Program-made: the position numbers and the translations under genes
The notes under the pieces: generated by a model
What the model was told of the DNA's origin: nothing
The model's input: the letters and a program-made list of their open reading frames with translations, nothing else
The model's database searches: none
Shown here: in pieces, positions 1 to 62,128 of the stretch
Layout: each line of letters starts with the position of its first letter
Numbering within the stretch: position 1 is the stretch's first letter
Assembly: GCA_027459825.1 (NCBI GenBank)
Contig: DAIDGT010000004.1
Coordinates: 1-62,128 of the forward strand
Reading direction: 5' to 3'
From: a bacterium
GTDB lineage: Bacteria > Patescibacteriota > Dojkabacteria > JAKAPS01 > JAJZLI01
Length of the DNA: 62,128 nucleotides

Positions 1-1904
1 ATGGAGAAAAAATAAGTGAAAGAGGAGGAAAAAAAGTTGAAAGAAGGATGATGAAACAATGGGTTTTAAAAATTACAGAATACGCAGACAAACTCATTGA
101 AGGACTATATACAGTAGATTATCCAAAATCTATTGTAGATGCACAGGTAAATTGGATAGGAAAGTCTAATGGAGCAATGATAAGATTTTTCACAGAGGAG
201 ACTGGTATACCAATAGAAGTATTTACAACAAGAATAGATACAATTTTTGGAGCAACATTTATAGCATTATCTCCAGAATATCCAGGCATAGATAAAATTA
301 TAAAAGAAGATTATAAAATAAAAGTCAAAGAATATATAACAAAAGCAAAAAATAAGACTGAAGTTGAAAGAATGCAAAATAAAGAAAAGACTGGTGAATT
401 CACTGGATCATATGCTATAAACCCTTTCAATGAAGAGAAGATTCCTATATATACTACAGATTTCATCCTACCTGGATACGGAACAGGAGCTATTATGGGA
501 GTACCTGCTCATGATAGTAGAGATTACGAATTTGCTACAAAATTTAATATTCCAATAAAGAGAGTTATTAATCCTATAAATGCAGAATACTTAAACCAAT
601 TGCCATTTGAAGACGATGGGATATTAATAAATTCTCAAGGGTATGATGGAAAAACATCATATGATTCCAGAGAAGAAATGATAAATTGGATAGAGAATAA
701 CAAAATTGGAAATAGGGAAACTCACTATAAACTTAGAGACTGGATATTCTCAAGACAAAGATATTGGGGAGAACCCATTCCTCTAATTCATAAAAAAAAC
801 GGGGAGATAGATAAAGTAGAAGAAGAAAAACTACCTTTGGAGCTCCCTAATATAGATGACTATAAACCAACATCAGATGGATTAAGTCCACTTGCAAAAG
901 TAAAAGATTGGGTTGAAGTTAAGGATGATAATAATGAAGTTATAGCCCTAAGGGAGACAAATACTATGCCTAATTGGGCAGGATCATGCTGGTACTATCT
1001 AAGATATATAGATCCAAAGAATGATAAAGAAATTGCTTCAAAAAAATTAATGGATTACTGGCTTCCTGTAGATAAGTATTTTGGTGGAGGTGAACATACA
1101 ACACTACACTTACTATATTCTAGATTCTGGCATCGATTCCTTTATGATATAGGTGTTGTAAATACACCAGAACCATATAAATTCAGAAGAAATACAGGTT
1201 TAGTACTTGGTCCAGATGGACAAAAAATGTCAAAATCTATAGGTAATGTAATAAATCCAGACCAAGAAATTGAGAAATATGGAGCGGATGCGTTAAGAAT
1301 GTACATATGCTTTATAGGGCCATATGATGGAACAGTAACCTGGCAAGAAGCAGGACTTGCAGCATGCAGGAAACTTATTGAAGATATATATACTACCCAC
1401 AAAAAAGTTTCTGATATAACAGATAATCATAAAATAAAAGAAGCAATAAACAACATGGTAAAAAATATTACAGAAGATATAGAGATATTCCATATGAACA
1501 CAGCAATCAGTGAAATAATGATATTCATTAATCTTTTGAAAAAAGAATCGAAAGTATCTAAGGATACATGGAAAATATTTCTAAAATGTATTGCACCTTT
1601 TGCCCCATTTATTACAGAAGAGCTATGGCAAGATATAAACGGAAATAAAGAATGGGAAGATACCAACAGTATTCATCTACAGACATACCCTACATATGAC
1701 CCAAAATTAGAATCAAAACAAATAACAATACCTATACAGGTTAATGGTAAATTTAGAGGAACAATTGAAGTATCTAGAGGAGAAAGTGAGGAGAGTATAA
1801 AAAAACAAATTTACAATAATCAAAAAGTAAGTTTTTATTTAGAAAATAAAAATATTAAAAAATTTATAATTATAAAAGATAAAATAATAAATATTATAAT
1901 TTAG
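1..1904 (+). CDS. leuS: leucyl-tRNA synthetase, 5' end outside the window
   Basis: The frame of the 48..1904 ORF stays open back to nt 3 (GEKISERGGKKVERRMMKQW), so the gene is cut by the window edge. LeuS signatures present: QWVLKITEYADKL, RDWIFSRQRYWGEPIP, GGEHTTLHLLYSRFW and a KMSKS loop (GQKMSKSIGN). Confidence 0.95.
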   Translation, partial: GEKISERGGKKVERRMMKQWVLKITEYADKLIEGLYTVDYPKSIVDAQVNWIGKSNGAMIRFFTEETGIPIEVFTTRIDTIFGATFIALSPEYPGIDKIIKEDYKIKVKEYITKAKNKTEVERMQNKEKTGEFTGSYAINPFNEEKIPIYTTDFILPGYGTGAIMGVPAHDSRDYEFATKFNIPIKRVINPINAEYLNQLPFEDDGILINSQGYDGKTSYDSREEMINWIENNKIGNRETHYKLRDWIFSRQRYWGEPIPLIHKKNGEIDKVEEEKLPLELPNIDDYKPTSDGLSPLAKVKDWVEVKDDNNEVIALRETNTMPNWAGSCWYYLRYIDPKNDKEIASKKLMDYWLPVDKYFGGGEHTTLHLLYSRFWHRFLYDIGVVNTPEPYKFRRNTGLVLGPDGQKMSKSIGNVINPDQEIEKYGADALRMYICFIGPYDGTVTWQEAGLAACRKLIEDIYTTHKKVSDITDNHKIKEAINNMVKNITEDIEIFHMNTAISEIMIFINLLKKESKVSKDTWKIFLKCIAPFAPFITEELWQDINGNKEWEDTNSIHLQTYPTYDPKLESKQITIPIQVNGKFRGTIEVSRGESEESIKKQIYNNQKVSFYLENKNIKKFIIIKDKIINIII

Positions 1905-2545
1905 ATAAATTTTATAGACTTTATAACTGCTGGAAGTATACCCAGATTCTTTTGTTCTCCAACTATATTAGAAAATACAACAACATTTCCGCTTGGAGAA
2001 TCGAAAAAGTAAACAGATACATAACCTAAATCAGGATTTGTCAAGGTAGTTTCATACACATTTACACTACCAATAGTTTCTACTATATGAGTATTCTTTC
2101 CAACCGTAACTGTTTTATTAGTTGTTACAGAACCATTAGTAATAGATGAGGAATAAGTAGAATTAATCCATTTTAAAAAATCTTGTATATTACTTGGATA
2201 ACCAAAAGAAGAGGATAACCCATACCCAAAACTATTCGTAGGTATTGTTGACATATATGGACCAGTAACAGAATTAGGAGCATTAAAATTAAAAATACCA
2301 CTAGAAAGTTTAGTCTTCCAATCTGAAGGATATTTAAAAGTGATTTTGTTAACTCCATCCGTATAAGTCTTTTGAGCTCTACCAGGGGTCGAAAACTTGC
2401 CTATGTTTTGTGAAAAATTCTGAGAAGGTTTAGAGCCTGAATAATAAAATTTAAAAATAACCCCAATAAGTACCAATAAAAGAACAACATCAATACCAAT
2501 AATTATGATAATAAGGTACTTATTACTGATTAATAAATTCTTCAT
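1901..2545 (-). CDS. membrane-anchored hypothetical protein (one N-terminal TM helix, Ser/Thr/Asn-rich ectodomain)
   Basis: 214-aa ORF. It overlaps the proS stop by 23 nt, so it is probably co-transcribed. Hydrophobic segment IIIIIGIDVVLLLVLIGVIF. No catalytic motif recognised. Confidence 0.55.
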   Translation of the reverse strand: MKNLLISNKYLIIIIIGIDVVLLLVLIGVIFKFYYSGSKPSQNFSQNIGKFSTPGRAQKTYTDGVNKITFKYPSDWKTKLSSGIFNFNAPNSVTGPYMSTIPTNSFGYGLSSSFGYPSNIQDFLKWINSTYSSSITNGSVTTNKTVTVGKNTHIVETIGSVNVYETTLTNPDLGYVSVYFFDSPSGNVVVFSNIVGEQKNLGILPAVIKSIKFI

Positions 2546-4184
2546 TTAATTTATCTGGATTCAAAATCTTAGATATCCTATCTTTTCTTAACATATACTC
2601 AATGTTATTTCCATCCTTTAGTGTTTTAGGTGATATTACCACTCTATGAGGAATCCCAATAATATCAGCATCCGACAATTTTTCACCAGGAAAAACATCT
2701 AATCGGTCATCATATAATACATCCACACCAATATCTGTTAGTTTTTTATATAATTTATCAGCAGCTTCCTTCACCTTACTATCATTCATATTAATTCCAA
2801 CAAGATGAACCATAAAAGGTGCTACTGATTCTGGCCATACAATACCCTTATCATCATGATGTACCTCAACAATTGTAGCAAGTGTCCTTGCAATACCAAT
2901 GCCATAACACCCCATGTAATAAGGCTTAGTTTTCCCATCTTTGTCAGTAAAATGGGCACCAGACATTTTTGAAGAGTAATGAAATCCAAGTTGAAAAATA
3001 TGCCCCACCTCAACTCCTTTTTTTAATATCAGATCTTTACCATCTTCAGATAAACTACCTAAGGGAGCAAGGGCAATATCATCAATAATATTAAGTTGAA
3101 AATCTCTGGAGTAATTAATATTTAGGGCATATTTAGAAGTGTATTTACTATATGCATAACCATTAACAATTGTCTTTAATGAAATATCCCCTACAGTTTT
3201 CAAACCTTTTGTGTCAAATGGTGAAATCTTTCCTGAAAGAAAACCCATTTTTAATAAATCATCATTTAAAACTTTGGATATATCATATACTCCTAATACA
3301 TGAGCAAGTTTTATAGTATTAACCTCTATATCACCCCTTGTAAATACAACATAAAAATTATTATTTTCGTCTTTAAACAGGTCACCTCTTACAAATTTTG
3401 AAATAGGGTTATTGGTTGAATTTGAATATTCTAAAGGAAGAAACTCTTCTTTTAATATTTCTCCCCTAGAGAATTTTGCAATATCCTGATGAGCTAAATA
3501 TGTACCATCACTAGACTCTAAAAATTGGCTTTCACCAACATCAGATTCAACAATAAATTCATGACAGTAATCACCACCAATATATCCATTATCAGCACTT
3601 ACCATTTTAATATCAAGTCCAACTCTTTTAAATATATTCTTATATACATCCTGCATCTTCATATACTCATCTTTAAAGTCTTCCTGAGATATATTAAATG
3701 AGTAAGCATCCTTCATTACAAATTCCTTCATTCTTAAAAGTCCTCCCCGAGAACGCATTTCATCCCTGAATTTAGTAGAAAACTGATAAAGTCCAAAAGG
3801 CATATCTTTATATGAAACCTGGAATTTTCTTACAAGTTCAACAAGCATCTCTTCTGCAGTCCCTCCAAGTACAAATTCAGCATTATTACGATCACGAACC
3901 TTTAAAAGTTCAAAGCCAACAGACTCAGTTCTACCTGTTTCTTTCCATAAATCAACAGGATGGAAAATAGGGGTAACAATCTCCTGATATCCTGCAGCGT
4001 CCATCTCTTCCTTAATTATTTTTTGAATTTTTTGGTGAACCTTAAGCCCCAAAGGTAAAAAATAGTATCTTCCATTAGAACTATCCCTTATATACCCTGC
4101 CTTATATAAAAGTTTATGTGACACGGAAACAATATCATGAGGGACATCTTTGATTGTTTTTCCAAACAAAGTAGAATATTTCAT
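2523..4184 (-). CDS. proS: prolyl-tRNA synthetase
   Basis: 553 aa. Bacterial ProRS N-terminus MKYSTLFGKTIKDVP. Class II motif 2-like FRDEMRSRGGLLRMKEF and motif 3-like GCYGIGIARTLATIVE. Confidence 0.93.
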   Translation of the reverse strand: MKYSTLFGKTIKDVPHDIVSVSHKLLYKAGYIRDSSNGRYYFLPLGLKVHQKIQKIIKEEMDAAGYQEIVTPIFHPVDLWKETGRTESVGFELLKVRDRNNAEFVLGGTAEEMLVELVRKFQVSYKDMPFGLYQFSTKFRDEMRSRGGLLRMKEFVMKDAYSFNISQEDFKDEYMKMQDVYKNIFKRVGLDIKMVSADNGYIGGDYCHEFIVESDVGESQFLESSDGTYLAHQDIAKFSRGEILKEEFLPLEYSNSTNNPISKFVRGDLFKDENNNFYVVFTRGDIEVNTIKLAHVLGVYDISKVLNDDLLKMGFLSGKISPFDTKGLKTVGDISLKTIVNGYAYSKYTSKYALNINYSRDFQLNIIDDIALAPLGSLSEDGKDLILKKGVEVGHIFQLGFHYSSKMSGAHFTDKDGKTKPYYMGCYGIGIARTLATIVEVHHDDKGIVWPESVAPFMVHLVGINMNDSKVKEAADKLYKKLTDIGVDVLYDDRLDVFPGEKLSDADIIGIPHRVVISPKTLKDGNNIEYMLRKDRISKILNPDKLNEEFINQ

Positions 4185-4227
4185 ATAACTTTTAGTATAT
4201 CATCTAATAAATGTGAATATATAATAT

Positions 4228-4584
4228 TTATGACTTATCTTTATTATAGTCAATCTCTTTAAATAAGAATTTAACTATAACATGAATGGCAAATGCGGTT
4301 TCTCCCAGTGTAGTTGTAATAAGAACACTAAATATAAGTTGTAGGTCTTTTACTTCTCCTTTAATAAGTGAAAAAAATACAATTGCAAAAACAATAAGAT
4401 TCTGACCTAGAAGAAGAAAAAATAATTTTGAAGAAATACTGTTACGCATCTTAATTCTATTTCCAAAGTCCTCTTCTCTAATTTCATCCAGTGTACGCTT
4501 CTGAAAAGGAGTTATCTCTTTTACAAAGGAATTTGGAGCAACAATTTTAAAATTTTTAATATCTCTTTGTATATTTTTATCCAT
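4228..4584 (-). CDS. small membrane protein (2 predicted TM helices), partner of the ImmA/IrrE-like peptidase
   Basis: 118-aa ORF starting 6 nt downstream of the 4590..5111 gene on the same strand. Hydrophobic stretches LFFLLLGQNLIVFAIVFFSLI and IFSVLITTTLGETAFAIHVIV. Confidence 0.55.
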   Translation of the reverse strand: MDKNIQRDIKNFKIVAPNSFVKEITPFQKRTLDEIREEDFGNRIKMRNSISSKLFFLLLGQNLIVFAIVFFSLIKGEVKDLQLIFSVLITTTLGETAFAIHVIVKFLFKEIDYNKDKS

Positions 4585-4589
4585 ATAAT

Positions 4590-5111
4590 TTATAGAGAAC
4601 TATCTAAAAGTCCTAAATTAAAAAGTCGCCAGTATGCGGTCATATAAGAAACTCCAAATAAGTCTGCAATTGCAGACACATCTTTTAGTTTATTCCATAC
4701 TTTTATAGATAAGTTCTTTGGCATAAGAAGAGAGACAGCAAACCAGTTAGCTTCAGATTCATCATTTTCCATACTAATACCAAACTCAATCATGTTTTTC
4801 CTGTATAAAATCTCTTCATTTTTTATTTCAGAATGAAGAATATAGTGGCCCAATTCATGGGCAATTGTAAAGACCTGACGTCTAAGAGAATCTTCTTTTG
4901 ATATATATATGGATTTATCTTCTTTTTTATAAAAACCAGAGATATCTTTATTAGTAAAGTTACCTTTTTTTATCTTAATACCATATAAGGAGGCTGCTTT
5001 TTGAGGGTTTATAGGAGGATAAATTTTATCAAGAGATACTCCATAAGACTCCGTGAGAATATCTAATGCTTTTGCTTCAATGTTTAATACTTTTTCATAA
5101 GAGAGTGACAT
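4590..5111 (-). CDS. ImmA/IrrE-family (M78-like) zinc metallopeptidase
   Basis: 173 aa with HEXXH in the typical context FTIAHELGHYILH, plus a downstream EANWFAVSLLMP motif characteristic of COG2856-type peptidases. Confidence 0.75.
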   Translation of the reverse strand: MSLSYEKVLNIEAKALDILTESYGVSLDKIYPPINPQKAASLYGIKIKKGNFTNKDISGFYKKEDKSIYISKEDSLRRQVFTIAHELGHYILHSEIKNEEILYRKNMIEFGISMENDESEANWFAVSLLMPKNLSIKVWNKLKDVSAIADLFGVSYMTAYWRLFNLGLLDSSL

Positions 5112-5195
5112 AATTAAATTGGATTATACTATAAATAATAGATAAATAGGATAATAATATTAATCAAAAATAAGAATGGGGTGTATAATCGTGCA

Positions 5196-5879
5196 ATGAT
5201 AGAATCAGACTCTGGAAATACCCAAGAGATAAAAGAAAGCTTACAATTCAGTAAAAGCGTTATATTACCAAATGGGAATATAATATATTCATCATCTGAG
5301 ATAGGTAGATCACCACTAATTATGAGTAATAAAGGACAAATACTTGTCAAAAAAAATCCATGGTTATTACAACAGGTTGTAAATAATCCACAGGAAGATG
5401 AGGGAAATAAGGAATACAATCATAGGGGAAGTACTAGCCATGTATCAAAAACAGAAACCACAGACAATGAAGAGAGAGATAGTGTGGCAGTAAAGAAAAT
5501 ATTCGACCCAAATAAAGGCACTGGACTCGATCAATTTCGAGCACTACAGGAATTACAACAAACAGGGGTACCTGTAGCTACACCATTAATTGCAACTTCA
5601 TATTACCTAGTAACTAAATGGATTGAAGGAGATAGTGTATCATCCAGTTATAAACAAACAGGAGAACACGTTATTCCATACATAAGGAGATTAAATCAAA
5701 TAATCAATTCACTAAAAAGAAATGGTAATTGGAAATTAAGTTGGTATCTAGATACATGTATGGATAATTACATACCATACAATTTGTCTGCAGAAGACCC
5801 AATTCAAAGATTCATAGCACTAGACCCAATGATAAAAGATAGATTTGGACAACATATTATTCACTGGAAACAAGTTTAA
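5196..5879 (+). CDS. atypical protein-kinase-like protein (RIO / Kdo-kinase-like fold, tentative)
   Basis: The ORF track starts at GTG 5181. The in-frame ATG at 5196 lies 6 nt after TATAAT (5184-5189), so it is the likelier start. Kinase-like layout: beta3 Lys VAVKKI, alphaC ALQELQ, hinge LVTKWIEG, catalytic-loop-like YLDTCMDN, metal-binding-like ALDP. Confidence 0.45.
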   Translation: MIESDSGNTQEIKESLQFSKSVILPNGNIIYSSSEIGRSPLIMSNKGQILVKKNPWLLQQVVNNPQEDEGNKEYNHRGSTSHVSKTETTDNEERDSVAVKKIFDPNKGTGLDQFRALQELQQTGVPVATPLIATSYYLVTKWIEGDSVSSSYKQTGEHVIPYIRRLNQIINSLKRNGNWKLSWYLDTCMDNYIPYNLSAEDPIQRFIALDPMIKDRFGQHIIHWKQV

Positions 5880-5950
5880 CATTTAACAATATATTGAAAA
5901 GTGTAAATTAGAATGATAGACTAATGCATTATTTTATCTGCGATATAATT

Positions 5951-7024
5951 ATGAACCTAGATCAAGTAAATGATTTAAAAAAGTTAGATCCATCAGATGT
6001 ATATAATTCAATATTAAATATTCCAAAACAAATCAAGCAAACATATGAAAATACAAAAAATTTATCATTCCCTAAAGGATATCAAGATATAGATGAAGTT
6101 CTTGTATGCGGAATGGGAGGGTCATCTCTGGGTGCCCATTTTGTTAGTACGCTACTAAGAGACTCAATAAAGATTCCATTTACAATAATAAACGGATATG
6201 AACTTCCAGGGTTTGTAAATAAAAACACACTAGTTATTTTATCTTCTAATTCAGGAACAACAGAAGAAGTAATTTCATGTTTAAACCTTGCAAAAGATAA
6301 AACTGATAAAATATATGCTATTACTACAGGAGGAAAGTTAAAAGAAGAGGTTGATAAAGGGGATATACAAGGATACATATTCTCACAAGAACTAAACATT
6401 GCAGGGCAACCAAGGTTGGCAGTATCATATACAATAATAAGTATTATGGCTGTACTAAAACATTTGGGGCTACTGGCTTATAAGGACTCGGATATTGAAG
6501 ATACTATTATGTATCTTGAGAATAAAAATACAGTATATGATATTAAGGTTGGTGCATCAGGAAATCTTGCAAAAGAGTATGCATATAAGATATATGAAAA
6601 ACTTCCAATAATTGTTGGAACAGAATTTACAGAAGGAGCTGCCCATACATTTGCAAACCAAATAAATGAGACATCTAAAAATCTTTCAATATATTTTGTA
6701 ATTCCTGAATTAAACCATCATTTACTTGAAGGACTAGTACATCCAACCATAGTACATTCTGACAGTATATTTATATTCATAAATTCAGAGTTTTACCATA
6801 AGAGAAACAAATCAAGAATAGATATTACTAAACAAATATTAAATGAAAAGAAAATAGAGTATATTGAAATAAATTTAAAAGCAAAAAACAAAATAGCTCA
6901 AGCATTCGAAATGCTTCAAATTGGATCATTTATAACTTTGTATCTTGCAATATTGTACAAACAGGATCCATGCCCAATAAAAACTGTAGATTATTTTAAA
7001 GAACAGTTATCAAAAGCAAAATAA
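5951..7024 (+). CDS. bifunctional phosphoglucose/phosphomannose isomerase-type SIS-domain protein
   Basis: SIS motif VCGMGGSSLGAHFV, a second SIS half, and the family-typical N-terminus MNLDQVNDLKKLDPSDV. The ORF track begins 27 nt upstream at 5924, which is the alternative start. Confidence 0.8.
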   Translation: MNLDQVNDLKKLDPSDVYNSILNIPKQIKQTYENTKNLSFPKGYQDIDEVLVCGMGGSSLGAHFVSTLLRDSIKIPFTIINGYELPGFVNKNTLVILSSNSGTTEEVISCLNLAKDKTDKIYAITTGGKLKEEVDKGDIQGYIFSQELNIAGQPRLAVSYTIISIMAVLKHLGLLAYKDSDIEDTIMYLENKNTVYDIKVGASGNLAKEYAYKIYEKLPIIVGTEFTEGAAHTFANQINETSKNLSIYFVIPELNHHLLEGLVHPTIVHSDSIFIFINSEFYHKRNKSRIDITKQILNEKKIEYIEINLKAKNKIAQAFEMLQIGSFITLYLAILYKQDPCPIKTVDYFKEQLSKAK

Positions 7025-7042
7025 ACAAACCTATACAGATAG

Positions 7043-7071
7043 TTGACAGGTTAATATATATTTTCTATAAT
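7043..7071 (+). promoter_or_regulatory. consensus sigma70-type promoter TTGACA-N17-TATAAT
   Basis: TTGACA at 7043-7048, a 17-nt spacer, then TATAAT at 7066-7071. It points into the 7105..7191 mini-ORF. Confidence 0.5.
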
Positions 7072-7104
7072 TTGCTTTAGTTCTTTAAAGAAAGGAGAAA
7101 AGAG

Positions 7105-7191
7105 ATGATATTCAGGTTGCTCCAGACATACCCTGGGATCATGCAATTCATGCCTCTGATCTACAAGATCATCTCGTTTCTATGTTCCTAG
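7105..7191 (+). CDS. 28-codon hydrophobic mini-ORF (MIFRLLQTYPGIMQFMPLIYKIISFLCS)
   Basis: AAAGGAG (7091-7097) lies 7 nt before the ATG at 7105. It sits downstream of the consensus promoter and upstream of copy 0 of the hairpin module. It is below the 60-aa cutoff of the ORF track. Confidence 0.3.
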   Translation: MIFRLLQTYPGIMQFMPLIYKIISFLCS

Positions 7192-7244
7192 TAAATACAG
7201 TCACAGAAGATTGTATTTACAACCCCAAACTCCTGGTGAGTGTA

Positions 7245-7347
7245 TGATCAAAAGATCAAAAAAAAGAGGGTACAAGAACTCAAGGGGCCAGAGAGACCAT
7301 CATTGTTTTGTGTATAAACACACAATCAACATCAAGTCACTCTGGCC
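7245..7347 (+). repeat. copy 0 of the two-hairpin 3' module (no T-tract)
   Basis: Small hairpin TGATC-AAAA-GATCA (7245-7258). Large hairpin GGGCCAGAG (7284-7292) paired with CTCTGGCCC (7339-7347), with inner hairpin TGTGT-ATAA-ACACA (7308-7321). Homologous to the modules at 8160-8285 and 11504-11629. Confidence 0.6.
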
Positions 7348-7381
7348 CATTCCATACCACCGCCAACACATACCTATAGTA

Positions 7382-7410
7382 TTTACAATATACATTAATT
7401 ATGATATAAT
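7382..7410 (+). promoter_or_regulatory. strong extended -10 promoter of GC-rich gene A
   Basis: TTTACA (7382-7387), N17, TG (7402-7403), then TATAAT (7405-7410). The segment atgatataattgtatttgttcttttc matches 25 of 26 nt with the copy at 10679-10704. Confidence 0.6.
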
Positions 7411-7431
7411 TGTATTTGTTCTTTTCCCAAC

Positions 7432-8151
7432 ATGTTCCGAATGTCCCAAGAAAGGGTGAGATCCGTGAAGAGGATCCTGGCTCTGGTTGCTATGTTCCTG
7501 ACTCTGTTTGGATTCAGTTCCATGGCTTCAGCCTCGGGCTCAGCTCGACAGTGGTTCTATGAGATCGGTCCCAATTTTCCATTCAAGGAGGTGGTTCCTT
7601 CCCAAGAGATCGAGACTGTCAGCATTCCGTTGACAACAGCCAACCAGTCGTGGGTAACCATCCCGTTCTCCTCCTATACAGGTGGAGCGATCCTAGTCGG
7701 TCAACCTTCCTCCTTTGGAGGAAAGAATGGAATGCAAATCGTGCATTCCTCGACAACAACGACCTACGTGTCGATCCATCTACAAATGGGACAATATGTA
7801 CCATTTACTGTCATTGGCCCGTCAACCTCCTCGCAAAAGGAGTACATTGGATTCATCGTCGGAGTCCCTCAAGGTTCCGTCATGACAAACAACAACGAAT
7901 TGATTTACTGGGGCAACTCAGTAAACCTGTTCCGTCCCGGATCTCAAGTTCTGTTCCTAACCCGAGATGCAGTCGGCTATGCTACCCAAGGATGGGTGAC
8001 AATATCGATTAATGGAGGAGCAACTGTATCCCGGATTCCTGCCAATGATGGCTGGATGGAATTTCAAGTTCCAAATCTGCCAGGGGCAACTCTGACGGTT
8101 CAATCCGGCAATCGGACAATAAATGGGGTGATCATTCCCGTCTCCTCTTAA
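7432..8151 (+). CDS. GC-rich secreted protein, paralogue A (Sec signal peptide, ASA|SG cleavage site)
   Basis: 239-aa ORF. By homology with paralogue B the start is probably GTG 7465 (VKRILALVAMFLTLFGFSSMASASG). About 50% G+C, Gly/Thr/Ser/Pro/Val-rich, no Cys. It carries the conserved block IPANDGWMEFQVPN at 8035-8076. Confidence 0.8.
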   Translation: MFRMSQERVRSVKRILALVAMFLTLFGFSSMASASGSARQWFYEIGPNFPFKEVVPSQEIETVSIPLTTANQSWVTIPFSSYTGGAILVGQPSSFGGKNGMQIVHSSTTTTYVSIHLQMGQYVPFTVIGPSTSSQKEYIGFIVGVPQGSVMTNNNELIYWGNSVNLFRPGSQVLFLTRDAVGYATQGWVTISINGGATVSRIPANDGWMEFQVPNLPGATLTVQSGNRTINGVIIPVSS

Positions 8152-8159
8152 TGAGGTAA

Positions 8160-8285
8160 TGACCAATAGGTCAAAAGAAAGAAAGGAGATGATCCAAAAA
8201 AAAGAACAATAAACAGGGTCAGAGAGACCAAATATTTTGTGTGCAAGCACAACCTATCTAAATCTCTCTGACCCATTTTCTTTTA
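8160..8285 (+). terminator. two-hairpin 3' module copy 1 (rho-independent terminator-like)
   Basis: TGACC-AATA-GGTCA (8160-8173). A 12-bp outer stem pairs GGGTCAGAGAGA (8216-8227) with TCTCTCTGACCC (8263-8274). The inner hairpin TTGTGT-GCAA-GCACAA (8237-8252) has a GNRA loop. A T-rich tail follows at 8276-8284. Confidence 0.7.
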
Positions 8286-8313
8286 TACATAAATTCCCAA
8301 ATAATATAAACAA

Positions 8314-8322
8314 TGCTATACT
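8314..8322 (+). promoter_or_regulatory. extended -10 element TGCTATACT upstream of the ATPase gene
   Basis: TGn + TATACT, located 16 nt before the ATG at 8339 and directly after terminator copy 1. Confidence 0.35.
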
Positions 8323-8338
8323 ATTTTGTATTAACTAT

Positions 8339-10639
8339 ATGGTAATACTTTTTGCTTTCCTAATTATAATTTTTGTAATCTTTGTGATTGCTATTCTTTA
8401 TATAATAAAAGCAAAAGAAGTAACGAATGAGGAAATTACAGATAAAATCATTTTAAAGATAGCAGTTCCAAAAGAAAATGAAAAAACACCACTTAGCGCA
8501 GAACAAATGTTTGCTTCCTTACATGGGATTATAGAAGGTAAAAATAAAGCAAAAGATCCAATCAGTTTTGAAATAGCAGGAAATAGTGAAGGAATATCAT
8601 TTTATGTAGTAATTCCTAAGTACTTAAGAGATTTCGTAACTGGGCAAATATATGCTCAATATCCGCTTTCAGAAATATACCAATCTCAAGATTATTTTGA
8701 CGATGTATCTAAATATAATTCTGTGTATATTACAAATATAAAACTAGAAAAAAAATATAGTCTTCCTATAAAAACATTTGAAAATTTTGATGTTGATCCT
8801 CTTTCTGCACTAACTGCAACAATGACAAATATAAATGGAGAATGTGCTATACAATTTGTCATAAGACCCATAGGAAATACATGGCAGGATGGGAGCAAAA
8901 AATATATAGAAAAAATAAAAGGAAAAAATGGAAGTTTTTCAGAAATAATGAAAAGTCAAAATCCTGAAAAAACAAATAAAAAAGAAGAAACATCGTTTAC
9001 TAATGAAGAAAAAGTCACACAAATAGAAAATAAAATTTTAAAGGTTGGATATCAAATTGCAATAAGAGTCATGGCTGCTACAGAACAGGATAGCGAGTCA
9101 AGAAGGGTAGTAAATGATATCAAAGCATCATTTAAACAATTTTCAACGCCACACCTAAATTCTTTTATAGAAATCACAAATAATGATAAAAATGCACATG
9201 AAAGGAATTTCACATATTTTAAAAATAGATTTATCGGAAAGAATACAAAAGATATATTAAATATAGAAGAGCTTGCATCCTTATATCACCTTCCAAATTT
9301 ATCCGTAGAAACACCTTCAATTCATTGGTCAAAAGCAAAAAAAGCAGAATCTCCATTAAACCTTCCAACAGAAGATGTTACAGTAATAGGAATGACTAAC
9401 TTTAGGGAAACTAAAAAGAAATTTGGTATAAAGACAGATGATAGAAGAAGGCATATGTATATTCTAGGAAAAACTGGTACAGGAAAAAGTACAATGATGA
9501 AAAATATGATAATTTCGGATATCCTGAAAGGCAATGGAGTAGGTGTATTTGATCCTCATGGAGAACTCGCTGATGATATTCTAAACTTTATTCCAAACAA
9601 TAGAATTAATGATGTAGTAATAATAGACCCATCAGATACAGAACACCCAGTATCTATAAATTTATTAGACCTTAAAGACCAACACTTAAGAGATTTAGTT
9701 GCTGATAATATTCTTGCTGTATTTAAAAAACATTTTGATTCATGGGGGCCACGATTGGAATATTTATTACACAATTGTATATTAACTTTACTACAAGTAG
9801 ACAATACATCATTGTTAGGAATACAAAGGATACTTGTAGATAAAAATTATAGGCACAAAATAGTTTCTTATCTAAAAGACCCTATACTTATTAGATTCTG
9901 GAATGACGAATTTGAATCAATGGAGAAAAACAACAAATTATCATCTGAAGCAATTGCACCAATTCAAAATAAAGTAGGTAGATTTCTATCCTCTGCAACA
10001 ATAAGAAATATGGTAGGCCAAGTAACGTCAACAATTGATCTTGAAGAAATAATAAATGCAAAAAAAATATTAATTGTAAATCTTTCTCAAGGTAGAATAG
10101 GAGAGGAATCAACTGCACTACTTGGAGGTATGCTTATTACAAGACTCCAATCCGCAGCAATGCAAAGGGTTAAAATAAATGAAACAGAAAGACAAGATTT
10201 CTTCTTATATGTTGATGAATTCCAAACGTTCGCAACAAATGCATTCACAAAAATATTATCGGAAGCAAGAAAGTATAGGCTTGACTTAATACTAGCTCAT
10301 CAGTATATTGCGCAACTTGAAGAAGAAATACAAAATGCAATATTTGGAAATGTAGGGACATCTCTTAGTTTTGTTGTAGGACCACAAGATGCAGATCTAC
10401 TAGAAAAAGAATTTTCCCCTATATTCATTGCTCAAGACTTAATTTCTCTTGAAAGACACAACTTCTACATTAAATTGATGATAGATGGAATGATATCAAA
10501 ACCATTCAGTGGAACATCAATGGACTTACAGTACGAGAGAAACACTAATAAGGAAAAAGTTATAAGGGTAAGTCAGGAAAGATATGCAAGATCCAGATCA
10601 GAAGTAGAAGACAAAATTCAAAGGTGGAATACTAATTAA
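8339..10639 (+). CDS. membrane-anchored P-loop ATPase of the TraD/TraG/VirD4/TrwB coupling-protein type (FtsK/HerA superfamily)
   Basis: 766 aa from the ATG at 8339; the track start at 8237 lies inside the terminator hairpin. N-terminal TM helix VILFAFLIIIFVIFVIAILYII. Walker A ILGKTGTGKST (9467-9493), Walker B FFLYVDE (10199-10219), then ARKYRLDLILAHQYIAQL. The roughly 330-aa N-terminal domain has no motif I recognise. Confidence 0.75.
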   Translation: MVILFAFLIIIFVIFVIAILYIIKAKEVTNEEITDKIILKIAVPKENEKTPLSAEQMFASLHGIIEGKNKAKDPISFEIAGNSEGISFYVVIPKYLRDFVTGQIYAQYPLSEIYQSQDYFDDVSKYNSVYITNIKLEKKYSLPIKTFENFDVDPLSALTATMTNINGECAIQFVIRPIGNTWQDGSKKYIEKIKGKNGSFSEIMKSQNPEKTNKKEETSFTNEEKVTQIENKILKVGYQIAIRVMAATEQDSESRRVVNDIKASFKQFSTPHLNSFIEITNNDKNAHERNFTYFKNRFIGKNTKDILNIEELASLYHLPNLSVETPSIHWSKAKKAESPLNLPTEDVTVIGMTNFRETKKKFGIKTDDRRRHMYILGKTGTGKSTMMKNMIISDILKGNGVGVFDPHGELADDILNFIPNNRINDVVIIDPSDTEHPVSINLLDLKDQHLRDLVADNILAVFKKHFDSWGPRLEYLLHNCILTLLQVDNTSLLGIQRILVDKNYRHKIVSYLKDPILIRFWNDEFESMEKNNKLSSEAIAPIQNKVGRFLSSATIRNMVGQVTSTIDLEEIINAKKILIVNLSQGRIGEESTALLGGMLITRLQSAAMQRVKINETERQDFFLYVDEFQTFATNAFTKILSEARKYRLDLILAHQYIAQLEEEIQNAIFGNVGTSLSFVVGPQDADLLEKEFSPIFIAQDLISLERHNFYIKLMIDGMISKPFSGTSMDLQYERNTNKEKVIRVSQERYARSRSEVEDKIQRWNTN

Positions 10640-10660
10640 AAGACATATAACCCTATAGTA

Positions 10661-10689
10661 TTGAATAATAAAATAATTCATGATATAAT
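10661..10689 (+). promoter_or_regulatory. strong extended -10 promoter of GC-rich gene B
   Basis: TTGAAT (10661-10666), N17, TG (10681-10682), then TATAAT (10684-10689). It begins 22 nt after the ATPase stop codon. Confidence 0.6.
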
Positions 10690-10732
10690 TATATTTGTTC
10701 TTTTCAAAATGTCCCAGAAAGGATGAGCTTCG

Positions 10733-11503
10733 TTGAAGAAGATCCTGTCGATTGCAGCAGCAGCGATCCTGACCCTGACCATTGGTCTCGGAATCGGATC
10801 TACGGCTTCTGCATCTGGCCTCAATGTTGGAGCTCCCAACGAGTTCTACACGGTGGCCCCTGACACGATCTGGACTATGGTTGAGCCTACAGGCCCTGAC
10901 AGCATTCAAGGCATCAGCATCCCGATAACTCAAACAGGTCCCATGTCAATTGCGTTCGCAACGGATCCCGGCATGCTGGTTATTGTAGGCAACAACCCTA
11001 CAGCAACAGGTGCATCACAGATTCAAACCGTCAACGCAACAACCAATGTAACAACCGTTCCTGTATCTCTGGAAATGAATGTCCCTGTACCTTTTGAAGT
11101 TCTTGGAGGAACCAAGAGGGGGTCTGCCGTGGTTGTGTACCAAGGCTACCTAATGGGTACTCCACGAGGAGCAGAATGGTCAGGCACAGATGCTACCAGC
11201 AACAATGTTTATCTCTACTGGAATAATCCAGGAGAGATGAATGACTTCATGGCTGGAACCATAGCACAAGTTCCTGCAACATCTGCCATCGGCAACACCA
11301 CGGAAGGTTGGATTTCTACAACACAGGACAACCTCACAGTGGTTTCCAAGATACCTGCCAATGATGGCTGGATGGAGTTTCAAGTTCCAAACACAGTAGG
11401 GGCAACCCTAACTGCAGTATCTGGCAACCAGACAACCACGGGAACAGTAATCTCTCATCAAAACAACGAGACGTTTTCGCCTCCTCCCCTCATAATGAGG
11501 TAA
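10733..11503 (+). CDS. GC-rich secreted protein, paralogue B (Sec signal peptide, ASA|SG cleavage site)
   Basis: 256 aa with a TTG start (MKKILSIAAAAILTLTIGLGIGSTASASG). More than 50% G+C. It shares SIPxT, VPFxVxG, LYW and IPANDGWMEFQVPN (11351-11392) with paralogue A. Confidence 0.8.
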   Translation: MKKILSIAAAAILTLTIGLGIGSTASASGLNVGAPNEFYTVAPDTIWTMVEPTGPDSIQGISIPITQTGPMSIAFATDPGMLVIVGNNPTATGASQIQTVNATTNVTTVPVSLEMNVPVPFEVLGGTKRGSAVVVYQGYLMGTPRGAEWSGTDATSNNVYLYWNNPGEMNDFMAGTIAQVPATSAIGNTTEGWISTTQDNLTVVSKIPANDGWMEFQVPNTVGATLTAVSGNQTTTGTVISHQNNETFSPPPLIMR

Positions 11504-11629
11504 TGACCTAACGGTCAAATAAAAAGGATGTGTGTCATGAAAAGAAATGTTTAAGGGTCAGAGAGACCAAAATTATTTTGTGCGCAAGCACACTTTAATT
11601 CAAATCTCTCTGACCCATTTCCTTTTTTT
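11504..11629 (+). terminator. two-hairpin 3' module copy 2 (rho-independent terminator-like)
   Basis: TGACC-TAAC-GGTCA (11504-11517). The outer stem pairs 11555-11566 with 11605-11616 and is identical to copy 1. Inner hairpin TGTGC-GCAA-GCACA (11579-11592). T-tract CCTTTTTTT at 11621-11629. Confidence 0.7.
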
Positions 11630-11650
11630 ATATACAATACCTATTTTTGC

Positions 11651-13012
11651 TTAAAATTCTTCGTTTGTTATAACAGACTCTACCTCTTTTAGCTGTTTAT
11701 CAAGTATTTCTTGACTCTTAGCCTCAGCATTAAGTCTTATAAGGGGTTCAGTATTTGATCCTCTCAAATTAAACCTCCAATCTGAAAAATCTACAGAAAG
11801 ACCATCTATATGATATATTCTTGAAGCCTTATCCTTATAATGTTCTTCAACATGCTCAAGTATCTTTGAAACATCACTAACCTTATAATTAATTTCAGGA
11901 GATGCAAAATACTTAGTCCTATAATAAGATAATAATTGAGAAAGAGGTTTCTTTTCATTAATAATATGCTCTAACATCATAAGCATAGGAATCATACCAT
12001 TATCAGCATAATAATTTTCCCTAAAATAAAAATGAGAAGATAATTCTCCTGCAAAAATAGCATTTTCCTGTCTCATTCTCTCTTTTATAAAAGCATGTCC
12101 TGCTTTTGAGATTATAGATACACCTCCCATTGAATTTATGGTGTCCTCAATAGCCCAGATTTGCCTTGGATCATGTATAATTTTTTCCCCGGGATGATTT
12201 TTTAAAATATTTTTAGCAAGCATTGCTGTAATAAAATACCCTGTTGAATATCCACCCTTCTCATCAATAAAGAAACACCTATCAGCATCTCCGTCATATG
12301 CAACACCAAGATCAGCATGTCTTTCAACTACTAACTTTTCTAAATCTTTTACATTTTCTTCATCAAGAGGTTCAGCTTGGTGATTTGGAAAATTACCATC
12401 AGGTTCAAAATATAAAGGAATAAGTTCACACCCTAGATGAGAAAAGACATCAGGTAAAATTGTTCCAGCGATACCATTCCCCGCATCAATTACAACCTTC
12501 AAACCTTTTAACTTATCTTTATCAACAAAACTTAAAACATGATTAATGTAATCATCTTTAATGTCTAATTTTTCAATACCATCTATAGAGGAAGGATAAT
12601 CAAATTTTTCATTCGAACTACCTAATACCAAATCTCTAATGGCATAAATACCACTATCTCCACTCAAAGGTTTTGCATCTCTCAAAACTAGCTTTACTCC
12701 GTTATACTCTTTTGGATTGTGCGATGCAGTAATCTGTACACCTCCATCAAATCCATATTTTGCAGTAGCAAAATACACCATATCTGTTGCAATAACTCCA
12801 AGATCTGTAACTTTAGCTCCAGCAAGAAGAGCACCTTTTACAAAATGCTCAAATAAAATTGGGGATGAAACACGAATATCTCTTCCTACGCAAATATTCA
12901 TAACCTTGGTAAATTTCACATAAAAATACCCTATTTTTGCAACAGTATCCTCATCAATTTGTGTTGGGTAAATACCCCTTATATCATAAGCTTTAAAAAT
13001 TGCAGGATCCAT
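11651..13012 (-). CDS. phosphomannomutase/phosphoglucomutase
   Basis: 453 aa. Active-site Ser loop TASHNPKEYNG and Mg-binding loop AYDGDADRCF. The overall layout matches the alpha-D-phosphohexomutase family. Confidence 0.88.
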   Translation of the reverse strand: MDPAIFKAYDIRGIYPTQIDEDTVAKIGYFYVKFTKVMNICVGRDIRVSSPILFEHFVKGALLAGAKVTDLGVIATDMVYFATAKYGFDGGVQITASHNPKEYNGVKLVLRDAKPLSGDSGIYAIRDLVLGSSNEKFDYPSSIDGIEKLDIKDDYINHVLSFVDKDKLKGLKVVIDAGNGIAGTILPDVFSHLGCELIPLYFEPDGNFPNHQAEPLDEENVKDLEKLVVERHADLGVAYDGDADRCFFIDEKGGYSTGYFITAMLAKNILKNHPGEKIIHDPRQIWAIEDTINSMGGVSIISKAGHAFIKERMRQENAIFAGELSSHFYFRENYYADNGMIPMLMMLEHIINEKKPLSQLLSYYRTKYFASPEINYKVSDVSKILEHVEEHYKDKASRIYHIDGLSVDFSDWRFNLRGSNTEPLIRLNAEAKSQEILDKQLKEVESVITNEEF

Positions 13013-13153
13013 AAAAATATACTAATAAACTAATTACCATGATTATAACCAAAATCAAACCAAAAATATATAATAAAATATTGCAATTCAAAAAAGTTCC
13101 TAATACACTAGGAACCAGAAACCATATTAAGTTAATTAAAATGTATTTATTTA

Positions 13154-13162
13154 TGATAAAAT
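13154..13162 (+). promoter_or_regulatory. extended -10 element TGATAAAAT 9 nt upstream of the argS ATG
   Basis: TGn + TAAAAT at 13154-13162; ATG at 13172; no Shine-Dalgarno sequence in between. Confidence 0.35.
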
Positions 13163-13171
13163 AGTATCCTC

Positions 13172-14953
13172 ATGGAAGAGACACTAACATCAATAAAAAA
13201 GCACTTATTACAAAAAATTGCTAATACCCAAACTATAAAAAACTTAAATATTAATTTAAACGAAGTTGTTATTGTATCTCAATTACAAATGTTAGACTTT
13301 GGAGATTATTCAACGCCAATAGCAATGCGACTTAGTAAAAGGCTTAATAAAAGTCCTATAGAAATAGCGCAAAGTATAGCATCCGAAATACACCAAGATG
13401 AGATCATAGAAAAGATATCAGTAGTAAATCCTGGATTTATTAATATATGGATTACAAAACAGTCATTACTTGGAAATTTAGATAACATAACACGACTTAA
13501 AAGTGAGTACGGGAAATTAAAAAATGAAAAAAAAGAAACATACCTCATAGAACATACATCCCCTAATCCTAATAAGGCAATGCATCTTGGGCATCTTAGA
13601 AACAATGTTACGGGCATGGCTATTGCTAATATACTGGAATATGAAGGAATAAAAGTAATAAGAGATAGCGTTGATAACAATAGAGGTATTGCTATAGCAA
13701 AACTAATGTGGGGATACTTAAAATTTGCAAGAAAAAGTGAGGATATACCAATAGACATAAATTATTGGTACTCACATCAAGATGAATGGTATACACCTAA
13801 GGATCAAATGGTATCTCCTGATATATTTGTTGATAAACTTTATGTTAAAGGATCATCAGACTGCAAAGATAAAGAAGTCGACAATAAGGTAAGACAAATG
13901 GTTGTTGATTGGGAAAATGAAAATGAAATTAACATAGAATTATGGAAAAAAGTATTACAGTATACTTATGAAGGGCAAAATAGAACACTTACAAGGTTAG
14001 GGAATAAATGGGATCATGTCTGGCATGAAAGCGACCATTATAAAGAAGGAAAGAGAATTGTTGAAGAAGGACTGAAAAAAAGTATTTTTAAAAAATTAGA
14101 TGATGGAGCTATATTAACTAACCTTGAAAAATATGGATTAACAGACACAATATTAATAAAATCTGACGGAACATCTCTTTATATAACTCAAGATTTAGCA
14201 CTAACAAAACTTAAGGTTGAAAAATATAATCCAAACAAAATTTTTTGGACAATCGGTCCAGAACAGAGTCTTGCACTAAAACAGCTTTTTGCAATTTGTG
14301 ACGAACTTGGTATTGGTAGAAAAGAAATGTTTGAACATATTAGCTATGGACTAATGACGTTAAAGAATAAAGGTAAAATAAGTTCTAGAGAAGGAAATGT
14401 AATCTATATAGACCAACTTATCGATGAAGTAAAAAGTAAAATAATAGAATTACTAGACAATGATAAAATAGAAGTAGAAAAAACTGCAGAAGTTCTTGCA
14501 TTAGGTGCTATAAAGTACAGTATATTAAAGGTTGGTAGGAATACAAATATTGCATTTGACATCGAGGAGTCAATATCTCTTGATGGAGATTCTGGTGTTT
14601 ATCTCATATATACATATGTAAGATGTAAATCTATTTTGTCGAAATATAAAGAAAATTTACCTGATATTAATTTTTCAGATATAAAAATGACGGAAGAGGA
14701 ATTATCTATTTTGAGAATTTTATATCAATTCACAGATACAGTTACATCTGCCGCAGTAGTGCTCTCCCCAAACCTTATATGTAATTACTTATTTGATCTT
14801 GCACAAAAATTTAATGCATTTTATCAAAAAAATAATATTTTAAATTCAGAAAAAAATATTAAAGAATTTAGAATATTATTAACATCTTCAACATTACAAG
14901 TAATACAAAATGGGCTTTCACTACTTGGAATACAAACTGTAGATAAAATGTAG
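13172..14953 (+). CDS. argS: arginyl-tRNA synthetase
   Basis: 593 aa. HIGH-type motif SPNPNKAMHLGHLRN, an ArgRS N-terminal add-on domain and a C-terminal anticodon-binding (DALR-type) region ending in the typical terminal M. Confidence 0.92.
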   Translation: MEETLTSIKKHLLQKIANTQTIKNLNINLNEVVIVSQLQMLDFGDYSTPIAMRLSKRLNKSPIEIAQSIASEIHQDEIIEKISVVNPGFINIWITKQSLLGNLDNITRLKSEYGKLKNEKKETYLIEHTSPNPNKAMHLGHLRNNVTGMAIANILEYEGIKVIRDSVDNNRGIAIAKLMWGYLKFARKSEDIPIDINYWYSHQDEWYTPKDQMVSPDIFVDKLYVKGSSDCKDKEVDNKVRQMVVDWENENEINIELWKKVLQYTYEGQNRTLTRLGNKWDHVWHESDHYKEGKRIVEEGLKKSIFKKLDDGAILTNLEKYGLTDTILIKSDGTSLYITQDLALTKLKVEKYNPNKIFWTIGPEQSLALKQLFAICDELGIGRKEMFEHISYGLMTLKNKGKISSREGNVIYIDQLIDEVKSKIIELLDNDKIEVEKTAEVLALGAIKYSILKVGRNTNIAFDIEESISLDGDSGVYLIYTYVRCKSILSKYKENLPDINFSDIKMTEEELSILRILYQFTDTVTSAAVVLSPNLICNYLFDLAQKFNAFYQKNNILNSEKNIKEFRILLTSSTLQVIQNGLSLLGIQTVDKM

Positions 14954-14971
14954 TAGTAAAAATATATTTCT

Positions 14972-16168
14972 ATGAGATCAAATAAACCTATACAAAATAT
15001 TGTTATTGTAATTCCAACATATAATGAGAAAGAAAACATCATACGGATTCTCAATGCCATATCAAAACAGAGGTACTACCTACCACATATTAGTTTAAAA
15101 GTATTAGTTGTTGATGACAACTCACCTGATAAAACAGCAAGCATTGTACAAGAATATCAAAAGAGTAACAGAAATATATATTTAATTACTGGAGAGAAAA
15201 ATGGGCTAGGTAGTGCTTACATTAGAGGATTTAAATATGCACTTTATAAACTAAATGCCGATATAATATTTGAAATGGATGCAGATTTATCACATAATCC
15301 AGCATTAATTCCACAATTTATAGAAAAGATTGCAACAACCAATGCTGATTTCATAATAGGATCAAGATATATCGAGGGTGGGAGCATACCTTCAAATTGG
15401 TCATTATTTAGAAAATTAAATAGTAAAATTGGCAATACTCTAGCAAAAAGTATTTCTAGATTAAAAAATATAGAAGATTGTACAAGTGGATACAGAGCAA
15501 TACACAGGGAATTACTAGAGAAAATAGATTTAAATGAATTAGGCTCTAAAGGGTATGCATTTCAAATAAACCTTCTCTATCAAGCCCTAAAGCATAATGC
15601 AAACATATTGGAACTACCTATTCATTTTAAAGATAGAACCTTTGGACAATCTAAGTTGGGAATACAAGACATACTTGAGTTTATCAAGATAGTTATAATA
15701 TTAAAGCTAGATGAAATTGGTGAAAAAATACTAATAATCTTATCTATATGTACTATAATAGCAATTATCATACTCATAGGACTATTTGTACTTCAACATA
15801 AGGGAATTCCTAATGTAAATAAGGTAGTAACATTAATATTATCGATAATAGCAATTATTTTATCTACTCAAAGTATATTTAACCTCTACACAATGTTATT
15901 TGCATGGGAAAACCCAGATAATCTAGAAAAAACACAACCCCCAATGAAGCTTATAGAACCAAAGTTATCATTTACAGCTATACTGCCAGCAAGACATGAA
16001 AAGGAAGTTATAAGAGATACAATAATTGCAATATCTAACATAGACTACCCTGAAAATCTTAAAGAAATACTCATTGTAGTAAGAATGGATGATATAGAAA
16101 CAATTAAGGAGGTACAAAAGACAATATCCGAATTATCAAAAAGACAATATCCGAATTATTGTTTTTAA
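14972..16168 (+). CDS. polyprenol-phosphate glycosyltransferase (Dpm1/Ppm1/GtrB-like GT2) fused through 2 TM helices to the N-terminal part of a second GT2 domain; frame broken near its end
   Basis: IVIPTYNEKENI, VVDDNSPDKT and FEMDADLSH are Dpm1-like motifs. They are followed by TM helices and then the start of a second GT2 (FTAILPARHEKEVI...DYPENLKEILIVV). The ORF terminates just after the 22/23-nt tandem repeat at 16115-16159. Confidence 0.8.
   Translation: MRSNKPIQNIVIVIPTYNEKENIIRILNAISKQRYYLPHISLKVLVVDDNSPDKTASIVQEYQKSNRNIYLITGEKNGLGSAYIRGFKYALYKLNADIIFEMDADLSHNPALIPQFIEKIATTNADFIIGSRYIEGGSIPSNWSLFRKLNSKIGNTLAKSISRLKNIEDCTSGYRAIHRELLEKIDLNELGSKGYAFQINLLYQALKHNANILELPIHFKDRTFGQSKLGIQDILEFIKIVIILKLDEIGEKILIILSICTIIAIIILIGLFVLQHKGIPNVNKVVTLILSIIAIILSTQSIFNLYTMLFAWENPDNLEKTQPPMKLIEPKLSFTAILPARHEKEVIRDTIIAISNIDYPENLKEILIVVRMDDIETIKEVQKTISELSKRQYPNYCF
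16115..16159 (+). repeat. tandem direct duplication: caaaagacaatatccgaattat (22 nt) followed by caaaaagacaatatccgaattat (23 nt)
   Basis: Read directly from the sequence: copy 1 is 16115-16136 and copy 2 is 16137-16159, differing only by one extra A. Removing copy 1 fuses 14972..16168 and 16230..17093 into one 699-codon frame. Confidence 0.85.
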
Positions 16169-16229
16169 TGATTTTCCAATTAATAAACCACATGGACTTA
16201 ACATTGCATTAAAGAAAGCATCTAAGGAT

Positions 16230-17093
16230 GTGATAACAATATTTGATGCAGAAGATGAACCACATAAAGATATATATAAAATTATTAACACCGTGATAGT
16301 ACAACAACATGTAGAAGTTGTGCAGTCAGGTGTCCAGTTAATGAATTTTAGATCAAAATGGTTTTCTACGCTAAATTGTTTAGAATATTTTTTCTGGTTT
16401 AAATCAAATTTACATTTCTTTTCCTCAAAGAAAGTTATTCCACTTGGAGGAAATACAGTTTTTTTAAAAAGAGAATTATTACAAAAAATAAAGGGGTGGG
16501 ATGAAAATTGCTTAACAGAAGACGCCGATATCGGAATTAGGCTATGCTTAACCCATGCAAAAATTAAAGTAATATATGGAGAAAAATATGCAACAAAGGA
16601 AGAAACTCCTCCTAATCTAAAAAGTTTTATAAAACAAAGAACAAGGTGGGATCAAGGATTTTTACAAATATTATTAAAAGGTGATTGGAAAAAATTACAT
16701 ACTATATCTAAAAAATTAATGGTTTTATACATTTTTCTTGCTCCAGAATTTCAAGGCATAATATTACTATATACACCATTATCACTATTTATTATATTTA
16801 CTATAAAAATACCTGTACTCATAGCAATGTTAACAGAAATTCCTCTCTACCTATTAATCATACAACTTTTAATTTTAGTAATAGGACTACATGAATTTAC
16901 AAAAAATTATAATCTACAATTCAAGTTTAAGGATATACTAAGAACACTAATAACATTTTTTCCATATCAGGTGATACTGGGATATAGTGCTCTAAGAGCC
17001 TGTGTTAGATTCATTTTAAATAGTAACCAGTGGGAAAAAACAAATCATGTAAATGCTCATAGAACTATTAATAAATTATGGAAAAGTCAATAG
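16230..17093 (+). CDS. C-terminal remainder of the second (processive-type, membrane-embedded) GT2 glycosyltransferase
   Basis: DxD DAEDEP, TEDADIG and QRTRWDQG (QxxRW) motifs, followed by TM helices. The frame is already open from 16098 and encodes NDFPINKPHGLNIALKKA upstream of the first Met, so this is a fragment of a split gene. Confidence 0.75.
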   Translation: MITIFDAEDEPHKDIYKIINTVIVQQHVEVVQSGVQLMNFRSKWFSTLNCLEYFFWFKSNLHFFSSKKVIPLGGNTVFLKRELLQKIKGWDENCLTEDADIGIRLCLTHAKIKVIYGEKYATKEETPPNLKSFIKQRTRWDQGFLQILLKGDWKKLHTISKKLMVLYIFLAPEFQGIILLYTPLSLFIIFTIKIPVLIAMLTEIPLYLLIIQLLILVIGLHEFTKNYNLQFKFKDILRTLITFFPYQVILGYSALRACVRFILNSNQWEKTNHVNAHRTINKLWKSQ

Positions 17094-18640
17094 GATTGAA
17101 AAAATTTTTACCCATAGGCTTTATATTAATACTACTTGTCATTACCGGACTCTTACATGGAATAAATATGTTTAACTATCCAGGATATGGATATGATGAA
17201 GGAACATATATGGCCCAGGCTTGGTCTGTGACAACAGAAGCAAGATTAGAACCTTATACATATTGGTATGATCATCCTCCGTTAGCTTGGGTTCAAATTG
17301 CAATATGGACAGAACTAACAGGAGGATTTGAACATTTCGGAATGGCCATCAATTCAGGCAGGGTATTGATGCTAATATTTTCAGTATTAACAACTGTACT
17401 AATATTCCTGATAATCAGAAAATTAAAAGTAGTGGATAGTATAGCTTTTTTAGGAGCTTTAATTTATGCCATATCACCAATGGTCATCTATTATAGTCGC
17501 ATGGTATTTATAGACAACATAATGATATTTTGGGTACTTCTATCAATTACAATCATATTATATTACAAATCCATTAAAGCTATTTTCTTAAGTGCACTAT
17601 GTTTTGGAATAGGATTTTTATCAAAGGAAGTTGGGCTTATATTCATAATCCCAATAATACTACTCATATATTTTGAAACACACACTAAACAACGTAAATT
17701 TACTATACTGCTATGGATATTTGTATCCTGTCTAGTTATTTCTTCATGGGTACTATATGCACTACTCAAAGGTGAACTATTTCCAATGGGGACCTTATTA
17801 GGCGGACATAATAGACACGTGAGTCTTATATCAACAATTATCTATCAGATGTCTCGGAAAGGTAATGGAACAATATTCAATGCAGGTAGCAATATCAGAA
17901 CAAATCTGGTGTTATGGTCTTCCAAATATTTTGGAGATCCTATTTTAATTGTTGGAGGAATAGCATCATCAGTACTAAACTTATTATTTTATATTATAAA
18001 AAGGAATTATTATTACCTTATATTCCCAATATTTACTATTATGTTCTTTTTATTTTTTGGGAGAGGAGGACAAGTATATGATTATTACATAATACCATTA
18101 CTACCGTTTTTAATAATAAATATAGTACTACTATTTTCAGAAACATTGAGAGTAATTACTCAAATATTAAAAACACAAATAACTAAAAATATAGTAAAAA
18201 TCACAGTAATACTGTTATCAATATTAGTCTTTGTAAAAGTATACAAAACATATATGTTTCCAAGGGTATATACACTCCTGACAGGTAATCAAACAATAAC
18301 TCAAATCAAAACAGTCCAATGGATTAGTAAAAATATACCAAAACAAGATGTTATAGTAACTGATACCGATATTTTTGTCGACCTCAAATATCAGGGATTT
18401 TACTCCCCAAACCCAATATGGGTTTTTAAAGCAGACCTAGATCCTGCAATAAGATATGGAATACTGCATAATAATTGGAAGAATATAGATTATATGGTAA
18501 CAGATCCTACTACAATAATTTCTGCTGGATTGAAAAAAAATAATTTAAATTTATTAAACATGGCATTAATGCATTCTAAATTAATCAAAGTATTTTCAAG
18601 CGATGGTCATTCAGAGAAAATATATAAAGTTATTAAATAG
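17078..18640 (+). CDS. GT-C fold, lipid-carrier-dependent glycosyltransferase (PMT/ArnT-like, GT39/GT83-type)
   Basis: 520 aa with at least 10 TM helices. The first extracytoplasmic loop carries YGYDEGTYMAQAW (DE motif). It overlaps the upstream GT2 gene by 16 nt. Confidence 0.7.
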   Translation: MEKSIGLKKFLPIGFILILLVITGLLHGINMFNYPGYGYDEGTYMAQAWSVTTEARLEPYTYWYDHPPLAWVQIAIWTELTGGFEHFGMAINSGRVLMLIFSVLTTVLIFLIIRKLKVVDSIAFLGALIYAISPMVIYYSRMVFIDNIMIFWVLLSITIILYYKSIKAIFLSALCFGIGFLSKEVGLIFIIPIILLIYFETHTKQRKFTILLWIFVSCLVISSWVLYALLKGELFPMGTLLGGHNRHVSLISTIIYQMSRKGNGTIFNAGSNIRTNLVLWSSKYFGDPILIVGGIASSVLNLLFYIIKRNYYYLIFPIFTIMFFLFFGRGGQVYDYYIIPLLPFLIINIVLLFSETLRVITQILKTQITKNIVKITVILLSILVFVKVYKTYMFPRVYTLLTGNQTITQIKTVQWISKNIPKQDVIVTDTDIFVDLKYQGFYSPNPIWVFKADLDPAIRYGILHNNWKNIDYMVTDPTTIISAGLKKNNLNLLNMALMHSKLIKVFSSDGHSEKIYKVIK

Positions 18641-18688
18641 ACATGATTCATTATATATTTTCTTATATTATTATGTTAGAATAAATTT

Positions 18689-18856
18689 ATGAGCTTACCA
18701 AAAGAATGGATAACAGTAACACCTTTTTCAAGAATACTTGCATTAGTCTTATTTATCCTTTTACCTCTATTAACATTTATTGTTGGGATAAGAGTAGGAG
18801 TAATGTATGAGGCACAATTGGCAAAAGCATTTCAAAGTATCACGCAATTTAAATAA
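18689..18856 (+). CDS. 55-aa single-TM micro-protein
   Basis: MSLPKEWITVTPFSRILALVLFILLPLLTFIVGIRVGVMYEAQLAKAFQSITQFK. Read by eye in the gap after 18640; it is below the ORF-track cutoff. Confidence 0.35.
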   Translation: MSLPKEWITVTPFSRILALVLFILLPLLTFIVGIRVGVMYEAQLAKAFQSITQFK

Positions 18857-18869
18857 TTTCCTTAAAAGT

Positions 18870-20168
18870 TTAATATGGAGTGAATAGTACAGCTTGTGTT
18901 ACATAAGCTGGATTATAATAGTTATTAAATACTAAATCTGCTCCCCTTGCTGGGTCATTCATAATATACTCACCATTTGAGGTTATACCAACAAGTAGTA
19001 CATAGTGGTAATCATATCCTATTCCAACAACAACTGGGTGTCCACTTTCAAGTTCAGAATTAACAGCACTCCAGTTAACATATCCATTCCACATATTTCC
19101 AAGAGGAACTACATTAAATACACCAAGACCATTCCAATTAAACAATGGACCTTCAAAGTTGTATGGATTAGAAGCTATGCTTGCAGGAGACATATTTATA
19201 TTATAATACTTTGCTGTCATGGCAATATCTGTTACAAGACACCCATCTGCACCAACAGTATCATAACTATAACCTATTAAGTTATATTTCCACCTTGAAT
19301 CAAGCTGACTAAAATAGAATGAGTAAGGAGATGTATTATTAACTGTAAAAGATAATCCAGAATATGGGGAGTAGGAAGGATTAGTAACAGACGCAAAAGA
19401 AGAATATACCTGAACCTTAGGCTGAGGAATAACCCCATTTGGGATGAGTATAGTTTCTCCTGCCTGTATAGTACCACTACCATTTAAAAGATTCCAATCT
19501 TCAATTTCAGAAACACTGGATTTATACTCTGTTGCAACAGATGCAAGAGTATCCCCTGATTGAAACTTATATGTAATACCTGACACAGGAACAATCTCAA
19601 GAGATTCACCTACGGTGACATTATCTGAAGTTAGGTTATTAGCCCACTTTATAACATCAACAGTGGTATTATATTTTTTTGCAATGGAAGCTAATGTATC
19701 TCCATTTTGTACAGTAACCCAATTAATAAGACCTGATTTACCAGATTTTATAGATGAACTTGTTAGATTTGGAACAGAAGTAGTATCTGATAAGAAAGAA
19801 TTTGTTACACTAGCATTTTGAGCAGCCTGCACTGTTCCTACAGTAGATTTTGTATCAGTAGCATGGCTTGAATCTAAAAACCAAAGTAAAACAAAAGTAA
19901 AAACAAATAATGATATTACAAACCCTGAAATAAAGGGTCTATAAAACTGACCTCTTCCCCAATAAAATTTCTGTATAATTCCTGCTTTGACAAAGGAAAA
20001 ATTAATAGAAAACTTCTTAAGCTTTTTTTGGTACTTCTTAATAAAGAATGACCTATCAGCTAAGTATTGGGAAATTGATTCAAAAAATTCAGGAAATGTT
20101 TTTAAAATTTTGGTGAAAATCCGAACTGATCCTTCATTAAGATCATATTCATCAGATTTTTCATTCAT
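18870..20168 (-). CDS. cell-wall hydrolase-like protein: TM anchor, 2 LysM repeats, C-terminal papain-like (C39-like) peptidase domain
   Basis: LysM repeats VQNGDTLASIAKKYNTTVDVIKWAN and FQSGDTLASVATEYKSSVSEIEDWN. C-terminal QLDSRW...GADGCLVTDIAM (Cys) and HYVLLVG (His). Confidence 0.7.
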   Translation of the reverse strand: MNEKSDEYDLNEGSVRIFTKILKTFPEFFESISQYLADRSFFIKKYQKKLKKFSINFSFVKAGIIQKFYWGRGQFYRPFISGFVISLFVFTFVLLWFLDSSHATDTKSTVGTVQAAQNASVTNSFLSDTTSVPNLTSSSIKSGKSGLINWVTVQNGDTLASIAKKYNTTVDVIKWANNLTSDNVTVGESLEIVPVSGITYKFQSGDTLASVATEYKSSVSEIEDWNLLNGSGTIQAGETILIPNGVIPQPKVQVYSSFASVTNPSYSPYSGLSFTVNNTSPYSFYFSQLDSRWKYNLIGYSYDTVGADGCLVTDIAMTAKYYNINMSPASIASNPYNFEGPLFNWNGLGVFNVVPLGNMWNGYVNWSAVNSELESGHPVVVGIGYDYHYVLLVGITSNGEYIMNDPARGADLVFNNYYNPAYVTQAVLFTPY

Positions 20169-20347
20169 TCAAAATTTAAAATAATATTAAGGCAGTGGTT
20201 GTTTATATATGATATAAAACAACAAATACATATTATACTATAATGATAAGATTTTGTAAAGTATCCTATAGACAAATACAATAAAAATATCCCATAAAAT
20301 AGGCATTTTTAATAATAACGGCATAAATACTATAGGACTTCAAATTT

Positions 20348-21802
20348 TCAGGTTTTTTTAGATTCTGTAAAAGTAATTGTAAACTTAGAACCCTTCCCAA
20401 CTGTACTGTCAACAGAAATATTCCCTCCAAAACTTTCTATAATAGATTTAGATATAGCAAGCCCAAGTCCAGCTCCTTTAAATTTATTGGAATTCTTTGA
20501 CCTATAAAATCTATTAAAAATTTTATATAGATCATCCTTTTTAATACCAATACCCGTATCTTCAACAATTATATAAATCTTACTGGATTTTTTGTATAAA
20601 TATAGGTTAATAGATCCTGTTTTTGTATATTTTACTGCATTAATTGCAACATTTGATATAGCCTTGCGTATGCTATCCCTATTACCAAATACATAAAAAT
20701 TTTTACCCCGTGGAGAAAATTTAAAAGATATATTTTTTGCGTTTGACAAAACATTCACATCTCCAGCAATATCAAATATTACAGGATACAAATCAAATTG
20801 AACGTTTTCAATACCCTTATTTAAATACTTAGTTCGTGCTAAAGAAAGAACATCATTTAAAACTTTTTCAATACGTTTAGTCTCTATAACAATAGATTTT
20901 ATCGCCTTTACATAATCTCTTTTCTCATCTCCCTTTGATAGTGCCATTTCACCCTCACCATTAATAATAGCAAGAGGAGTTTTGATCTCATGAGCTACAT
21001 CGTTAATAAAAGCACTCTCTCTCTGAAATGTATCTTCAAGCCTATCAAAAAGTTTATTAAATTCCTCTGCTAAAGCAACAATCTCTTGATCAAAACCTGT
21101 TGACATCAACCTTTGATTAAGTTTAAATCCTGTGATAGATATAATTTGTGAAGTTATCTCATCAATAGACTCTATTACTTTCTCAACAAAATAGTAATTT
21201 ACAATAAATATTAAAAATACGAATATAATAGAACCAAAAATTAAATAAACAGATAAAACAGATAGAGAATTATCAATAATATTGGTAGAATTTCCAATAA
21301 CAACAAATCCATCGAGAACTTTGTTTTCGTATATAGGAATAGACAACATCAGAAGGTTATCTTTGTTTATATGCTCTTTAAAAAAATATGCGCTATGGTA
21401 TTTTTGCGCAACATTAGATAACTTATCTAGAAAATTAGAGGTGACTGAAATCTTACCTGACTCTTCAATTATTTGTCCACTAGAATTTAATATTAAAATT
21501 AAATATCCAGGAAGGTTTACCTGATTAAAATATATAACTTTGCTATTAGAAGGAATAGTAGTATTTTCCATTATAGAAACAATACTTTTCGCATTCGAAG
21601 TAAGATCGGATTCAAATCTAGAATATATTGTATAATTTACAGTCTCATATAGCACAAAGGCTATAATAATAATTAAAAAACAAGAAACTATAACATTAAT
21701 AACCAAAAATTTAAATTTTAAAGAATTTAATAGGGGACTATGCTTTAATTTTGTAACCCACGCCTCTAACCGTTCTAATAAATTTATGTTTATGCCCCTC
21801 AT
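20348..21802 (-). CDS. sensor histidine kinase (2 TM, HAMP, HisKA, HATPase_c)
   Basis: H-box INDVAHEIKTPLAII, N-box NAVKYT, G-boxes EDTGIGI and GAGLGLAISKSI. The annotated start overlaps the response-regulator gene by 65 nt, so the true start may lie further downstream. Confidence 0.88.
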   Translation of the reverse strand: MRGININLLERLEAWVTKLKHSPLLNSLKFKFLVINVIVSCFLIIIIAFVLYETVNYTIYSRFESDLTSNAKSIVSIMENTTIPSNSKVIYFNQVNLPGYLILILNSSGQIIEESGKISVTSNFLDKLSNVAQKYHSAYFFKEHINKDNLLMLSIPIYENKVLDGFVVIGNSTNIIDNSLSVLSVYLIFGSIIFVFLIFIVNYYFVEKVIESIDEITSQIISITGFKLNQRLMSTGFDQEIVALAEEFNKLFDRLEDTFQRESAFINDVAHEIKTPLAIINGEGEMALSKGDEKRDYVKAIKSIVIETKRIEKVLNDVLSLARTKYLNKGIENVQFDLYPVIFDIAGDVNVLSNAKNISFKFSPRGKNFYVFGNRDSIRKAISNVAINAVKYTKTGSINLYLYKKSSKIYIIVEDTGIGIKKDDLYKIFNRFYRSKNSNKFKGAGLGLAISKSIIESFGGNISVDSTVGKGSKFTITFTESKKT

Positions 21803-22415
21803 CTATTTTTTTCCTTAATAGTCTTATATATACATCTACTACATTAGAAAACCCATCCAATTCATAATCCCATGCATGATCCTCAATCATCGACCTTGTA
21901 AGCACCATACCTTCATTCCTCATCATATACTCTAATATAGAAAATTCTTTTTGGGACAGCTCAATTACTTTATCACCTCTTGATACTTCGTGAGAGTGAA
22001 TATTCAACACAATATCACCAACTCTAATTATACCATTATCAACCCTTGAAGCACCTCTTCTTAAAAGTGCATGAACTCTTGCAACTAATTCCTCTATGGC
22101 AAAAGGTTTTGTTAGATAATCATCTCCACCAATTTCAAGTCCTTTAATCTTATCTTCTATAGCATTTTTAGCAGTCAATATTAGTATAGGAACTTGAATA
22201 TTATTACTTCTTAACCTTTTACAAACATCAAAACCACTAGCATCAGGTAACATAAGATCAAGAATTATAAGGTTATATTTTTTATCGTCATTAATTACAT
22301 CCAGCGCGTCTTCACCTGTTCCTACAATCTCAACATTATATCCGACATCTTCCAAACCCTTTTTAACAAAAATAGCTATTTTTGTCTCATCCTCTACTAT
22401 TAATATTTTTACCAT
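21738..22415 (-). CDS. OmpR-family response regulator
   Basis: Receiver domain KILIVEDE...LIILDLMLPD...TAK, and a winged-helix output domain ending IRTVRGVGYKI. Confidence 0.92.
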   Translation of the reverse strand: MVKILIVEDETKIAIFVKKGLEDVGYNVEIVGTGEDALDVINDDKKYNLIILDLMLPDASGFDVCKRLRSNNIQVPILILTAKNAIEDKIKGLEIGGDDYLTKPFAIEELVARVHALLRRGASRVDNGIIRVGDIVLNIHSHEVSRGDKVIELSQKEFSILEYMMRNEGMVLTRSMIEDHAWDYELDGFSNVVDVYIRLLRKKIDEGHKHKFIRTVRGVGYKIKA

Positions 22416-22417
22416 AA

Positions 22418-23617
22418 TTAACTAAAGGCTTTATTTAAATCAACTTTTATATTATTAATACCACCAGAGGAACTATATACTTTTAATGTCACTGTAGTAT
22501 TTAATGACTCCTGACCTATAAGATAGGAAAGACTGTTTGACTGACTAACTTCAGTTCCATTAACAGAAAGTATGACATCTCCTGATTTTATTCCTGCATT
22601 AGATGCTGGAGTATTTGAGACAACACTTACAACATAAGCACCATAATTATATGGAATTTTATATTTCTGTTGTATACCGGAAGTTACAAGTTCATAATCA
22701 ACCCCAAGTTCAGGTTTTACAATTTTCCCAGAGCTAAGAATTGAGTTAACATCTGACTTGGCTTGATTTATAGGAATAGCAAAACCAATTGCATTTGCAG
22801 AAGAATCAACTGCTGTATTAATACCAATAGCCTGCCCTAAAAGATTTAAAAGTGGTCCACCTGAGTTTCCAGGATTAATATTTGCATCAGTTTGAATCAT
22901 TCCTGTCAAATTTTCAGTCGCACCTGTTGCTGGATCCTGAGCTTGAACATTCCTGTTAAGGCCAGAAATAACTCCTGTATCTACGGTATTTTGATACTGT
23001 CCAAGTGCATTTCCAATAGCAACAACACTCTGTCCAAGCTGTAAATTAGAAGAATTACCTAAAGGAATTGTAGGAAGACCAGAAGCATTAATTTTAACAA
23101 CAGCAATATCATTTGTAGGATCTGTTCCGACAATTGTAGCATTATATTGTTTTCCATTATTCATTATTACTGTATATTGGGCAGATGCATTAGATACGAC
23201 ATGCTTATTTGTGAGTATATAACCATTAGAGGATATAATAAATCCAGACCCTGCTCCAACTTCTTGTAAAGTACTACCTCCATTATTGATATTTAGTCCA
23301 CTACCAATATCAAAATAGTTATTAATATTAGGTACCTCTTGGGAGATGATAATACTAACAACAGCATTATTAGTCTTACTTACAACAGATGTAATTGCAG
23401 ACTGTTCCTGAACAACAGGTAAATTTTGGACTTTACCATTACTAGAAAGATTTGTTGAGTAAGAACCTCTATTTGAAATAAAAATAGCAGACACAAAACC
23501 AATTGCCCCACCAATAACTGAGGCAAAAATAAGAGTAAACACAACAAAGAAAGACATTGTCTTTCTAAGATCTGATTTTGTAATATAATCAATTTTATTT
23601 TCTGCTGAACTATCCAT
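22418..23617 (-). CDS. HtrA/DegP-family serine protease with one PDZ domain, membrane-anchored
   Basis: Catalytic triad contexts TNKHVV, NDIAVVK and GNSGGPL. N-terminal TM helix. C-terminal PDZ (GAYVVSV...AGIKSGDVILSVNG). Confidence 0.9.
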   Translation of the reverse strand: MDSSAENKIDYITKSDLRKTMSFFVVFTLIFASVIGGAIGFVSAIFISNRGSYSTNLSSNGKVQNLPVVQEQSAITSVVSKTNNAVVSIIISQEVPNINNYFDIGSGLNINNGGSTLQEVGAGSGFIISSNGYILTNKHVVSNASAQYTVIMNNGKQYNATIVGTDPTNDIAVVKINASGLPTIPLGNSSNLQLGQSVVAIGNALGQYQNTVDTGVISGLNRNVQAQDPATGATENLTGMIQTDANINPGNSGGPLLNLLGQAIGINTAVDSSANAIGFAIPINQAKSDVNSILSSGKIVKPELGVDYELVTSGIQQKYKIPYNYGAYVVSVVSNTPASNAGIKSGDVILSVNGTEVSQSNSLSYLIGQESLNTTVTLKVYSSSGGINNIKVDLNKAFS

Positions 23618-23733
23618 AATAACTATTACATCTAAAATTATCTTAAAAAATAATATAAATAAAAGATTAAAAAAATATTAATAATTAATTAATACCATAA
23701 ATATTCTTAAATGTGTTAATATTTAACGTAATT

Positions 23734-24270
23734 ATGAATTGGTTAGATATAGTCATAGTTGCAGTTGCTATTTTTTATATAAAAAGAGGTTCAGAAAGTG
23801 GAGCAATAAGGATAATAACTGGTTTTGCAGGAATAATTATTGCATATATAATTTCCCTAAATTACTACTACCCAGGAGAAGCTATCATAAACCATTTTAC
23901 ACATAGACTTCCTCCGAAAGATGAACATTTAATCTCTATACTTATTACATTTATTATTATATCTATAATATTTAATACAGTATCTCCTTATGTAGAAAAA
24001 ATGGTACCTAAAAAAATGAGAAAATCTCCAAGTAATATCTATGGAGGAGCACTACTTTCATTTGCAGAGTTCACCATTATATTAAGTTTTTTGATCTTTG
24101 TTATAATGAATTTTAATATAAATACATCAACAGATAAAAATCTAAAGAATATTATAAAAAAATCATATATAGGTAGAATAATAGTAAAGGAAAACTCAAA
24201 AATATTGCAGCCTATGTTAGGGAATGATATACAAAAAGTAGGATTAAATGGGCCAAAGAAAAAAGGATAA
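23734..24270 (+). CDS. CvpA-family membrane protein
   Basis: N-terminus MNWLDIVIVAVAIFYIKRG and a 4-TM layout typical of CvpA. The ORF track begins at GTG 23713. Confidence 0.6.
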   Translation: MNWLDIVIVAVAIFYIKRGSESGAIRIITGFAGIIIAYIISLNYYYPGEAIINHFTHRLPPKDEHLISILITFIIISIIFNTVSPYVEKMVPKKMRKSPSNIYGGALLSFAEFTIILSFLIFVIMNFNINTSTDKNLKNIIKKSYIGRIIVKENSKILQPMLGNDIQKVGLNGPKKKG

Positions 24271-25486
24271 TTATATAAACGATGCCAGACCAGGAATTAT
24301 CACTGGTGTTGGTGATAATGATCCTGCAGGAATATCATCATACTCGATTGCAGGAGCTCAGTTTGGGTACTCACTAAACTGGCTAATGCTGCTTGCCATT
24401 CCAATGCTTATTGCAGTACAAGGAATGGTAGCAAGAATTGGAGATATTACAAAAGCAGGTCTTAGTGAAGTATTAGAGATACATTTTGGAAAATATATTT
24501 CATATATAATAATAGGATTTTTAATAGCATGTAATACAGCAACAATTGGGGCAGACATGCTTGCAACAGCTAATGCGATCAATACTTTAATTACTCCATT
24601 CTATAAAGAATACCAAATTTGGACAGTATTAATTTTTATACTCATAGCATACATATTAATATTCAAAAACTACAAAAAAATAGCTTCCTATATTATGATA
24701 GGATCTCTTGCATTTTTCGGATACATAATTACAGCTATAATCACAAAACCTGACCTTATACCATTAATTAAGGGAACACTTGTTCCAAACTTGGGAATGT
24801 TCATAAAAAATAGAGACTTTGCAATTGTAGCTACAGGCATACTCGGAACAACAATTTCTCCTTATTTGCTATTTTGGCAAGAAAAGGAAGAGGTTGAGGA
24901 GAGAAGACCTATTTTTTTTGCAAGAAGAGAAAGAAAATATATATCAATAGGGTTTATTTTTTCTCAACTTGTCACATTATTTATAATGACAGCAGCAGGA
25001 GCAACTTTATTTGTAAAACATATAAATATATTAAATGCCCAATTTCCTGCAGTTGCAACTGCCAGCGTATTAAAACCAATAGCAGGAGCGTTTGCATCCC
25101 AGCTATTCTCAATAGGAATAATATCAGCAGGACTTATAGCAATACCAATACTTGCATCATCTAGCGCATATGCAATAACAGATGTAACAAAAAGAAAAGG
25201 GCTACTTTCATCAAAATTCAAGGATGCAAAACTATTTTACTATATCATCATATTATCATTACTTTCAGGAATAATATTTGCAATTTTTAAAGTAAATACA
25301 ATAAAAGCTCTATTTTACTCACAAGTATTAGATGGAGTTATTACACCAATAATAGTGATATTAATTCTCATCATTGCAAACAAAAAGTCATATATGGGTA
25401 AATTTGTAAACAATCTATTTGATAACATATTCACCATTCTATCCATAATAGTAATGGTTCTTGCTGCAATCTTTATGTTTCTATAA
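24248..25486 (+). CDS. mntH: NRAMP-family divalent metal (Mn/Fe) transporter
   Basis: 412 aa, multi-TM, with the N-terminal NRAMP signature GVGDNDPAGISSYSIAGAQFGYSLNWLML. Confidence 0.8.
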   Translation: MGQRKKDNYINDARPGIITGVGDNDPAGISSYSIAGAQFGYSLNWLMLLAIPMLIAVQGMVARIGDITKAGLSEVLEIHFGKYISYIIIGFLIACNTATIGADMLATANAINTLITPFYKEYQIWTVLIFILIAYILIFKNYKKIASYIMIGSLAFFGYIITAIITKPDLIPLIKGTLVPNLGMFIKNRDFAIVATGILGTTISPYLLFWQEKEEVEERRPIFFARRERKYISIGFIFSQLVTLFIMTAAGATLFVKHINILNAQFPAVATASVLKPIAGAFASQLFSIGIISAGLIAIPILASSSAYAITDVTKRKGLLSSKFKDAKLFYYIIILSLLSGIIFAIFKVNTIKALFYSQVLDGVITPIIVILILIIANKKSYMGKFVNNLFDNIFTILSIIVMVLAAIFMFL

Positions 25487-25488
25487 CT

Positions 25489-25725
25489 GTGATGAAACAA
25501 TTAGTACTATACCTTATTAGGATATACCAAAAGATATTATCTCCAGACCACAGCTGGTTAAAAACACTTTACCCAAGAGGGTACTGTAAGTACAGTCCCA
25601 CCTGCAGTGAATATACTTATCAGGCCATTAGTAAGTATGGCATATTGAAGGGAGGATACTTAGGGATAAAAAGAATACTAAAATGTAATCCTTTTTCAAA
25701 AGGGGGATACGACCCACTAAAGTAA
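25489..25725 (+). CDS. yidD: membrane protein insertion efficiency factor YidD
   Basis: YQKILSP...CKYSPTCSEYTYQAISKYG...GIKRILKCNPF..GGYDP matches the YidD consensus. Confidence 0.88.
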   Translation: MMKQLVLYLIRIYQKILSPDHSWLKTLYPRGYCKYSPTCSEYTYQAISKYGILKGGYLGIKRILKCNPFSKGGYDPLK

Positions 25726-25731
25726 ATTTCA

Positions 25732-25740
25732 TGTTATAAT
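25732..25740 (+). promoter_or_regulatory. extended -10 element TGTTATAAT 8 nt upstream of the 25749 micro-ORF
   Basis: TGn + TATAAT at 25732-25740; ATG at 25749; no Shine-Dalgarno sequence. Confidence 0.35.
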
Positions 25741-25748
25741 ATCTGTGT

Positions 25749-25826
25749 ATGAAACAAGAGAATACAACTTGTCCTTGTGGAGGCAACTGTGGTTGTCATC
25801 ATGAGGATGAAGAAACAACAGAATAA
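25749..25826 (+). CDS. 25-aa Cys/His-rich metallothionein-like micro-protein (MKQENTTCPCGGNCGCHHEDEETTE)
   Basis: Read by eye; below the ORF-track cutoff. It shares the motif T-C-x-C-G-x-x-C-x-C with the 38231..38326 micro-ORF and lies directly downstream of mntH and yidD. Confidence 0.45.
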   Translation: MKQENTTCPCGGNCGCHHEDEETTE

Positions 25827-25857
25827 AACTAATATTAACATATAGGTTCACTTTAAA

Positions 25858-26373
25858 GTGGAATATAAAAGGATTGAAATTTCCGGTAAGATTAATCCAA
25901 ATTATTTATTTAAAATTTCAAAAGGGAATAATTTACACGGATATATAATACTTCAGAGTAATATTGCTATCCTTGAGGGAAAAAGAGGTGATATTGATAA
26001 CACACTAAACTTATACAAAGCAAGGTACAGCGAAGGATATACCCTACAAGAAACAAGTTATATAGGAGATATAACAGACCTCATTAAAGTCAAATATTAC
26101 ACAGATATAAGAGTACAAGCTTATATCTCTATTACAGGACACCTGGAAAATCAATCTTATGAAAATCTCATCAAAAGATTTGCTAATGAATACCAAATAA
26201 AAAGGGATCAGGAGAATGGAAATATTAATTTAAAAATTGAAGGGCAAAAAGACCTTGTTGGAAAACTTATTGAATGGTTAAAAAGTGGTACATCCAAAAT
26301 AAAGATATTTGACATAAAGGTAAATTATAAAAAATACACAGGAGAATTTAAGGAATTCTATATATCCTATTAA
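25858..26373 (+). CDS. hypothetical protein
   Basis: 171-aa ORF with a GTG start. No motif recognised with confidence. Confidence 0.5.
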   Translation: MEYKRIEISGKINPNYLFKISKGNNLHGYIILQSNIAILEGKRGDIDNTLNLYKARYSEGYTLQETSYIGDITDLIKVKYYTDIRVQAYISITGHLENQSYENLIKRFANEYQIKRDQENGNINLKIEGQKDLVGKLIEWLKSGTSKIKIFDIKVNYKKYTGEFKEFYISY

Positions 26374-27629
26374 GAAGTAGATAAACTAGCAATTAAAACT
26401 CCACACATTACCCATAAAAATACATTTACAGGAAAAATTTCAAAATAAGGAAGACCTAAGTTACCAATTCCAAATACAATTATGAAAATAAAAGCAGAAA
26501 AAGAGAAAAAGTCTGCTTTTCTCTGTAACCTAATCTTCATAAAGTATACATAAATAAGATAACACAAGGGTATAGCTAAGAATATAAATCCAACAATTCC
26601 AAAATTGTGGTACAGCTGTCTATAAAAATTTTCCATAAATACAGCAACCTTACCTCCAAAAATTTTATAAACTAAAGGGAAATACACACTACCAGAGTGG
26701 TGAAATTTCACAATTTCAGCAATATGAACACTCGCACTCCTATATTTAAATAAAAAATTATTTTTAAAATAATTAGGTATTATTAAAGAAATCAAAAAAA
26801 TACCAATAAGAGATGCAAGGGTAAATATCGACTGTTTATATTTTTTGATAAATAGTAAAAATATACAGAATAAAAATACCAAAAGTAATGTAGTAAAGGA
26901 TAATGCAAGATAAATAAGAAAGATAGTAATAAGTATCATAATATACTTATAAGAGGCTTTCAATTTATCTTCAAAAATTAAAAATACAAGAAATAGAAGA
27001 TAGAATAAAGATACACCATTAGGGTCATCCCATCCTCCACCAAATCTTATAGATCCACCAGGATAACCCAAAGCAGGATATCTATGTATAGTAATAAGAA
27101 GTCCTAATTGAACTAGTGTATAAGCGAATTGAAAAAACATGGAAATATACAAAAACTTCATCCAATATTTAATACTACCTTTATTCATAAAAATAACAGG
27201 AGAAACAAATACAACAGGAATAAATACTAAGAATTTAAACATATAATCATAAGGAACAGATGTTTTTATTAGGTGAAAAGAAATACCATGTTGAATTACA
27301 ATATCAACAATAAAATACAATATTGCTAAAATTGTAGTATAAAAAATAATTTTTACTGCTTTTAGAGAAAATAGTTTTTTATACCTATCTTTATATTTTT
27401 TAGATATAAAGATAATAATAATAAATAGTAGGAAAAATATAGCAGTGATTACATATTTCAGTACTTCCTCAACTATACTAGTATGCCCATATGTAGGAGA
27501 TGTAGTAGTTGAATTCACTCTCAGTATATAGCGATAAGAATAATAAAATTGAGCAATATATAAATATAAAAAGAATAAGTACTCAAGAGGAGAAGAGATA
27601 AAATTACTAATAAACTTCTTCATTACCAT
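26370..27629 (-). CDS. O-antigen ligase/polymerase-like (Wzy-type) polytopic membrane protein
   Basis: 419 aa with about 10 or more TM helices and one larger loop. It is adjacent to a Wzx-type flippase and GT4 genes. The assignment rests on topology and context only. Confidence 0.45.
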   Translation of the reverse strand: MVMKKFISNFISSPLEYLFFLYLYIAQFYYSYRYILRVNSTTTSPTYGHTSIVEEVLKYVITAIFFLLFIIIIFISKKYKDRYKKLFSLKAVKIIFYTTILAILYFIVDIVIQHGISFHLIKTSVPYDYMFKFLVFIPVVFVSPVIFMNKGSIKYWMKFLYISMFFQFAYTLVQLGLLITIHRYPALGYPGGSIRFGGGWDDPNGVSLFYLLFLVFLIFEDKLKASYKYIMILITIFLIYLALSFTTLLLVFLFCIFLLFIKKYKQSIFTLASLIGIFLISLIIPNYFKNNFLFKYRSASVHIAEIVKFHHSGSVYFPLVYKIFGGKVAVFMENFYRQLYHNFGIVGFIFLAIPLCYLIYVYFMKIRLQRKADFFSFSAFIFIIVFGIGNLGLPYFEIFPVNVFLWVMCGVLIASLSTS

Positions 27630-27698
27630 TGTGATAAAATAAAAAACAATTATAAGAATATCATTTTATATTTCTAATCTCAACATACAAAAGCCATA

Positions 27699-29123
27699 AT
27701 GATAGGACAATTAAAACTTAATACTTACTGGCTACTGCTATCACAAGGCCTTAGTATCATTGCTGCACTAATTTTATCTTTAATTCTTGCAAGGCATCTA
27801 GGACCTGTATATAACGGAGAATATGGTTTTGCAAGCTCCATCGTAAGTATATTTGCAGTATTTGTCGATTTTGGCATTTCAGTGATTACAATAAGAGACC
27901 TTGCAAGAGACCTGACACAAACAAAGAAATACATTGACAATATTATGTTATTGAAGATAATTATAGGCATAATACTTCTTTTCATGATATTTATAACCTC
28001 AATATTTTTAAAGAATAAATTTTCAGGTATTACGTTATTAATGTTGCTTCTTGGAACATACAACATATTAAGTGGAGGATTCAATCCTTTTTTGAGGGGA
28101 ATATTTAGATCATATAGTAAAATGAAGTATGAATCTATTACTATAATATCTGAAAAAATTATTTTAATTATATTAGGAGTAATTGCACTCTTTTACTATA
28201 AAAGTATTGTTCTTTATTCTCTCTCATTAACAATATCAGCTGCTGCAGGGATGGCAGTCACTATTTACATAATCAGGAAGAGATTTACAAATTTTTTCTA
28301 TGAAATAGATTGGAAATTCTGGAAATATATTTTAAAAGAAATTTGGCCATTTGGATTATCATCTATAATGATCACGATATATTTTTCTATAGATCAGACA
28401 ATAATAGGTATTTTAAAACCAATCATTGATGTAGGATATTTTTCTCTGGCAAGGTCCACAACAGCAGTTGTAGGTTCAATAATAGGAATATTGGCAGGAG
28501 TATTGTTTCCTACATTTTCATCTTTATATAAAAGTAATATCAAAGAGCTTGAAAAACTAATTGATAACGCATTAAAGTTTATGGTTATTATTGCAATGGC
28601 ATTTTTCACAGAGATGTTACTTTTGTCTCATAATTTAGTTCTTCTGGTATTTGGATATAAATATTTACCTTCTGTAAATCCATTAATACTATTATCGTGT
28701 GCAACAACAATTATTTTTATAAATACTCTGCTTGGAAATGTACTCTCTGCAACTGATAAACAAAAAGCTTTTATGCCTGGATTATTTATATCAATGATAA
28801 TCAATATATTAGTCAATTTAATATTAATACCAAGATATGGAATTAATGGAAGTGCAATAGCATCAATATTTACAGAGGGATTTTTAACTATATATATTTA
28901 TAAATTGGTTAATAAAGAAATTAATGTAAAAATACATAAACACTTATTAAAACCATTAATTGCATCTGGTGTAATGGCAATAATAATTATACTACTTCAC
29001 TCAGTTGAGGTAATTGCTTTATCTCTAATTGGAATTATAGTATACTTTTTGGCACTGATTATTATCAAAGGCATCAGTATAAAATTTATTAAAGAAGAAA
29101 TTTTAACCCTAAAAAGAGTATGA
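27699..29123 (+). CDS. Wzx-type oligosaccharide flippase (MOP superfamily polysaccharide biosynthesis protein)
   Basis: 474 aa with about 12-14 TM helices and the family-typical N-terminus. Its stop overlaps the next start (ATGA at 29120-29123). Confidence 0.7.
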   Translation: MIGQLKLNTYWLLLSQGLSIIAALILSLILARHLGPVYNGEYGFASSIVSIFAVFVDFGISVITIRDLARDLTQTKKYIDNIMLLKIIIGIILLFMIFITSIFLKNKFSGITLLMLLLGTYNILSGGFNPFLRGIFRSYSKMKYESITIISEKIILIILGVIALFYYKSIVLYSLSLTISAAAGMAVTIYIIRKRFTNFFYEIDWKFWKYILKEIWPFGLSSIMITIYFSIDQTIIGILKPIIDVGYFSLARSTTAVVGSIIGILAGVLFPTFSSLYKSNIKELEKLIDNALKFMVIIAMAFFTEMLLLSHNLVLLVFGYKYLPSVNPLILLSCATTIIFINTLLGNVLSATDKQKAFMPGLFISMIINILVNLILIPRYGINGSAIASIFTEGFLTIYIYKLVNKEINVKIHKHLLKPLIASGVMAIIIILLHSVEVIALSLIGIIVYFLALIIIKGISIKFIKEEILTLKRV

Positions 29124-30259
29124 AAATAGCAATTGATTGCAGGGAGGCAAATACTAAAGCTGGTATTGGAAGATTAACATACAGCTTAATATCTGAAGTA
29201 CTAAAAATAGATAAAAAGAATAAATACATAGTATTATTATCTGACGAAGATGCATTTTCTGAAATTAAAAAGAGAAATGTGAAAAAACTCATATTTAAAG
29301 GGGCAAAGAGGGCTGTAAAAAAACCTTACTGGCAATTTGTATACCTTCCGTATATCCTTAAAAAGGAAAAGGTAGATATATTTTTCTCTCCAAATAATTT
29401 TATTACTCCACCTTTTTTTCAAGGAAAAACAATTGTTACCATACAAGATTTGGTACCGCTAGTATACAAAGATTATCTCAATAATTTTTTTGATAAAATC
29501 AAATACCATTCAAGGGTAGCCCTTACAGCTATAAGAGAACCTCACAAAGTTATGACCATATCAAAATTTTCAAAAGATGAGATAAGAAGGTTAATGAAAA
29601 TTGCAGAAGAAAAAATCTTTATAATCAATGAAGCTATTGATAAAAGAATATATCAATTAAAACCAAATTTAGAAGTTTTAAATAGTCTAAATATAACAAA
29701 GCCGTATATACTTGGAATGGGGGGGATGGAGATAAGGAAAAATAATAAAAGACTAATAGAAGCATTCATATCCATGATTCAAAAAAACAAAGAATTTAAA
29801 CATACACTTGTAATAGTAGGAGCAGAGAAATCTAAAAAGACACCTTCTTCAAATAAGGTAATAATTCCTGAAGGGCTATCTGGAAGAGTAATATTTACGG
29901 GATCACTCTCTGACAGTCAACTTGCTACTTTATATTCACAAGCGGAAGTATTTGTTTACCCATCATTATATGAAGGATTTGGGTTACCTCCACTGGAAGC
30001 CATGTCATATAAAGTTCCTGTTATAACTTCAAATTCATCATCTATACCTGAGGTTGTAAGAGATAGCGCAATACTGATAAATCCTAATAGTGTAAAAGAC
30101 ATAGAAAAGGCAATAACAAAGCTTCTAAAAAACAAAGATCTTCAAAAAAACCTTATACAAAAAGGGCTAGAGAATATTAAAGATTTTAGTTGGGAAAGAG
30201 CAGCGCAAACATTAATTTCAGAATTCGAAAAATTAATAAAGGATGATGGAAAAATATAA
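29120..30259 (+). CDS. GT4-family (GT-B fold) glycosyltransferase
   Basis: C-terminal EX7E-type motif region YPSLYEGFGLPPLEAMSYKVPVITSNSSSIPEV. Confidence 0.85.
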   Translation: MKIAIDCREANTKAGIGRLTYSLISEVLKIDKKNKYIVLLSDEDAFSEIKKRNVKKLIFKGAKRAVKKPYWQFVYLPYILKKEKVDIFFSPNNFITPPFFQGKTIVTIQDLVPLVYKDYLNNFFDKIKYHSRVALTAIREPHKVMTISKFSKDEIRRLMKIAEEKIFIINEAIDKRIYQLKPNLEVLNSLNITKPYILGMGGMEIRKNNKRLIEAFISMIQKNKEFKHTLVIVGAEKSKKTPSSNKVIIPEGLSGRVIFTGSLSDSQLATLYSQAEVFVYPSLYEGFGLPPLEAMSYKVPVITSNSSSIPEVVRDSAILINPNSVKDIEKAITKLLKNKDLQKNLIQKGLENIKDFSWERAAQTLISEFEKLIKDDGKI

Positions 30260-31310
30260 TATTGTCATATTAACATCAAATATTGGAGCAGGACATGCAA
30301 CAATTGCCAAGAATCTTAAAAAAGAATTTCGTAAACAAGCAGGTAAAAATTGTCAGATAATAGATTACAGTAGAATATATGGATACTATCTAAATGAGGG
30401 CATAAAATACACATACAAAACCCTCCTATATTCTTTTCCCTCAATATACAAACTTTTATATAACTATATAATAGATCAAAGTGGAGAGAACATAATAGAT
30501 AGGTTATGTGCAAAAGAATTAAAAAGAAGGTATAAGGGAGAATTAAAAAATACAATATTCATAGCCCTATATCCAAATGCAGCTGCAGCAATATCAAAAA
30601 TACAATGTGCAAGAAAGTATGTAATTACTACAGACTATAATATACACAAAGGGTGGATACATAGCCATATTGATAAGTATTTTATACCAAATGATGAAAC
30701 CAAAAAAACATTAAAACGCTATGGAGTTAAGGAAGATAAAATAGAAATTACGGGCATACCAATAGCAAAAAAATTCTATAAAGTTACTAAAGAAGAAAAG
30801 ATAAAAAGATTAATTTCCCTTGATAAATCAAAAAAAACAATATTAATTATGGGTGGTGGCGATGGAGTAATATATCATGCTACAAAATTAGTATCATCAC
30901 TTTCTTATAAATACAATATTATATGCATTGCGGGAAGAAACCATAAACTAAAAGAAAAAATAAAGAATTTACATTTTCCAAATTGTAAAGTGTTTGGTTT
31001 TACAAAAAATGTAGAGAAATTAATTCAGGCAGCAGACATTGTCATAACAAAAGCAGGAGGCCTGTCTATGACAGAGATAATAACAATGCAAAAACCAGTT
31101 ATTGTATACAAGCAGTTACCTGGACAAGAAGCTCTAAACAGTCAATATTTTGAAAAACATAAAGCCTGTGTTATTGCAAAAACAATCAAGGAAGTTGATA
31201 TATTAGTCAGTAAAATTTTATCAGGAAAAATTTCTCTTAACACAAAATTTTTAATTCAGAAAGGAGTATCAATTGACCAAGTCATAGGTATAATAAAAAA
31301 AGATTTATGA
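30243..31310 (+). CDS. GT28-type diacylglycerol glycosyltransferase (MGDG synthase / UgtP-like)
   Basis: N-terminal ILTSNIGAGHATIAKNL and C-terminal ITKAGGLSMTEII motifs of the MGDG_synth + Glyco_tran_28_C architecture. Confidence 0.65.
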   Translation: MMEKYNIVILTSNIGAGHATIAKNLKKEFRKQAGKNCQIIDYSRIYGYYLNEGIKYTYKTLLYSFPSIYKLLYNYIIDQSGENIIDRLCAKELKRRYKGELKNTIFIALYPNAAAAISKIQCARKYVITTDYNIHKGWIHSHIDKYFIPNDETKKTLKRYGVKEDKIEITGIPIAKKFYKVTKEEKIKRLISLDKSKKTILIMGGGDGVIYHATKLVSSLSYKYNIICIAGRNHKLKEKIKNLHFPNCKVFGFTKNVEKLIQAADIVITKAGGLSMTEIITMQKPVIVYKQLPGQEALNSQYFEKHKACVIAKTIKEVDILVSKILSGKISLNTKFLIQKGVSIDQVIGIIKKDL

Positions 31311-32395
31311 GAATATTTCTAGATGCAAGACTTGCTCTGACAAACACGGGGACAGGAAGAGTGACATACAATCTTTTTAAGGAAGTGTTAATTCAAGACA
31401 AACAAAATGACTACACTATATTATATGACAAGAAGGATCCTTTCCCAGAAATAAAATGTAAAAAAATTAAGGTACGTAATAAAGATAGTAGATTTTCTTA
31501 CCTATGGCAATTATTCATACTTCCTAAAATTTTAAATGAGAATAAAGCAGAGATATTCTTATCTATAGAGAATATGGTATGCCCACTTACATTTAAAGGA
31601 AAACTAATTATATCTATACAAGATTTGATTCCATTGGCAATTAAAGGTTACTATAACAGACTAAATGACAAAATAAGATACAAAATACAGACAATAACTC
31701 TTCTTACAAAAGCAAAAGGTGCAGAAATAATAACAGTATCAGAATTTTCAAAAGGAGAAATAAATAAATACCTACATATACCAAAAGATAAGATACATGT
31801 TATTGAAAATGCATATACAAAGGATGATGCAAAAATAAATACAGACAAAATACTAAAAAGTTTGAATATAAATTTTCCATATATTTTAGCTATTGGCGGA
31901 GCAGAAAAAAGAAAGAATAATAAGACGCTAATACAGGCATATAAAAGACTTAACATAAAAGAACACCTAGTTATAGTAGGAAATATAAAAAGAGGGAAGG
32001 AAGCTTCTCAATTTGATAGACTACCCAAAGGGGAGAAAATTCATTTTGTTGGAAACGTTTCAAATGAAGAAATGTTGTCTTTATATACAAAAGCATCTAT
32101 ATTTGCATACATTTCATACTATGAAGGATTTGGTCTTCCTATACTTGAAGCCTTTTCAAAAAATATTCCTACAATTGTATCAAATACAACATCTATACCC
32201 GAGGTTGCAGGGAAAGGAGCTATTCTTGTAGATCCATTCAATCGAAAACAAATAGCCACAAGTATAGAGAAAATATTAACTAATAAAGAAGAAAAAAATA
32301 AAATAATTAACCTTGCAAAAGAACAATTGAAAAAGTATAGTTGGAGAAAATCAGCATTAAAGTTAATAAAATTATTTAACACTATCAATATATGA
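31307..32395 (+). CDS. GT4-family glycosyltransferase (paralogue of 29120..30259)
   Basis: YISYYEGFGLPILEAFSKNIPTIVSNTTSIPEV. The N-terminus aligns with the 29120 gene (GIGRLTYSL versus GTGRVTYNL). Confidence 0.85.
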   Translation: MRIFLDARLALTNTGTGRVTYNLFKEVLIQDKQNDYTILYDKKDPFPEIKCKKIKVRNKDSRFSYLWQLFILPKILNENKAEIFLSIENMVCPLTFKGKLIISIQDLIPLAIKGYYNRLNDKIRYKIQTITLLTKAKGAEIITVSEFSKGEINKYLHIPKDKIHVIENAYTKDDAKINTDKILKSLNINFPYILAIGGAEKRKNNKTLIQAYKRLNIKEHLVIVGNIKRGKEASQFDRLPKGEKIHFVGNVSNEEMLSLYTKASIFAYISYYEGFGLPILEAFSKNIPTIVSNTTSIPEVAGKGAILVDPFNRKQIATSIEKILTNKEEKNKIINLAKEQLKKYSWRKSALKLIKLFNTINI

Positions 32396-33387
32396 TTAAA
32401 CCGGAAAAGAAAGTTTCTTTGAAAAATTATACTACATATAAAATTGGTGGGGATGCAGAATATTTCTATCAAGCAAATACACGACAAGAACTAATGTCTG
32501 CAATTCAATTTGCTCTAAAGGAAGAAATGGAAATCAACATCATAGGAGGAGGGAGTAATGTACTGATATCAGATAAAGGGGTAAAAGGATTGACAATAAA
32601 AAATAATGTAAAAGATATTAATATAACAAATAAAGAACCTAATAATTTTGACATAAAAAAAAGCTTTGCAAGATATTCACAAGGAGAGTACATGAAATTC
32701 AATGATCTTGAAGATGATGAAACAAAATATGAAAAAATATTGGTTGAAGTTCAATCGGGTGTAAATTTAACTTTTTTTATAAACCAAATGATAAACAATG
32801 GACTAACAGGCATTCAGTATTTTTCAGGAATTCCAGGAACAATAGGAGGTGCAGTATTCAACAACATTCATGGAGGAACCAGAATAATTGGAGATTTAGT
32901 ATATTCTGCAGAAGTTATGGATAAAGAAGGGAATATTATAGAGGTAAGCCCTGACTTTCTTAAATTTGGTTATGATGAAAGTATACTGCACACAAATCAG
33001 TACTTTTTAATTAGTGTAAAATTTGTACTATTTAAAGGCAACCAGAATATTGCAAAAAAAATTGCATTGGAATGGACAAAAAGAAAGAAGGCAGTACAAC
33101 CAATTTTACCATCAGCTGGATCTGTTTTTAAAAATATTACAGAAGAAGAAAGACAAGCAGTGGGGGCACCGGTAAATTCTTCAGGATGGCTAATTGATCA
33201 AATGGGATTTAAGGGTTTTACAATAGGAGGAGCAAAGGTATACGAAAAACATGCAAACTTTATTGTAAATATGGGATTTGCTAAACAAACTGATGTATCG
33301 GAAATAATAGAAAAGATACAAGAGAGTGCGCTAGAGAAATATAAACTAGAACTTATACCTGAGATAATCTTTAAAGGAGAGAAGTAA
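32392..33387 (+). CDS. murB: UDP-N-acetylenolpyruvoylglucosamine reductase
   Basis: LKNYTTYKIGGDAEYF, IIGGGSNVLISD and PSAGSVFKN motifs. It carries a roughly 40-aa Lys/Asp-rich insertion after the FAD-binding lobe. Confidence 0.88.
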   Translation: MIKPEKKVSLKNYTTYKIGGDAEYFYQANTRQELMSAIQFALKEEMEINIIGGGSNVLISDKGVKGLTIKNNVKDINITNKEPNNFDIKKSFARYSQGEYMKFNDLEDDETKYEKILVEVQSGVNLTFFINQMINNGLTGIQYFSGIPGTIGGAVFNNIHGGTRIIGDLVYSAEVMDKEGNIIEVSPDFLKFGYDESILHTNQYFLISVKFVLFKGNQNIAKKIALEWTKRKKAVQPILPSAGSVFKNITEEERQAVGAPVNSSGWLIDQMGFKGFTIGGAKVYEKHANFIVNMGFAKQTDVSEIIEKIQESALEKYKLELIPEIIFKGEK

Positions 33388-33388
33388 A

Positions 33389-33532
33389 TTATTTTTCCTC
33401 TTCAACAACTTCAAATTTATCCTCACCTTTATATACAAGTTCAATACCACAATAAGGACATTCAACAGTATCTCCAGAATTTAAAGAATTTACATCAAAT
33501 TCATTCTGACATTCAAGACAAGTAACTTTCAT
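33389..33532 (-). CDS. LysW-like zinc-ribbon micro-protein with acidic C-terminal tail
   Basis: MKVTCLECQNEFDVNSLNSGDTVECPYCGIELVYKGEDKFEVVEEEK. The CxxC...CxxCG..L spacing and acidic tail resemble amino-group carrier proteins LysW/ArgW. The track ORF extends to 33583, but the ATG at 33532 fits the family length. Confidence 0.4.
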   Translation of the reverse strand: MKVTCLECQNEFDVNSLNSGDTVECPYCGIELVYKGEDKFEVVEEEK

Positions 33533-33619
33533 AATAATTACATTGTAATAAACTATACATTTTAAATATATCAAATTTAACAAATGGATGCAATTTACAT
33601 TATTAACTAAAAATGAATA

Positions 33620-33628
33620 TGCTATAAT
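33620..33628 (+). promoter_or_regulatory. extended -10 element TGCTATAAT upstream of 33642
   Basis: TGn + TATAAT, located 13 nt before the ATG, with no Shine-Dalgarno sequence. Confidence 0.35.
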
Positions 33629-33641
33629 ATCGCACTAAAAT

Positions 33642-34403
33642 ATGGAGCAAGAAATACACAATCTAGGGAGATTTCAAAGAAAAAGACTAATAGCTCAGAA
33701 ACACAACAGAAGTAATATAAATGAAATCCGAGATTCAGCCAACTACCTCAGATACTTAGTAAGAGCAACACATGATTCAGGGGAAGATAATTGGGAGGTA
33801 CAAGACACAAGAAAATACCCATATGAAGAATCATTCAAAGCACTTTTAAATGGAAAAAGTTTTACAAATATTGCAGAGGAAATACTATCCAAAAAAGGAA
33901 AAGTCATAGCATTGGATTTAATGGGATATGGACAATTTTTAGAAAATCTTCCATTATCACGAGGGATTGCAGTGGCACTATCTGATCCAAGAAAAAAGGT
34001 TCGAAAACAAAGACATATAGATAACATAGATATTGTTACAGGAAACATTCTATTACAAAGAGATAGTTGGAAACATGTACAAGATTGGCTACAGGAAGAT
34101 CTTTTTGATTTAATTGTTGCAAGACCTCAAGGAGGATTAGGATGTTTAGGAAATAACCCAAATATTCATTTTAGGTTATTACAAAGGTGTTGGAGACTAT
34201 TGAGTAGGGAAGGAGGAATTCTATTTACACAGATATCAGAAGAGGTATTTTCAGTCCAAACAGTACAAAAATGGATACAATTATTAGATAGTCAAGGTAT
34301 AAAAACAAATGTTTCATACGAAGAGGTTTCAGGGGATGTTCCTTCTTTATTTATAGAACGAGGAGTAGACTCTCCTGAAAAATTACCTTCGTTAAACCTA
34401 TAA
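33642..34403 (+). CDS. hypothetical protein, possibly a degenerate class I SAM-methyltransferase fold
   Basis: The order of the segments KVIALDLMGYG, DLFDLIVARP and LLSREGGILFTQ resembles MTase motifs I, post-II and a later strand. This is weak evidence. Confidence 0.3.
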   Translation: MEQEIHNLGRFQRKRLIAQKHNRSNINEIRDSANYLRYLVRATHDSGEDNWEVQDTRKYPYEESFKALLNGKSFTNIAEEILSKKGKVIALDLMGYGQFLENLPLSRGIAVALSDPRKKVRKQRHIDNIDIVTGNILLQRDSWKHVQDWLQEDLFDLIVARPQGGLGCLGNNPNIHFRLLQRCWRLLSREGGILFTQISEEVFSVQTVQKWIQLLDSQGIKTNVSYEEVSGDVPSLFIERGVDSPEKLPSLNL

Positions 34404-34422
34404 ACAAAAGTTCAAAAATTTT

Positions 34423-34431
34423 TGATATAAT
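34423..34431 (+). promoter_or_regulatory. extended -10 element TGATATAAT 7 nt upstream of ATG 34439 (leaderless-type)
   Basis: TGn + TATAAT at 34423-34431; ATG at 34439. Confidence 0.4.
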
Positions 34432-34438
34432 AGATTTT

Positions 34439-35020
34439 ATGCCAAAAACAATGGATTTCTTTTTAAACAAAGACTCCAGTATATTGGATGTCATATTACA
34501 CGGATCATCATTAGGTATTCAATCTACACTAATTCAGGGAATAATTAAAAATAGTAAAGATAAAAATCATAGTGTATTAGCATTTAACTTTCCATTTATA
34601 GACAATGGTCTACATATAGTATCAGGTGATAAATTTCCAAAAGAAATGGAAATTTTAGACAATGTTTTAAATTTCGTAAATTATAAAAGATATAAAAAGA
34701 TAAATTTTATAGGCAAATCAATTGGAGGGTTAATAGGTTCATACTATATATATAAAAATCAAAATAGCGCAAATTTTAGCCTAAATATACTAGGATTTAT
34801 AAATAATCAATATATTAAAGAAATAGATTGCAAAATAAATATCATACAAGGACAATATGACAAATTTGGAGAAATAGAGCATGTAAAAGATTACATGAAA
34901 AATGCGCAATCCAGTCGAATATCGTATAAAGAAGTAAAAAATTCTAATCATAGTTTTAGAGACTACAAGTTCAAGGAAAAGAATTATGAAAAAGAAGCAA
35001 TAGAATATATTACCTTATAA
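34439..35020 (+). CDS. small alpha/beta-hydrolase-fold protein
   Basis: 193 aa. Nucleophile elbow GKSIGG (GxSxG), upstream LHGSS, and downstream QGQYDKFG and NHSF as candidate Asp and His positions. Confidence 0.55.
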   Translation: MPKTMDFFLNKDSSILDVILHGSSLGIQSTLIQGIIKNSKDKNHSVLAFNFPFIDNGLHIVSGDKFPKEMEILDNVLNFVNYKRYKKINFIGKSIGGLIGSYYIYKNQNSANFSLNILGFINNQYIKEIDCKINIIQGQYDKFGEIEHVKDYMKNAQSSRISYKEVKNSNHSFRDYKFKEKNYEKEAIEYITL

Positions 35021-35024
35021 AGAC

Positions 35025-35948
35025 ATGATACAAAGACTTACAGGAATTTGGAAATACAAAGACAGCATGAAAGAGATACTTCCGATAAACAGAGTTTCAC
35101 TCGGTGAAGGGGATACACCAATAGAAAGATTACATTTTTTAGAAGTACAGACAGGAGTTGAATATGTATATGCAAAGAGAGAGGATAAAAATCCTACTGG
35201 TTCAGCAAAAGATAGATCAATTGCATATTTTTTTTCGTACTTAAAATCTAAAAATATAAAGGAATTAGTCGTTCCATCTTCAGGAAATACAGCAATATCT
35301 GCAATAAATTACGGGAGACTATCTGGAATAAAAACATATATTTTTATTCCAGAGTCAATACCAAAAGATAAAGAAGCAAGGTTAAAAAAGAGTATAAAAA
35401 ATCACAACTTAGCTCAAATCATAAAATCAAAAAGACCTCTATCGGAATCCATAAAATTTTCAAAGAATAATAATATCAGATTATTTAGAGGTTCTGAAGA
35501 AGTTTATGCAATTGAGGGTTATAAAACCATAGGAATAGAACTTCAAAATTTAAGACCAGAAGCAATTTTTGTTCCAGTAAGCAGTGGAACAACTGCGCTT
35601 GGAATAATGAAAGAATTAAAATGTCAGTTACATGTAGTACAAACATCAAAAATTAATACCATTTCAAAAAACTTTGATAACAATTTTAAAGAGGAAAAAG
35701 AGTCAATTGCAAATGCAATAGTAGCAAGAGTCACTAAAAGAAAAAATTCAATAATAAATACTATAAAGAGAACAAGAGGATGGGCATGGACGGTAGATAA
35801 TAAAGCTATACAAGAAGCTATTATAAATATGGAAAATCATGGAATAAAAACCTCAAACGAGGGAGCAGCTGCAGTAGCTGCTTTTATAAAAGCGGTTGAG
35901 CTTGGATACAAATTTAAAAGGGTTGTTATAATATTTACAGGCAAATGA
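35025..35948 (+). CDS. PLP-dependent enzyme of the tryptophan-synthase-beta superfamily, threonine-synthase-like
   Basis: SLGEGDTPIERL, PLP-lysine motif NPTGSAKDRS and SSGNTAISA. At 307 aa it is shorter than canonical ThrC. Confidence 0.7.
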   Translation: MIQRLTGIWKYKDSMKEILPINRVSLGEGDTPIERLHFLEVQTGVEYVYAKREDKNPTGSAKDRSIAYFFSYLKSKNIKELVVPSSGNTAISAINYGRLSGIKTYIFIPESIPKDKEARLKKSIKNHNLAQIIKSKRPLSESIKFSKNNNIRLFRGSEEVYAIEGYKTIGIELQNLRPEAIFVPVSSGTTALGIMKELKCQLHVVQTSKINTISKNFDNNFKEEKESIANAIVARVTKRKNSIINTIKRTRGWAWTVDNKAIQEAIINMENHGIKTSNEGAAAVAAFIKAVELGYKFKRVVIIFTGK

Positions 35949-37198
35949 TCTCCATAATAGAAAAGATAAAAGATAGGATTGTATATGTATCGAAGGACCC
36001 AATGAGGGCGTTAGGATTAGAGACATTGATACCAAACTTTTACATAGTATCATATGAAGATAGTTATATACTTAATTTCATAAAAAATACGTACTCAATA
36101 AAAAGGAATGAAAGTAACCCAAAACAGAGAGGAGATATAGCATCAATTCTATCTGGCACAATGGTACAAGAGTATATCTCAAGCATACCTGAACCTATAT
36201 CATTTATGTTTTTTAAACCAACGCATGGGGGAGAAGAAATGTTAAATAATCAGAAAATACTTAATACTACATACGCTCTTAATAAAAAATTTGAAGATAA
36301 AATTGAACTTGTAAAATTATTTGAAAAAATGATACCAAAAAGTAAGGTCATAAATTTAGAAACAGAAAACTATAATAATTTAAAAAATATTTTTGGATCC
36401 AAATTTGTAATACAATTTAGTCATGGACACTCAGGAAATACAACTTTTTTTATATCAAATGAAGAAGAATATAATAATTTACAAGAAGAGTATCCTAAGA
36501 GAATTTCAAAAGCAGTTCAATTTATAGAAGGTGAATATTTTACAGTAAATGGAGTAGTTACGAAAAAAGGGATAGTCGTAGGTAATCTATCAAAACAGAT
36601 TACAGGAGTTAAAAATTTAACAGATTTTGCAGGTAGTACAGTAGGGAACAATTGGGATACAAAATTAGAAATCAGAGTGAAAGAGCAAATAAAACTCTTA
36701 ACACAAAATATTGGAAATATACTAGAAACATATGGATACCTGGGAATGTTTGGGATAGATATAATATTTGATGGAAGTAATATTTTCTTAATAGAAATAA
36801 ATCCTAGGGAAAATGCATCAATTCCTGTATTTACACAAGTTCAAATAGAGAATGGATTTATACCATTTAAATTAATACATATTTTAGAGTTTTTAAACAT
36901 AGATTATAGTCTTGATGTAAAAAAAGAAAATGATTTCATATTTCAAGATATCCAATTAACAAATTTAGTTGTCAGAAAAAAAGATAATCAAAAAAATAAA
37001 ATTCTATTTAACGGAGTTTACAATTCAAATTTAGAAAAGATAAGGGAAGGGTATAATATATCAAGCCTCAAGAATAATAATGAAATACTAATACTTTCAA
37101 AAAATGAAATGGGTACTATCAATGAAGAGATAGGGAGGATACAAAAAAGAGGAAATATATCATCTGGTGAGATTAGTCTTATTGCTGATAATATCTAA
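35945..37198 (+). CDS. ATP-grasp-fold ligase (family unassigned)
   Basis: Start overlaps the upstream stop (ATGA). Central segment FVIQFSHGHSGNTTFFI and C-terminal segment GMFGIDIIFDGSNIFLIEINPRENAS are typical of ATP-grasp nucleotide and Mg sites. Confidence 0.6.
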   Translation: MISIIEKIKDRIVYVSKDPMRALGLETLIPNFYIVSYEDSYILNFIKNTYSIKRNESNPKQRGDIASILSGTMVQEYISSIPEPISFMFFKPTHGGEEMLNNQKILNTTYALNKKFEDKIELVKLFEKMIPKSKVINLETENYNNLKNIFGSKFVIQFSHGHSGNTTFFISNEEEYNNLQEEYPKRISKAVQFIEGEYFTVNGVVTKKGIVVGNLSKQITGVKNLTDFAGSTVGNNWDTKLEIRVKEQIKLLTQNIGNILETYGYLGMFGIDIIFDGSNIFLIEINPRENASIPVFTQVQIENGFIPFKLIHILEFLNIDYSLDVKKENDFIFQDIQLTNLVVRKKDNQKNKILFNGVYNSNLEKIREGYNISSLKNNNEILILSKNEMGTINEEIGRIQKRGNISSGEISLIADNI

Positions 37199-38186
37199 CC
37201 AAATAGGATAATAAATCAAAGTATAATCTTTCAACAATTTTTTCTTGTTCATCTCCTACTTTAGAAAAATTTGACATAGAAGGTGCACTATTAATTTCTA
37301 AAATAGTATAATCAGATTCATTAGATATATTATCAATAATCATATCTACACCAGCAAAATTAAGATTCATAGAAGAAACAGCGTCAATAGCAATTCCTGA
37401 AAAAAAAGGAGAGACTTCATTTGTCATGTCAATAACATCTCCTCCTGAGGAAGCGTTTGCGTTATCAAGTAAGTAAAAGATTTTACCTTCATCCAATATC
37501 GAATCAAAAGAAAGTCCATTCCTAGAAAGAACCATAAGAACTTGATCTTTATATACATCCAAATTAAAATTACGTTTTAATTTTTCCAGCTGAAATTTCT
37601 TGTCATTAATCAACTCTAATACATTACTATATCCATTACCTACAATAGAAAGAGGAATTTTTTGATAGCATGCATACAATTTTTTGTTAAAAATTACAAA
37701 TCTATAATCTTTACCTGCATAATATTTTTGAACCAACATAACAGGATTTGCTTTTAAAATTACATTCGATGCCTTGTAATACTCATCCTTACTATTAACT
37801 TTAAATACACATTTCCCTTGACTAAGACTATTAGGCTTTACGATAACGGGAAAACCTATACTGAGAGCAAAATCTAAACCATCATTAATATTCCTCTTTA
37901 TCTGAAGCTTACTATTGTGTGTATCGTTAAAGAAAGTCTTTTCACAAGGAACGGAAAACCCAAAACTCTTCAAAAAATAAGTTGTATAGGCCTTATCATT
38001 TGCAATATCTATTGCCCCACCAGGATTAATATCAAATCTTCCATTATTAAAGAATAACCTCTTACCTGAAGAGGTTATTATATAACCAGCATAACCATAT
38101 TCTTTTTCAAAGACAATTTTTAAATCTAGCTTTGTACAAACATTAACTAGTACACGAGAAATAAACGGCATATTTGTAATTTTCAT
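37179..38186 (-). CDS. RimK/LysX/cyanophycin-synthetase-type ATP-grasp ligase
   Basis: IANDKAYTTYFLKSFGFSVP, FPVIVKPNSLSQGKCVFKV and YTILEINSAPSM. Its 3' end overlaps the convergent ATP-grasp gene by 20 nt. A divergent Ddl cannot be excluded. Confidence 0.6.
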   Translation of the reverse strand: MKITNMPFISRVLVNVCTKLDLKIVFEKEYGYAGYIITSSGKRLFFNNGRFDINPGGAIDIANDKAYTTYFLKSFGFSVPCEKTFFNDTHNSKLQIKRNINDGLDFALSIGFPVIVKPNSLSQGKCVFKVNSKDEYYKASNVILKANPVMLVQKYYAGKDYRFVIFNKKLYACYQKIPLSIVGNGYSNVLELINDKKFQLEKLKRNFNLDVYKDQVLMVLSRNGLSFDSILDEGKIFYLLDNANASSGGDVIDMTNEVSPFFSGIAIDAVSSMNLNFAGVDMIIDNISNESDYTILEINSAPSMSNFSKVGDEQEKIVERLYFDLLSYLVRYYQQ

Positions 38187-38230
38187 TAGATTGTATTATA
38201 CTATAAAAAGAACTAAGGAGGTGGTCATTT

Positions 38231-38326
38231 ATGAATACATGTTCATGTGGAGCAGAGTGTAGTTGCAATGCAGAAAATTGTACTTGTGCTGCAGGTTGTG
38301 CCTGCGCATCTTGCAACCCTGCATAA
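38231..38326 (+). CDS. 31-aa metallothionein-like micro-protein (MNTCSCGAECSCNAENCTCAAGCACASCNPA)
   Basis: 9 Cys in 31 residues, arranged as four CxC pairs plus one. A strong Shine-Dalgarno AAGGAGGTG (38215-38223) lies 7 nt before the ATG. It is below the ORF-track cutoff; the 63-aa minus-strand ORF at 38143..38334 is its antisense shadow. Confidence 0.6.
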   Translation: MNTCSCGAECSCNAENCTCAAGCACASCNPA

Positions 38327-38400
38327 ATAAACAATAATAATAACTATTAAAGTCAGATTCTTTACATGTTAGGGAGTTTGGCTTTTTGTTTCAGTAAATA

Positions 38401-38409
38401 TGATATAAT
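38401..38409 (+). promoter_or_regulatory. extended -10 element TGATATAAT upstream of 38424
   Basis: TGn + TATAAT, located 14 nt before the ATG. Confidence 0.35.
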
Positions 38410-38423
38410 TATCACTATAAATA

Positions 38424-39140
38424 ATGAAAAAAAACATCACTCATAAACTTCCAAAAGAAGCAGAGGAGGTTTACAATAAATTTAAAAATTTTCCTTACTA
38501 CATACATAAATCAGGAGCAAGACTACAAAAATACACTATTGTAGGAAAAGGATATCCTGAAGATATTGAAAAACACTTACAATATATTGTAAAAAGGAAA
38601 ATTGAAAATCCTACAGAAAAGAGGAAGTTAATGGAGGAGAACAAACTAGGAATTGATTGTTCAGGTTTTGTATCATATATTCTTGATGCCATAGTATATA
38701 AAAAAACAGGAAATCATATATGGAAATATATAAAAAAGCCCACAATAAATCCTATTAAAGCAATTTCATACAAATTAAGACCTATATCGTCAAAACTTAA
38801 CGCAGCGACACTAACAAGCGATATAAATACAAACAGGATAAATAATATAAATGAGATACAAGTTGGAGATTTAATAAAATTTAATGGTGGTGCACATGTT
38901 GCCATAATAAATCAGGTTACATATTTCAACAACAGAGTAAAAAGTATAAAATATATCCATTCCACAGAAGGAGCTGGAGTATCAGAAGGAATTATCAACA
39001 TAAAAGATGATAAAAAACCATTAGAAATTCAGGAATGGAAAGAAGTAAAGGGGGCAAAATTTCAACCACTATATCTTTTTAAAAAGAAAATAAATAATAA
39101 TGGTGTAAGAAGGTTAAAGTATATTAATTTATTTGACTAA
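38424..39140 (+). CDS. NlpC/P60-like (papain-fold) cysteine peptidase/amidase
   Basis: Catalytic Cys context LGIDCSGFVSYILD and His context GAHVAIINQV. Confidence 0.55.
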   Translation: MKKNITHKLPKEAEEVYNKFKNFPYYIHKSGARLQKYTIVGKGYPEDIEKHLQYIVKRKIENPTEKRKLMEENKLGIDCSGFVSYILDAIVYKKTGNHIWKYIKKPTINPIKAISYKLRPISSKLNAATLTSDINTNRINNINEIQVGDLIKFNGGAHVAIINQVTYFNNRVKSIKYIHSTEGAGVSEGIINIKDDKKPLEIQEWKEVKGAKFQPLYLFKKKINNNGVRRLKYINLFD

Positions 39141-39144
39141 ATAT

Positions 39145-40242
39145 ATGTTTGCAGGATTAACATTTTTAATTCTATCAGGACTTGTTTCCATTTTAATATC
39201 TCCATCTATAATTGATATGTTATATAAATTTAAAATTGTAAGAGGCAGAAGATATGATGATGTCATAGATAGAATACATAGTAGAAAAGATAAAATTGGA
39301 ACACCTATGATGGGAGGGATAATTGTTATATTAACAGTAATAATAATTACATTAATTTTTAATTGGACGAAATATACCCAACCTGCAATTATAGTACTTT
39401 CCATAGGAGCACTTTTAGGATCAGTAGATGATCTTATGAATATATTTGGTAAAAAGGAAAGGAAAGTATACTCCCTTAAACACCATATAAAACTTGCGCT
39501 AATTCATAAAAATAAATGGAAAAGATTATACCTTTTTCTAACTACACCATGGGCATTATACAAAAGTCTTTTTAATTCAGTTGGATCAAGATACGGAACA
39601 GGACTTTACCCTCATGAAAGAATATTAGTACAGATAATGTCTGGGATTGTTGCTTCATATTTTATATTTTTTAAATTAGGTATACAAAGTATATGGTTAT
39701 TTTCAAATCATTATTTAAACATGGGATTATGGATAATTCCTGTAATCCTACTTATGATAATAGCAACAGCAAATGCAGTTAATATATCAGACGGAGTTGA
39801 TGGTCTTGCCGCAGGTGTTATGGTAGCGTCATTTATGTCCTTTTTTGTAATAGCATTACAGGAGGGAAATGAAAGTATAGCTATAATATGCGCAACAGTA
39901 TCAGGGGCACTAGTAACATACTTATATTTTAACATTAAGCCAGCAAGAATTCAGATGGGAGATATAGGAACACTAGGACTAGGATCTCTTCTTGCAGTTA
40001 TATCAATTATACTAAGAAAAGAAATTTTACTTATTATAATTGGAGGGATATTTGTCATAGAAACACTTTCAGTAATAACACAAAAACTATATAAAAGGTT
40101 CTTTGGGAAAAAAATATTTTTAATGTCTCCACTACACCATCATTTAGAAATGTTAGGATGGTCTGAAGAAAAAATAACTGCAAGATTATGGCTTTTTGCG
40201 TTTGCTTTAGCAATAGTAGGTATTTGGATATCAATGCTCTAA
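39145..40242 (+). CDS. mraY: phospho-N-acetylmuramoyl-pentapeptide transferase
   Basis: GTPMMGGI, NAVNISDGVDGLAAG, MGDIGTLGLG and SPLHHHLE motifs. The track start at TTG 39133 overlaps the upstream gene, so the ATG at 39145 is preferred. Confidence 0.92.
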   Translation: MFAGLTFLILSGLVSILISPSIIDMLYKFKIVRGRRYDDVIDRIHSRKDKIGTPMMGGIIVILTVIIITLIFNWTKYTQPAIIVLSIGALLGSVDDLMNIFGKKERKVYSLKHHIKLALIHKNKWKRLYLFLTTPWALYKSLFNSVGSRYGTGLYPHERILVQIMSGIVASYFIFFKLGIQSIWLFSNHYLNMGLWIIPVILLMIIATANAVNISDGVDGLAAGVMVASFMSFFVIALQEGNESIAIICATVSGALVTYLYFNIKPARIQMGDIGTLGLGSLLAVISIILRKEILLIIIGGIFVIETLSVITQKLYKRFFGKKIFLMSPLHHHLEMLGWSEEKITARLWLFAFALAIVGIWISML

Positions 40243-40251
40243 TATTTAAAT

Positions 40252-41538
40252 ATGAAAAAAAAATTTAGAGAATATATAACTGCATATTTTTGGTATTTTG
40301 CACATTTGTATCTTATAAAATACCAAATTTACTGTATAGGAGTCACAGGGAGTTTTGGAAAATCTTCAACTGTTGATGCCATCTATCAAATACTCAAAGA
40401 TTCTATCAGGGTAAAAAAAACAATTAATGCGAATTCTGAAATAGGTATTCCTCTTGATGTATTTGGACTTCACACACATGGAAGCATACTAGAATTACTA
40501 AAATACATAATTATTTTACCTATTAAGTACATGACAAGTAGAAAGAGGTTTGATGTATACGTTATAGAAATGGCAGTTGATCACCCTGGTGATATGGAAT
40601 ATCTAATGAATAAAATCCCTCTCAAAATAGGAGTACTCTTAAGTATAGGAAAAGTACACACAGAAAATTTTAACGGGGAGGATAGGGAGTATGAGATATA
40701 TAAGGAAAAATCAAAAATTATAACAATGCTTAAACAAGGAGGTATAGGTATAATAAATAATGATATACCATATGCAAATGACATAAAAGGAGAGAATATC
40801 ATAAAACTTTCTACTAAAGATGACAGTGTAAAGTATTATGCATACGATATACAAAATACAGAAGAAGGCTTTAGTATGAAAACAAATGATATTACACTAA
40901 ATATAAACAATTACATATTAACAAAAAGCTATTCATATAATTTTCTTTCTGCACTTGCAGTAGGTGACATCTTCAAAATAGATAAAGAGAGTCAAAAAAA
41001 CAGCATATCTAATTTTAAGTTACCTCCATCAAGAATGACACTTTTCAATGGAATAAATAAATCAAAAGTTATTGACAGCTCATACAACGCATCAGCAAAC
41101 CCAACTATTGAAATATTGCAAATGATATCTCATATGCAATTTAACAGAAAAATATTTGTATTTGGGGATATGAGAGAATTGGGACAAGATAGCAAAAAAG
41201 AACACGAAAGAGTTGCACAGGAGGCAGTAAAATATATAGATTACATAATCACAATAGGTGAGATGACAAAAAAATATTTCATTCCAGAAGTCATAAGGTT
41301 GGGATTTGATAATAATAAAATGAAAAGCTTTGAAAATTCATATCAGGCAGCAGAATTTATTAAAAATATAATAAAGGAGCAAGACCTGGTAATAGTAAAA
41401 GGATCTCAAAATAAAATATTTACAGAAATTGTTGTTGAGAATATTATAACTGATGATAAAAATCTAATATGTAGAAGGGGAAAATACTGGGAAGAACAAA
41501 GACAAAAATACAAAATGGTCATTAAAAATTTCACATAA
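40252..41538 (+). CDS. murF: Mur ligase family protein, MurF-like (UDP-MurNAc-tripeptide--D-Ala-D-Ala ligase)
   Basis: P-loop GVTGSFGKSST and DSSYNASANP, with the position next to mraY. The N-terminal domain is short, so the specific Mur paralogue is not certain. Confidence 0.65.
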   Translation: MKKKFREYITAYFWYFAHLYLIKYQIYCIGVTGSFGKSSTVDAIYQILKDSIRVKKTINANSEIGIPLDVFGLHTHGSILELLKYIIILPIKYMTSRKRFDVYVIEMAVDHPGDMEYLMNKIPLKIGVLLSIGKVHTENFNGEDREYEIYKEKSKIITMLKQGGIGIINNDIPYANDIKGENIIKLSTKDDSVKYYAYDIQNTEEGFSMKTNDITLNINNYILTKSYSYNFLSALAVGDIFKIDKESQKNSISNFKLPPSRMTLFNGINKSKVIDSSYNASANPTIEILQMISHMQFNRKIFVFGDMRELGQDSKKEHERVAQEAVKYIDYIITIGEMTKKYFIPEVIRLGFDNNKMKSFENSYQAAEFIKNIIKEQDLVIVKGSQNKIFTEIVVENIITDDKNLICRRGKYWEEQRQKYKMVIKNFT

Positions 41539-41770
41539 TAAAGAATTAGTAAATTTTCATACCCCATAATTTAAGAAATTAGAAGTATATTTATTTATAA
41601 GATATAAAAAAAATACAAATAAACTAATCTTATAATATACCAAAATATATCATTGACATGTTTAAAGAAAATAGATACTCTGTTCTAATAAAGATTGTAA
41701 TAGTTCTTGCCCCCATTACTATACCTTTCTTAAAGTTATTACTAGATTATTTTATTTTTTTATCTTGATT

Positions 41771-44545
41771 ATGATAGAACAAGTAAGAAAAAGGGATGGT
41801 AGAATCGTTACATTTGACAGATCAAAGATAGAGCAGGCTATCACAAAGGCATTCCTTGCAACAGATACAAAAGTGGATAATGACAAAGTGAGATCTATTG
41901 TTGACAGAGTCATTGAACACATTGATGCAGATTTCAAAGGTACAATTCCTCAGGTAGAAAGTATACAAGATATTGTAGAAAAACAAATTGCAGAACACGG
42001 ATTATTTGAAGTTGCAAAAGCATATATTATTTACAGATACGAACACAAAAAAATCAGAGAAGAAAAGAAAGCTGAAATTATTCAAAAAATTGAAAAAAAT
42101 AAATTTAAAATTAAGAAAAGAGATGGTAGTTTTGAAGATTTTGACATATCAGAAATAGAACAAACTTTAGACTTATATACATCATCAAAACTATCAAAAT
42201 CAGATAAAGAAGAGATACTTGAAGAAGTTAAAAATAGTGTTTTTGAAAACATTACTACAAAAGAGATATTAAAGACAATAATAATGTCATTGAATGCAAG
42301 AATAGAAAGAGATATAGATTTTTCTTATTACAGTGCAGAATGTTTATTAAACGATTTATATAAAGAAATTATTGGAGTAGACAGATACGATAAAAATTTT
42401 AATAAACTATATAGATCTAATTTTAAAAAACAAATACAGATAGGAATTGCAGAAAAAAGACTTGACGAAAAATTGTCTTATTTTGATTTTGAAAAGCTGT
42501 CAGAAGCCATAGATCCATCAAGAGATAAACTTTTTAATTACATGGGAATAGAAACACTGCATGAAAGGTACTTTACTAAAGATTATAACCAAAATATTCT
42601 AGAGCTTCCACAGTATTTCTGGATGAGAGTTGCAATGGGGTTATCATTACTAGAAGGAGATAAAAATAAAACAGCGCTAGAATTTTATGAGAAAATGTCC
42701 AACCTTCTATATACACCATCTACGCCAACACTCTTCCACTCAGGAACAGTACACCCACAAATGTCATCATGTTATCTGACAACAGTAGAGGATGATCTTT
42801 CACATATATTCAAATGTATAGGAGATGATGCACAATTGTCAAAATGGTCTGGAGGACTAGGGAATGACTGGTCAAATATAAGAGGAACAGGAGCACTTAT
42901 AAAAAGTACAAATGTACCTTCACAGGGGGTAATACCTTTCCTTAAAATTGTTGACTCCACAACAGCAGCAATAAACAGAAGTGGAAAGAGAAGAGGAGCA
43001 TGCTGTGTATATTTGGAAGCATGGCATTATGATATAGAAGACTTTATTGAACTTAGGAAAAATACCGGCGATGAAAGAAGACGTACACCTGATACAGATA
43101 TTGCAGTATGGATTCCTGATTTGTTCATGAAAAGAGTTAAAAACGGAGAAGAGTGGACACTATTCTCTCCTGATGAAACACCAGAATTACATCATATATA
43201 TGGATCGAAATTTGAGAAAAAATATTTAGAATATGAAAAGAAAAGCGAAAAAGGCGAGATACAATTATCGAAAAAAGTAGACGCTTCTGTACTGTGGAAA
43301 AAGATGTTGACCCAGCTTTATGAAACAGGACATCCTTGGATTACTTTCAAAGACCCATGTAATATTAGATCACCACAAGATCATGTTGGGACAGTGCACA
43401 GTTCAAATCTTTGCACAGAAATAACATTAAACACATCCAAAGAGGAAACCGCTGTATGTAATTTAGGATCAATAAACATACCAAAACACATAAATGAGGA
43501 TGGAACAGTAAATAAAGAGTTATTAGAAGAAACAGTGAAAACATCTATGAGGATGCTTGATAATGTTATAGACATCAATTTTTATCCAACCCCAGAAGCA
43601 AAAAATTCAAATGAAAAACACAGACCTATTGGTCTTGGTATCATGGGGCTACAAGATGCATTCTACAAAATGAACCTTCAATTTGATAGTGATACAGCAA
43701 TTGATCTTACCGATGAAATAATGGAGTTTATTTCCTATCATGCAATACTAACTTCTTCGCAAATTGCAAAAGAAAAAGGTGTGTATGAAACATATAAAGG
43801 ATCTAAATGGGAAAGAGGGTTACTTCCAATTGATACTATAGATTTACTTGAAAAGGAGAGAGGACTAAAAATTAATGTTTCGAGAACAAAAAGGTTGAAT
43901 TGGGATAAAGTACGTGAAAGTATAAAGAAATACGGGATGAGAAATTCTAATTGTATGGCAATAGCACCAACTGCAACCATATCTACAATAGTTGACTCAT
44001 ATCCTTCCATCGAGCCTATATATAAAAATCTATATGTAAAATCAAATCAGACAGGAGAATTTACAGTTATGAATAGATATTTAATGGCAAATTTAAAAAA
44101 AGAAAATTTATGGAACAAATCAATGGTAGATAAATTAAAGTACTATGATGGTAATATACAAGATATTACAGAAATTCCATCTAACATCAAAGAAATATAT
44201 AAAGAAGCATTTGAGATTGACCCTATATGGGTATTAAAGCATGCAGCAGTAAGATCAAAATGGATTGATCAGAGCCAATCACTTAATATATTCACAAATA
44301 CTCAATCGGGAAAAGTATTGTCAGAAATATACATGACCGCATGGGAGATGGGAATAAAGACAACATACTATTTAAGAACACTAGGAGCTTCTGCCGTTGA
44401 GAAAAGCACAATTGATATAAATAAAAAGTATACAGAAGAGATTGTACAAGAGAAACCTATGACAAATAGCACTGAAGAAATGGAAGATTCATTAACGGTT
44501 CCTTTATGTAAAATAGAAGATCCAGATTGTGAATCATGTCAATAA
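41771..44545 (+). CDS. nrdA: class I ribonucleotide reductase alpha subunit with two N-terminal ATP-cones
   Basis: ATP-cones VRKRDGRIVTFDRSKIEQAI and IKKRDGSFEDFDISEIEQTL. Active-site SSNLCTEITL. C-terminal redox Cys pair CESCQ. Confidence 0.92.
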   Translation: MIEQVRKRDGRIVTFDRSKIEQAITKAFLATDTKVDNDKVRSIVDRVIEHIDADFKGTIPQVESIQDIVEKQIAEHGLFEVAKAYIIYRYEHKKIREEKKAEIIQKIEKNKFKIKKRDGSFEDFDISEIEQTLDLYTSSKLSKSDKEEILEEVKNSVFENITTKEILKTIIMSLNARIERDIDFSYYSAECLLNDLYKEIIGVDRYDKNFNKLYRSNFKKQIQIGIAEKRLDEKLSYFDFEKLSEAIDPSRDKLFNYMGIETLHERYFTKDYNQNILELPQYFWMRVAMGLSLLEGDKNKTALEFYEKMSNLLYTPSTPTLFHSGTVHPQMSSCYLTTVEDDLSHIFKCIGDDAQLSKWSGGLGNDWSNIRGTGALIKSTNVPSQGVIPFLKIVDSTTAAINRSGKRRGACCVYLEAWHYDIEDFIELRKNTGDERRRTPDTDIAVWIPDLFMKRVKNGEEWTLFSPDETPELHHIYGSKFEKKYLEYEKKSEKGEIQLSKKVDASVLWKKMLTQLYETGHPWITFKDPCNIRSPQDHVGTVHSSNLCTEITLNTSKEETAVCNLGSINIPKHINEDGTVNKELLEETVKTSMRMLDNVIDINFYPTPEAKNSNEKHRPIGLGIMGLQDAFYKMNLQFDSDTAIDLTDEIMEFISYHAILTSSQIAKEKGVYETYKGSKWERGLLPIDTIDLLEKERGLKINVSRTKRLNWDKVRESIKKYGMRNSNCMAIAPTATISTIVDSYPSIEPIYKNLYVKSNQTGEFTVMNRYLMANLKKENLWNKSMVDKLKYYDGNIQDITEIPSNIKEIYKEAFEIDPIWVLKHAAVRSKWIDQSQSLNIFTNTQSGKVLSEIYMTAWEMGIKTTYYLRTLGASAVEKSTIDINKKYTEEIVQEKPMTNSTEEMEDSLTVPLCKIEDPDCESCQ

Positions 44546-44563
44546 TATTATATATAAATTTTT

Positions 44564-45571
44564 ATGAAGAAGGATATAAAAAAATTACTTAACTCACCCC
44601 AAACTGATCCTAATAAGATTTTACCTATGAAATATACATGGGCAAGAGAGTATTACAAAAAGGGAGTTGCCAATAATTGGGTACCAGAAGAAGTAAGTAT
44701 GCAGTTTGATGTAGAGATGTGGAAAAGCCCTAATGCCCTAACAAAAGATGAAAAAAGACTAATACTATGGAATATGGGGTTTTTTTCAACAGCAGAAAGT
44801 CTAACAGCTAACAATATTGTCCTCCTCATATACAAGCATATAACTAATCCAGAATGTAGACAATACTTACTAAGACAAGCATATGAGGAAGCCGTACACA
44901 CAGATACATTTATTTACTGTTGTGATACATTGGGCCTAGATCCTGGAGAAGTCTATAACATGTATCTTGATATTCCAAGTATTAAAAAAAAGGATGACTT
45001 TGTTGTTGACATAACAAAATCAATACTTGACCCAACGTTTACTACTGAAGGAACAGATAATATAAGAAAATTTGTAAATGATCTGATAGGATTTTATGTA
45101 ATCATGGAAGGTATATTTTTCTATGCAGGTTTTGTAATGATGTTATCAATGCTAAGACAACATAAAATGGTTGGAGTAGGTGAACAATTTCAATTCATAC
45201 TTAGAGATGAATCTGTGCATTTAGCATTTGGTTCAGAACTTATTAACACAATATTTAAAGAAGAAAAAGGAATTCTCACAAAAGATTTTGCAGAAAAAAT
45301 AACAGAGAACATAAAAACTGCAGTTGATCTAGAATATGAATATGCAAAGGATTGCTTACCAAAAGGAATATTAGGACTTAATGCAGATACTATTTACGAA
45401 TACCTGCAATATATAGCAGACCGTAGGTTAGAAAGAATAGGACTTGAAAAAGTATATGGTACAAAAAATCCATTTCCTTGGATGAGTGAAATTATAGATT
45501 TAAGAAAGGAGAAAAACTTTTTTGAAACACGAGTAAATGAATATAAAACAGGGGCATTAAGCTGGGACTGA
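44564..45571 (+). CDS. nrdB: class I ribonucleotide reductase beta subunit
   Basis: Di-iron ligand motifs YEEAVHTDTF and LRDESVHLAF. The radical-Tyr region is present. Confidence 0.92.
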   Translation: MKKDIKKLLNSPQTDPNKILPMKYTWAREYYKKGVANNWVPEEVSMQFDVEMWKSPNALTKDEKRLILWNMGFFSTAESLTANNIVLLIYKHITNPECRQYLLRQAYEEAVHTDTFIYCCDTLGLDPGEVYNMYLDIPSIKKKDDFVVDITKSILDPTFTTEGTDNIRKFVNDLIGFYVIMEGIFFYAGFVMMLSMLRQHKMVGVGEQFQFILRDESVHLAFGSELINTIFKEEKGILTKDFAEKITENIKTAVDLEYEYAKDCLPKGILGLNADTIYEYLQYIADRRLERIGLEKVYGTKNPFPWMSEIIDLRKEKNFFETRVNEYKTGALSWD

Positions 45572-45574
45572 CAA

Positions 45575-46237
45575 TCACGGAATATTACACTTTATATAAA
45601 CATTATTAGGTAGTGTTATAAAAGAGGCATTTTGGGTAAAATGAACTTCGTTATTATTTGATGATACTGCAAAAATACCATGGTTTTCTAGACATGCCCC
45701 CAAGATATATCCATCAACAATACCATTATAACTTAAATTTACAGGATCCCCGTTTGCAAAAGGAATATAAAAATAAAAAGTTGAGTTATTATAATTTGAA
45801 TTATGTACATAATATGAAGAAGGGTAGGTTATGGTAATATTTTGATTTCCACTCCACCACCAAGAATTATAATAACCAGGATACCCGTAACATGAATGTG
45901 TCGAAGAATCATATCCAGAAGTAGAAGGATCAATTACACTATCACAAATATTAATTCCCATGTTATAGAATTCTATATTCGCAGAATCAACCCCAGAATA
46001 ACCATATATAGACTGATTATCATTTGAAAGGTATAGAGGATATGTTTGCCCAAGCTGATTATAATATCTCTCAAGTGATCCAGAGATGGCTTTTATAGTA
46101 ATTTCTCTATTACTATTACGAGAATCAGAATGTGCAGCATCAAGCCCAACTAATGCAACTGCTGTAAGTACAGCAATTATAGACATGACAATTAGTATTT
46201 CTATAAGAGTAAAACCCTTTTTGCTTTTTATTATCAT
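45575..46237 (-). CDS. type IV pilin / pseudopilin with prepilin-peptidase site
   Basis: MIIKSKKG|FTLIEILIVMSIIAVLTAVAL class III signal. The C-terminal globular domain is Tyr/Asn/Ser-rich and contains Cys residues. The track start at 46285 adds 16 unlikely residues. Confidence 0.8.
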   Translation of the reverse strand: MIIKSKKGFTLIEILIVMSIIAVLTAVALVGLDAAHSDSRNSNREITIKAISGSLERYYNQLGQTYPLYLSNDNQSIYGYSGVDSANIEFYNMGINICDSVIDPSTSGYDSSTHSCYGYPGYYNSWWWSGNQNITITYPSSYYVHNSNYNNSTFYFYIPFANGDPVNLSYNGIVDGYILGACLENHGIFAVSSNNNEVHFTQNASFITLPNNVYIKCNIP

Positions 46238-46291
46238 AGAATTTATAAAAACTATGGTATACAAGATTAAACGAAAATACAACATTGGTTC

Positions 46292-46320
46292 TTGACAAAT
46301 GTAACAAACGTATATATTAT
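46292..46320 (+). promoter_or_regulatory. sigma70-type promoter TTGACA-N17-TATTAT
   Basis: TTGACA at 46292-46297 and TATTAT at 46315-46320. Its position argues that the FMN-reductase gene starts at ATG 46355 rather than 46292. Confidence 0.45.
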
Positions 46321-46354
46321 GACAAAGTATCTAAATTTATTTAATAGAACAATT

Positions 46355-46936
46355 ATGACTAATATTAAAATAATTCTTGGAAGTATAAGAGAAGGAAGAA
46401 AAAGTGAGAGTATAGGAAAGTGGGTATTAGATGAGGCTAAAAAGGTTAGTAATGCAGATTTCGAAATAATAGACCCAAACGAATATCCTCTTCCTCTATT
46501 TTCAGATACAATACCTCCTGCATATGCAGAAAAACCATACAAGGACGAAATCAGACAAAAACTATCTGATAAGATTGAGGAAGCAGATGGATTTATATTT
46601 ATTACTCCAGAATATAATCATGGATATACATCTATTATAAAAAATATACTTGATTCTTTTTATAAAGAATGGACAATTAAACCGGGAACATTTGTGTCAT
46701 ATGGAGGAGCAGCAGGAGGATCAAGAGCGGTAGAACAATTAAGGCAAGTACTTGTAGAATTACAAATGGTACCAATAAGACAGGCTGTACACATAGTAGG
46801 GGTATTTGATGCTTTTGACGATAAAGGTTTAATAAAAGAGGAAATAAAATCTAAACATAGTTTGGATGATGTTATAAACAAAATTGTCTGGTGGTCAGAA
46901 GTGTTGAAAGAAGCAAGATCTAAAATTAATAATTAG
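46355..46936 (+). CDS. NAD(P)H-dependent FMN reductase family protein
   Basis: IKIILGSIREGR and FITPEYNHGYTSIIKNILD motifs of the FMN_red family. Confidence 0.8.
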   Translation: MTNIKIILGSIREGRKSESIGKWVLDEAKKVSNADFEIIDPNEYPLPLFSDTIPPAYAEKPYKDEIRQKLSDKIEEADGFIFITPEYNHGYTSIIKNILDSFYKEWTIKPGTFVSYGGAAGGSRAVEQLRQVLVELQMVPIRQAVHIVGVFDAFDDKGLIKEEIKSKHSLDDVINKIVWWSEVLKEARSKINN

Positions 46937-47353
46937 AGTATTTTTTAATCTTCCATTAAGGAGGATATTAAATACTGAAATATCAATGGAAAGTATAGAA
47001 AATCACATGGGGGAGAGCTCACTTCAAATTTCAGGAGCACAAATGAGAGAGATCCTTATAGAAAATAATGTTATTCCCCCAAGTGTTACAGAACGAGAAG
47101 CTATATAGTATATGCGCAATTATTACAACTACACTCGTCAATTTTGTCTCAAAAAGAAGACATAGGAAGAAGATATAAAATACCTCCAGATCAGGATATT
47201 TTTGAAACCATTGGAAAAAAAGGAATACAGGAAATGATAGCATCTACCAATAGCGCAAATTTACAAGAAGCTCTTGAGGCAGGTGGTAAAAATCCACTGG
47301 AAGGAATAATATTACCAACACGAAGAACAACCTCACATCTATAAATGAAAGAA

Positions 47354-47362
47354 TGATATAAT
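47354..47362 (+). promoter_or_regulatory. extended -10 element TGATATAAT 6 nt upstream of ATG 47369 (leaderless-type)
   Basis: TGn + TATAAT at 47354-47362; ATG at 47369. Confidence 0.4.
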
Positions 47363-47368
47363 TCTTTC

Positions 47369-47968
47369 ATGTCATATATAAAGAAGATACAAAACAGACT
47401 ACATTCCATTCTATTTAATTTACTTCCAAATAAAGTAAATTTAAAAATAGCTCCATCTGCAAGGGTATATACACCATCATCACTAACATTAGGATTAAAT
47501 GTAGATATTTCTAGAGGTACAGTTATAAAAAATAAGGACAATACTAAAGTTAAAATAGGAGATAATACTTGTATATCTGAATACTGCGTTTTAGACTTAG
47601 GAGAAGGTTATATAGAGATAGGGAAAGAAGTATTTATAAACTCCCACGTAGTCATTTTAGGTCATTTAGGAGTTGTAATTGATGATTATGCCCATATAGG
47701 CCCCCATTCTACAATAGCATCTCACAAACATATATTTCAAAACAAAAAAATTCCTATAAAGGAACAAGATGTCAAAATAACTAAGCAAAAAAATACAAAA
47801 CCTATAAAAATTGGAAGAGATGCTCTCATAGGAGCAAATTGTGTAATATTAGATGGAGTACAAATTGGAGAAGGAGCAATAATAGGAGCAGGGTCTGTCG
47901 TAACAGAAGACATTCCAAAATATTCAATTGCAGTTGGTTCTCCTGCAAAAGTAATAAAGAAAAGATGA
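47369..47968 (+). CDS. hexapeptide-repeat (left-handed beta-helix) O-acetyltransferase
   Basis: [51 protein letters not shown]. Confidence 0.85.
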
Positions 47969-49437
47969 ACACACTAAAATCTAAAATTTTATACAACACA
48001 ACTATTCAAGTAATAGAAAAATTCATTATATATATAATTGGATTTGTATCTGTAGCATTAATTGCTCATCACTTTAGTGCATTAGGGTACGGAATATATT
48101 CAACTGCAAATAACTTTGTAGTATTTTTTGCACTTTTTGCAGACTGGGGAATAGGAATTATTGTACAGAGAGATCTTTTAGGTAAAAGTACGGAGGAGAG
48201 AATTGAGTTTATAGGAAATGCGCTATCATTTAGACTATTAATAAGTCTTGTTATATATGGAATAGCATTTTTTTCTCTGTTCTTCATAAACTATTCTTCA
48301 ACAATCAAAACAGGAATACTAATTCTTTTAATTTCTCAGTTTATAATCTCATTTGGACCAACGCTGATGAGTATATCTCAAGTTCATCTAAATACAATTG
48401 GGCCAACTATTGCAGAACTTGCTGGAAGAATATTTGCTATAGCATTAGTAATTTTAATAGTAGTCTACAATTTTAATATTGAATATACATTCATATCAAT
48501 ACTTGTATCAAGCTTTATATACATAGTTATAACCATTTTTTCAACATCGAGATTATCAAAATTGACATTAAAGATTACACCAAAAATATATAAACAAATT
48601 GGAAAAGACATACTTCCTATTGGTCTTGCAGGATTTTTAGGAACAATATATTTTAAGGTTGACTCAGTATTACTTTCTTTCATGAAAACTACAATAGATG
48701 TTGGGTTATACTCTCTTCCATACAAATTACTAGAAGTAATGCTAACAATACCAGGTATATTTATGGGACTTACAATGCCGATATTATCTAAGACATTTCA
48801 AGACAAAGATATCGGTAAATTAAAAGACATAACAAATCAAATAATCGGAGTAATGTTTACAATAGCACTTCCTATGACAGTAGGAGTTATTATGAATGCA
48901 AAAAAAATTATATTGGTTATTGGAGGGAAATCTTTTGCACAAACTTCTACGGTCTCAATATTTGGATATCATCTGCAAGCAAACTCTGCAGAAGCTTTAC
49001 AAATATTGTCTATTGCAGTTGGGTTAAGTTTTATGAGTAACATATTTGGGTATCTTCTTATTGCAATAAATGGTCAAAAACAAGCATTCTGGAGGAATTT
49101 GTTTGTAGCTATATTTAATATAGTTTTAAATCTAATAATAATACCTACTATGTCATTTATAGGGACATCAGCAACCACAGTTCTATCAGAGATCATAACA
49201 TTATCTGTAACATACTATATAACATGCAAGATATTAAAGATAAGATTTACAATACCAAAGTTAGAAAAAATCGTTATATCTACCGCTATAATGACAATTA
49301 TTATTTTTATAGCAAGAAATCTTAATATATTTGCAATTGTTCTTCTTGGAGTATCAACATATGCACTATCTCTATATCTTACAGGAGGTATAGATAAGGA
49401 ATATTTAAAGCTATTAAAAACAAATCACATATCATGA
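47965..49437 (+). CDS. Wzx-type flippase (MOP superfamily), second copy in the window
   Basis: The ATG at 47965 overlaps the acetyltransferase stop (ATGA). About 14 TM helices. The track extension back to 47839 is an alternative frame of the upstream gene. Confidence 0.7.
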
Positions 49438-50621
49438 AGGTTTCAATGTTTTACCCAACATATGATACTGGAATATCTGTATATTCAAATAGGTTAAAAA
49501 GGGAACTTATAAATCAAGGTATTAATATTATCAAAATTCCTCTTCAATCAGCTCCAATAGGATTGATAAACCTAGTAAATTACATTAAACAAAAAAATCA
49601 ATATACCAAAATAGGAAAAAAGATGAATCAAGCAGAAATTGCACATATTCAATTTGAGTACTCTTTTTTTGGAGGAGTTAACCCAGTAATAAATATGTAT
49701 CAGGTATTTTCATCCCAAATAAAGATACCAAAAATTTTAACTATACATGAAATCACAAATGTATCTGTAGATATGCAAGAAGGATCAAACATAAAAAAAT
49801 TTATAAAAAAATTAGCATACGGAAATATTGATAAATATCTTCAATATATCAATAAAGGTATATTCCAAGAGGCAGATGCAATCATAGTTCACACAAACTC
49901 GACAAAAGAAATACTAGTAAAAAGAGGAATAAATTCAAATAAAATATTTCATATTGAGCATGGTATCCCATATGTAAATCTAAGTAGTAAAAGACAAACT
50001 GAAAGTAAAAAAGCTCTAGGACTAGAAAACAAGATTGTTATAACTACGTTTGGATCAATTTCAGAAAGAAAAGGACAAGATCAAGTTATTAAAATATTGG
50101 ATAAACTGCCAGAAAATGTCATCTACCTTATAGCAGGAGCACTACCTGCAGGAGAACAATATACTACCTATATGAATAATATAAATAAGGTTATACGTGA
50201 AAAACACTTAGAAAATAAAGTTAAATTAACAGGGTATGTCCAGAACAACAAAATACCAGAAATAATGAATGCAACAGATTTAATTGTATACCCTGCAAGA
50301 GATATAATTGCGTCAGGATCAGTAACGGAAACGATGGCATATGAAAAAATGATCATAGCATCAAATTTAGATTTTATTAATGAAATCAACTTAAAATATG
50401 AATGTATAAAAACATACAAAAAAAATGACATCAATAATCTACAAAATATCATTGAAGATATGATAAAAAACCCTAGTAAGAAAAAAAAATATATTGAAAA
50501 TACAAAAAGATATGCAAAAGAATATAGTTTCAAAAATATAGCGTTAAAAACAAAAGTTTTATATAATCAAGTTTTAACAAAATATAATGTCGAGAAAAAG
50601 AAGAATAACACAAGATTATAA
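49434..50621 (+). CDS. GT4-family glycosyltransferase
   Basis: 395 aa with a GT-B layout. The C-terminal part (NATDLIVYPARDIIASGSVTETMAYEKMIIASN) is a divergent EX7E region. The start overlaps the flippase stop. Confidence 0.7.
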   Translation: MKVSMFYPTYDTGISVYSNRLKRELINQGINIIKIPLQSAPIGLINLVNYIKQKNQYTKIGKKMNQAEIAHIQFEYSFFGGVNPVINMYQVFSSQIKIPKILTIHEITNVSVDMQEGSNIKKFIKKLAYGNIDKYLQYINKGIFQEADAIIVHTNSTKEILVKRGINSNKIFHIEHGIPYVNLSSKRQTESKKALGLENKIVITTFGSISERKGQDQVIKILDKLPENVIYLIAGALPAGEQYTTYMNNINKVIREKHLENKVKLTGYVQNNKIPEIMNATDLIVYPARDIIASGSVTETMAYEKMIIASNLDFINEINLKYECIKTYKKNDINNLQNIIEDMIKNPSKKKKYIENTKRYAKEYSFKNIALKTKVLYNQVLTKYNVEKKKNNTRL

Positions 50622-51624
50622 TACAAAAAATAAATCTCGGTTGCATGGTTTTTTACTTGCAATTGTTCTGATATTTATATTAACTTCAACTTTTATATCT
50701 CATGGTAAGTTATATAGTTCTGCAAATAAATCACAAAATGATAATGTTTTTTATCTAACAGAAGAGAATAGCCAAGTAGAGAATAGTATACAAATAGTAT
50801 GGGGAGAACCACAAGGATTAATCTCAAAATACATACTTATCAGAGATGACCTACCATTTACAACATTCTCTAACGATACTCATATATATCAGGACACAGG
50901 GCTCATACCTAACACATATTATAAGTATCAAATTGAAGCAATAACAGAATCAGGAGATAAAATATACTCCAATATAGAGAATATAGAGACAAAAAACTCA
51001 TATGAAACACCTCTAACAATTACAAATCATATAATGTATTCCTCATATAGTGCATTTGGAGATAGCATTACATTTGGACAAGATGCTAGTACGTCCTGGT
51101 ATGATATAGTATCTCAATATTTAAATAAGGAAGAGGGAACAAAATCTTTCAATGATGGAGTATCAGGAGACACAACAGTTAATCTACTCGAAAGAATGCC
51201 CCAAGAACTAGCTACACAAAAACCGAATATAGTAACATTAATGATAGGTACAAATGATGTCAGGGAAGGAACATTGTCATCACCAGCAATAACAAATCTG
51301 GACTATAAAAATAATGTAGAGGATATACTTTCACAAATCGATCCAAGTAATACAAGATCAGTATTTTTAATTTCAATACCTTATTTCGATATTTTAGAAG
51401 CATCATCGGCAGGGGAGAGTGCGGCAACAATGCCTAGATTGATTGAATTTAACAAAATATTAATTGGCCTTGCAAATCAATTTGGGATTCCATACATAGA
51501 TGTAGAAAGTGGAATGCAACAAATGAAAGGTGTATTGAATATAAATGGGTTACACCCAAACAATAAGGGAGATAGCTTTATAGCAAGTCAGGTAATAAAT
51601 GAAATAGCATTATTTAATAAATAA
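50587..51624 (+). CDS. membrane-anchored SGNH/GDSL hydrolase with an Fn3-like domain
   Basis: TM helix, then an Fn3-like segment (IQIVWGEP...YYKYQIEA). SGNH blocks AFGDSITFG, GTNDV and GLHPNNKG. Confidence 0.75.
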   Translation: MSRKRRITQDYNTKNKSRLHGFLLAIVLIFILTSTFISHGKLYSSANKSQNDNVFYLTEENSQVENSIQIVWGEPQGLISKYILIRDDLPFTTFSNDTHIYQDTGLIPNTYYKYQIEAITESGDKIYSNIENIETKNSYETPLTITNHIMYSSYSAFGDSITFGQDASTSWYDIVSQYLNKEEGTKSFNDGVSGDTTVNLLERMPQELATQKPNIVTLMIGTNDVREGTLSSPAITNLDYKNNVEDILSQIDPSNTRSVFLISIPYFDILEASSAGESAATMPRLIEFNKILIGLANQFGIPYIDVESGMQQMKGVLNINGLHPNNKGDSFIASQVINEIALFNK

Positions 51625-51691
51625 TAATATAATCACTTACCAATATTAGCTATAATAAAATTAGCTCATCAGATTGAAAACTATACACCAT

Positions 51692-51720
51692 TTGCCTAAT
51701 TGGCAATGTCTTTGTATAAT
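51692..51720 (+). promoter_or_regulatory. candidate atp operon promoter TTGCCT-N17-TATAAT
   Basis: TTGCCT at 51692-51697 and TATAAT at 51715-51720, 31 nt before the atpB ATG. Confidence 0.35.
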
Positions 51721-51751
51721 AACAAAGTTACATATAAATATATAATTAAAT

Positions 51752-52495
51752 ATGATAGTACCAAAGGCACCGGAGATAATTGCTTATTTAGGAAATTTTG
51801 CGTTAACAAATACCATTTTTACATCTACATTTATTTCTATTTTTATTATAATAGTAATCATAGTAGCATCAAAAAAGTTTAAAGAGATACCTGGGAGATT
51901 CCAAAATTTTGTTGAGTATATTATAGATTTTACAAGAACAACTATCCTTGAACAAACTCAGGGGGATAAGGATAGACTAAATATATTTTTTCCTTGGGTT
52001 ACAGGATTTTTTCTATTTATTTTAATTAATAACATTGAAGAAATTTTTCCTTTTCTAGGATTTGTTCCATTAACTGTAAGTAATGCAGGTAATACCGTTC
52101 CTCTGTTTAGATCTCCAAGTTCTGATTTAAATAGCACAATAGCACTAACTTTAATATCAGTAATTGCAACACAATATTTTGCTTTTCAAAAATTAGGTGC
52201 AAAAGAGCATCTAAAAAGATATTTCAATTTTACAAAACCAATAAATATATTCAGTGGAATTTTTGAGATAATATCCGAATTTACTAAAATAATATCCCTA
52301 TCTTTTAGGTTATATGGTAATATATACGCAGGTGATATAATCTTATTGCTTTTTATAAAAGCGGGAGGGCAATATTTCCTTCCTTTACCTTTTCTAGCAT
52401 TTGAGATTGTGGTTGATATAGTTCAAGCAGCAATATTTGCTATGCTTACATTATCATTTATGGCAATTGAAACAGATATACATGAAGAATTTTAA
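51752..52495 (+). CDS. atpB: F0F1 ATP synthase subunit a
   Basis: Conserved Arg helix LSFRLYGNIYAGD. 5-6 TM helices. First gene of the operon. Confidence 0.9.
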   Translation: MIVPKAPEIIAYLGNFALTNTIFTSTFISIFIIIVIIVASKKFKEIPGRFQNFVEYIIDFTRTTILEQTQGDKDRLNIFFPWVTGFFLFILINNIEEIFPFLGFVPLTVSNAGNTVPLFRSPSSDLNSTIALTLISVIATQYFAFQKLGAKEHLKRYFNFTKPINIFSGIFEIISEFTKIISLSFRLYGNIYAGDIILLLFIKAGGQYFLPLPFLAFEIVVDIVQAAIFAMLTLSFMAIETDIHEEF

Positions 52496-52515
52496 AATTA
52501 GGAGGTGAAATATTT

Positions 52516-52728
52516 ATGTCAACATTAACAATAAAATTAGCAGGCGGAGTCGTCATGGGACTTGGAGCTATTGGACCTGGTATAGGAGTAGGATTAATTG
52601 GAGCTAAATCAGTAGAGGCTATTGGAAAAAATCCTCAAATGATGGGGAGAATTATAGGAGTTATGATTCTTGCCATGGCTTTCACTGAAGCTATAGCAAT
52701 CTATGCTCTTATTTTTGCATTACAATAA
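52516..52728 (+). CDS. atpE: F0F1 ATP synthase subunit c
   Basis: 70-aa hairpin with a GxGxGxG helix (GAIGPGIGVGLIG) and the ion-binding Glu in AFTEAIAIYAL. Strong Shine-Dalgarno AGGAGGTGA. Confidence 0.93.
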   Translation: MSTLTIKLAGGVVMGLGAIGPGIGVGLIGAKSVEAIGKNPQMMGRIIGVMILAMAFTEAIAIYALIFALQ

Positions 52729-52731
52729 ACT

Positions 52732-53250
52732 ATGAATTTTTTAAACACATTTGGAGTAAACATAAAAAGTTTGATTTTTTATACGATTGATTTCTTAGTC
52801 ATTCTTTTTGTGTTGCAAAAATTTGTATTTTCAAAGATTACCAAAATAATGGATGATCGTGAGAAAAAAATAAAGGAAAGCATAGAGAATGCAAAAAATA
52901 CAGAGGAGCTTAAGCATGAAATGGAATCCAGGTATAGAGATGCTATGAGAAATGCACAAGCAGAGAGCCAAATCATAATAGAGGAGGCTAAAAAGGGAGC
53001 AGACAAAGCGGCACAAGATATAATTGAAAAGGCGATGAAAGATGCAAAAGATATAACTTCAGAGTACGAAAAGGAAATGGACATTATAAGAGAAAAAATG
53101 TTTGCAACCTTAAAACAGGATATTACTGATCTTGTTGTAAAAACAACAAGAAAAATACTATCAGAGAATCTTACTAATACTGATATGGACAGAATAGTAA
53201 AGGAAAGTATAAAATATATGCCATCTTATGAAAGGAAACAAAAAAATTAA
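52732..53250 (+). CDS. atpF: F0F1 ATP synthase subunit b
   Basis: One N-terminal TM helix followed by a long charged coiled coil. Assigned also from operon position. Confidence 0.85.
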   Translation: MNFLNTFGVNIKSLIFYTIDFLVILFVLQKFVFSKITKIMDDREKKIKESIENAKNTEELKHEMESRYRDAMRNAQAESQIIIEEAKKGADKAAQDIIEKAMKDAKDITSEYEKEMDIIREKMFATLKQDITDLVVKTTRKILSENLTNTDMDRIVKESIKYMPSYERKQKN

Positions 53251-53581
53251 AATTATTATTGATAATGTAATAGTAGGTAATAAATTAGATTTAAACCTTT
53301 TATCAAAAATAGTAGAAAAAAAATTACTAGAAAGAAAGGAATTAAAAAAACTACTTAGACAATTAAAATACAATATCAAAAAACTTTCAGTAAGGATTGA
53401 GTATGCAGGATATATATCTAAAGAAACATCAGAGGAGATACTCAAAAAACTTGATAAACCTACGGTATTCGAGTTTATAGAAAATAAAAAATTAATAGGA
53501 GGAATTAAATTAAAAGAGGATTGGAATATAATAGATTCCTCCATAAATTATAAATTACAAAAAATACAAGCAATAATATAA
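53228..53581 (+). CDS. atpH: F0F1 ATP synthase subunit delta, shortened
   Basis: Only 117 aa. The C-terminal OSCP-type signature LIGGIKLKEDWNIIDSSINYKLQKI is present, and the N-terminal helical bundle is largely missing. Confidence 0.7.
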   Translation: MKGNKKIKIIIDNVIVGNKLDLNLLSKIVEKKLLERKELKKLLRQLKYNIKKLSVRIEYAGYISKETSEEILKKLDKPTVFEFIENKKLIGGIKLKEDWNIIDSSINYKLQKIQAII

Positions 53582-53584
53582 AGT

Positions 53585-55096
53585 ATGAAAGAGCAAGATA
53601 TAATAAAACAAATTGAAACACAAATAGATAATTTGGATTTGTCTTTTAAGACAGAAAAAACAGGAATAATACAAACAGTGGGAGATGGAGTTGCAGTAGC
53701 AATTGGACTTATGGATACTGCATATGGTGAAAGAGTGATCATTAAGACATCTGATGGAGAAGAAATTGAAGGAATGGCTATGGATCTTAGGGAAGATGAA
53801 GTTGGTATAATAGTTTTAGGAAGATATGAAAAAATAAAAGAAGGAGATCAGGTAGTAAGTACAAATGAAATTTTATCTGTTCCAATAGGAATGGAATTAC
53901 TAGGAAGAGTAGTAGATGGGAAAGGAGATGCAATTGATGGAAAAGGGAAGATTAATACCAAAGAGAGATCAGAGATAGAAAAAGTAGCTCCAGGAGTAAT
54001 AACTAGAGCAGGAGTCAATACATCACTTGCAACAGGTATTACTGCAATTGACTCACTTATTCCTATAGGAAGAGGACAAAGAGAATTAATAATAGGTGAT
54101 AGAAATACAGGAAAGACAAGTATTGCAATTGACACAATAATTAATCAAAAAGGCAAAGGGGTTTACTGTATATATTGTGCAATAGGACAAAAGAACTCTA
54201 AAATATCTCAAATTGTAGCAAAATTGGAATCTGCAGAAGCAATGAAATATACAATCATAGTTAATGCATCTTCATCAGATCCAGTAACTGAACAGTATCT
54301 TGCGCCATATACAGCAGCAACAATAGGAGAATATTTCAGAGACAGGAAAATGGATGCTCTTGTAGTATATGATGACCTAACAAAACATGCTTGGGCATAT
54401 AGACAATTATCCCTTATATTAAAAAGACCAAGCGGAAGAGAAGCATACCCAGGAGATGTATTTTATCTTCACTCAAGGCTTCTTGAGAGGGCAGCTAAAC
54501 TCAAAGAAGAAAATGGAGGAGGATCTTTAAGTGCGCTACCTATAATTCAAACTCAGATAGGTGATATATCTGCATATATTCCGACTAACCTTATCTCTAT
54601 AACGGATGGACAGATATACCTTGAATCAGATTTATTTTATGCAGGAATAAGGCCTGCAATCAATATTGGTCTTTCAGTATCAAGAGTAGGGTCAAAAGCA
54701 CAAGTTAAGGCAATGAAACAAGTTGCAGGTAGACTAAAGCTTGATATGGCACAATACAGAGAACTTGCTGCATTTTCTCAATTTGGATCAGATCTGGATG
54801 AAAACACAAAGAAGTTACTAACCAGAGGAGATAGAATTACACAAATATTGAAACAAAAAGTATATTCACCTCTCCCTGTAGAAATACAAGTTTTAATTAT
54901 CTATTCTGTAACATCAGGAGCAACAGATAATATCCCCGTTGACAAAATTGAAGACTTTGAAGTCAAATTAAGAGAAAATTTTGAATCTGTACACCAAGAT
55001 ATTCTCACAGAAATTAAAGAAAAAAGAGAATTATCGGATGACATTAAAGAAAAAATGACAAAAATAATTTCAGAATTTGCAACAAACTATGTCTAA
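53585..55096 (+). CDS. atpA: F0F1 ATP synthase subunit alpha
   Basis: Walker A GDRNTGKTSIA, plus DDLTKHAWAYRQLSL and the rest of the alpha signature. Confidence 0.96.
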   Translation: MKEQDIIKQIETQIDNLDLSFKTEKTGIIQTVGDGVAVAIGLMDTAYGERVIIKTSDGEEIEGMAMDLREDEVGIIVLGRYEKIKEGDQVVSTNEILSVPIGMELLGRVVDGKGDAIDGKGKINTKERSEIEKVAPGVITRAGVNTSLATGITAIDSLIPIGRGQRELIIGDRNTGKTSIAIDTIINQKGKGVYCIYCAIGQKNSKISQIVAKLESAEAMKYTIIVNASSSDPVTEQYLAPYTAATIGEYFRDRKMDALVVYDDLTKHAWAYRQLSLILKRPSGREAYPGDVFYLHSRLLERAAKLKEENGGGSLSALPIIQTQIGDISAYIPTNLISITDGQIYLESDLFYAGIRPAINIGLSVSRVGSKAQVKAMKQVAGRLKLDMAQYRELAAFSQFGSDLDENTKKLLTRGDRITQILKQKVYSPLPVEIQVLIIYSVTSGATDNIPVDKIEDFEVKLRENFESVHQDILTEIKEKRELSDDIKEKMTKIISEFATNYV

Positions 55097-55961
55097 GTTA
55101 ATTGAAATTAAAAGAAGGATAAAATCTACAAAAAATATTAGGCAAGTAACTAGGGCAATGGAGATGGTTGCTTCCGTCAAATTTAAAAAAATCAACTCTG
55201 CTCTTAAAATTTCCAACAAATATATTGCACCGATAGAACATACACTTAAAATACTTTCTACATACAAAGAGAAAGACATACTACCAAGATCAGATCATTG
55301 TGTACTTGTACTACTTGCACCATCTAAGGGATTTGTTGGACCATTAACAATAAACATATTAAATACTGCAAAAAATTTCCTTGAACAGAATAAAAATAAA
55401 GAATTTAAAATAGTAACAGTTGGGAAAAAGGCAAGTTCATTTGCAAAGTCAATGTCAAAAGAAGTTCTTGGATACTACCCTGATATTCCTGCAATAGCTT
55501 CAATTAATGACTTGTATGACTTAACAGATTTAATTATTGATGAATATATTAATAATAGAGCAGAAAGTGTATATATTTGCTATCCAAAGTTTATTAATAT
55601 ACTTTCGAATAAGGTTGTTGTAGAAAAATTTTTACCTATTGAATATCAGGAAGAAGAGTATGAATCTTTACATTTCACAAAATCAGATGAAAAAGATTCA
55701 CCCTCTTTATATACATTTTATCAAGGATTTGAAGAATTATACGAAAGTTGTATAAAAACATATACACTATCCATGATATATGCTAAAAAAGTAGAATCCT
55801 CTGCTTCTGAACACGCATCAAGAATGATGACTATGCGAAATGCAACTGATAATGCGTCTAAGTTAAATATGGAGCTTCAAATTGAAAGAAATAAAGTAAG
55901 ACAGCAGAGTATAACTCAGGAAGTTATTGAAATTGCTTCTGCTTCTGAAAATACAATATAA
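55089..55961 (+). CDS. atpG: F0F1 ATP synthase subunit gamma
   Basis: MSKLIEIKRRIKSTKNIRQVTRAMEMVA N-terminus and C-terminal helix NKVRQQSITQEVIEI. The track start at 55077 adds 4 residues. Confidence 0.9.
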   Translation: MSKLIEIKRRIKSTKNIRQVTRAMEMVASVKFKKINSALKISNKYIAPIEHTLKILSTYKEKDILPRSDHCVLVLLAPSKGFVGPLTINILNTAKNFLEQNKNKEFKIVTVGKKASSFAKSMSKEVLGYYPDIPAIASINDLYDLTDLIIDEYINNRAESVYICYPKFINILSNKVVVEKFLPIEYQEEEYESLHFTKSDEKDSPSLYTFYQGFEELYESCIKTYTLSMIYAKKVESSASEHASRMMTMRNATDNASKLNMELQIERNKVRQQSITQEVIEIASASENTI

Positions 55962-55973
55962 TTTTGTTATTAA

Positions 55974-57784
<1,811 letters not shown>

Positions 57785-57792
57785 AAAAATAT

Positions 57793-58461
57793 ATGGTTAC
57801 AATAATAACACTATACATCTCCGCAGTGATATTTATACTTGTATCTATATATATAAATACACACAGAGAAAATAAAGACGACAGATTTTTATTTTATATT
57901 ACCAATTCAGTTATATTCTTGTCAGTTACCGATATAGCCCTAGCAACAGGTTTAATATTTTTACATTACTATCCTTTTGCATATGCCATTGCAGATATTG
58001 CGCAAGGTATATCTACAGGATACATACTACTCCTATCATTCAATTTATACCCAAAACCAAAATCATATAATGTTATAGTATACGCAACAACACTAATATA
58101 TATTGCAGAACTACTACTTTACCCTATATCACCTCTGAGGCCAGTTAAGTTCAGTCATATTTATTCTTATGGACAAGAAGGAGTTCTAGGTCTATATGGC
58201 ACATTAATAACTTTAACATTCTTTATTATTATAGTCTTTAATTTTATTAAATTTGCAATAAGTTTAAAAAATGATATATACGAAAGGAATAAATTTATTG
58301 CTGTTGCATTAGGCATATTTATAGCCTCAGTATCTATAGGCATAGAAGAATCAGTACCAAATATATATACAGCAATAATTGGTAATTTTGGATATCTCGT
58401 GGGTAGCATTACAGCACTAATACTACTTTCAAATATGCAAAGACGACCTAAGTCAATATAA
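57793..58461 (+). CDS. polytopic membrane protein, function unknown
   Basis: 222 aa with about 7 hydrophobic helices. No motif recognised. Confidence 0.5.
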   Translation: MVTIITLYISAVIFILVSIYINTHRENKDDRFLFYITNSVIFLSVTDIALATGLIFLHYYPFAYAIADIAQGISTGYILLLSFNLYPKPKSYNVIVYATTLIYIAELLLYPISPLRPVKFSHIYSYGQEGVLGLYGTLITLTFFIIIVFNFIKFAISLKNDIYERNKFIAVALGIFIASVSIGIEESVPNIYTAIIGNFGYLVGSITALILLSNMQRRPKSI

Positions 58462-58516
58462 AAATAGGATTATATTGCAATAAATAACCATATTAGGATA
58501 TAATAACAAAATCATT

Positions 58517-58831
58517 ATGGATGATTTCGCAGTTATACAAACAGGTGGTAAACAATTTATAGTCAAAAAAGGCGATACAATAAATATTGAATTAATCAAA
58601 GATGTGAAAATATCAGATAAGATTAAATTTAATGAAGTATTGCTTTCTTCTAAAAAGGGAAAAATTGAAGTTGGTACTCCTCATGTTGATAAAGCTATTG
58701 TAGAAGGTACAATACAAAAAGAAATTAAAGGCACAAAAATCAAAATATTAAAATTTAAAGCTAAGTCAAGATACAGAAAACACATAGGATACAGACCAAA
58801 GTATCTACAAGTTAGAATTGACAAAATTTAA
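58517..58831 (+). CDS. rplU: 50S ribosomal protein L21
   Basis: FAVIQTGGKQFIVKKGD...KFKAKSRYRKHIGYRP. Confidence 0.95.
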   Translation: MDDFAVIQTGGKQFIVKKGDTINIELIKDVKISDKIKFNEVLLSSKKGKIEVGTPHVDKAIVEGTIQKEIKGTKIKILKFKAKSRYRKHIGYRPKYLQVRIDKI

Positions 58832-59826
58832 TGAACTTAATATTTTTCTTAGGTAAATTCCCTCTTCTCTCAATTGCTGAAATATTTTCTGTTCTTAAAA
58901 GCAAAAATATAAGATACAGTGTAAAAATGGCAGATGAAAATTATCTGTATCTGAATTTAGAAGAAAACATTTACCCTGATATTCTCTTGAAAATTCTAGG
59001 AGGGACAATCAAAATATTTCAAGTCGAAGAAATTGCAAAACGAGAAGAAATCAAGAGAGTAAAAAACAAAAATAAAGTTAATCTAGATGATCAAGAATAT
59101 GCGCTAGGTAACATTGTTGCATCTCAAGATATTAAGGAATATGAACATAGAGAGATGGATAAACCATATACTTCACCTCAAACAGGGATGATGCCATCAA
59201 AACTTGCTAAAATATTACTAAATTTAGCTATAGGAAAAAAAACAACTGCAATTTATGACCCTTTTTGTGGAACAGGGACAATATTACAAGAAGCAATGCA
59301 TCAGGGGTATAAGGTGTATGGATCTGACATATCAAAAGAAGCTGTTGCTGGTACTATAAAAAATTTAGAATGGACAAAAAATGAGATAGGTGGAAGAGCT
59401 ACTGAATTTGAAATATTTACTCATGACGGGAAAATATTACCTGACAGATTAAAACTAAGTAAAGATAACATAGCCATTGCAACAGAACCGTATCTTGGGT
59501 TACCTTGGAAAGATAGAATACCAAAGAATGTTAGAAATACAAAAGAAATAACAAAGGTTGGAGATATAATAGATAGTTCTATCAAGAGTATGTCAAAAAT
59601 TTTGAAAAAAGGGGAAAGACTTGTTATAATAGTACCCAGCTTTAAAGTTAGACATCAAATAGTAAACTTAGAGCCTAAAACTAGTGAGTACCCTAATTTA
59701 GTAAGGATATCTCTAATCAATGATCTTAAGTTTGGAGACAAACATATAGATGAAATGAAAAGTTTCTTGTACTATAGAGAAGGTACAGTAGTGACAAGAG
59801 AGATTTTTATTTTTGAAAAAGTTTAA
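58831..59826 (+). CDS. SAM-dependent methyltransferase (UPF0020 / Trm11 / RlmL-like N-methylase fold) embedded between rplU and rpmA
   Basis: Motif [15 protein letters not shown]. Motif IV variant IATEPYLG in place of (D/N)PPY. The ATG overlaps the rplU stop (TAATG). Confidence 0.6.
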
Positions 59827-59831
59827 AGAAT

Positions 59832-60104
59832 ATGGCACATGTAAAAGCTGGAGGAGGAAAAGTTAATCAAGGAGGAAATGTCCCTGGAAAACGCAGAGGA
59901 GTAAAAAGATTTGCAAATGAGGCTGTAAAGGTTGGTAATATTATAGTAAGGCAATTGGGAACTAAATACTACCCTGGTAAAAATGTAAAAATGGGAAGAG
60001 ATTTTACAATATTTGCTACTACAGACGGTTTTGTTTCATTCAGAAGAATGACCAAACCAAAAGGTGGTAGAATTGCTATTGATGTAGTTGAAAAGAAAAA
60101 ATGA
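59832..60104 (+). CDS. rpmA: 50S ribosomal protein L27
   Basis: [27 protein letters not shown]...[15 protein letters not shown]. There is no N-terminal propeptide. Confidence 0.95.
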
Positions 60105-60460
60105 ACACAATATTATTAGGAAAAGTTGAAGAACAATATATAAAATCTGAACGAAAAGAAGTATCAGTAGGAGATACTATAAAAGTACATAATAGGATAA
60201 GAGAAGGAGAGAAAGAAAGAATTCAGATATTTGAGGGACTTGTTATATCAAGAAAACATTCAGGAACTCATGAAAACATAACAGTTAGAAAAATATCAAA
60301 GGGAATAGGGGTTGAAAGAATATATCCATTACATTCTCCAAATATTGAAAAAATAGAAATTATTAAAAAAGGAAAGGTTCGAAGAGCAAAACTAAATTAC
60401 ATAAAATCTAGAATTGGTAAAAAAGCAATCTTCGTTAAAGAAGATGGTACTAAGCAATAA
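60101..60460 (+). CDS. rplS: 50S ribosomal protein L19
   Basis: [33 protein letters not shown]...[16 protein letters not shown]. Confidence 0.95.
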
Positions 60461-61049
60461 AGAAAAAAAACTTCTATTAAATCACAGCAATATTACAGGT
60501 ATCGATGAAGTTGGAAGAGGGTCAATAGCTGGACCAGTAGTTGTAACATCATATACAATATCCAAACAAAGTAAAATAATTTCTGGTGTGGAAGACTCAA
60601 AGAAACTCACACCATCAAAGAGAGAAGCACTGTACCAAGACCTCATAGACAATTCAGAAAACTACCATATAGCGCAAATATCAAGTACAATAATTGACTC
60701 CAAGGGAATAGTATATGCTATATCACAAGGCATTTTAAAATGTGTAAACAAGACAAAAACAGAGTTCATCTTAATAGATGGAATATTTAAAGAAAAATTT
60801 AACTTTGAAAAACCTTACCAAACAATTATAAAAGGTGATACATTGCACTATTGTATAGGAGCTGCATCTATAATAGCTAAAGTATGGAGAGATAAGTTAA
60901 TGAAAAAATTATCTTTACAATACCCAGGATATGATTTTGAAAATAATAAAGGATATGGCACATCTAAGCATATACAAGGAATCAAAAGTTTAGGATTATC
61001 TAAGATACACAGAAAAAAGTTTGTAAACACACTTCTTAAAAATGTATAA
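60444..61049 (+). CDS. rnhB: ribonuclease HII
   Basis: [15 protein letters not shown] (DE), DSKKLTP, and the later AASIIAK and GYGT motifs. The ATG at 60444 is preferred to the track start at 60414. Confidence 0.9.
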
Positions 61050-61692
61050 TACTAATATAAGAAATGAATTAGAAACTGCAGTAGAGGCAGAACAATATTA
61101 TGGTTTTTTAGTACATACAGGAGACACTACTGGATTATTTGAAGATATTAAGGCAAGAGCAGAAAACCATCATTGGTCAAATAGTCAAATACTTAGAGTA
61201 CAATACACACAAATACCCACAGAAAATAAAGTATTAACACCAATTCATAGTGTATCAACTAGTATCAGAATAAGAAGAGTAGGAGAGATAGGTAGTGTTT
61301 ATAGGAAACCCACTGAATATGAACTGTCAACATCAGTATACTTTTCAGACAAAGCATCACAAGCATCTATGGAAAGAATATATTTTGATTTAATAAAAGA
61401 AGGAAATATACCTCATTTTTTAAAATTGCCATGGATGAGAAGTACAATGCGAATTACAGATAATACAGGATCTATAGTTTCTTACTTGGGTAAAGTAAAA
61501 AAAGGAGGTATAGAGACTTTAACATTGGATACAAAAGAACAGAAAGAGGGTGCTAGAAGATTTAATCCAATTCAACTAACAAATCCTAATGATTTTCATG
61601 TTGTAGTACAAAACCATACAGATATATTACAAACAATTTTAAATACAGTACATGATGGAATGTTACCAACAGTTGAGATACCAATATGTTAA
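61042..61692 (+). CDS. hypothetical protein
   Basis: 216-aa ORF overlapping the rnhB stop. No motif recognised. Confidence 0.5.
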   Translation: MYNTNIRNELETAVEAEQYYGFLVHTGDTTGLFEDIKARAENHHWSNSQILRVQYTQIPTENKVLTPIHSVSTSIRIRRVGEIGSVYRKPTEYELSTSVYFSDKASQASMERIYFDLIKEGNIPHFLKLPWMRSTMRITDNTGSIVSYLGKVKKGGIETLTLDTKEQKEGARRFNPIQLTNPNDFHVVVQNHTDILQTILNTVHDGMLPTVEIPIC

Positions 61693-61697
61693 ATTTG

Positions 61698-62128
61698 TTA
61701 TTTTACAACAAGTGAATCATCTCCAATAACAGAACTTACTCTTTCAATAAAATCTCCACTAAATTTAACCTTATTTTTCAAATTTATAATTTTCATTTCT
61801 TCATTTACAAAGATTCTCAAAGATACACCAACATTACCTATGGATTCTTTTATAACTTCATTAAGTTGGGATAATTTCTCCTTCGTAGTATTCTGTGGAA
61901 TATTGATTTCAATATTGCTTACTTTCTTTTTCTTTACATCACTGTCAGTTACAGGGGTGATGTCATCTACAATAATTTTATATTCTGCAACATCTGCACT
62001 TTCATCTTCATCAACTTCATCTGAAACCACCTCTTTTAAAGAAACTTCAAGGTTTCCTTTTACAATAACAACTGCACCATCACGTATATAATCCCTAACA
62101 ATTTCATAAACCTTAGGAAAGATAACAA
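61698..62128 (-). CDS. C-terminal end of a larger protein running off the window; resembles the OB-fold/C-terminal tail of DNA polymerase III alpha
   Basis: The reverse-strand frame is open from the window end (VIFPKVYEIVRDYIRDGAVVIVKGNLEVSLKEVVSDE...). This pattern is typical of the DnaE OB-fold segment. The assignment is tentative. Confidence 0.4.
   Translation of the reverse strand, partial: VIFPKVYEIVRDYIRDGAVVIVKGNLEVSLKEVVSDEVDEDESADVAEYKIIVDDITPVTDSDVKKKKVSNIEINIPQNTTKEKLSQLNEVIKESIGNVGVSLRIFVNEEMKIINLKNKVKFSGDFIERVSSVIGDDSLVVK

Follow-up and report, generated by a model that had tools for sequence, protein, structure and literature searches.

A conserved hairpin module at the 3′ ends of a lineage-restricted gene cassette is a candidate bidirectional terminator and mRNA stabiliser

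The window that we analysed, the whole 62,128-nucleotide (62 kb) stretch of DNA, contains three related hairpin modules. A single cassette, restricted to this lineage, is present in three copies, and each module forms the conserved 3′ untranslated end of one of them. Judged from sequence, the module probably represents a strong and likely bidirectional intrinsic terminator that would also protect the 3′ end of the mRNA, a reading to which we assign a probability of roughly 55%. Among the classes considered, it is best supported as a new, lineage-restricted example of an intrinsic, probably bidirectional, terminator or 3′ stabiliser. The surrounding DNA is AT-rich chromosome (30% GC) with housekeeping genes (PGI, PMM, ArgRS, ATP synthase and RNR), as well as cell-wall and glycosyltransferase genes.

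Direct reading of the forward strand, on which all module features described here lie, recovered the three modules at the positions and with exactly the sequences given by the original prediction. Each contains a small hairpin (hp1), a spacer and a long hairpin (hp2). The first of these is TGATC-AAAA-GATCA in copy 0 (positions 7245–7258), TGACC-AATA-GGTCA in copy 1 (8160–8173) and TGACC-TAAC-GGTCA in copy 2 (11504–11517), where its first three bases form an in-frame second stop codon, TGA. The spacers of copies 0 (7259–7284) and 1 (8174–8215) are A-rich; 17 of the 25 nucleotides before hp2 are A in copy 1. SD-like motifs are found inside the spacers of copy 1 (AAGAAAGGAGATGATCC) and copy 2 (AAAGGATG; spacer at 11518–11554). 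The long hairpin spans 57–64 nt and has two parts, an outer stem interrupted by internal loops and an inner hairpin capped by a tetraloop. In copy 1 (8216–8274), a 12-bp outer stem (GGGTCAGAGAGA/TCTCTCTGACCC) leads through internal loops to an inner hairpin with a GCAA loop (TTGTGT-GCAA-GCACAA). The outer stem of copy 2 (11555–11616) is likewise 12 bp and identical to that of copy 1, and its inner hairpin reads TGTGC-GCAA-GCACA. Copy 0 (7285–7348) has the outer stem GGGCCAGAG/CTCTGGCCC and the inner hairpin TGTGT-ATAA-ACACA, and no T-tract follows it. Among the three window copies, T-tracts are thus present only behind copy 1 (TTTTCTTTTA, 8276–8285) and copy 2 (TTTCCTTTTTTTA, 11618–11630). This arrangement of hp2 and T-tract in copies 1 and 2 fits an intrinsic terminator, which had been proposed as the simplest interpretation.

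A third hairpin, hp0, has 4 bp and covers the final codons together with the stop codon. It reads ACTC-CTGGT-GAGT in copy 0 (7229–7241) and CCTC-TTAAT-GAGG in copy 1 (8144–8156), where the TAA stop codon (8149–8151) sits inside the loop. In copy 2 (11488–11500), CCTC-ATAAT-GAGG codes for the last residues and the TAA stop codon comes next (11501–11503). The nucleotides of hp0 and hp1 are retained even if the reading frame terminates sooner, which is the case for gene 1 of the window and gene 1 of a related locus (L005, see below); this argues for constraint at the RNA rather than the protein level. The long hairpin begins 65 nt past the stop codon of gene 1 and 52 nt past that of gene 2; in copy 0 it begins 39 nt past a TGA (7244–7246) at the end of the frame just before hp1. 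This hairpin over the stop codon is one of several features beyond those originally described, the others being the paralogy of the cassettes, a mini-cassette (TU0) at copy 0 and the bidirectional layout.

The three copies fold as had been predicted. Their RNA fold z-scores are −5.76, −6.22 and −7.66, and none of 200 dinucleotide shuffles was as stable. When every 80-nt window on both strands was scanned (mean −9.2, sd 4.4 kcal/mol), the three hp2 regions were the top three local folds of the entire 62 kb (−32.5 to −36.5 kcal/mol), with that of copy 2 the most stable. Over all versions, the free energy of hp2 is −27 to −31 kcal/mol on the plus strand and −25.5 to −35.3 kcal/mol on the minus strand; for copy 0, the values are −27.7 and −31.7 kcal/mol, respectively. 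A conserved 15-mer in hp2, GGGYCAGAGAGACCA, occurs exactly three times on the plus strand of the window. Allowing up to three mismatches yields six matches against 0.8 expected, a number that none of 100 shuffles reached.

Each module closes a unit with its own promoter and ORF, and the promoters and coding-sequence ends are repeated between units, which identifies the modules as the tails of copies of one cassette. Gene 1 (7432–8151) encodes a signal-peptide protein of 239 aa from an ATG at 7432 or 228 aa from a GTG at 7465. The signal-peptide protein of gene 2 (10733–11503) has 256 aa and a TTG start. Their promoters and leader starts, at 7373–7426 (TTTACA-17-TGaTATAAT, an 11/12 match with an extended −10) and 10652–10705 (TTGAAT-17-TGaTATAAT, a 10/12 match with an extended −10), are 80% identical, and cassette promoters rank among the best consensus matches found. 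The two proteins share 40% identity overall and an identical C-terminal IPANDGWMEFQVPN, and a 94-nt coding stretch upstream of the modules (8026–8119 versus 11342–11435) is 78% identical. The smaller unit TU0 has a 12/12 consensus promoter at 7043–7071 (TTGACA-17-TATAAT) with the cassette-type CCTATA motif ahead of it, and the 5′ end of this promoter region aligns with the promoter regions of genes 1 and 2. It encodes a 28-codon ORF, MIFRLLQTYPGIMQFMPLIYKIISFLCS (7106–7192), with a GGAG ribosome-binding site upstream. A decayed paralog was considered for TU0 and rejected: BLASTP detected no similarity between its interior and gene 2, and the unit is cassette-like at both ends only.

The cassettes of genes 1 and 2 lie on either side of a gene for a TraD/VirD4-like coupling-type ATPase (8390–10639, plus strand; DUF87, TrwB_AAD_bind and TraG-D_C). 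Downstream of copy 2, a phosphomannomutase/phosphoglucomutase (PMM) gene on the minus strand (11651–13012) converges on the module. With GC3 values of 0.52 and 0.47–0.48, genes 1 and 2 are the sole ORFs of the window near 0.5; the others lie at 0.13–0.23, the exceptions being one ORF with 0.28 and some short ORFs that overlap other genes in antisense. The genome-wide GC3 is about 0.18.

Syntenic loci were found with the ATPase gene as anchor. Locus L005, from the metagenome-assembled genome MAS3.bin101, is approximately 87% identical to the window at the nucleotide level over the region and has both cassettes and no TU0. Locus L012, a 58-kb Logan contig, retains only the gene 1 cassette. Its gene 2 deletion spans from upstream of the promoter to the middle of the spacer, so that hp2 survives intact, flanked by the ATPase and PMM genes. 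Cassettes have been gained and lost between close relatives. At the gene 1 position, the window and L005/L012 carry two unrelated allele types, and window gene 1 has a promoter, C-terminus and 3′ module of the gene 2 type. More distant loci (L006–L010), labelled Patescibacteria, Saccharibacteria or unclassified, encode ATPases with 45–64% identity and have no GC-rich island around the ATPase gene; in the two that were inspected (L006 and L008), no cassette was found. The cassette protein family is tiny, with three clusters among 5.8 billion clustered proteins, and an exhaustive HMMER search of 1.84 billion representatives added one further type only (P0004/P0005).

The module itself is equally restricted. 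A covariance model built from the copies detected only cassette-linked modules in the window and 12 related loci, with the next best match in the window at E > 1. A search of 185,579 GTDB species genomes for the hp1 and hp2 pattern returned the two L005 copies only, using a relaxed pattern that recovers them where a stricter first version had missed even these. JGI metagenome contigs gave one match, a chance occurrence inside a coding sequence, and viral contigs gave none. The expectation of further copies was thus borne out for orthologous loci, whose modules supply covariation, and failed outside the cassette family. The host organisms were found in mine-drainage, tailings, sediment and wastewater metagenomes, and the L012-type locus assembles from one DNA run at a word depth of about 108x. 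The only metatranscriptome runs linked to these organisms, three from the same study (X18–X20), contained no contig from the window locus or L005.

Because the three window copies are paralogous ends of a duplicated cassette, they are not independent instances of the fold. Related loci supply two further versions of the module, and the covariation set comprised the window copies plus versions from L005, L003 and L012. Among eight sequences, 98.5% of pair cells are standard against 28–48% with slid partners, in an alignment that was fitted to the model and so favours pairing, and to which the partial L012 copy adds forced cells for hp0 and hp1. Both bases have changed in eight pairs, a count that none of 500 shuffles reached; with effectively four to five independent versions, these statistics are suggestive and below R-scape grade. 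RNAalifold, given seven sequences, recovered hp0, hp1, and the outer and inner stems of hp2, with seven compensated pairs. The compensatory changes that had been described among the window copies thus held up, and continued to preserve the folds, when versions from related loci were added.

The gene 1 module shared by L005 and L012 illustrates this. It is 60–71% identical to the window copies and keeps every helix: hp0 as CTTG/CAAG, hp1 as TGACC/GGTCA, and the outer stem of hp2 as GGTCAGAGGAT/ATCCTCTGACC, in which the three top pairs have all been exchanged (GAT/ATC versus AGA/TCT). Its inner stem in L005 is TTTTATGC/GCATAAAA, compared with TTGTGT/GCACAA in copy 1. In the L005 ortholog of copy 2, an A:U pair at outer-stem position 8 has become G.U and the GCAA loop has become GUAA. 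A strain variant at position 8242 (T>C) converts the inner-stem U.G of copy 1 to C:G. Other population variants in public DNA runs fall in loops or flanks. Conservation within the module is lowest in the unpaired spacer, which has diverged to a much greater extent than the stems. The retention of the stems would be best explained by purifying selection on RNA pairing, and the likeness of the copies by duplication of the cassette with retention or homogenisation of its ends. Part of the conservation at the cassette ends could be due to gene conversion instead of selection.

Several features of the module resemble known terminators. A stable hairpin lies shortly past the stop codon, as in intrinsic terminators, and in copies 1 and 2 and the L005 ortholog of copy 2 this G+C-containing hairpin stands directly before a T-tract. 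Nine of the 12 bases after hp2 are T in these three versions, compared with three of 12 in copy 0 and six of 12 in both the L005 gene 1 module and the L012 relic. Upstream, 10–17 of the 25 bases before hp2 are A, which on the minus strand provides a U-rich tail, and hp2 folds equally well or better on that strand. A-tracts in this position are known to mark bidirectional terminators (PMC12207403), and the module combines an A-tract with a hairpin that folds on both strands. Copy 2, between gene 2 and the PMM gene, and the L012 relic, between the ATPase and PMM genes, are placed between convergent genes; copies 0 and 1 are not, as the next gene runs in the same direction. The module departs from usual intrinsic terminators in its long, bipartite hp2, in two versions that have no T-tract and in two extra hairpins at the stop codon. 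Canonical terminator-like sites are not enriched elsewhere (eight versus 5.2 ± 2.1 expected in a 20-kb sample of the window), which, together with the near-consensus cassette promoters, suggests that strong units carry their own strong stop signals.

In the proposed mechanism, transcription would start at a strong sigma-70-type promoter and run through a leader and the secreted-protein gene, then hp0, the stop codon, hp1, the A-rich spacer and hp2. The long hairpin would serve as a factor-independent terminator acting both ways, and would shield two neighbours from the strongly promoted cassettes, namely the ATPase gene that follows copy 1 and the PMM gene that converges on copy 2. Standing at the 3′ end of the transcript and backed by hp1 and hp0, it would block 3′-to-5′ exonucleases and so stabilise the mRNA. 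Termination does not require hp0 and hp1; they may act as a second barrier to exonucleases where the coding sequence ends.

In the foremost alternative, an unlikely one in our view, the module would be mainly an mRNA-stabilising 3′ end, a “positive retroregulator”, for which termination is secondary or absent; hp2, hp1 and hp0 would be successive barriers to 3′-to-5′ exonucleases or a processing site, selected because they increase the yield of an abundant secreted protein. Copy 0 and the L005/L012 gene 1 module, two of the five distinct versions, keep all stems without a good plus-strand T-tract. Stabilisation would explain this retention, and termination accounts for these versions no better than stabilisation or some other role does. 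The small conserved hairpins at the stop codon, superfluous for a terminator, point the same way. A precedent is the 3′ stem-loop of the Bacillus thuringiensis crystal-protein gene, which stabilises its mRNA (Wong & Chang 1986, cited in PMC13001229). As in that cry retroregulator, a large 3′ hairpin stands behind a strongly promoted gene for an abundant exported or accumulated protein and could shield the mRNA from 3′ exonucleases; unlike it, the module has an unrelated sequence and belongs to another phylum. Against a purely stabilising role, the T-tracts and A-tracts are placed exactly as for terminators in three of the five versions, and L012 kept hp2 after losing the gene that was to be stabilised. 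The two readings are mutually compatible.

We think it improbable that the module is dedicated to the post-transcriptional control of hypervariable surface-protein cassettes in a small-genome, Patescibacteria-like bacterium. In that case, the stop-codon hairpins, with a spacer mimicking the ribosome-binding site of the gene itself, would either serve as a binding target for ribosomes, for a protein or for the 5′ leader, or give rise to a released sRNA. The 3′ end would then be coupled to translation or to the switching of cassette alleles, beyond termination or stabilisation.

A still less probable explanation is that the cassette ends, module included, act mainly as DNA: they would be homology arms through which alleles for hypervariable surface proteins undergo exchange or gene conversion, with the hairpins incidental or serving recombination. 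The cassette proteins are 30–41% identical in their core and 50–73% identical at their ends, and the two unrelated gene 1 allele types, the gene 2-like promoter, C-terminus and 3′ module of window gene 1 and the gain and loss of cassettes between close relatives are all consistent with such exchange. Conversely, the compensatory double changes and the G.U pairs (in the inner stem of copy 1 and at outer-stem position 8 in the L005 ortholog of copy 2) point to pairing, the 28 window ORFs scanned include no recombinase or reverse transcriptase, and the breakpoints of the L012 deletion are not at hairpins. Two specific systems were also considered and rejected. At the end of its 3′ arm, hp2 has CTCTGACCC, then A or G and a T-rich stretch, and lacks the GTTRRRY of integron attC sites; each cassette has a promoter of its own, and the scan of the 28 window ORFs revealed no recombinase domain. 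As for a diversity-generating retroelement, the coding repeat of genes 1 and 2 differs at all base types and not only at A, and the ORFs scanned contained no reverse transcriptase.

Stable sRNAs derived from 3′UTRs are known in enterobacteria, for example of the CpxQ and SroC types. Like these, the module lies at the end of an mRNA and runs from a 5′ hairpin through single-stranded, purine-rich sequence to a terminator hairpin, so that its size and layout would suit an sRNA released from the 3′UTR; alternatively, it could be a cis element that binds a protein or the ribosome through an SD-like motif mimicking a ribosome-binding site. We rate a regulatory RNA of either kind as quite improbable. 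In its favour, the AAAGGATG and AAGGAG motifs of the spacers resemble the ribosome-binding regions of the genes themselves. This is most evident in the gene 2 module of L005 (GAAAGGATGAGTGTC versus GAAAGGATGAGTTTC, matching at 14 of 15 positions), and p-values for the similarity of spacers to their own ribosome-binding sites range from <0.002, where no shuffle was as good, to 0.056. The gene 2 leader and 3′ spacer can also pair in a 9-bp helix that shows one compensated change between the window and L005. However, the energies of leader–spacer duplexes do not exceed those expected from composition (p = 0.03–0.3), and pairs across cassettes score as well as a cassette's own. There is no internal promoter ahead of the module. 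Unlike in the enterobacterial sRNAs, the single-stranded part is poorly conserved, being the most variable part of the module, and the lineage offers no known chaperone context. The 5-codon mini-ORF that follows the SD-like motif was likewise rejected as a conserved feature: it encodes MKRNV in copy 2 and MQRKV in the L005 gene 2 module, each followed by a stop codon, and has no equivalent in copy 1, copy 0 or the L005 gene 1 module.

Finally, it is very improbable that the modules are leftover hairpins of a duplicated terminator with no function beyond shared ancestry, their compensation having arisen by chance among only four to five independent versions that are all paralogs or orthologs of one cassette, as the near-complete pairing is maintained at 60–77% identity among paralogs, broken pairs are almost absent beside the eight compensated ones, and the unpaired spacer has diverged far more than the stems.

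The module also differs from known repeat and RNA families. REP or extragenic palindromic repeats are 3′UTR hairpins that can affect termination and decay (bioRxiv 10.64898/2026.03.23.713779). REPs occur in many dispersed copies behind unrelated genes, whereas the module stands behind one gene family only, with three copies in the 62 kb window, two in the related metagenome-assembled genome and none elsewhere in the scans. A dispersed repeat or mobile element of the REP or MITE type was therefore rejected, as only cassette-linked copies were found in the window, the 12 related loci and GTDB. A match to a known Rfam family would have spoken against the original prediction; Rfam 15 gave none at gathering thresholds. 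The best sub-threshold match was to Clostridiales-1 RNA (RF01699), at 22.6–29.9 bits compared with a gathering threshold of 48. In this match, the minus strand of hp2 from copy 2 lines up with the model's first long hairpin, and a GCUUGC loop is part of the alignment. With 86 of 166 model positions missing, we regard this as a generic long-hairpin look-alike and reject membership. Searching in E-value mode returned similar generic hairpins (Clostridiales-1, VrrA and miRNA precursors), all far below threshold.

If the terminator and stabiliser reading is correct, the locus would provide a clean, natural and self-contained expression cassette, in which a consensus promoter and a leader precede the gene for a hypervariable secreted protein and a strong two-way terminator or stabiliser follows it, in a host genome that otherwise shows few canonical terminators. 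It would help in understanding how expression is insulated in uncultured small-genome bacteria and might be of use as a genetic part. The covariation is real, yet it concerns a very small, lineage-restricted family and is of modest general significance. Greater interest than in the hairpins may lie in the biology around them: fast-evolving, GC-rich cassettes that flank a TraD/VirD4-like ATPase and are gained and lost.

The cassette product is best explained as a predicted secreted, all-beta protein with a fast-evolving core. Searches against Pfam and NCBIfam found no match for the proteins of genes 1 and 2. An AlphaFold model of a cassette protein was weak (pLDDT 59.8) and resembles generic tandem Ig/FN3-like beta-sandwiches (TM 0.2–0.26). 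Distant HMMER matches (P0006 and P0007) were repeat or low-complexity proteins and uninformative. The GC-rich, hypervariable cassettes themselves are a more unusual feature of the locus than the hairpins.

The ends and the core of the cassette proteins differ in conservation. We compared the two paralogous signal-peptide protein genes, gene 1 (7432-8151) and gene 2 (10733-11503), with their counterparts in L005, the syntenic locus of MAG MAS3.bin101 (3027-3740 and 6347-7105), and in L012, a 58-kb Logan contig that retains gene 1 only (6001-6705). The signal peptide and the C-terminal 30 residues are conserved, while the core is hypervariable, with 30-41% identity. The gene-1 position is occupied by unrelated allele types in genomes with ~87% overall identity. 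Conserved ends, a hypervariable core and unrelated allele types form the pattern of a surface protein that is subject to diversifying selection or to exchange of alleles. A structure model predicts two beta-sandwich domains, with low confidence.

Base composition also sets these genes apart. In the 62 kb window, genes 1 and 2 alone combine a GC content of ~0.50 with a GC3 of 0.47-0.53; all remaining genes, short gene-overlapping ORFs excepted, have a GC3 of 0.13-0.28. The high GC content is also kept in L005 and L012. It could reflect foreign origin, biased gene conversion between the paralogs, or selection.

Both genes are closed by tandem in-frame stops, TAA TGA (8149-8154 and 11501-11506). 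In gene 1 of the window and of L005, an earlier stop truncates the C-terminal tail (PPPLIMR / APPLLVIK), as seen when the L005 stop at 3738-3740 is set against positions 6676-6705 of L012. Despite the shortened tail, the nucleotides of hp0, the first hairpin of the 3' module, are kept in both.

We also compared the A-rich spacers of the 3' modules (8174-8215 and 11518-11554) with the start regions of the cassette genes (7440-7467 and 10712-10735), together with the L005 equivalents. Every spacer carries a Shine-Dalgarno-like motif similar to the part of the cassette genes that spans the ribosome-binding site and the start, as in GAAAGGATGAGTGTC versus GAAAGGATGAGTTTC. This motif may be a relic of the start of a former downstream gene, or a functional mimic. 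In gene 2, the 5' leader UUCUUUUCA (10697-10708) is complementary to the 3' spacer UGAAAAGAA (11541-11549); the equivalent L005 pair, UUCUUUGCA/UGCAAAGGA (6301-6320 with 7142-7152), differs by a single compensated change and includes one U.G pair. Set against base composition, the gene 2 leader-spacer complementarity was not significant. The same leader contains a short upstream ORF (ATG TCC CAG AAA GGA TGA, MSQKG*; 10709-10726, and ~6320-6342 in L005) that overlaps the Shine-Dalgarno sequence directly ahead of the gene 2 TTG start. The equivalent ATG of the gene-1 types shares the reading frame of the gene.

The cassettes flank a gene for a TraD/VirD4-like ATPase (8390-10639; DUF87, TrwB_AAD_bind and TraG-D_C, plus an N-terminal DUF8128 in L012), an arrangement limited to the clade of the window. 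In distant Patescibacteria/Saccharibacteria MAGs (L006-L010), the ATPase is conserved as a lone gene, and no further conjugation genes were seen nearby. In L012 (9186-9332), gene 2 has been lost in a deletion that starts upstream of the gene 2 promoter and stops midway through the 3' spacer. An intact hp2, the long hairpin of the 3' module, remains there; it directly follows the stop codon of the ATPase gene and is flanked by convergent genes. Canonical sites of a hairpin plus T-tract were not enriched over shuffles in window positions 32001-52000 (8 versus 5.2 ± 2.1 expected), and classical intrinsic terminators seem to be few in this genome.

The mini-cassette TU0 (7025-7372), an insertion that separates gene 1 from the PGI gene, is missing from L005 and L012. 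Its promoter matches the consensus perfectly and its ribosome-binding site is good; its hydrophobic 28-codon ORF (MIFRLLQTYPGIMQFMPLIYKIISFLCS) is followed by a complete 3' module that lacks a T-tract. TU0 could be a remnant, or a gene for a small peptide or RNA. A 232-aa ORF with a GTG start and no Pfam match (5181-5879) is likewise missing from L005 and L012, which are otherwise collinear with the window; it forms an indel adjoining an M78-peptidase (IrrE-like) gene.
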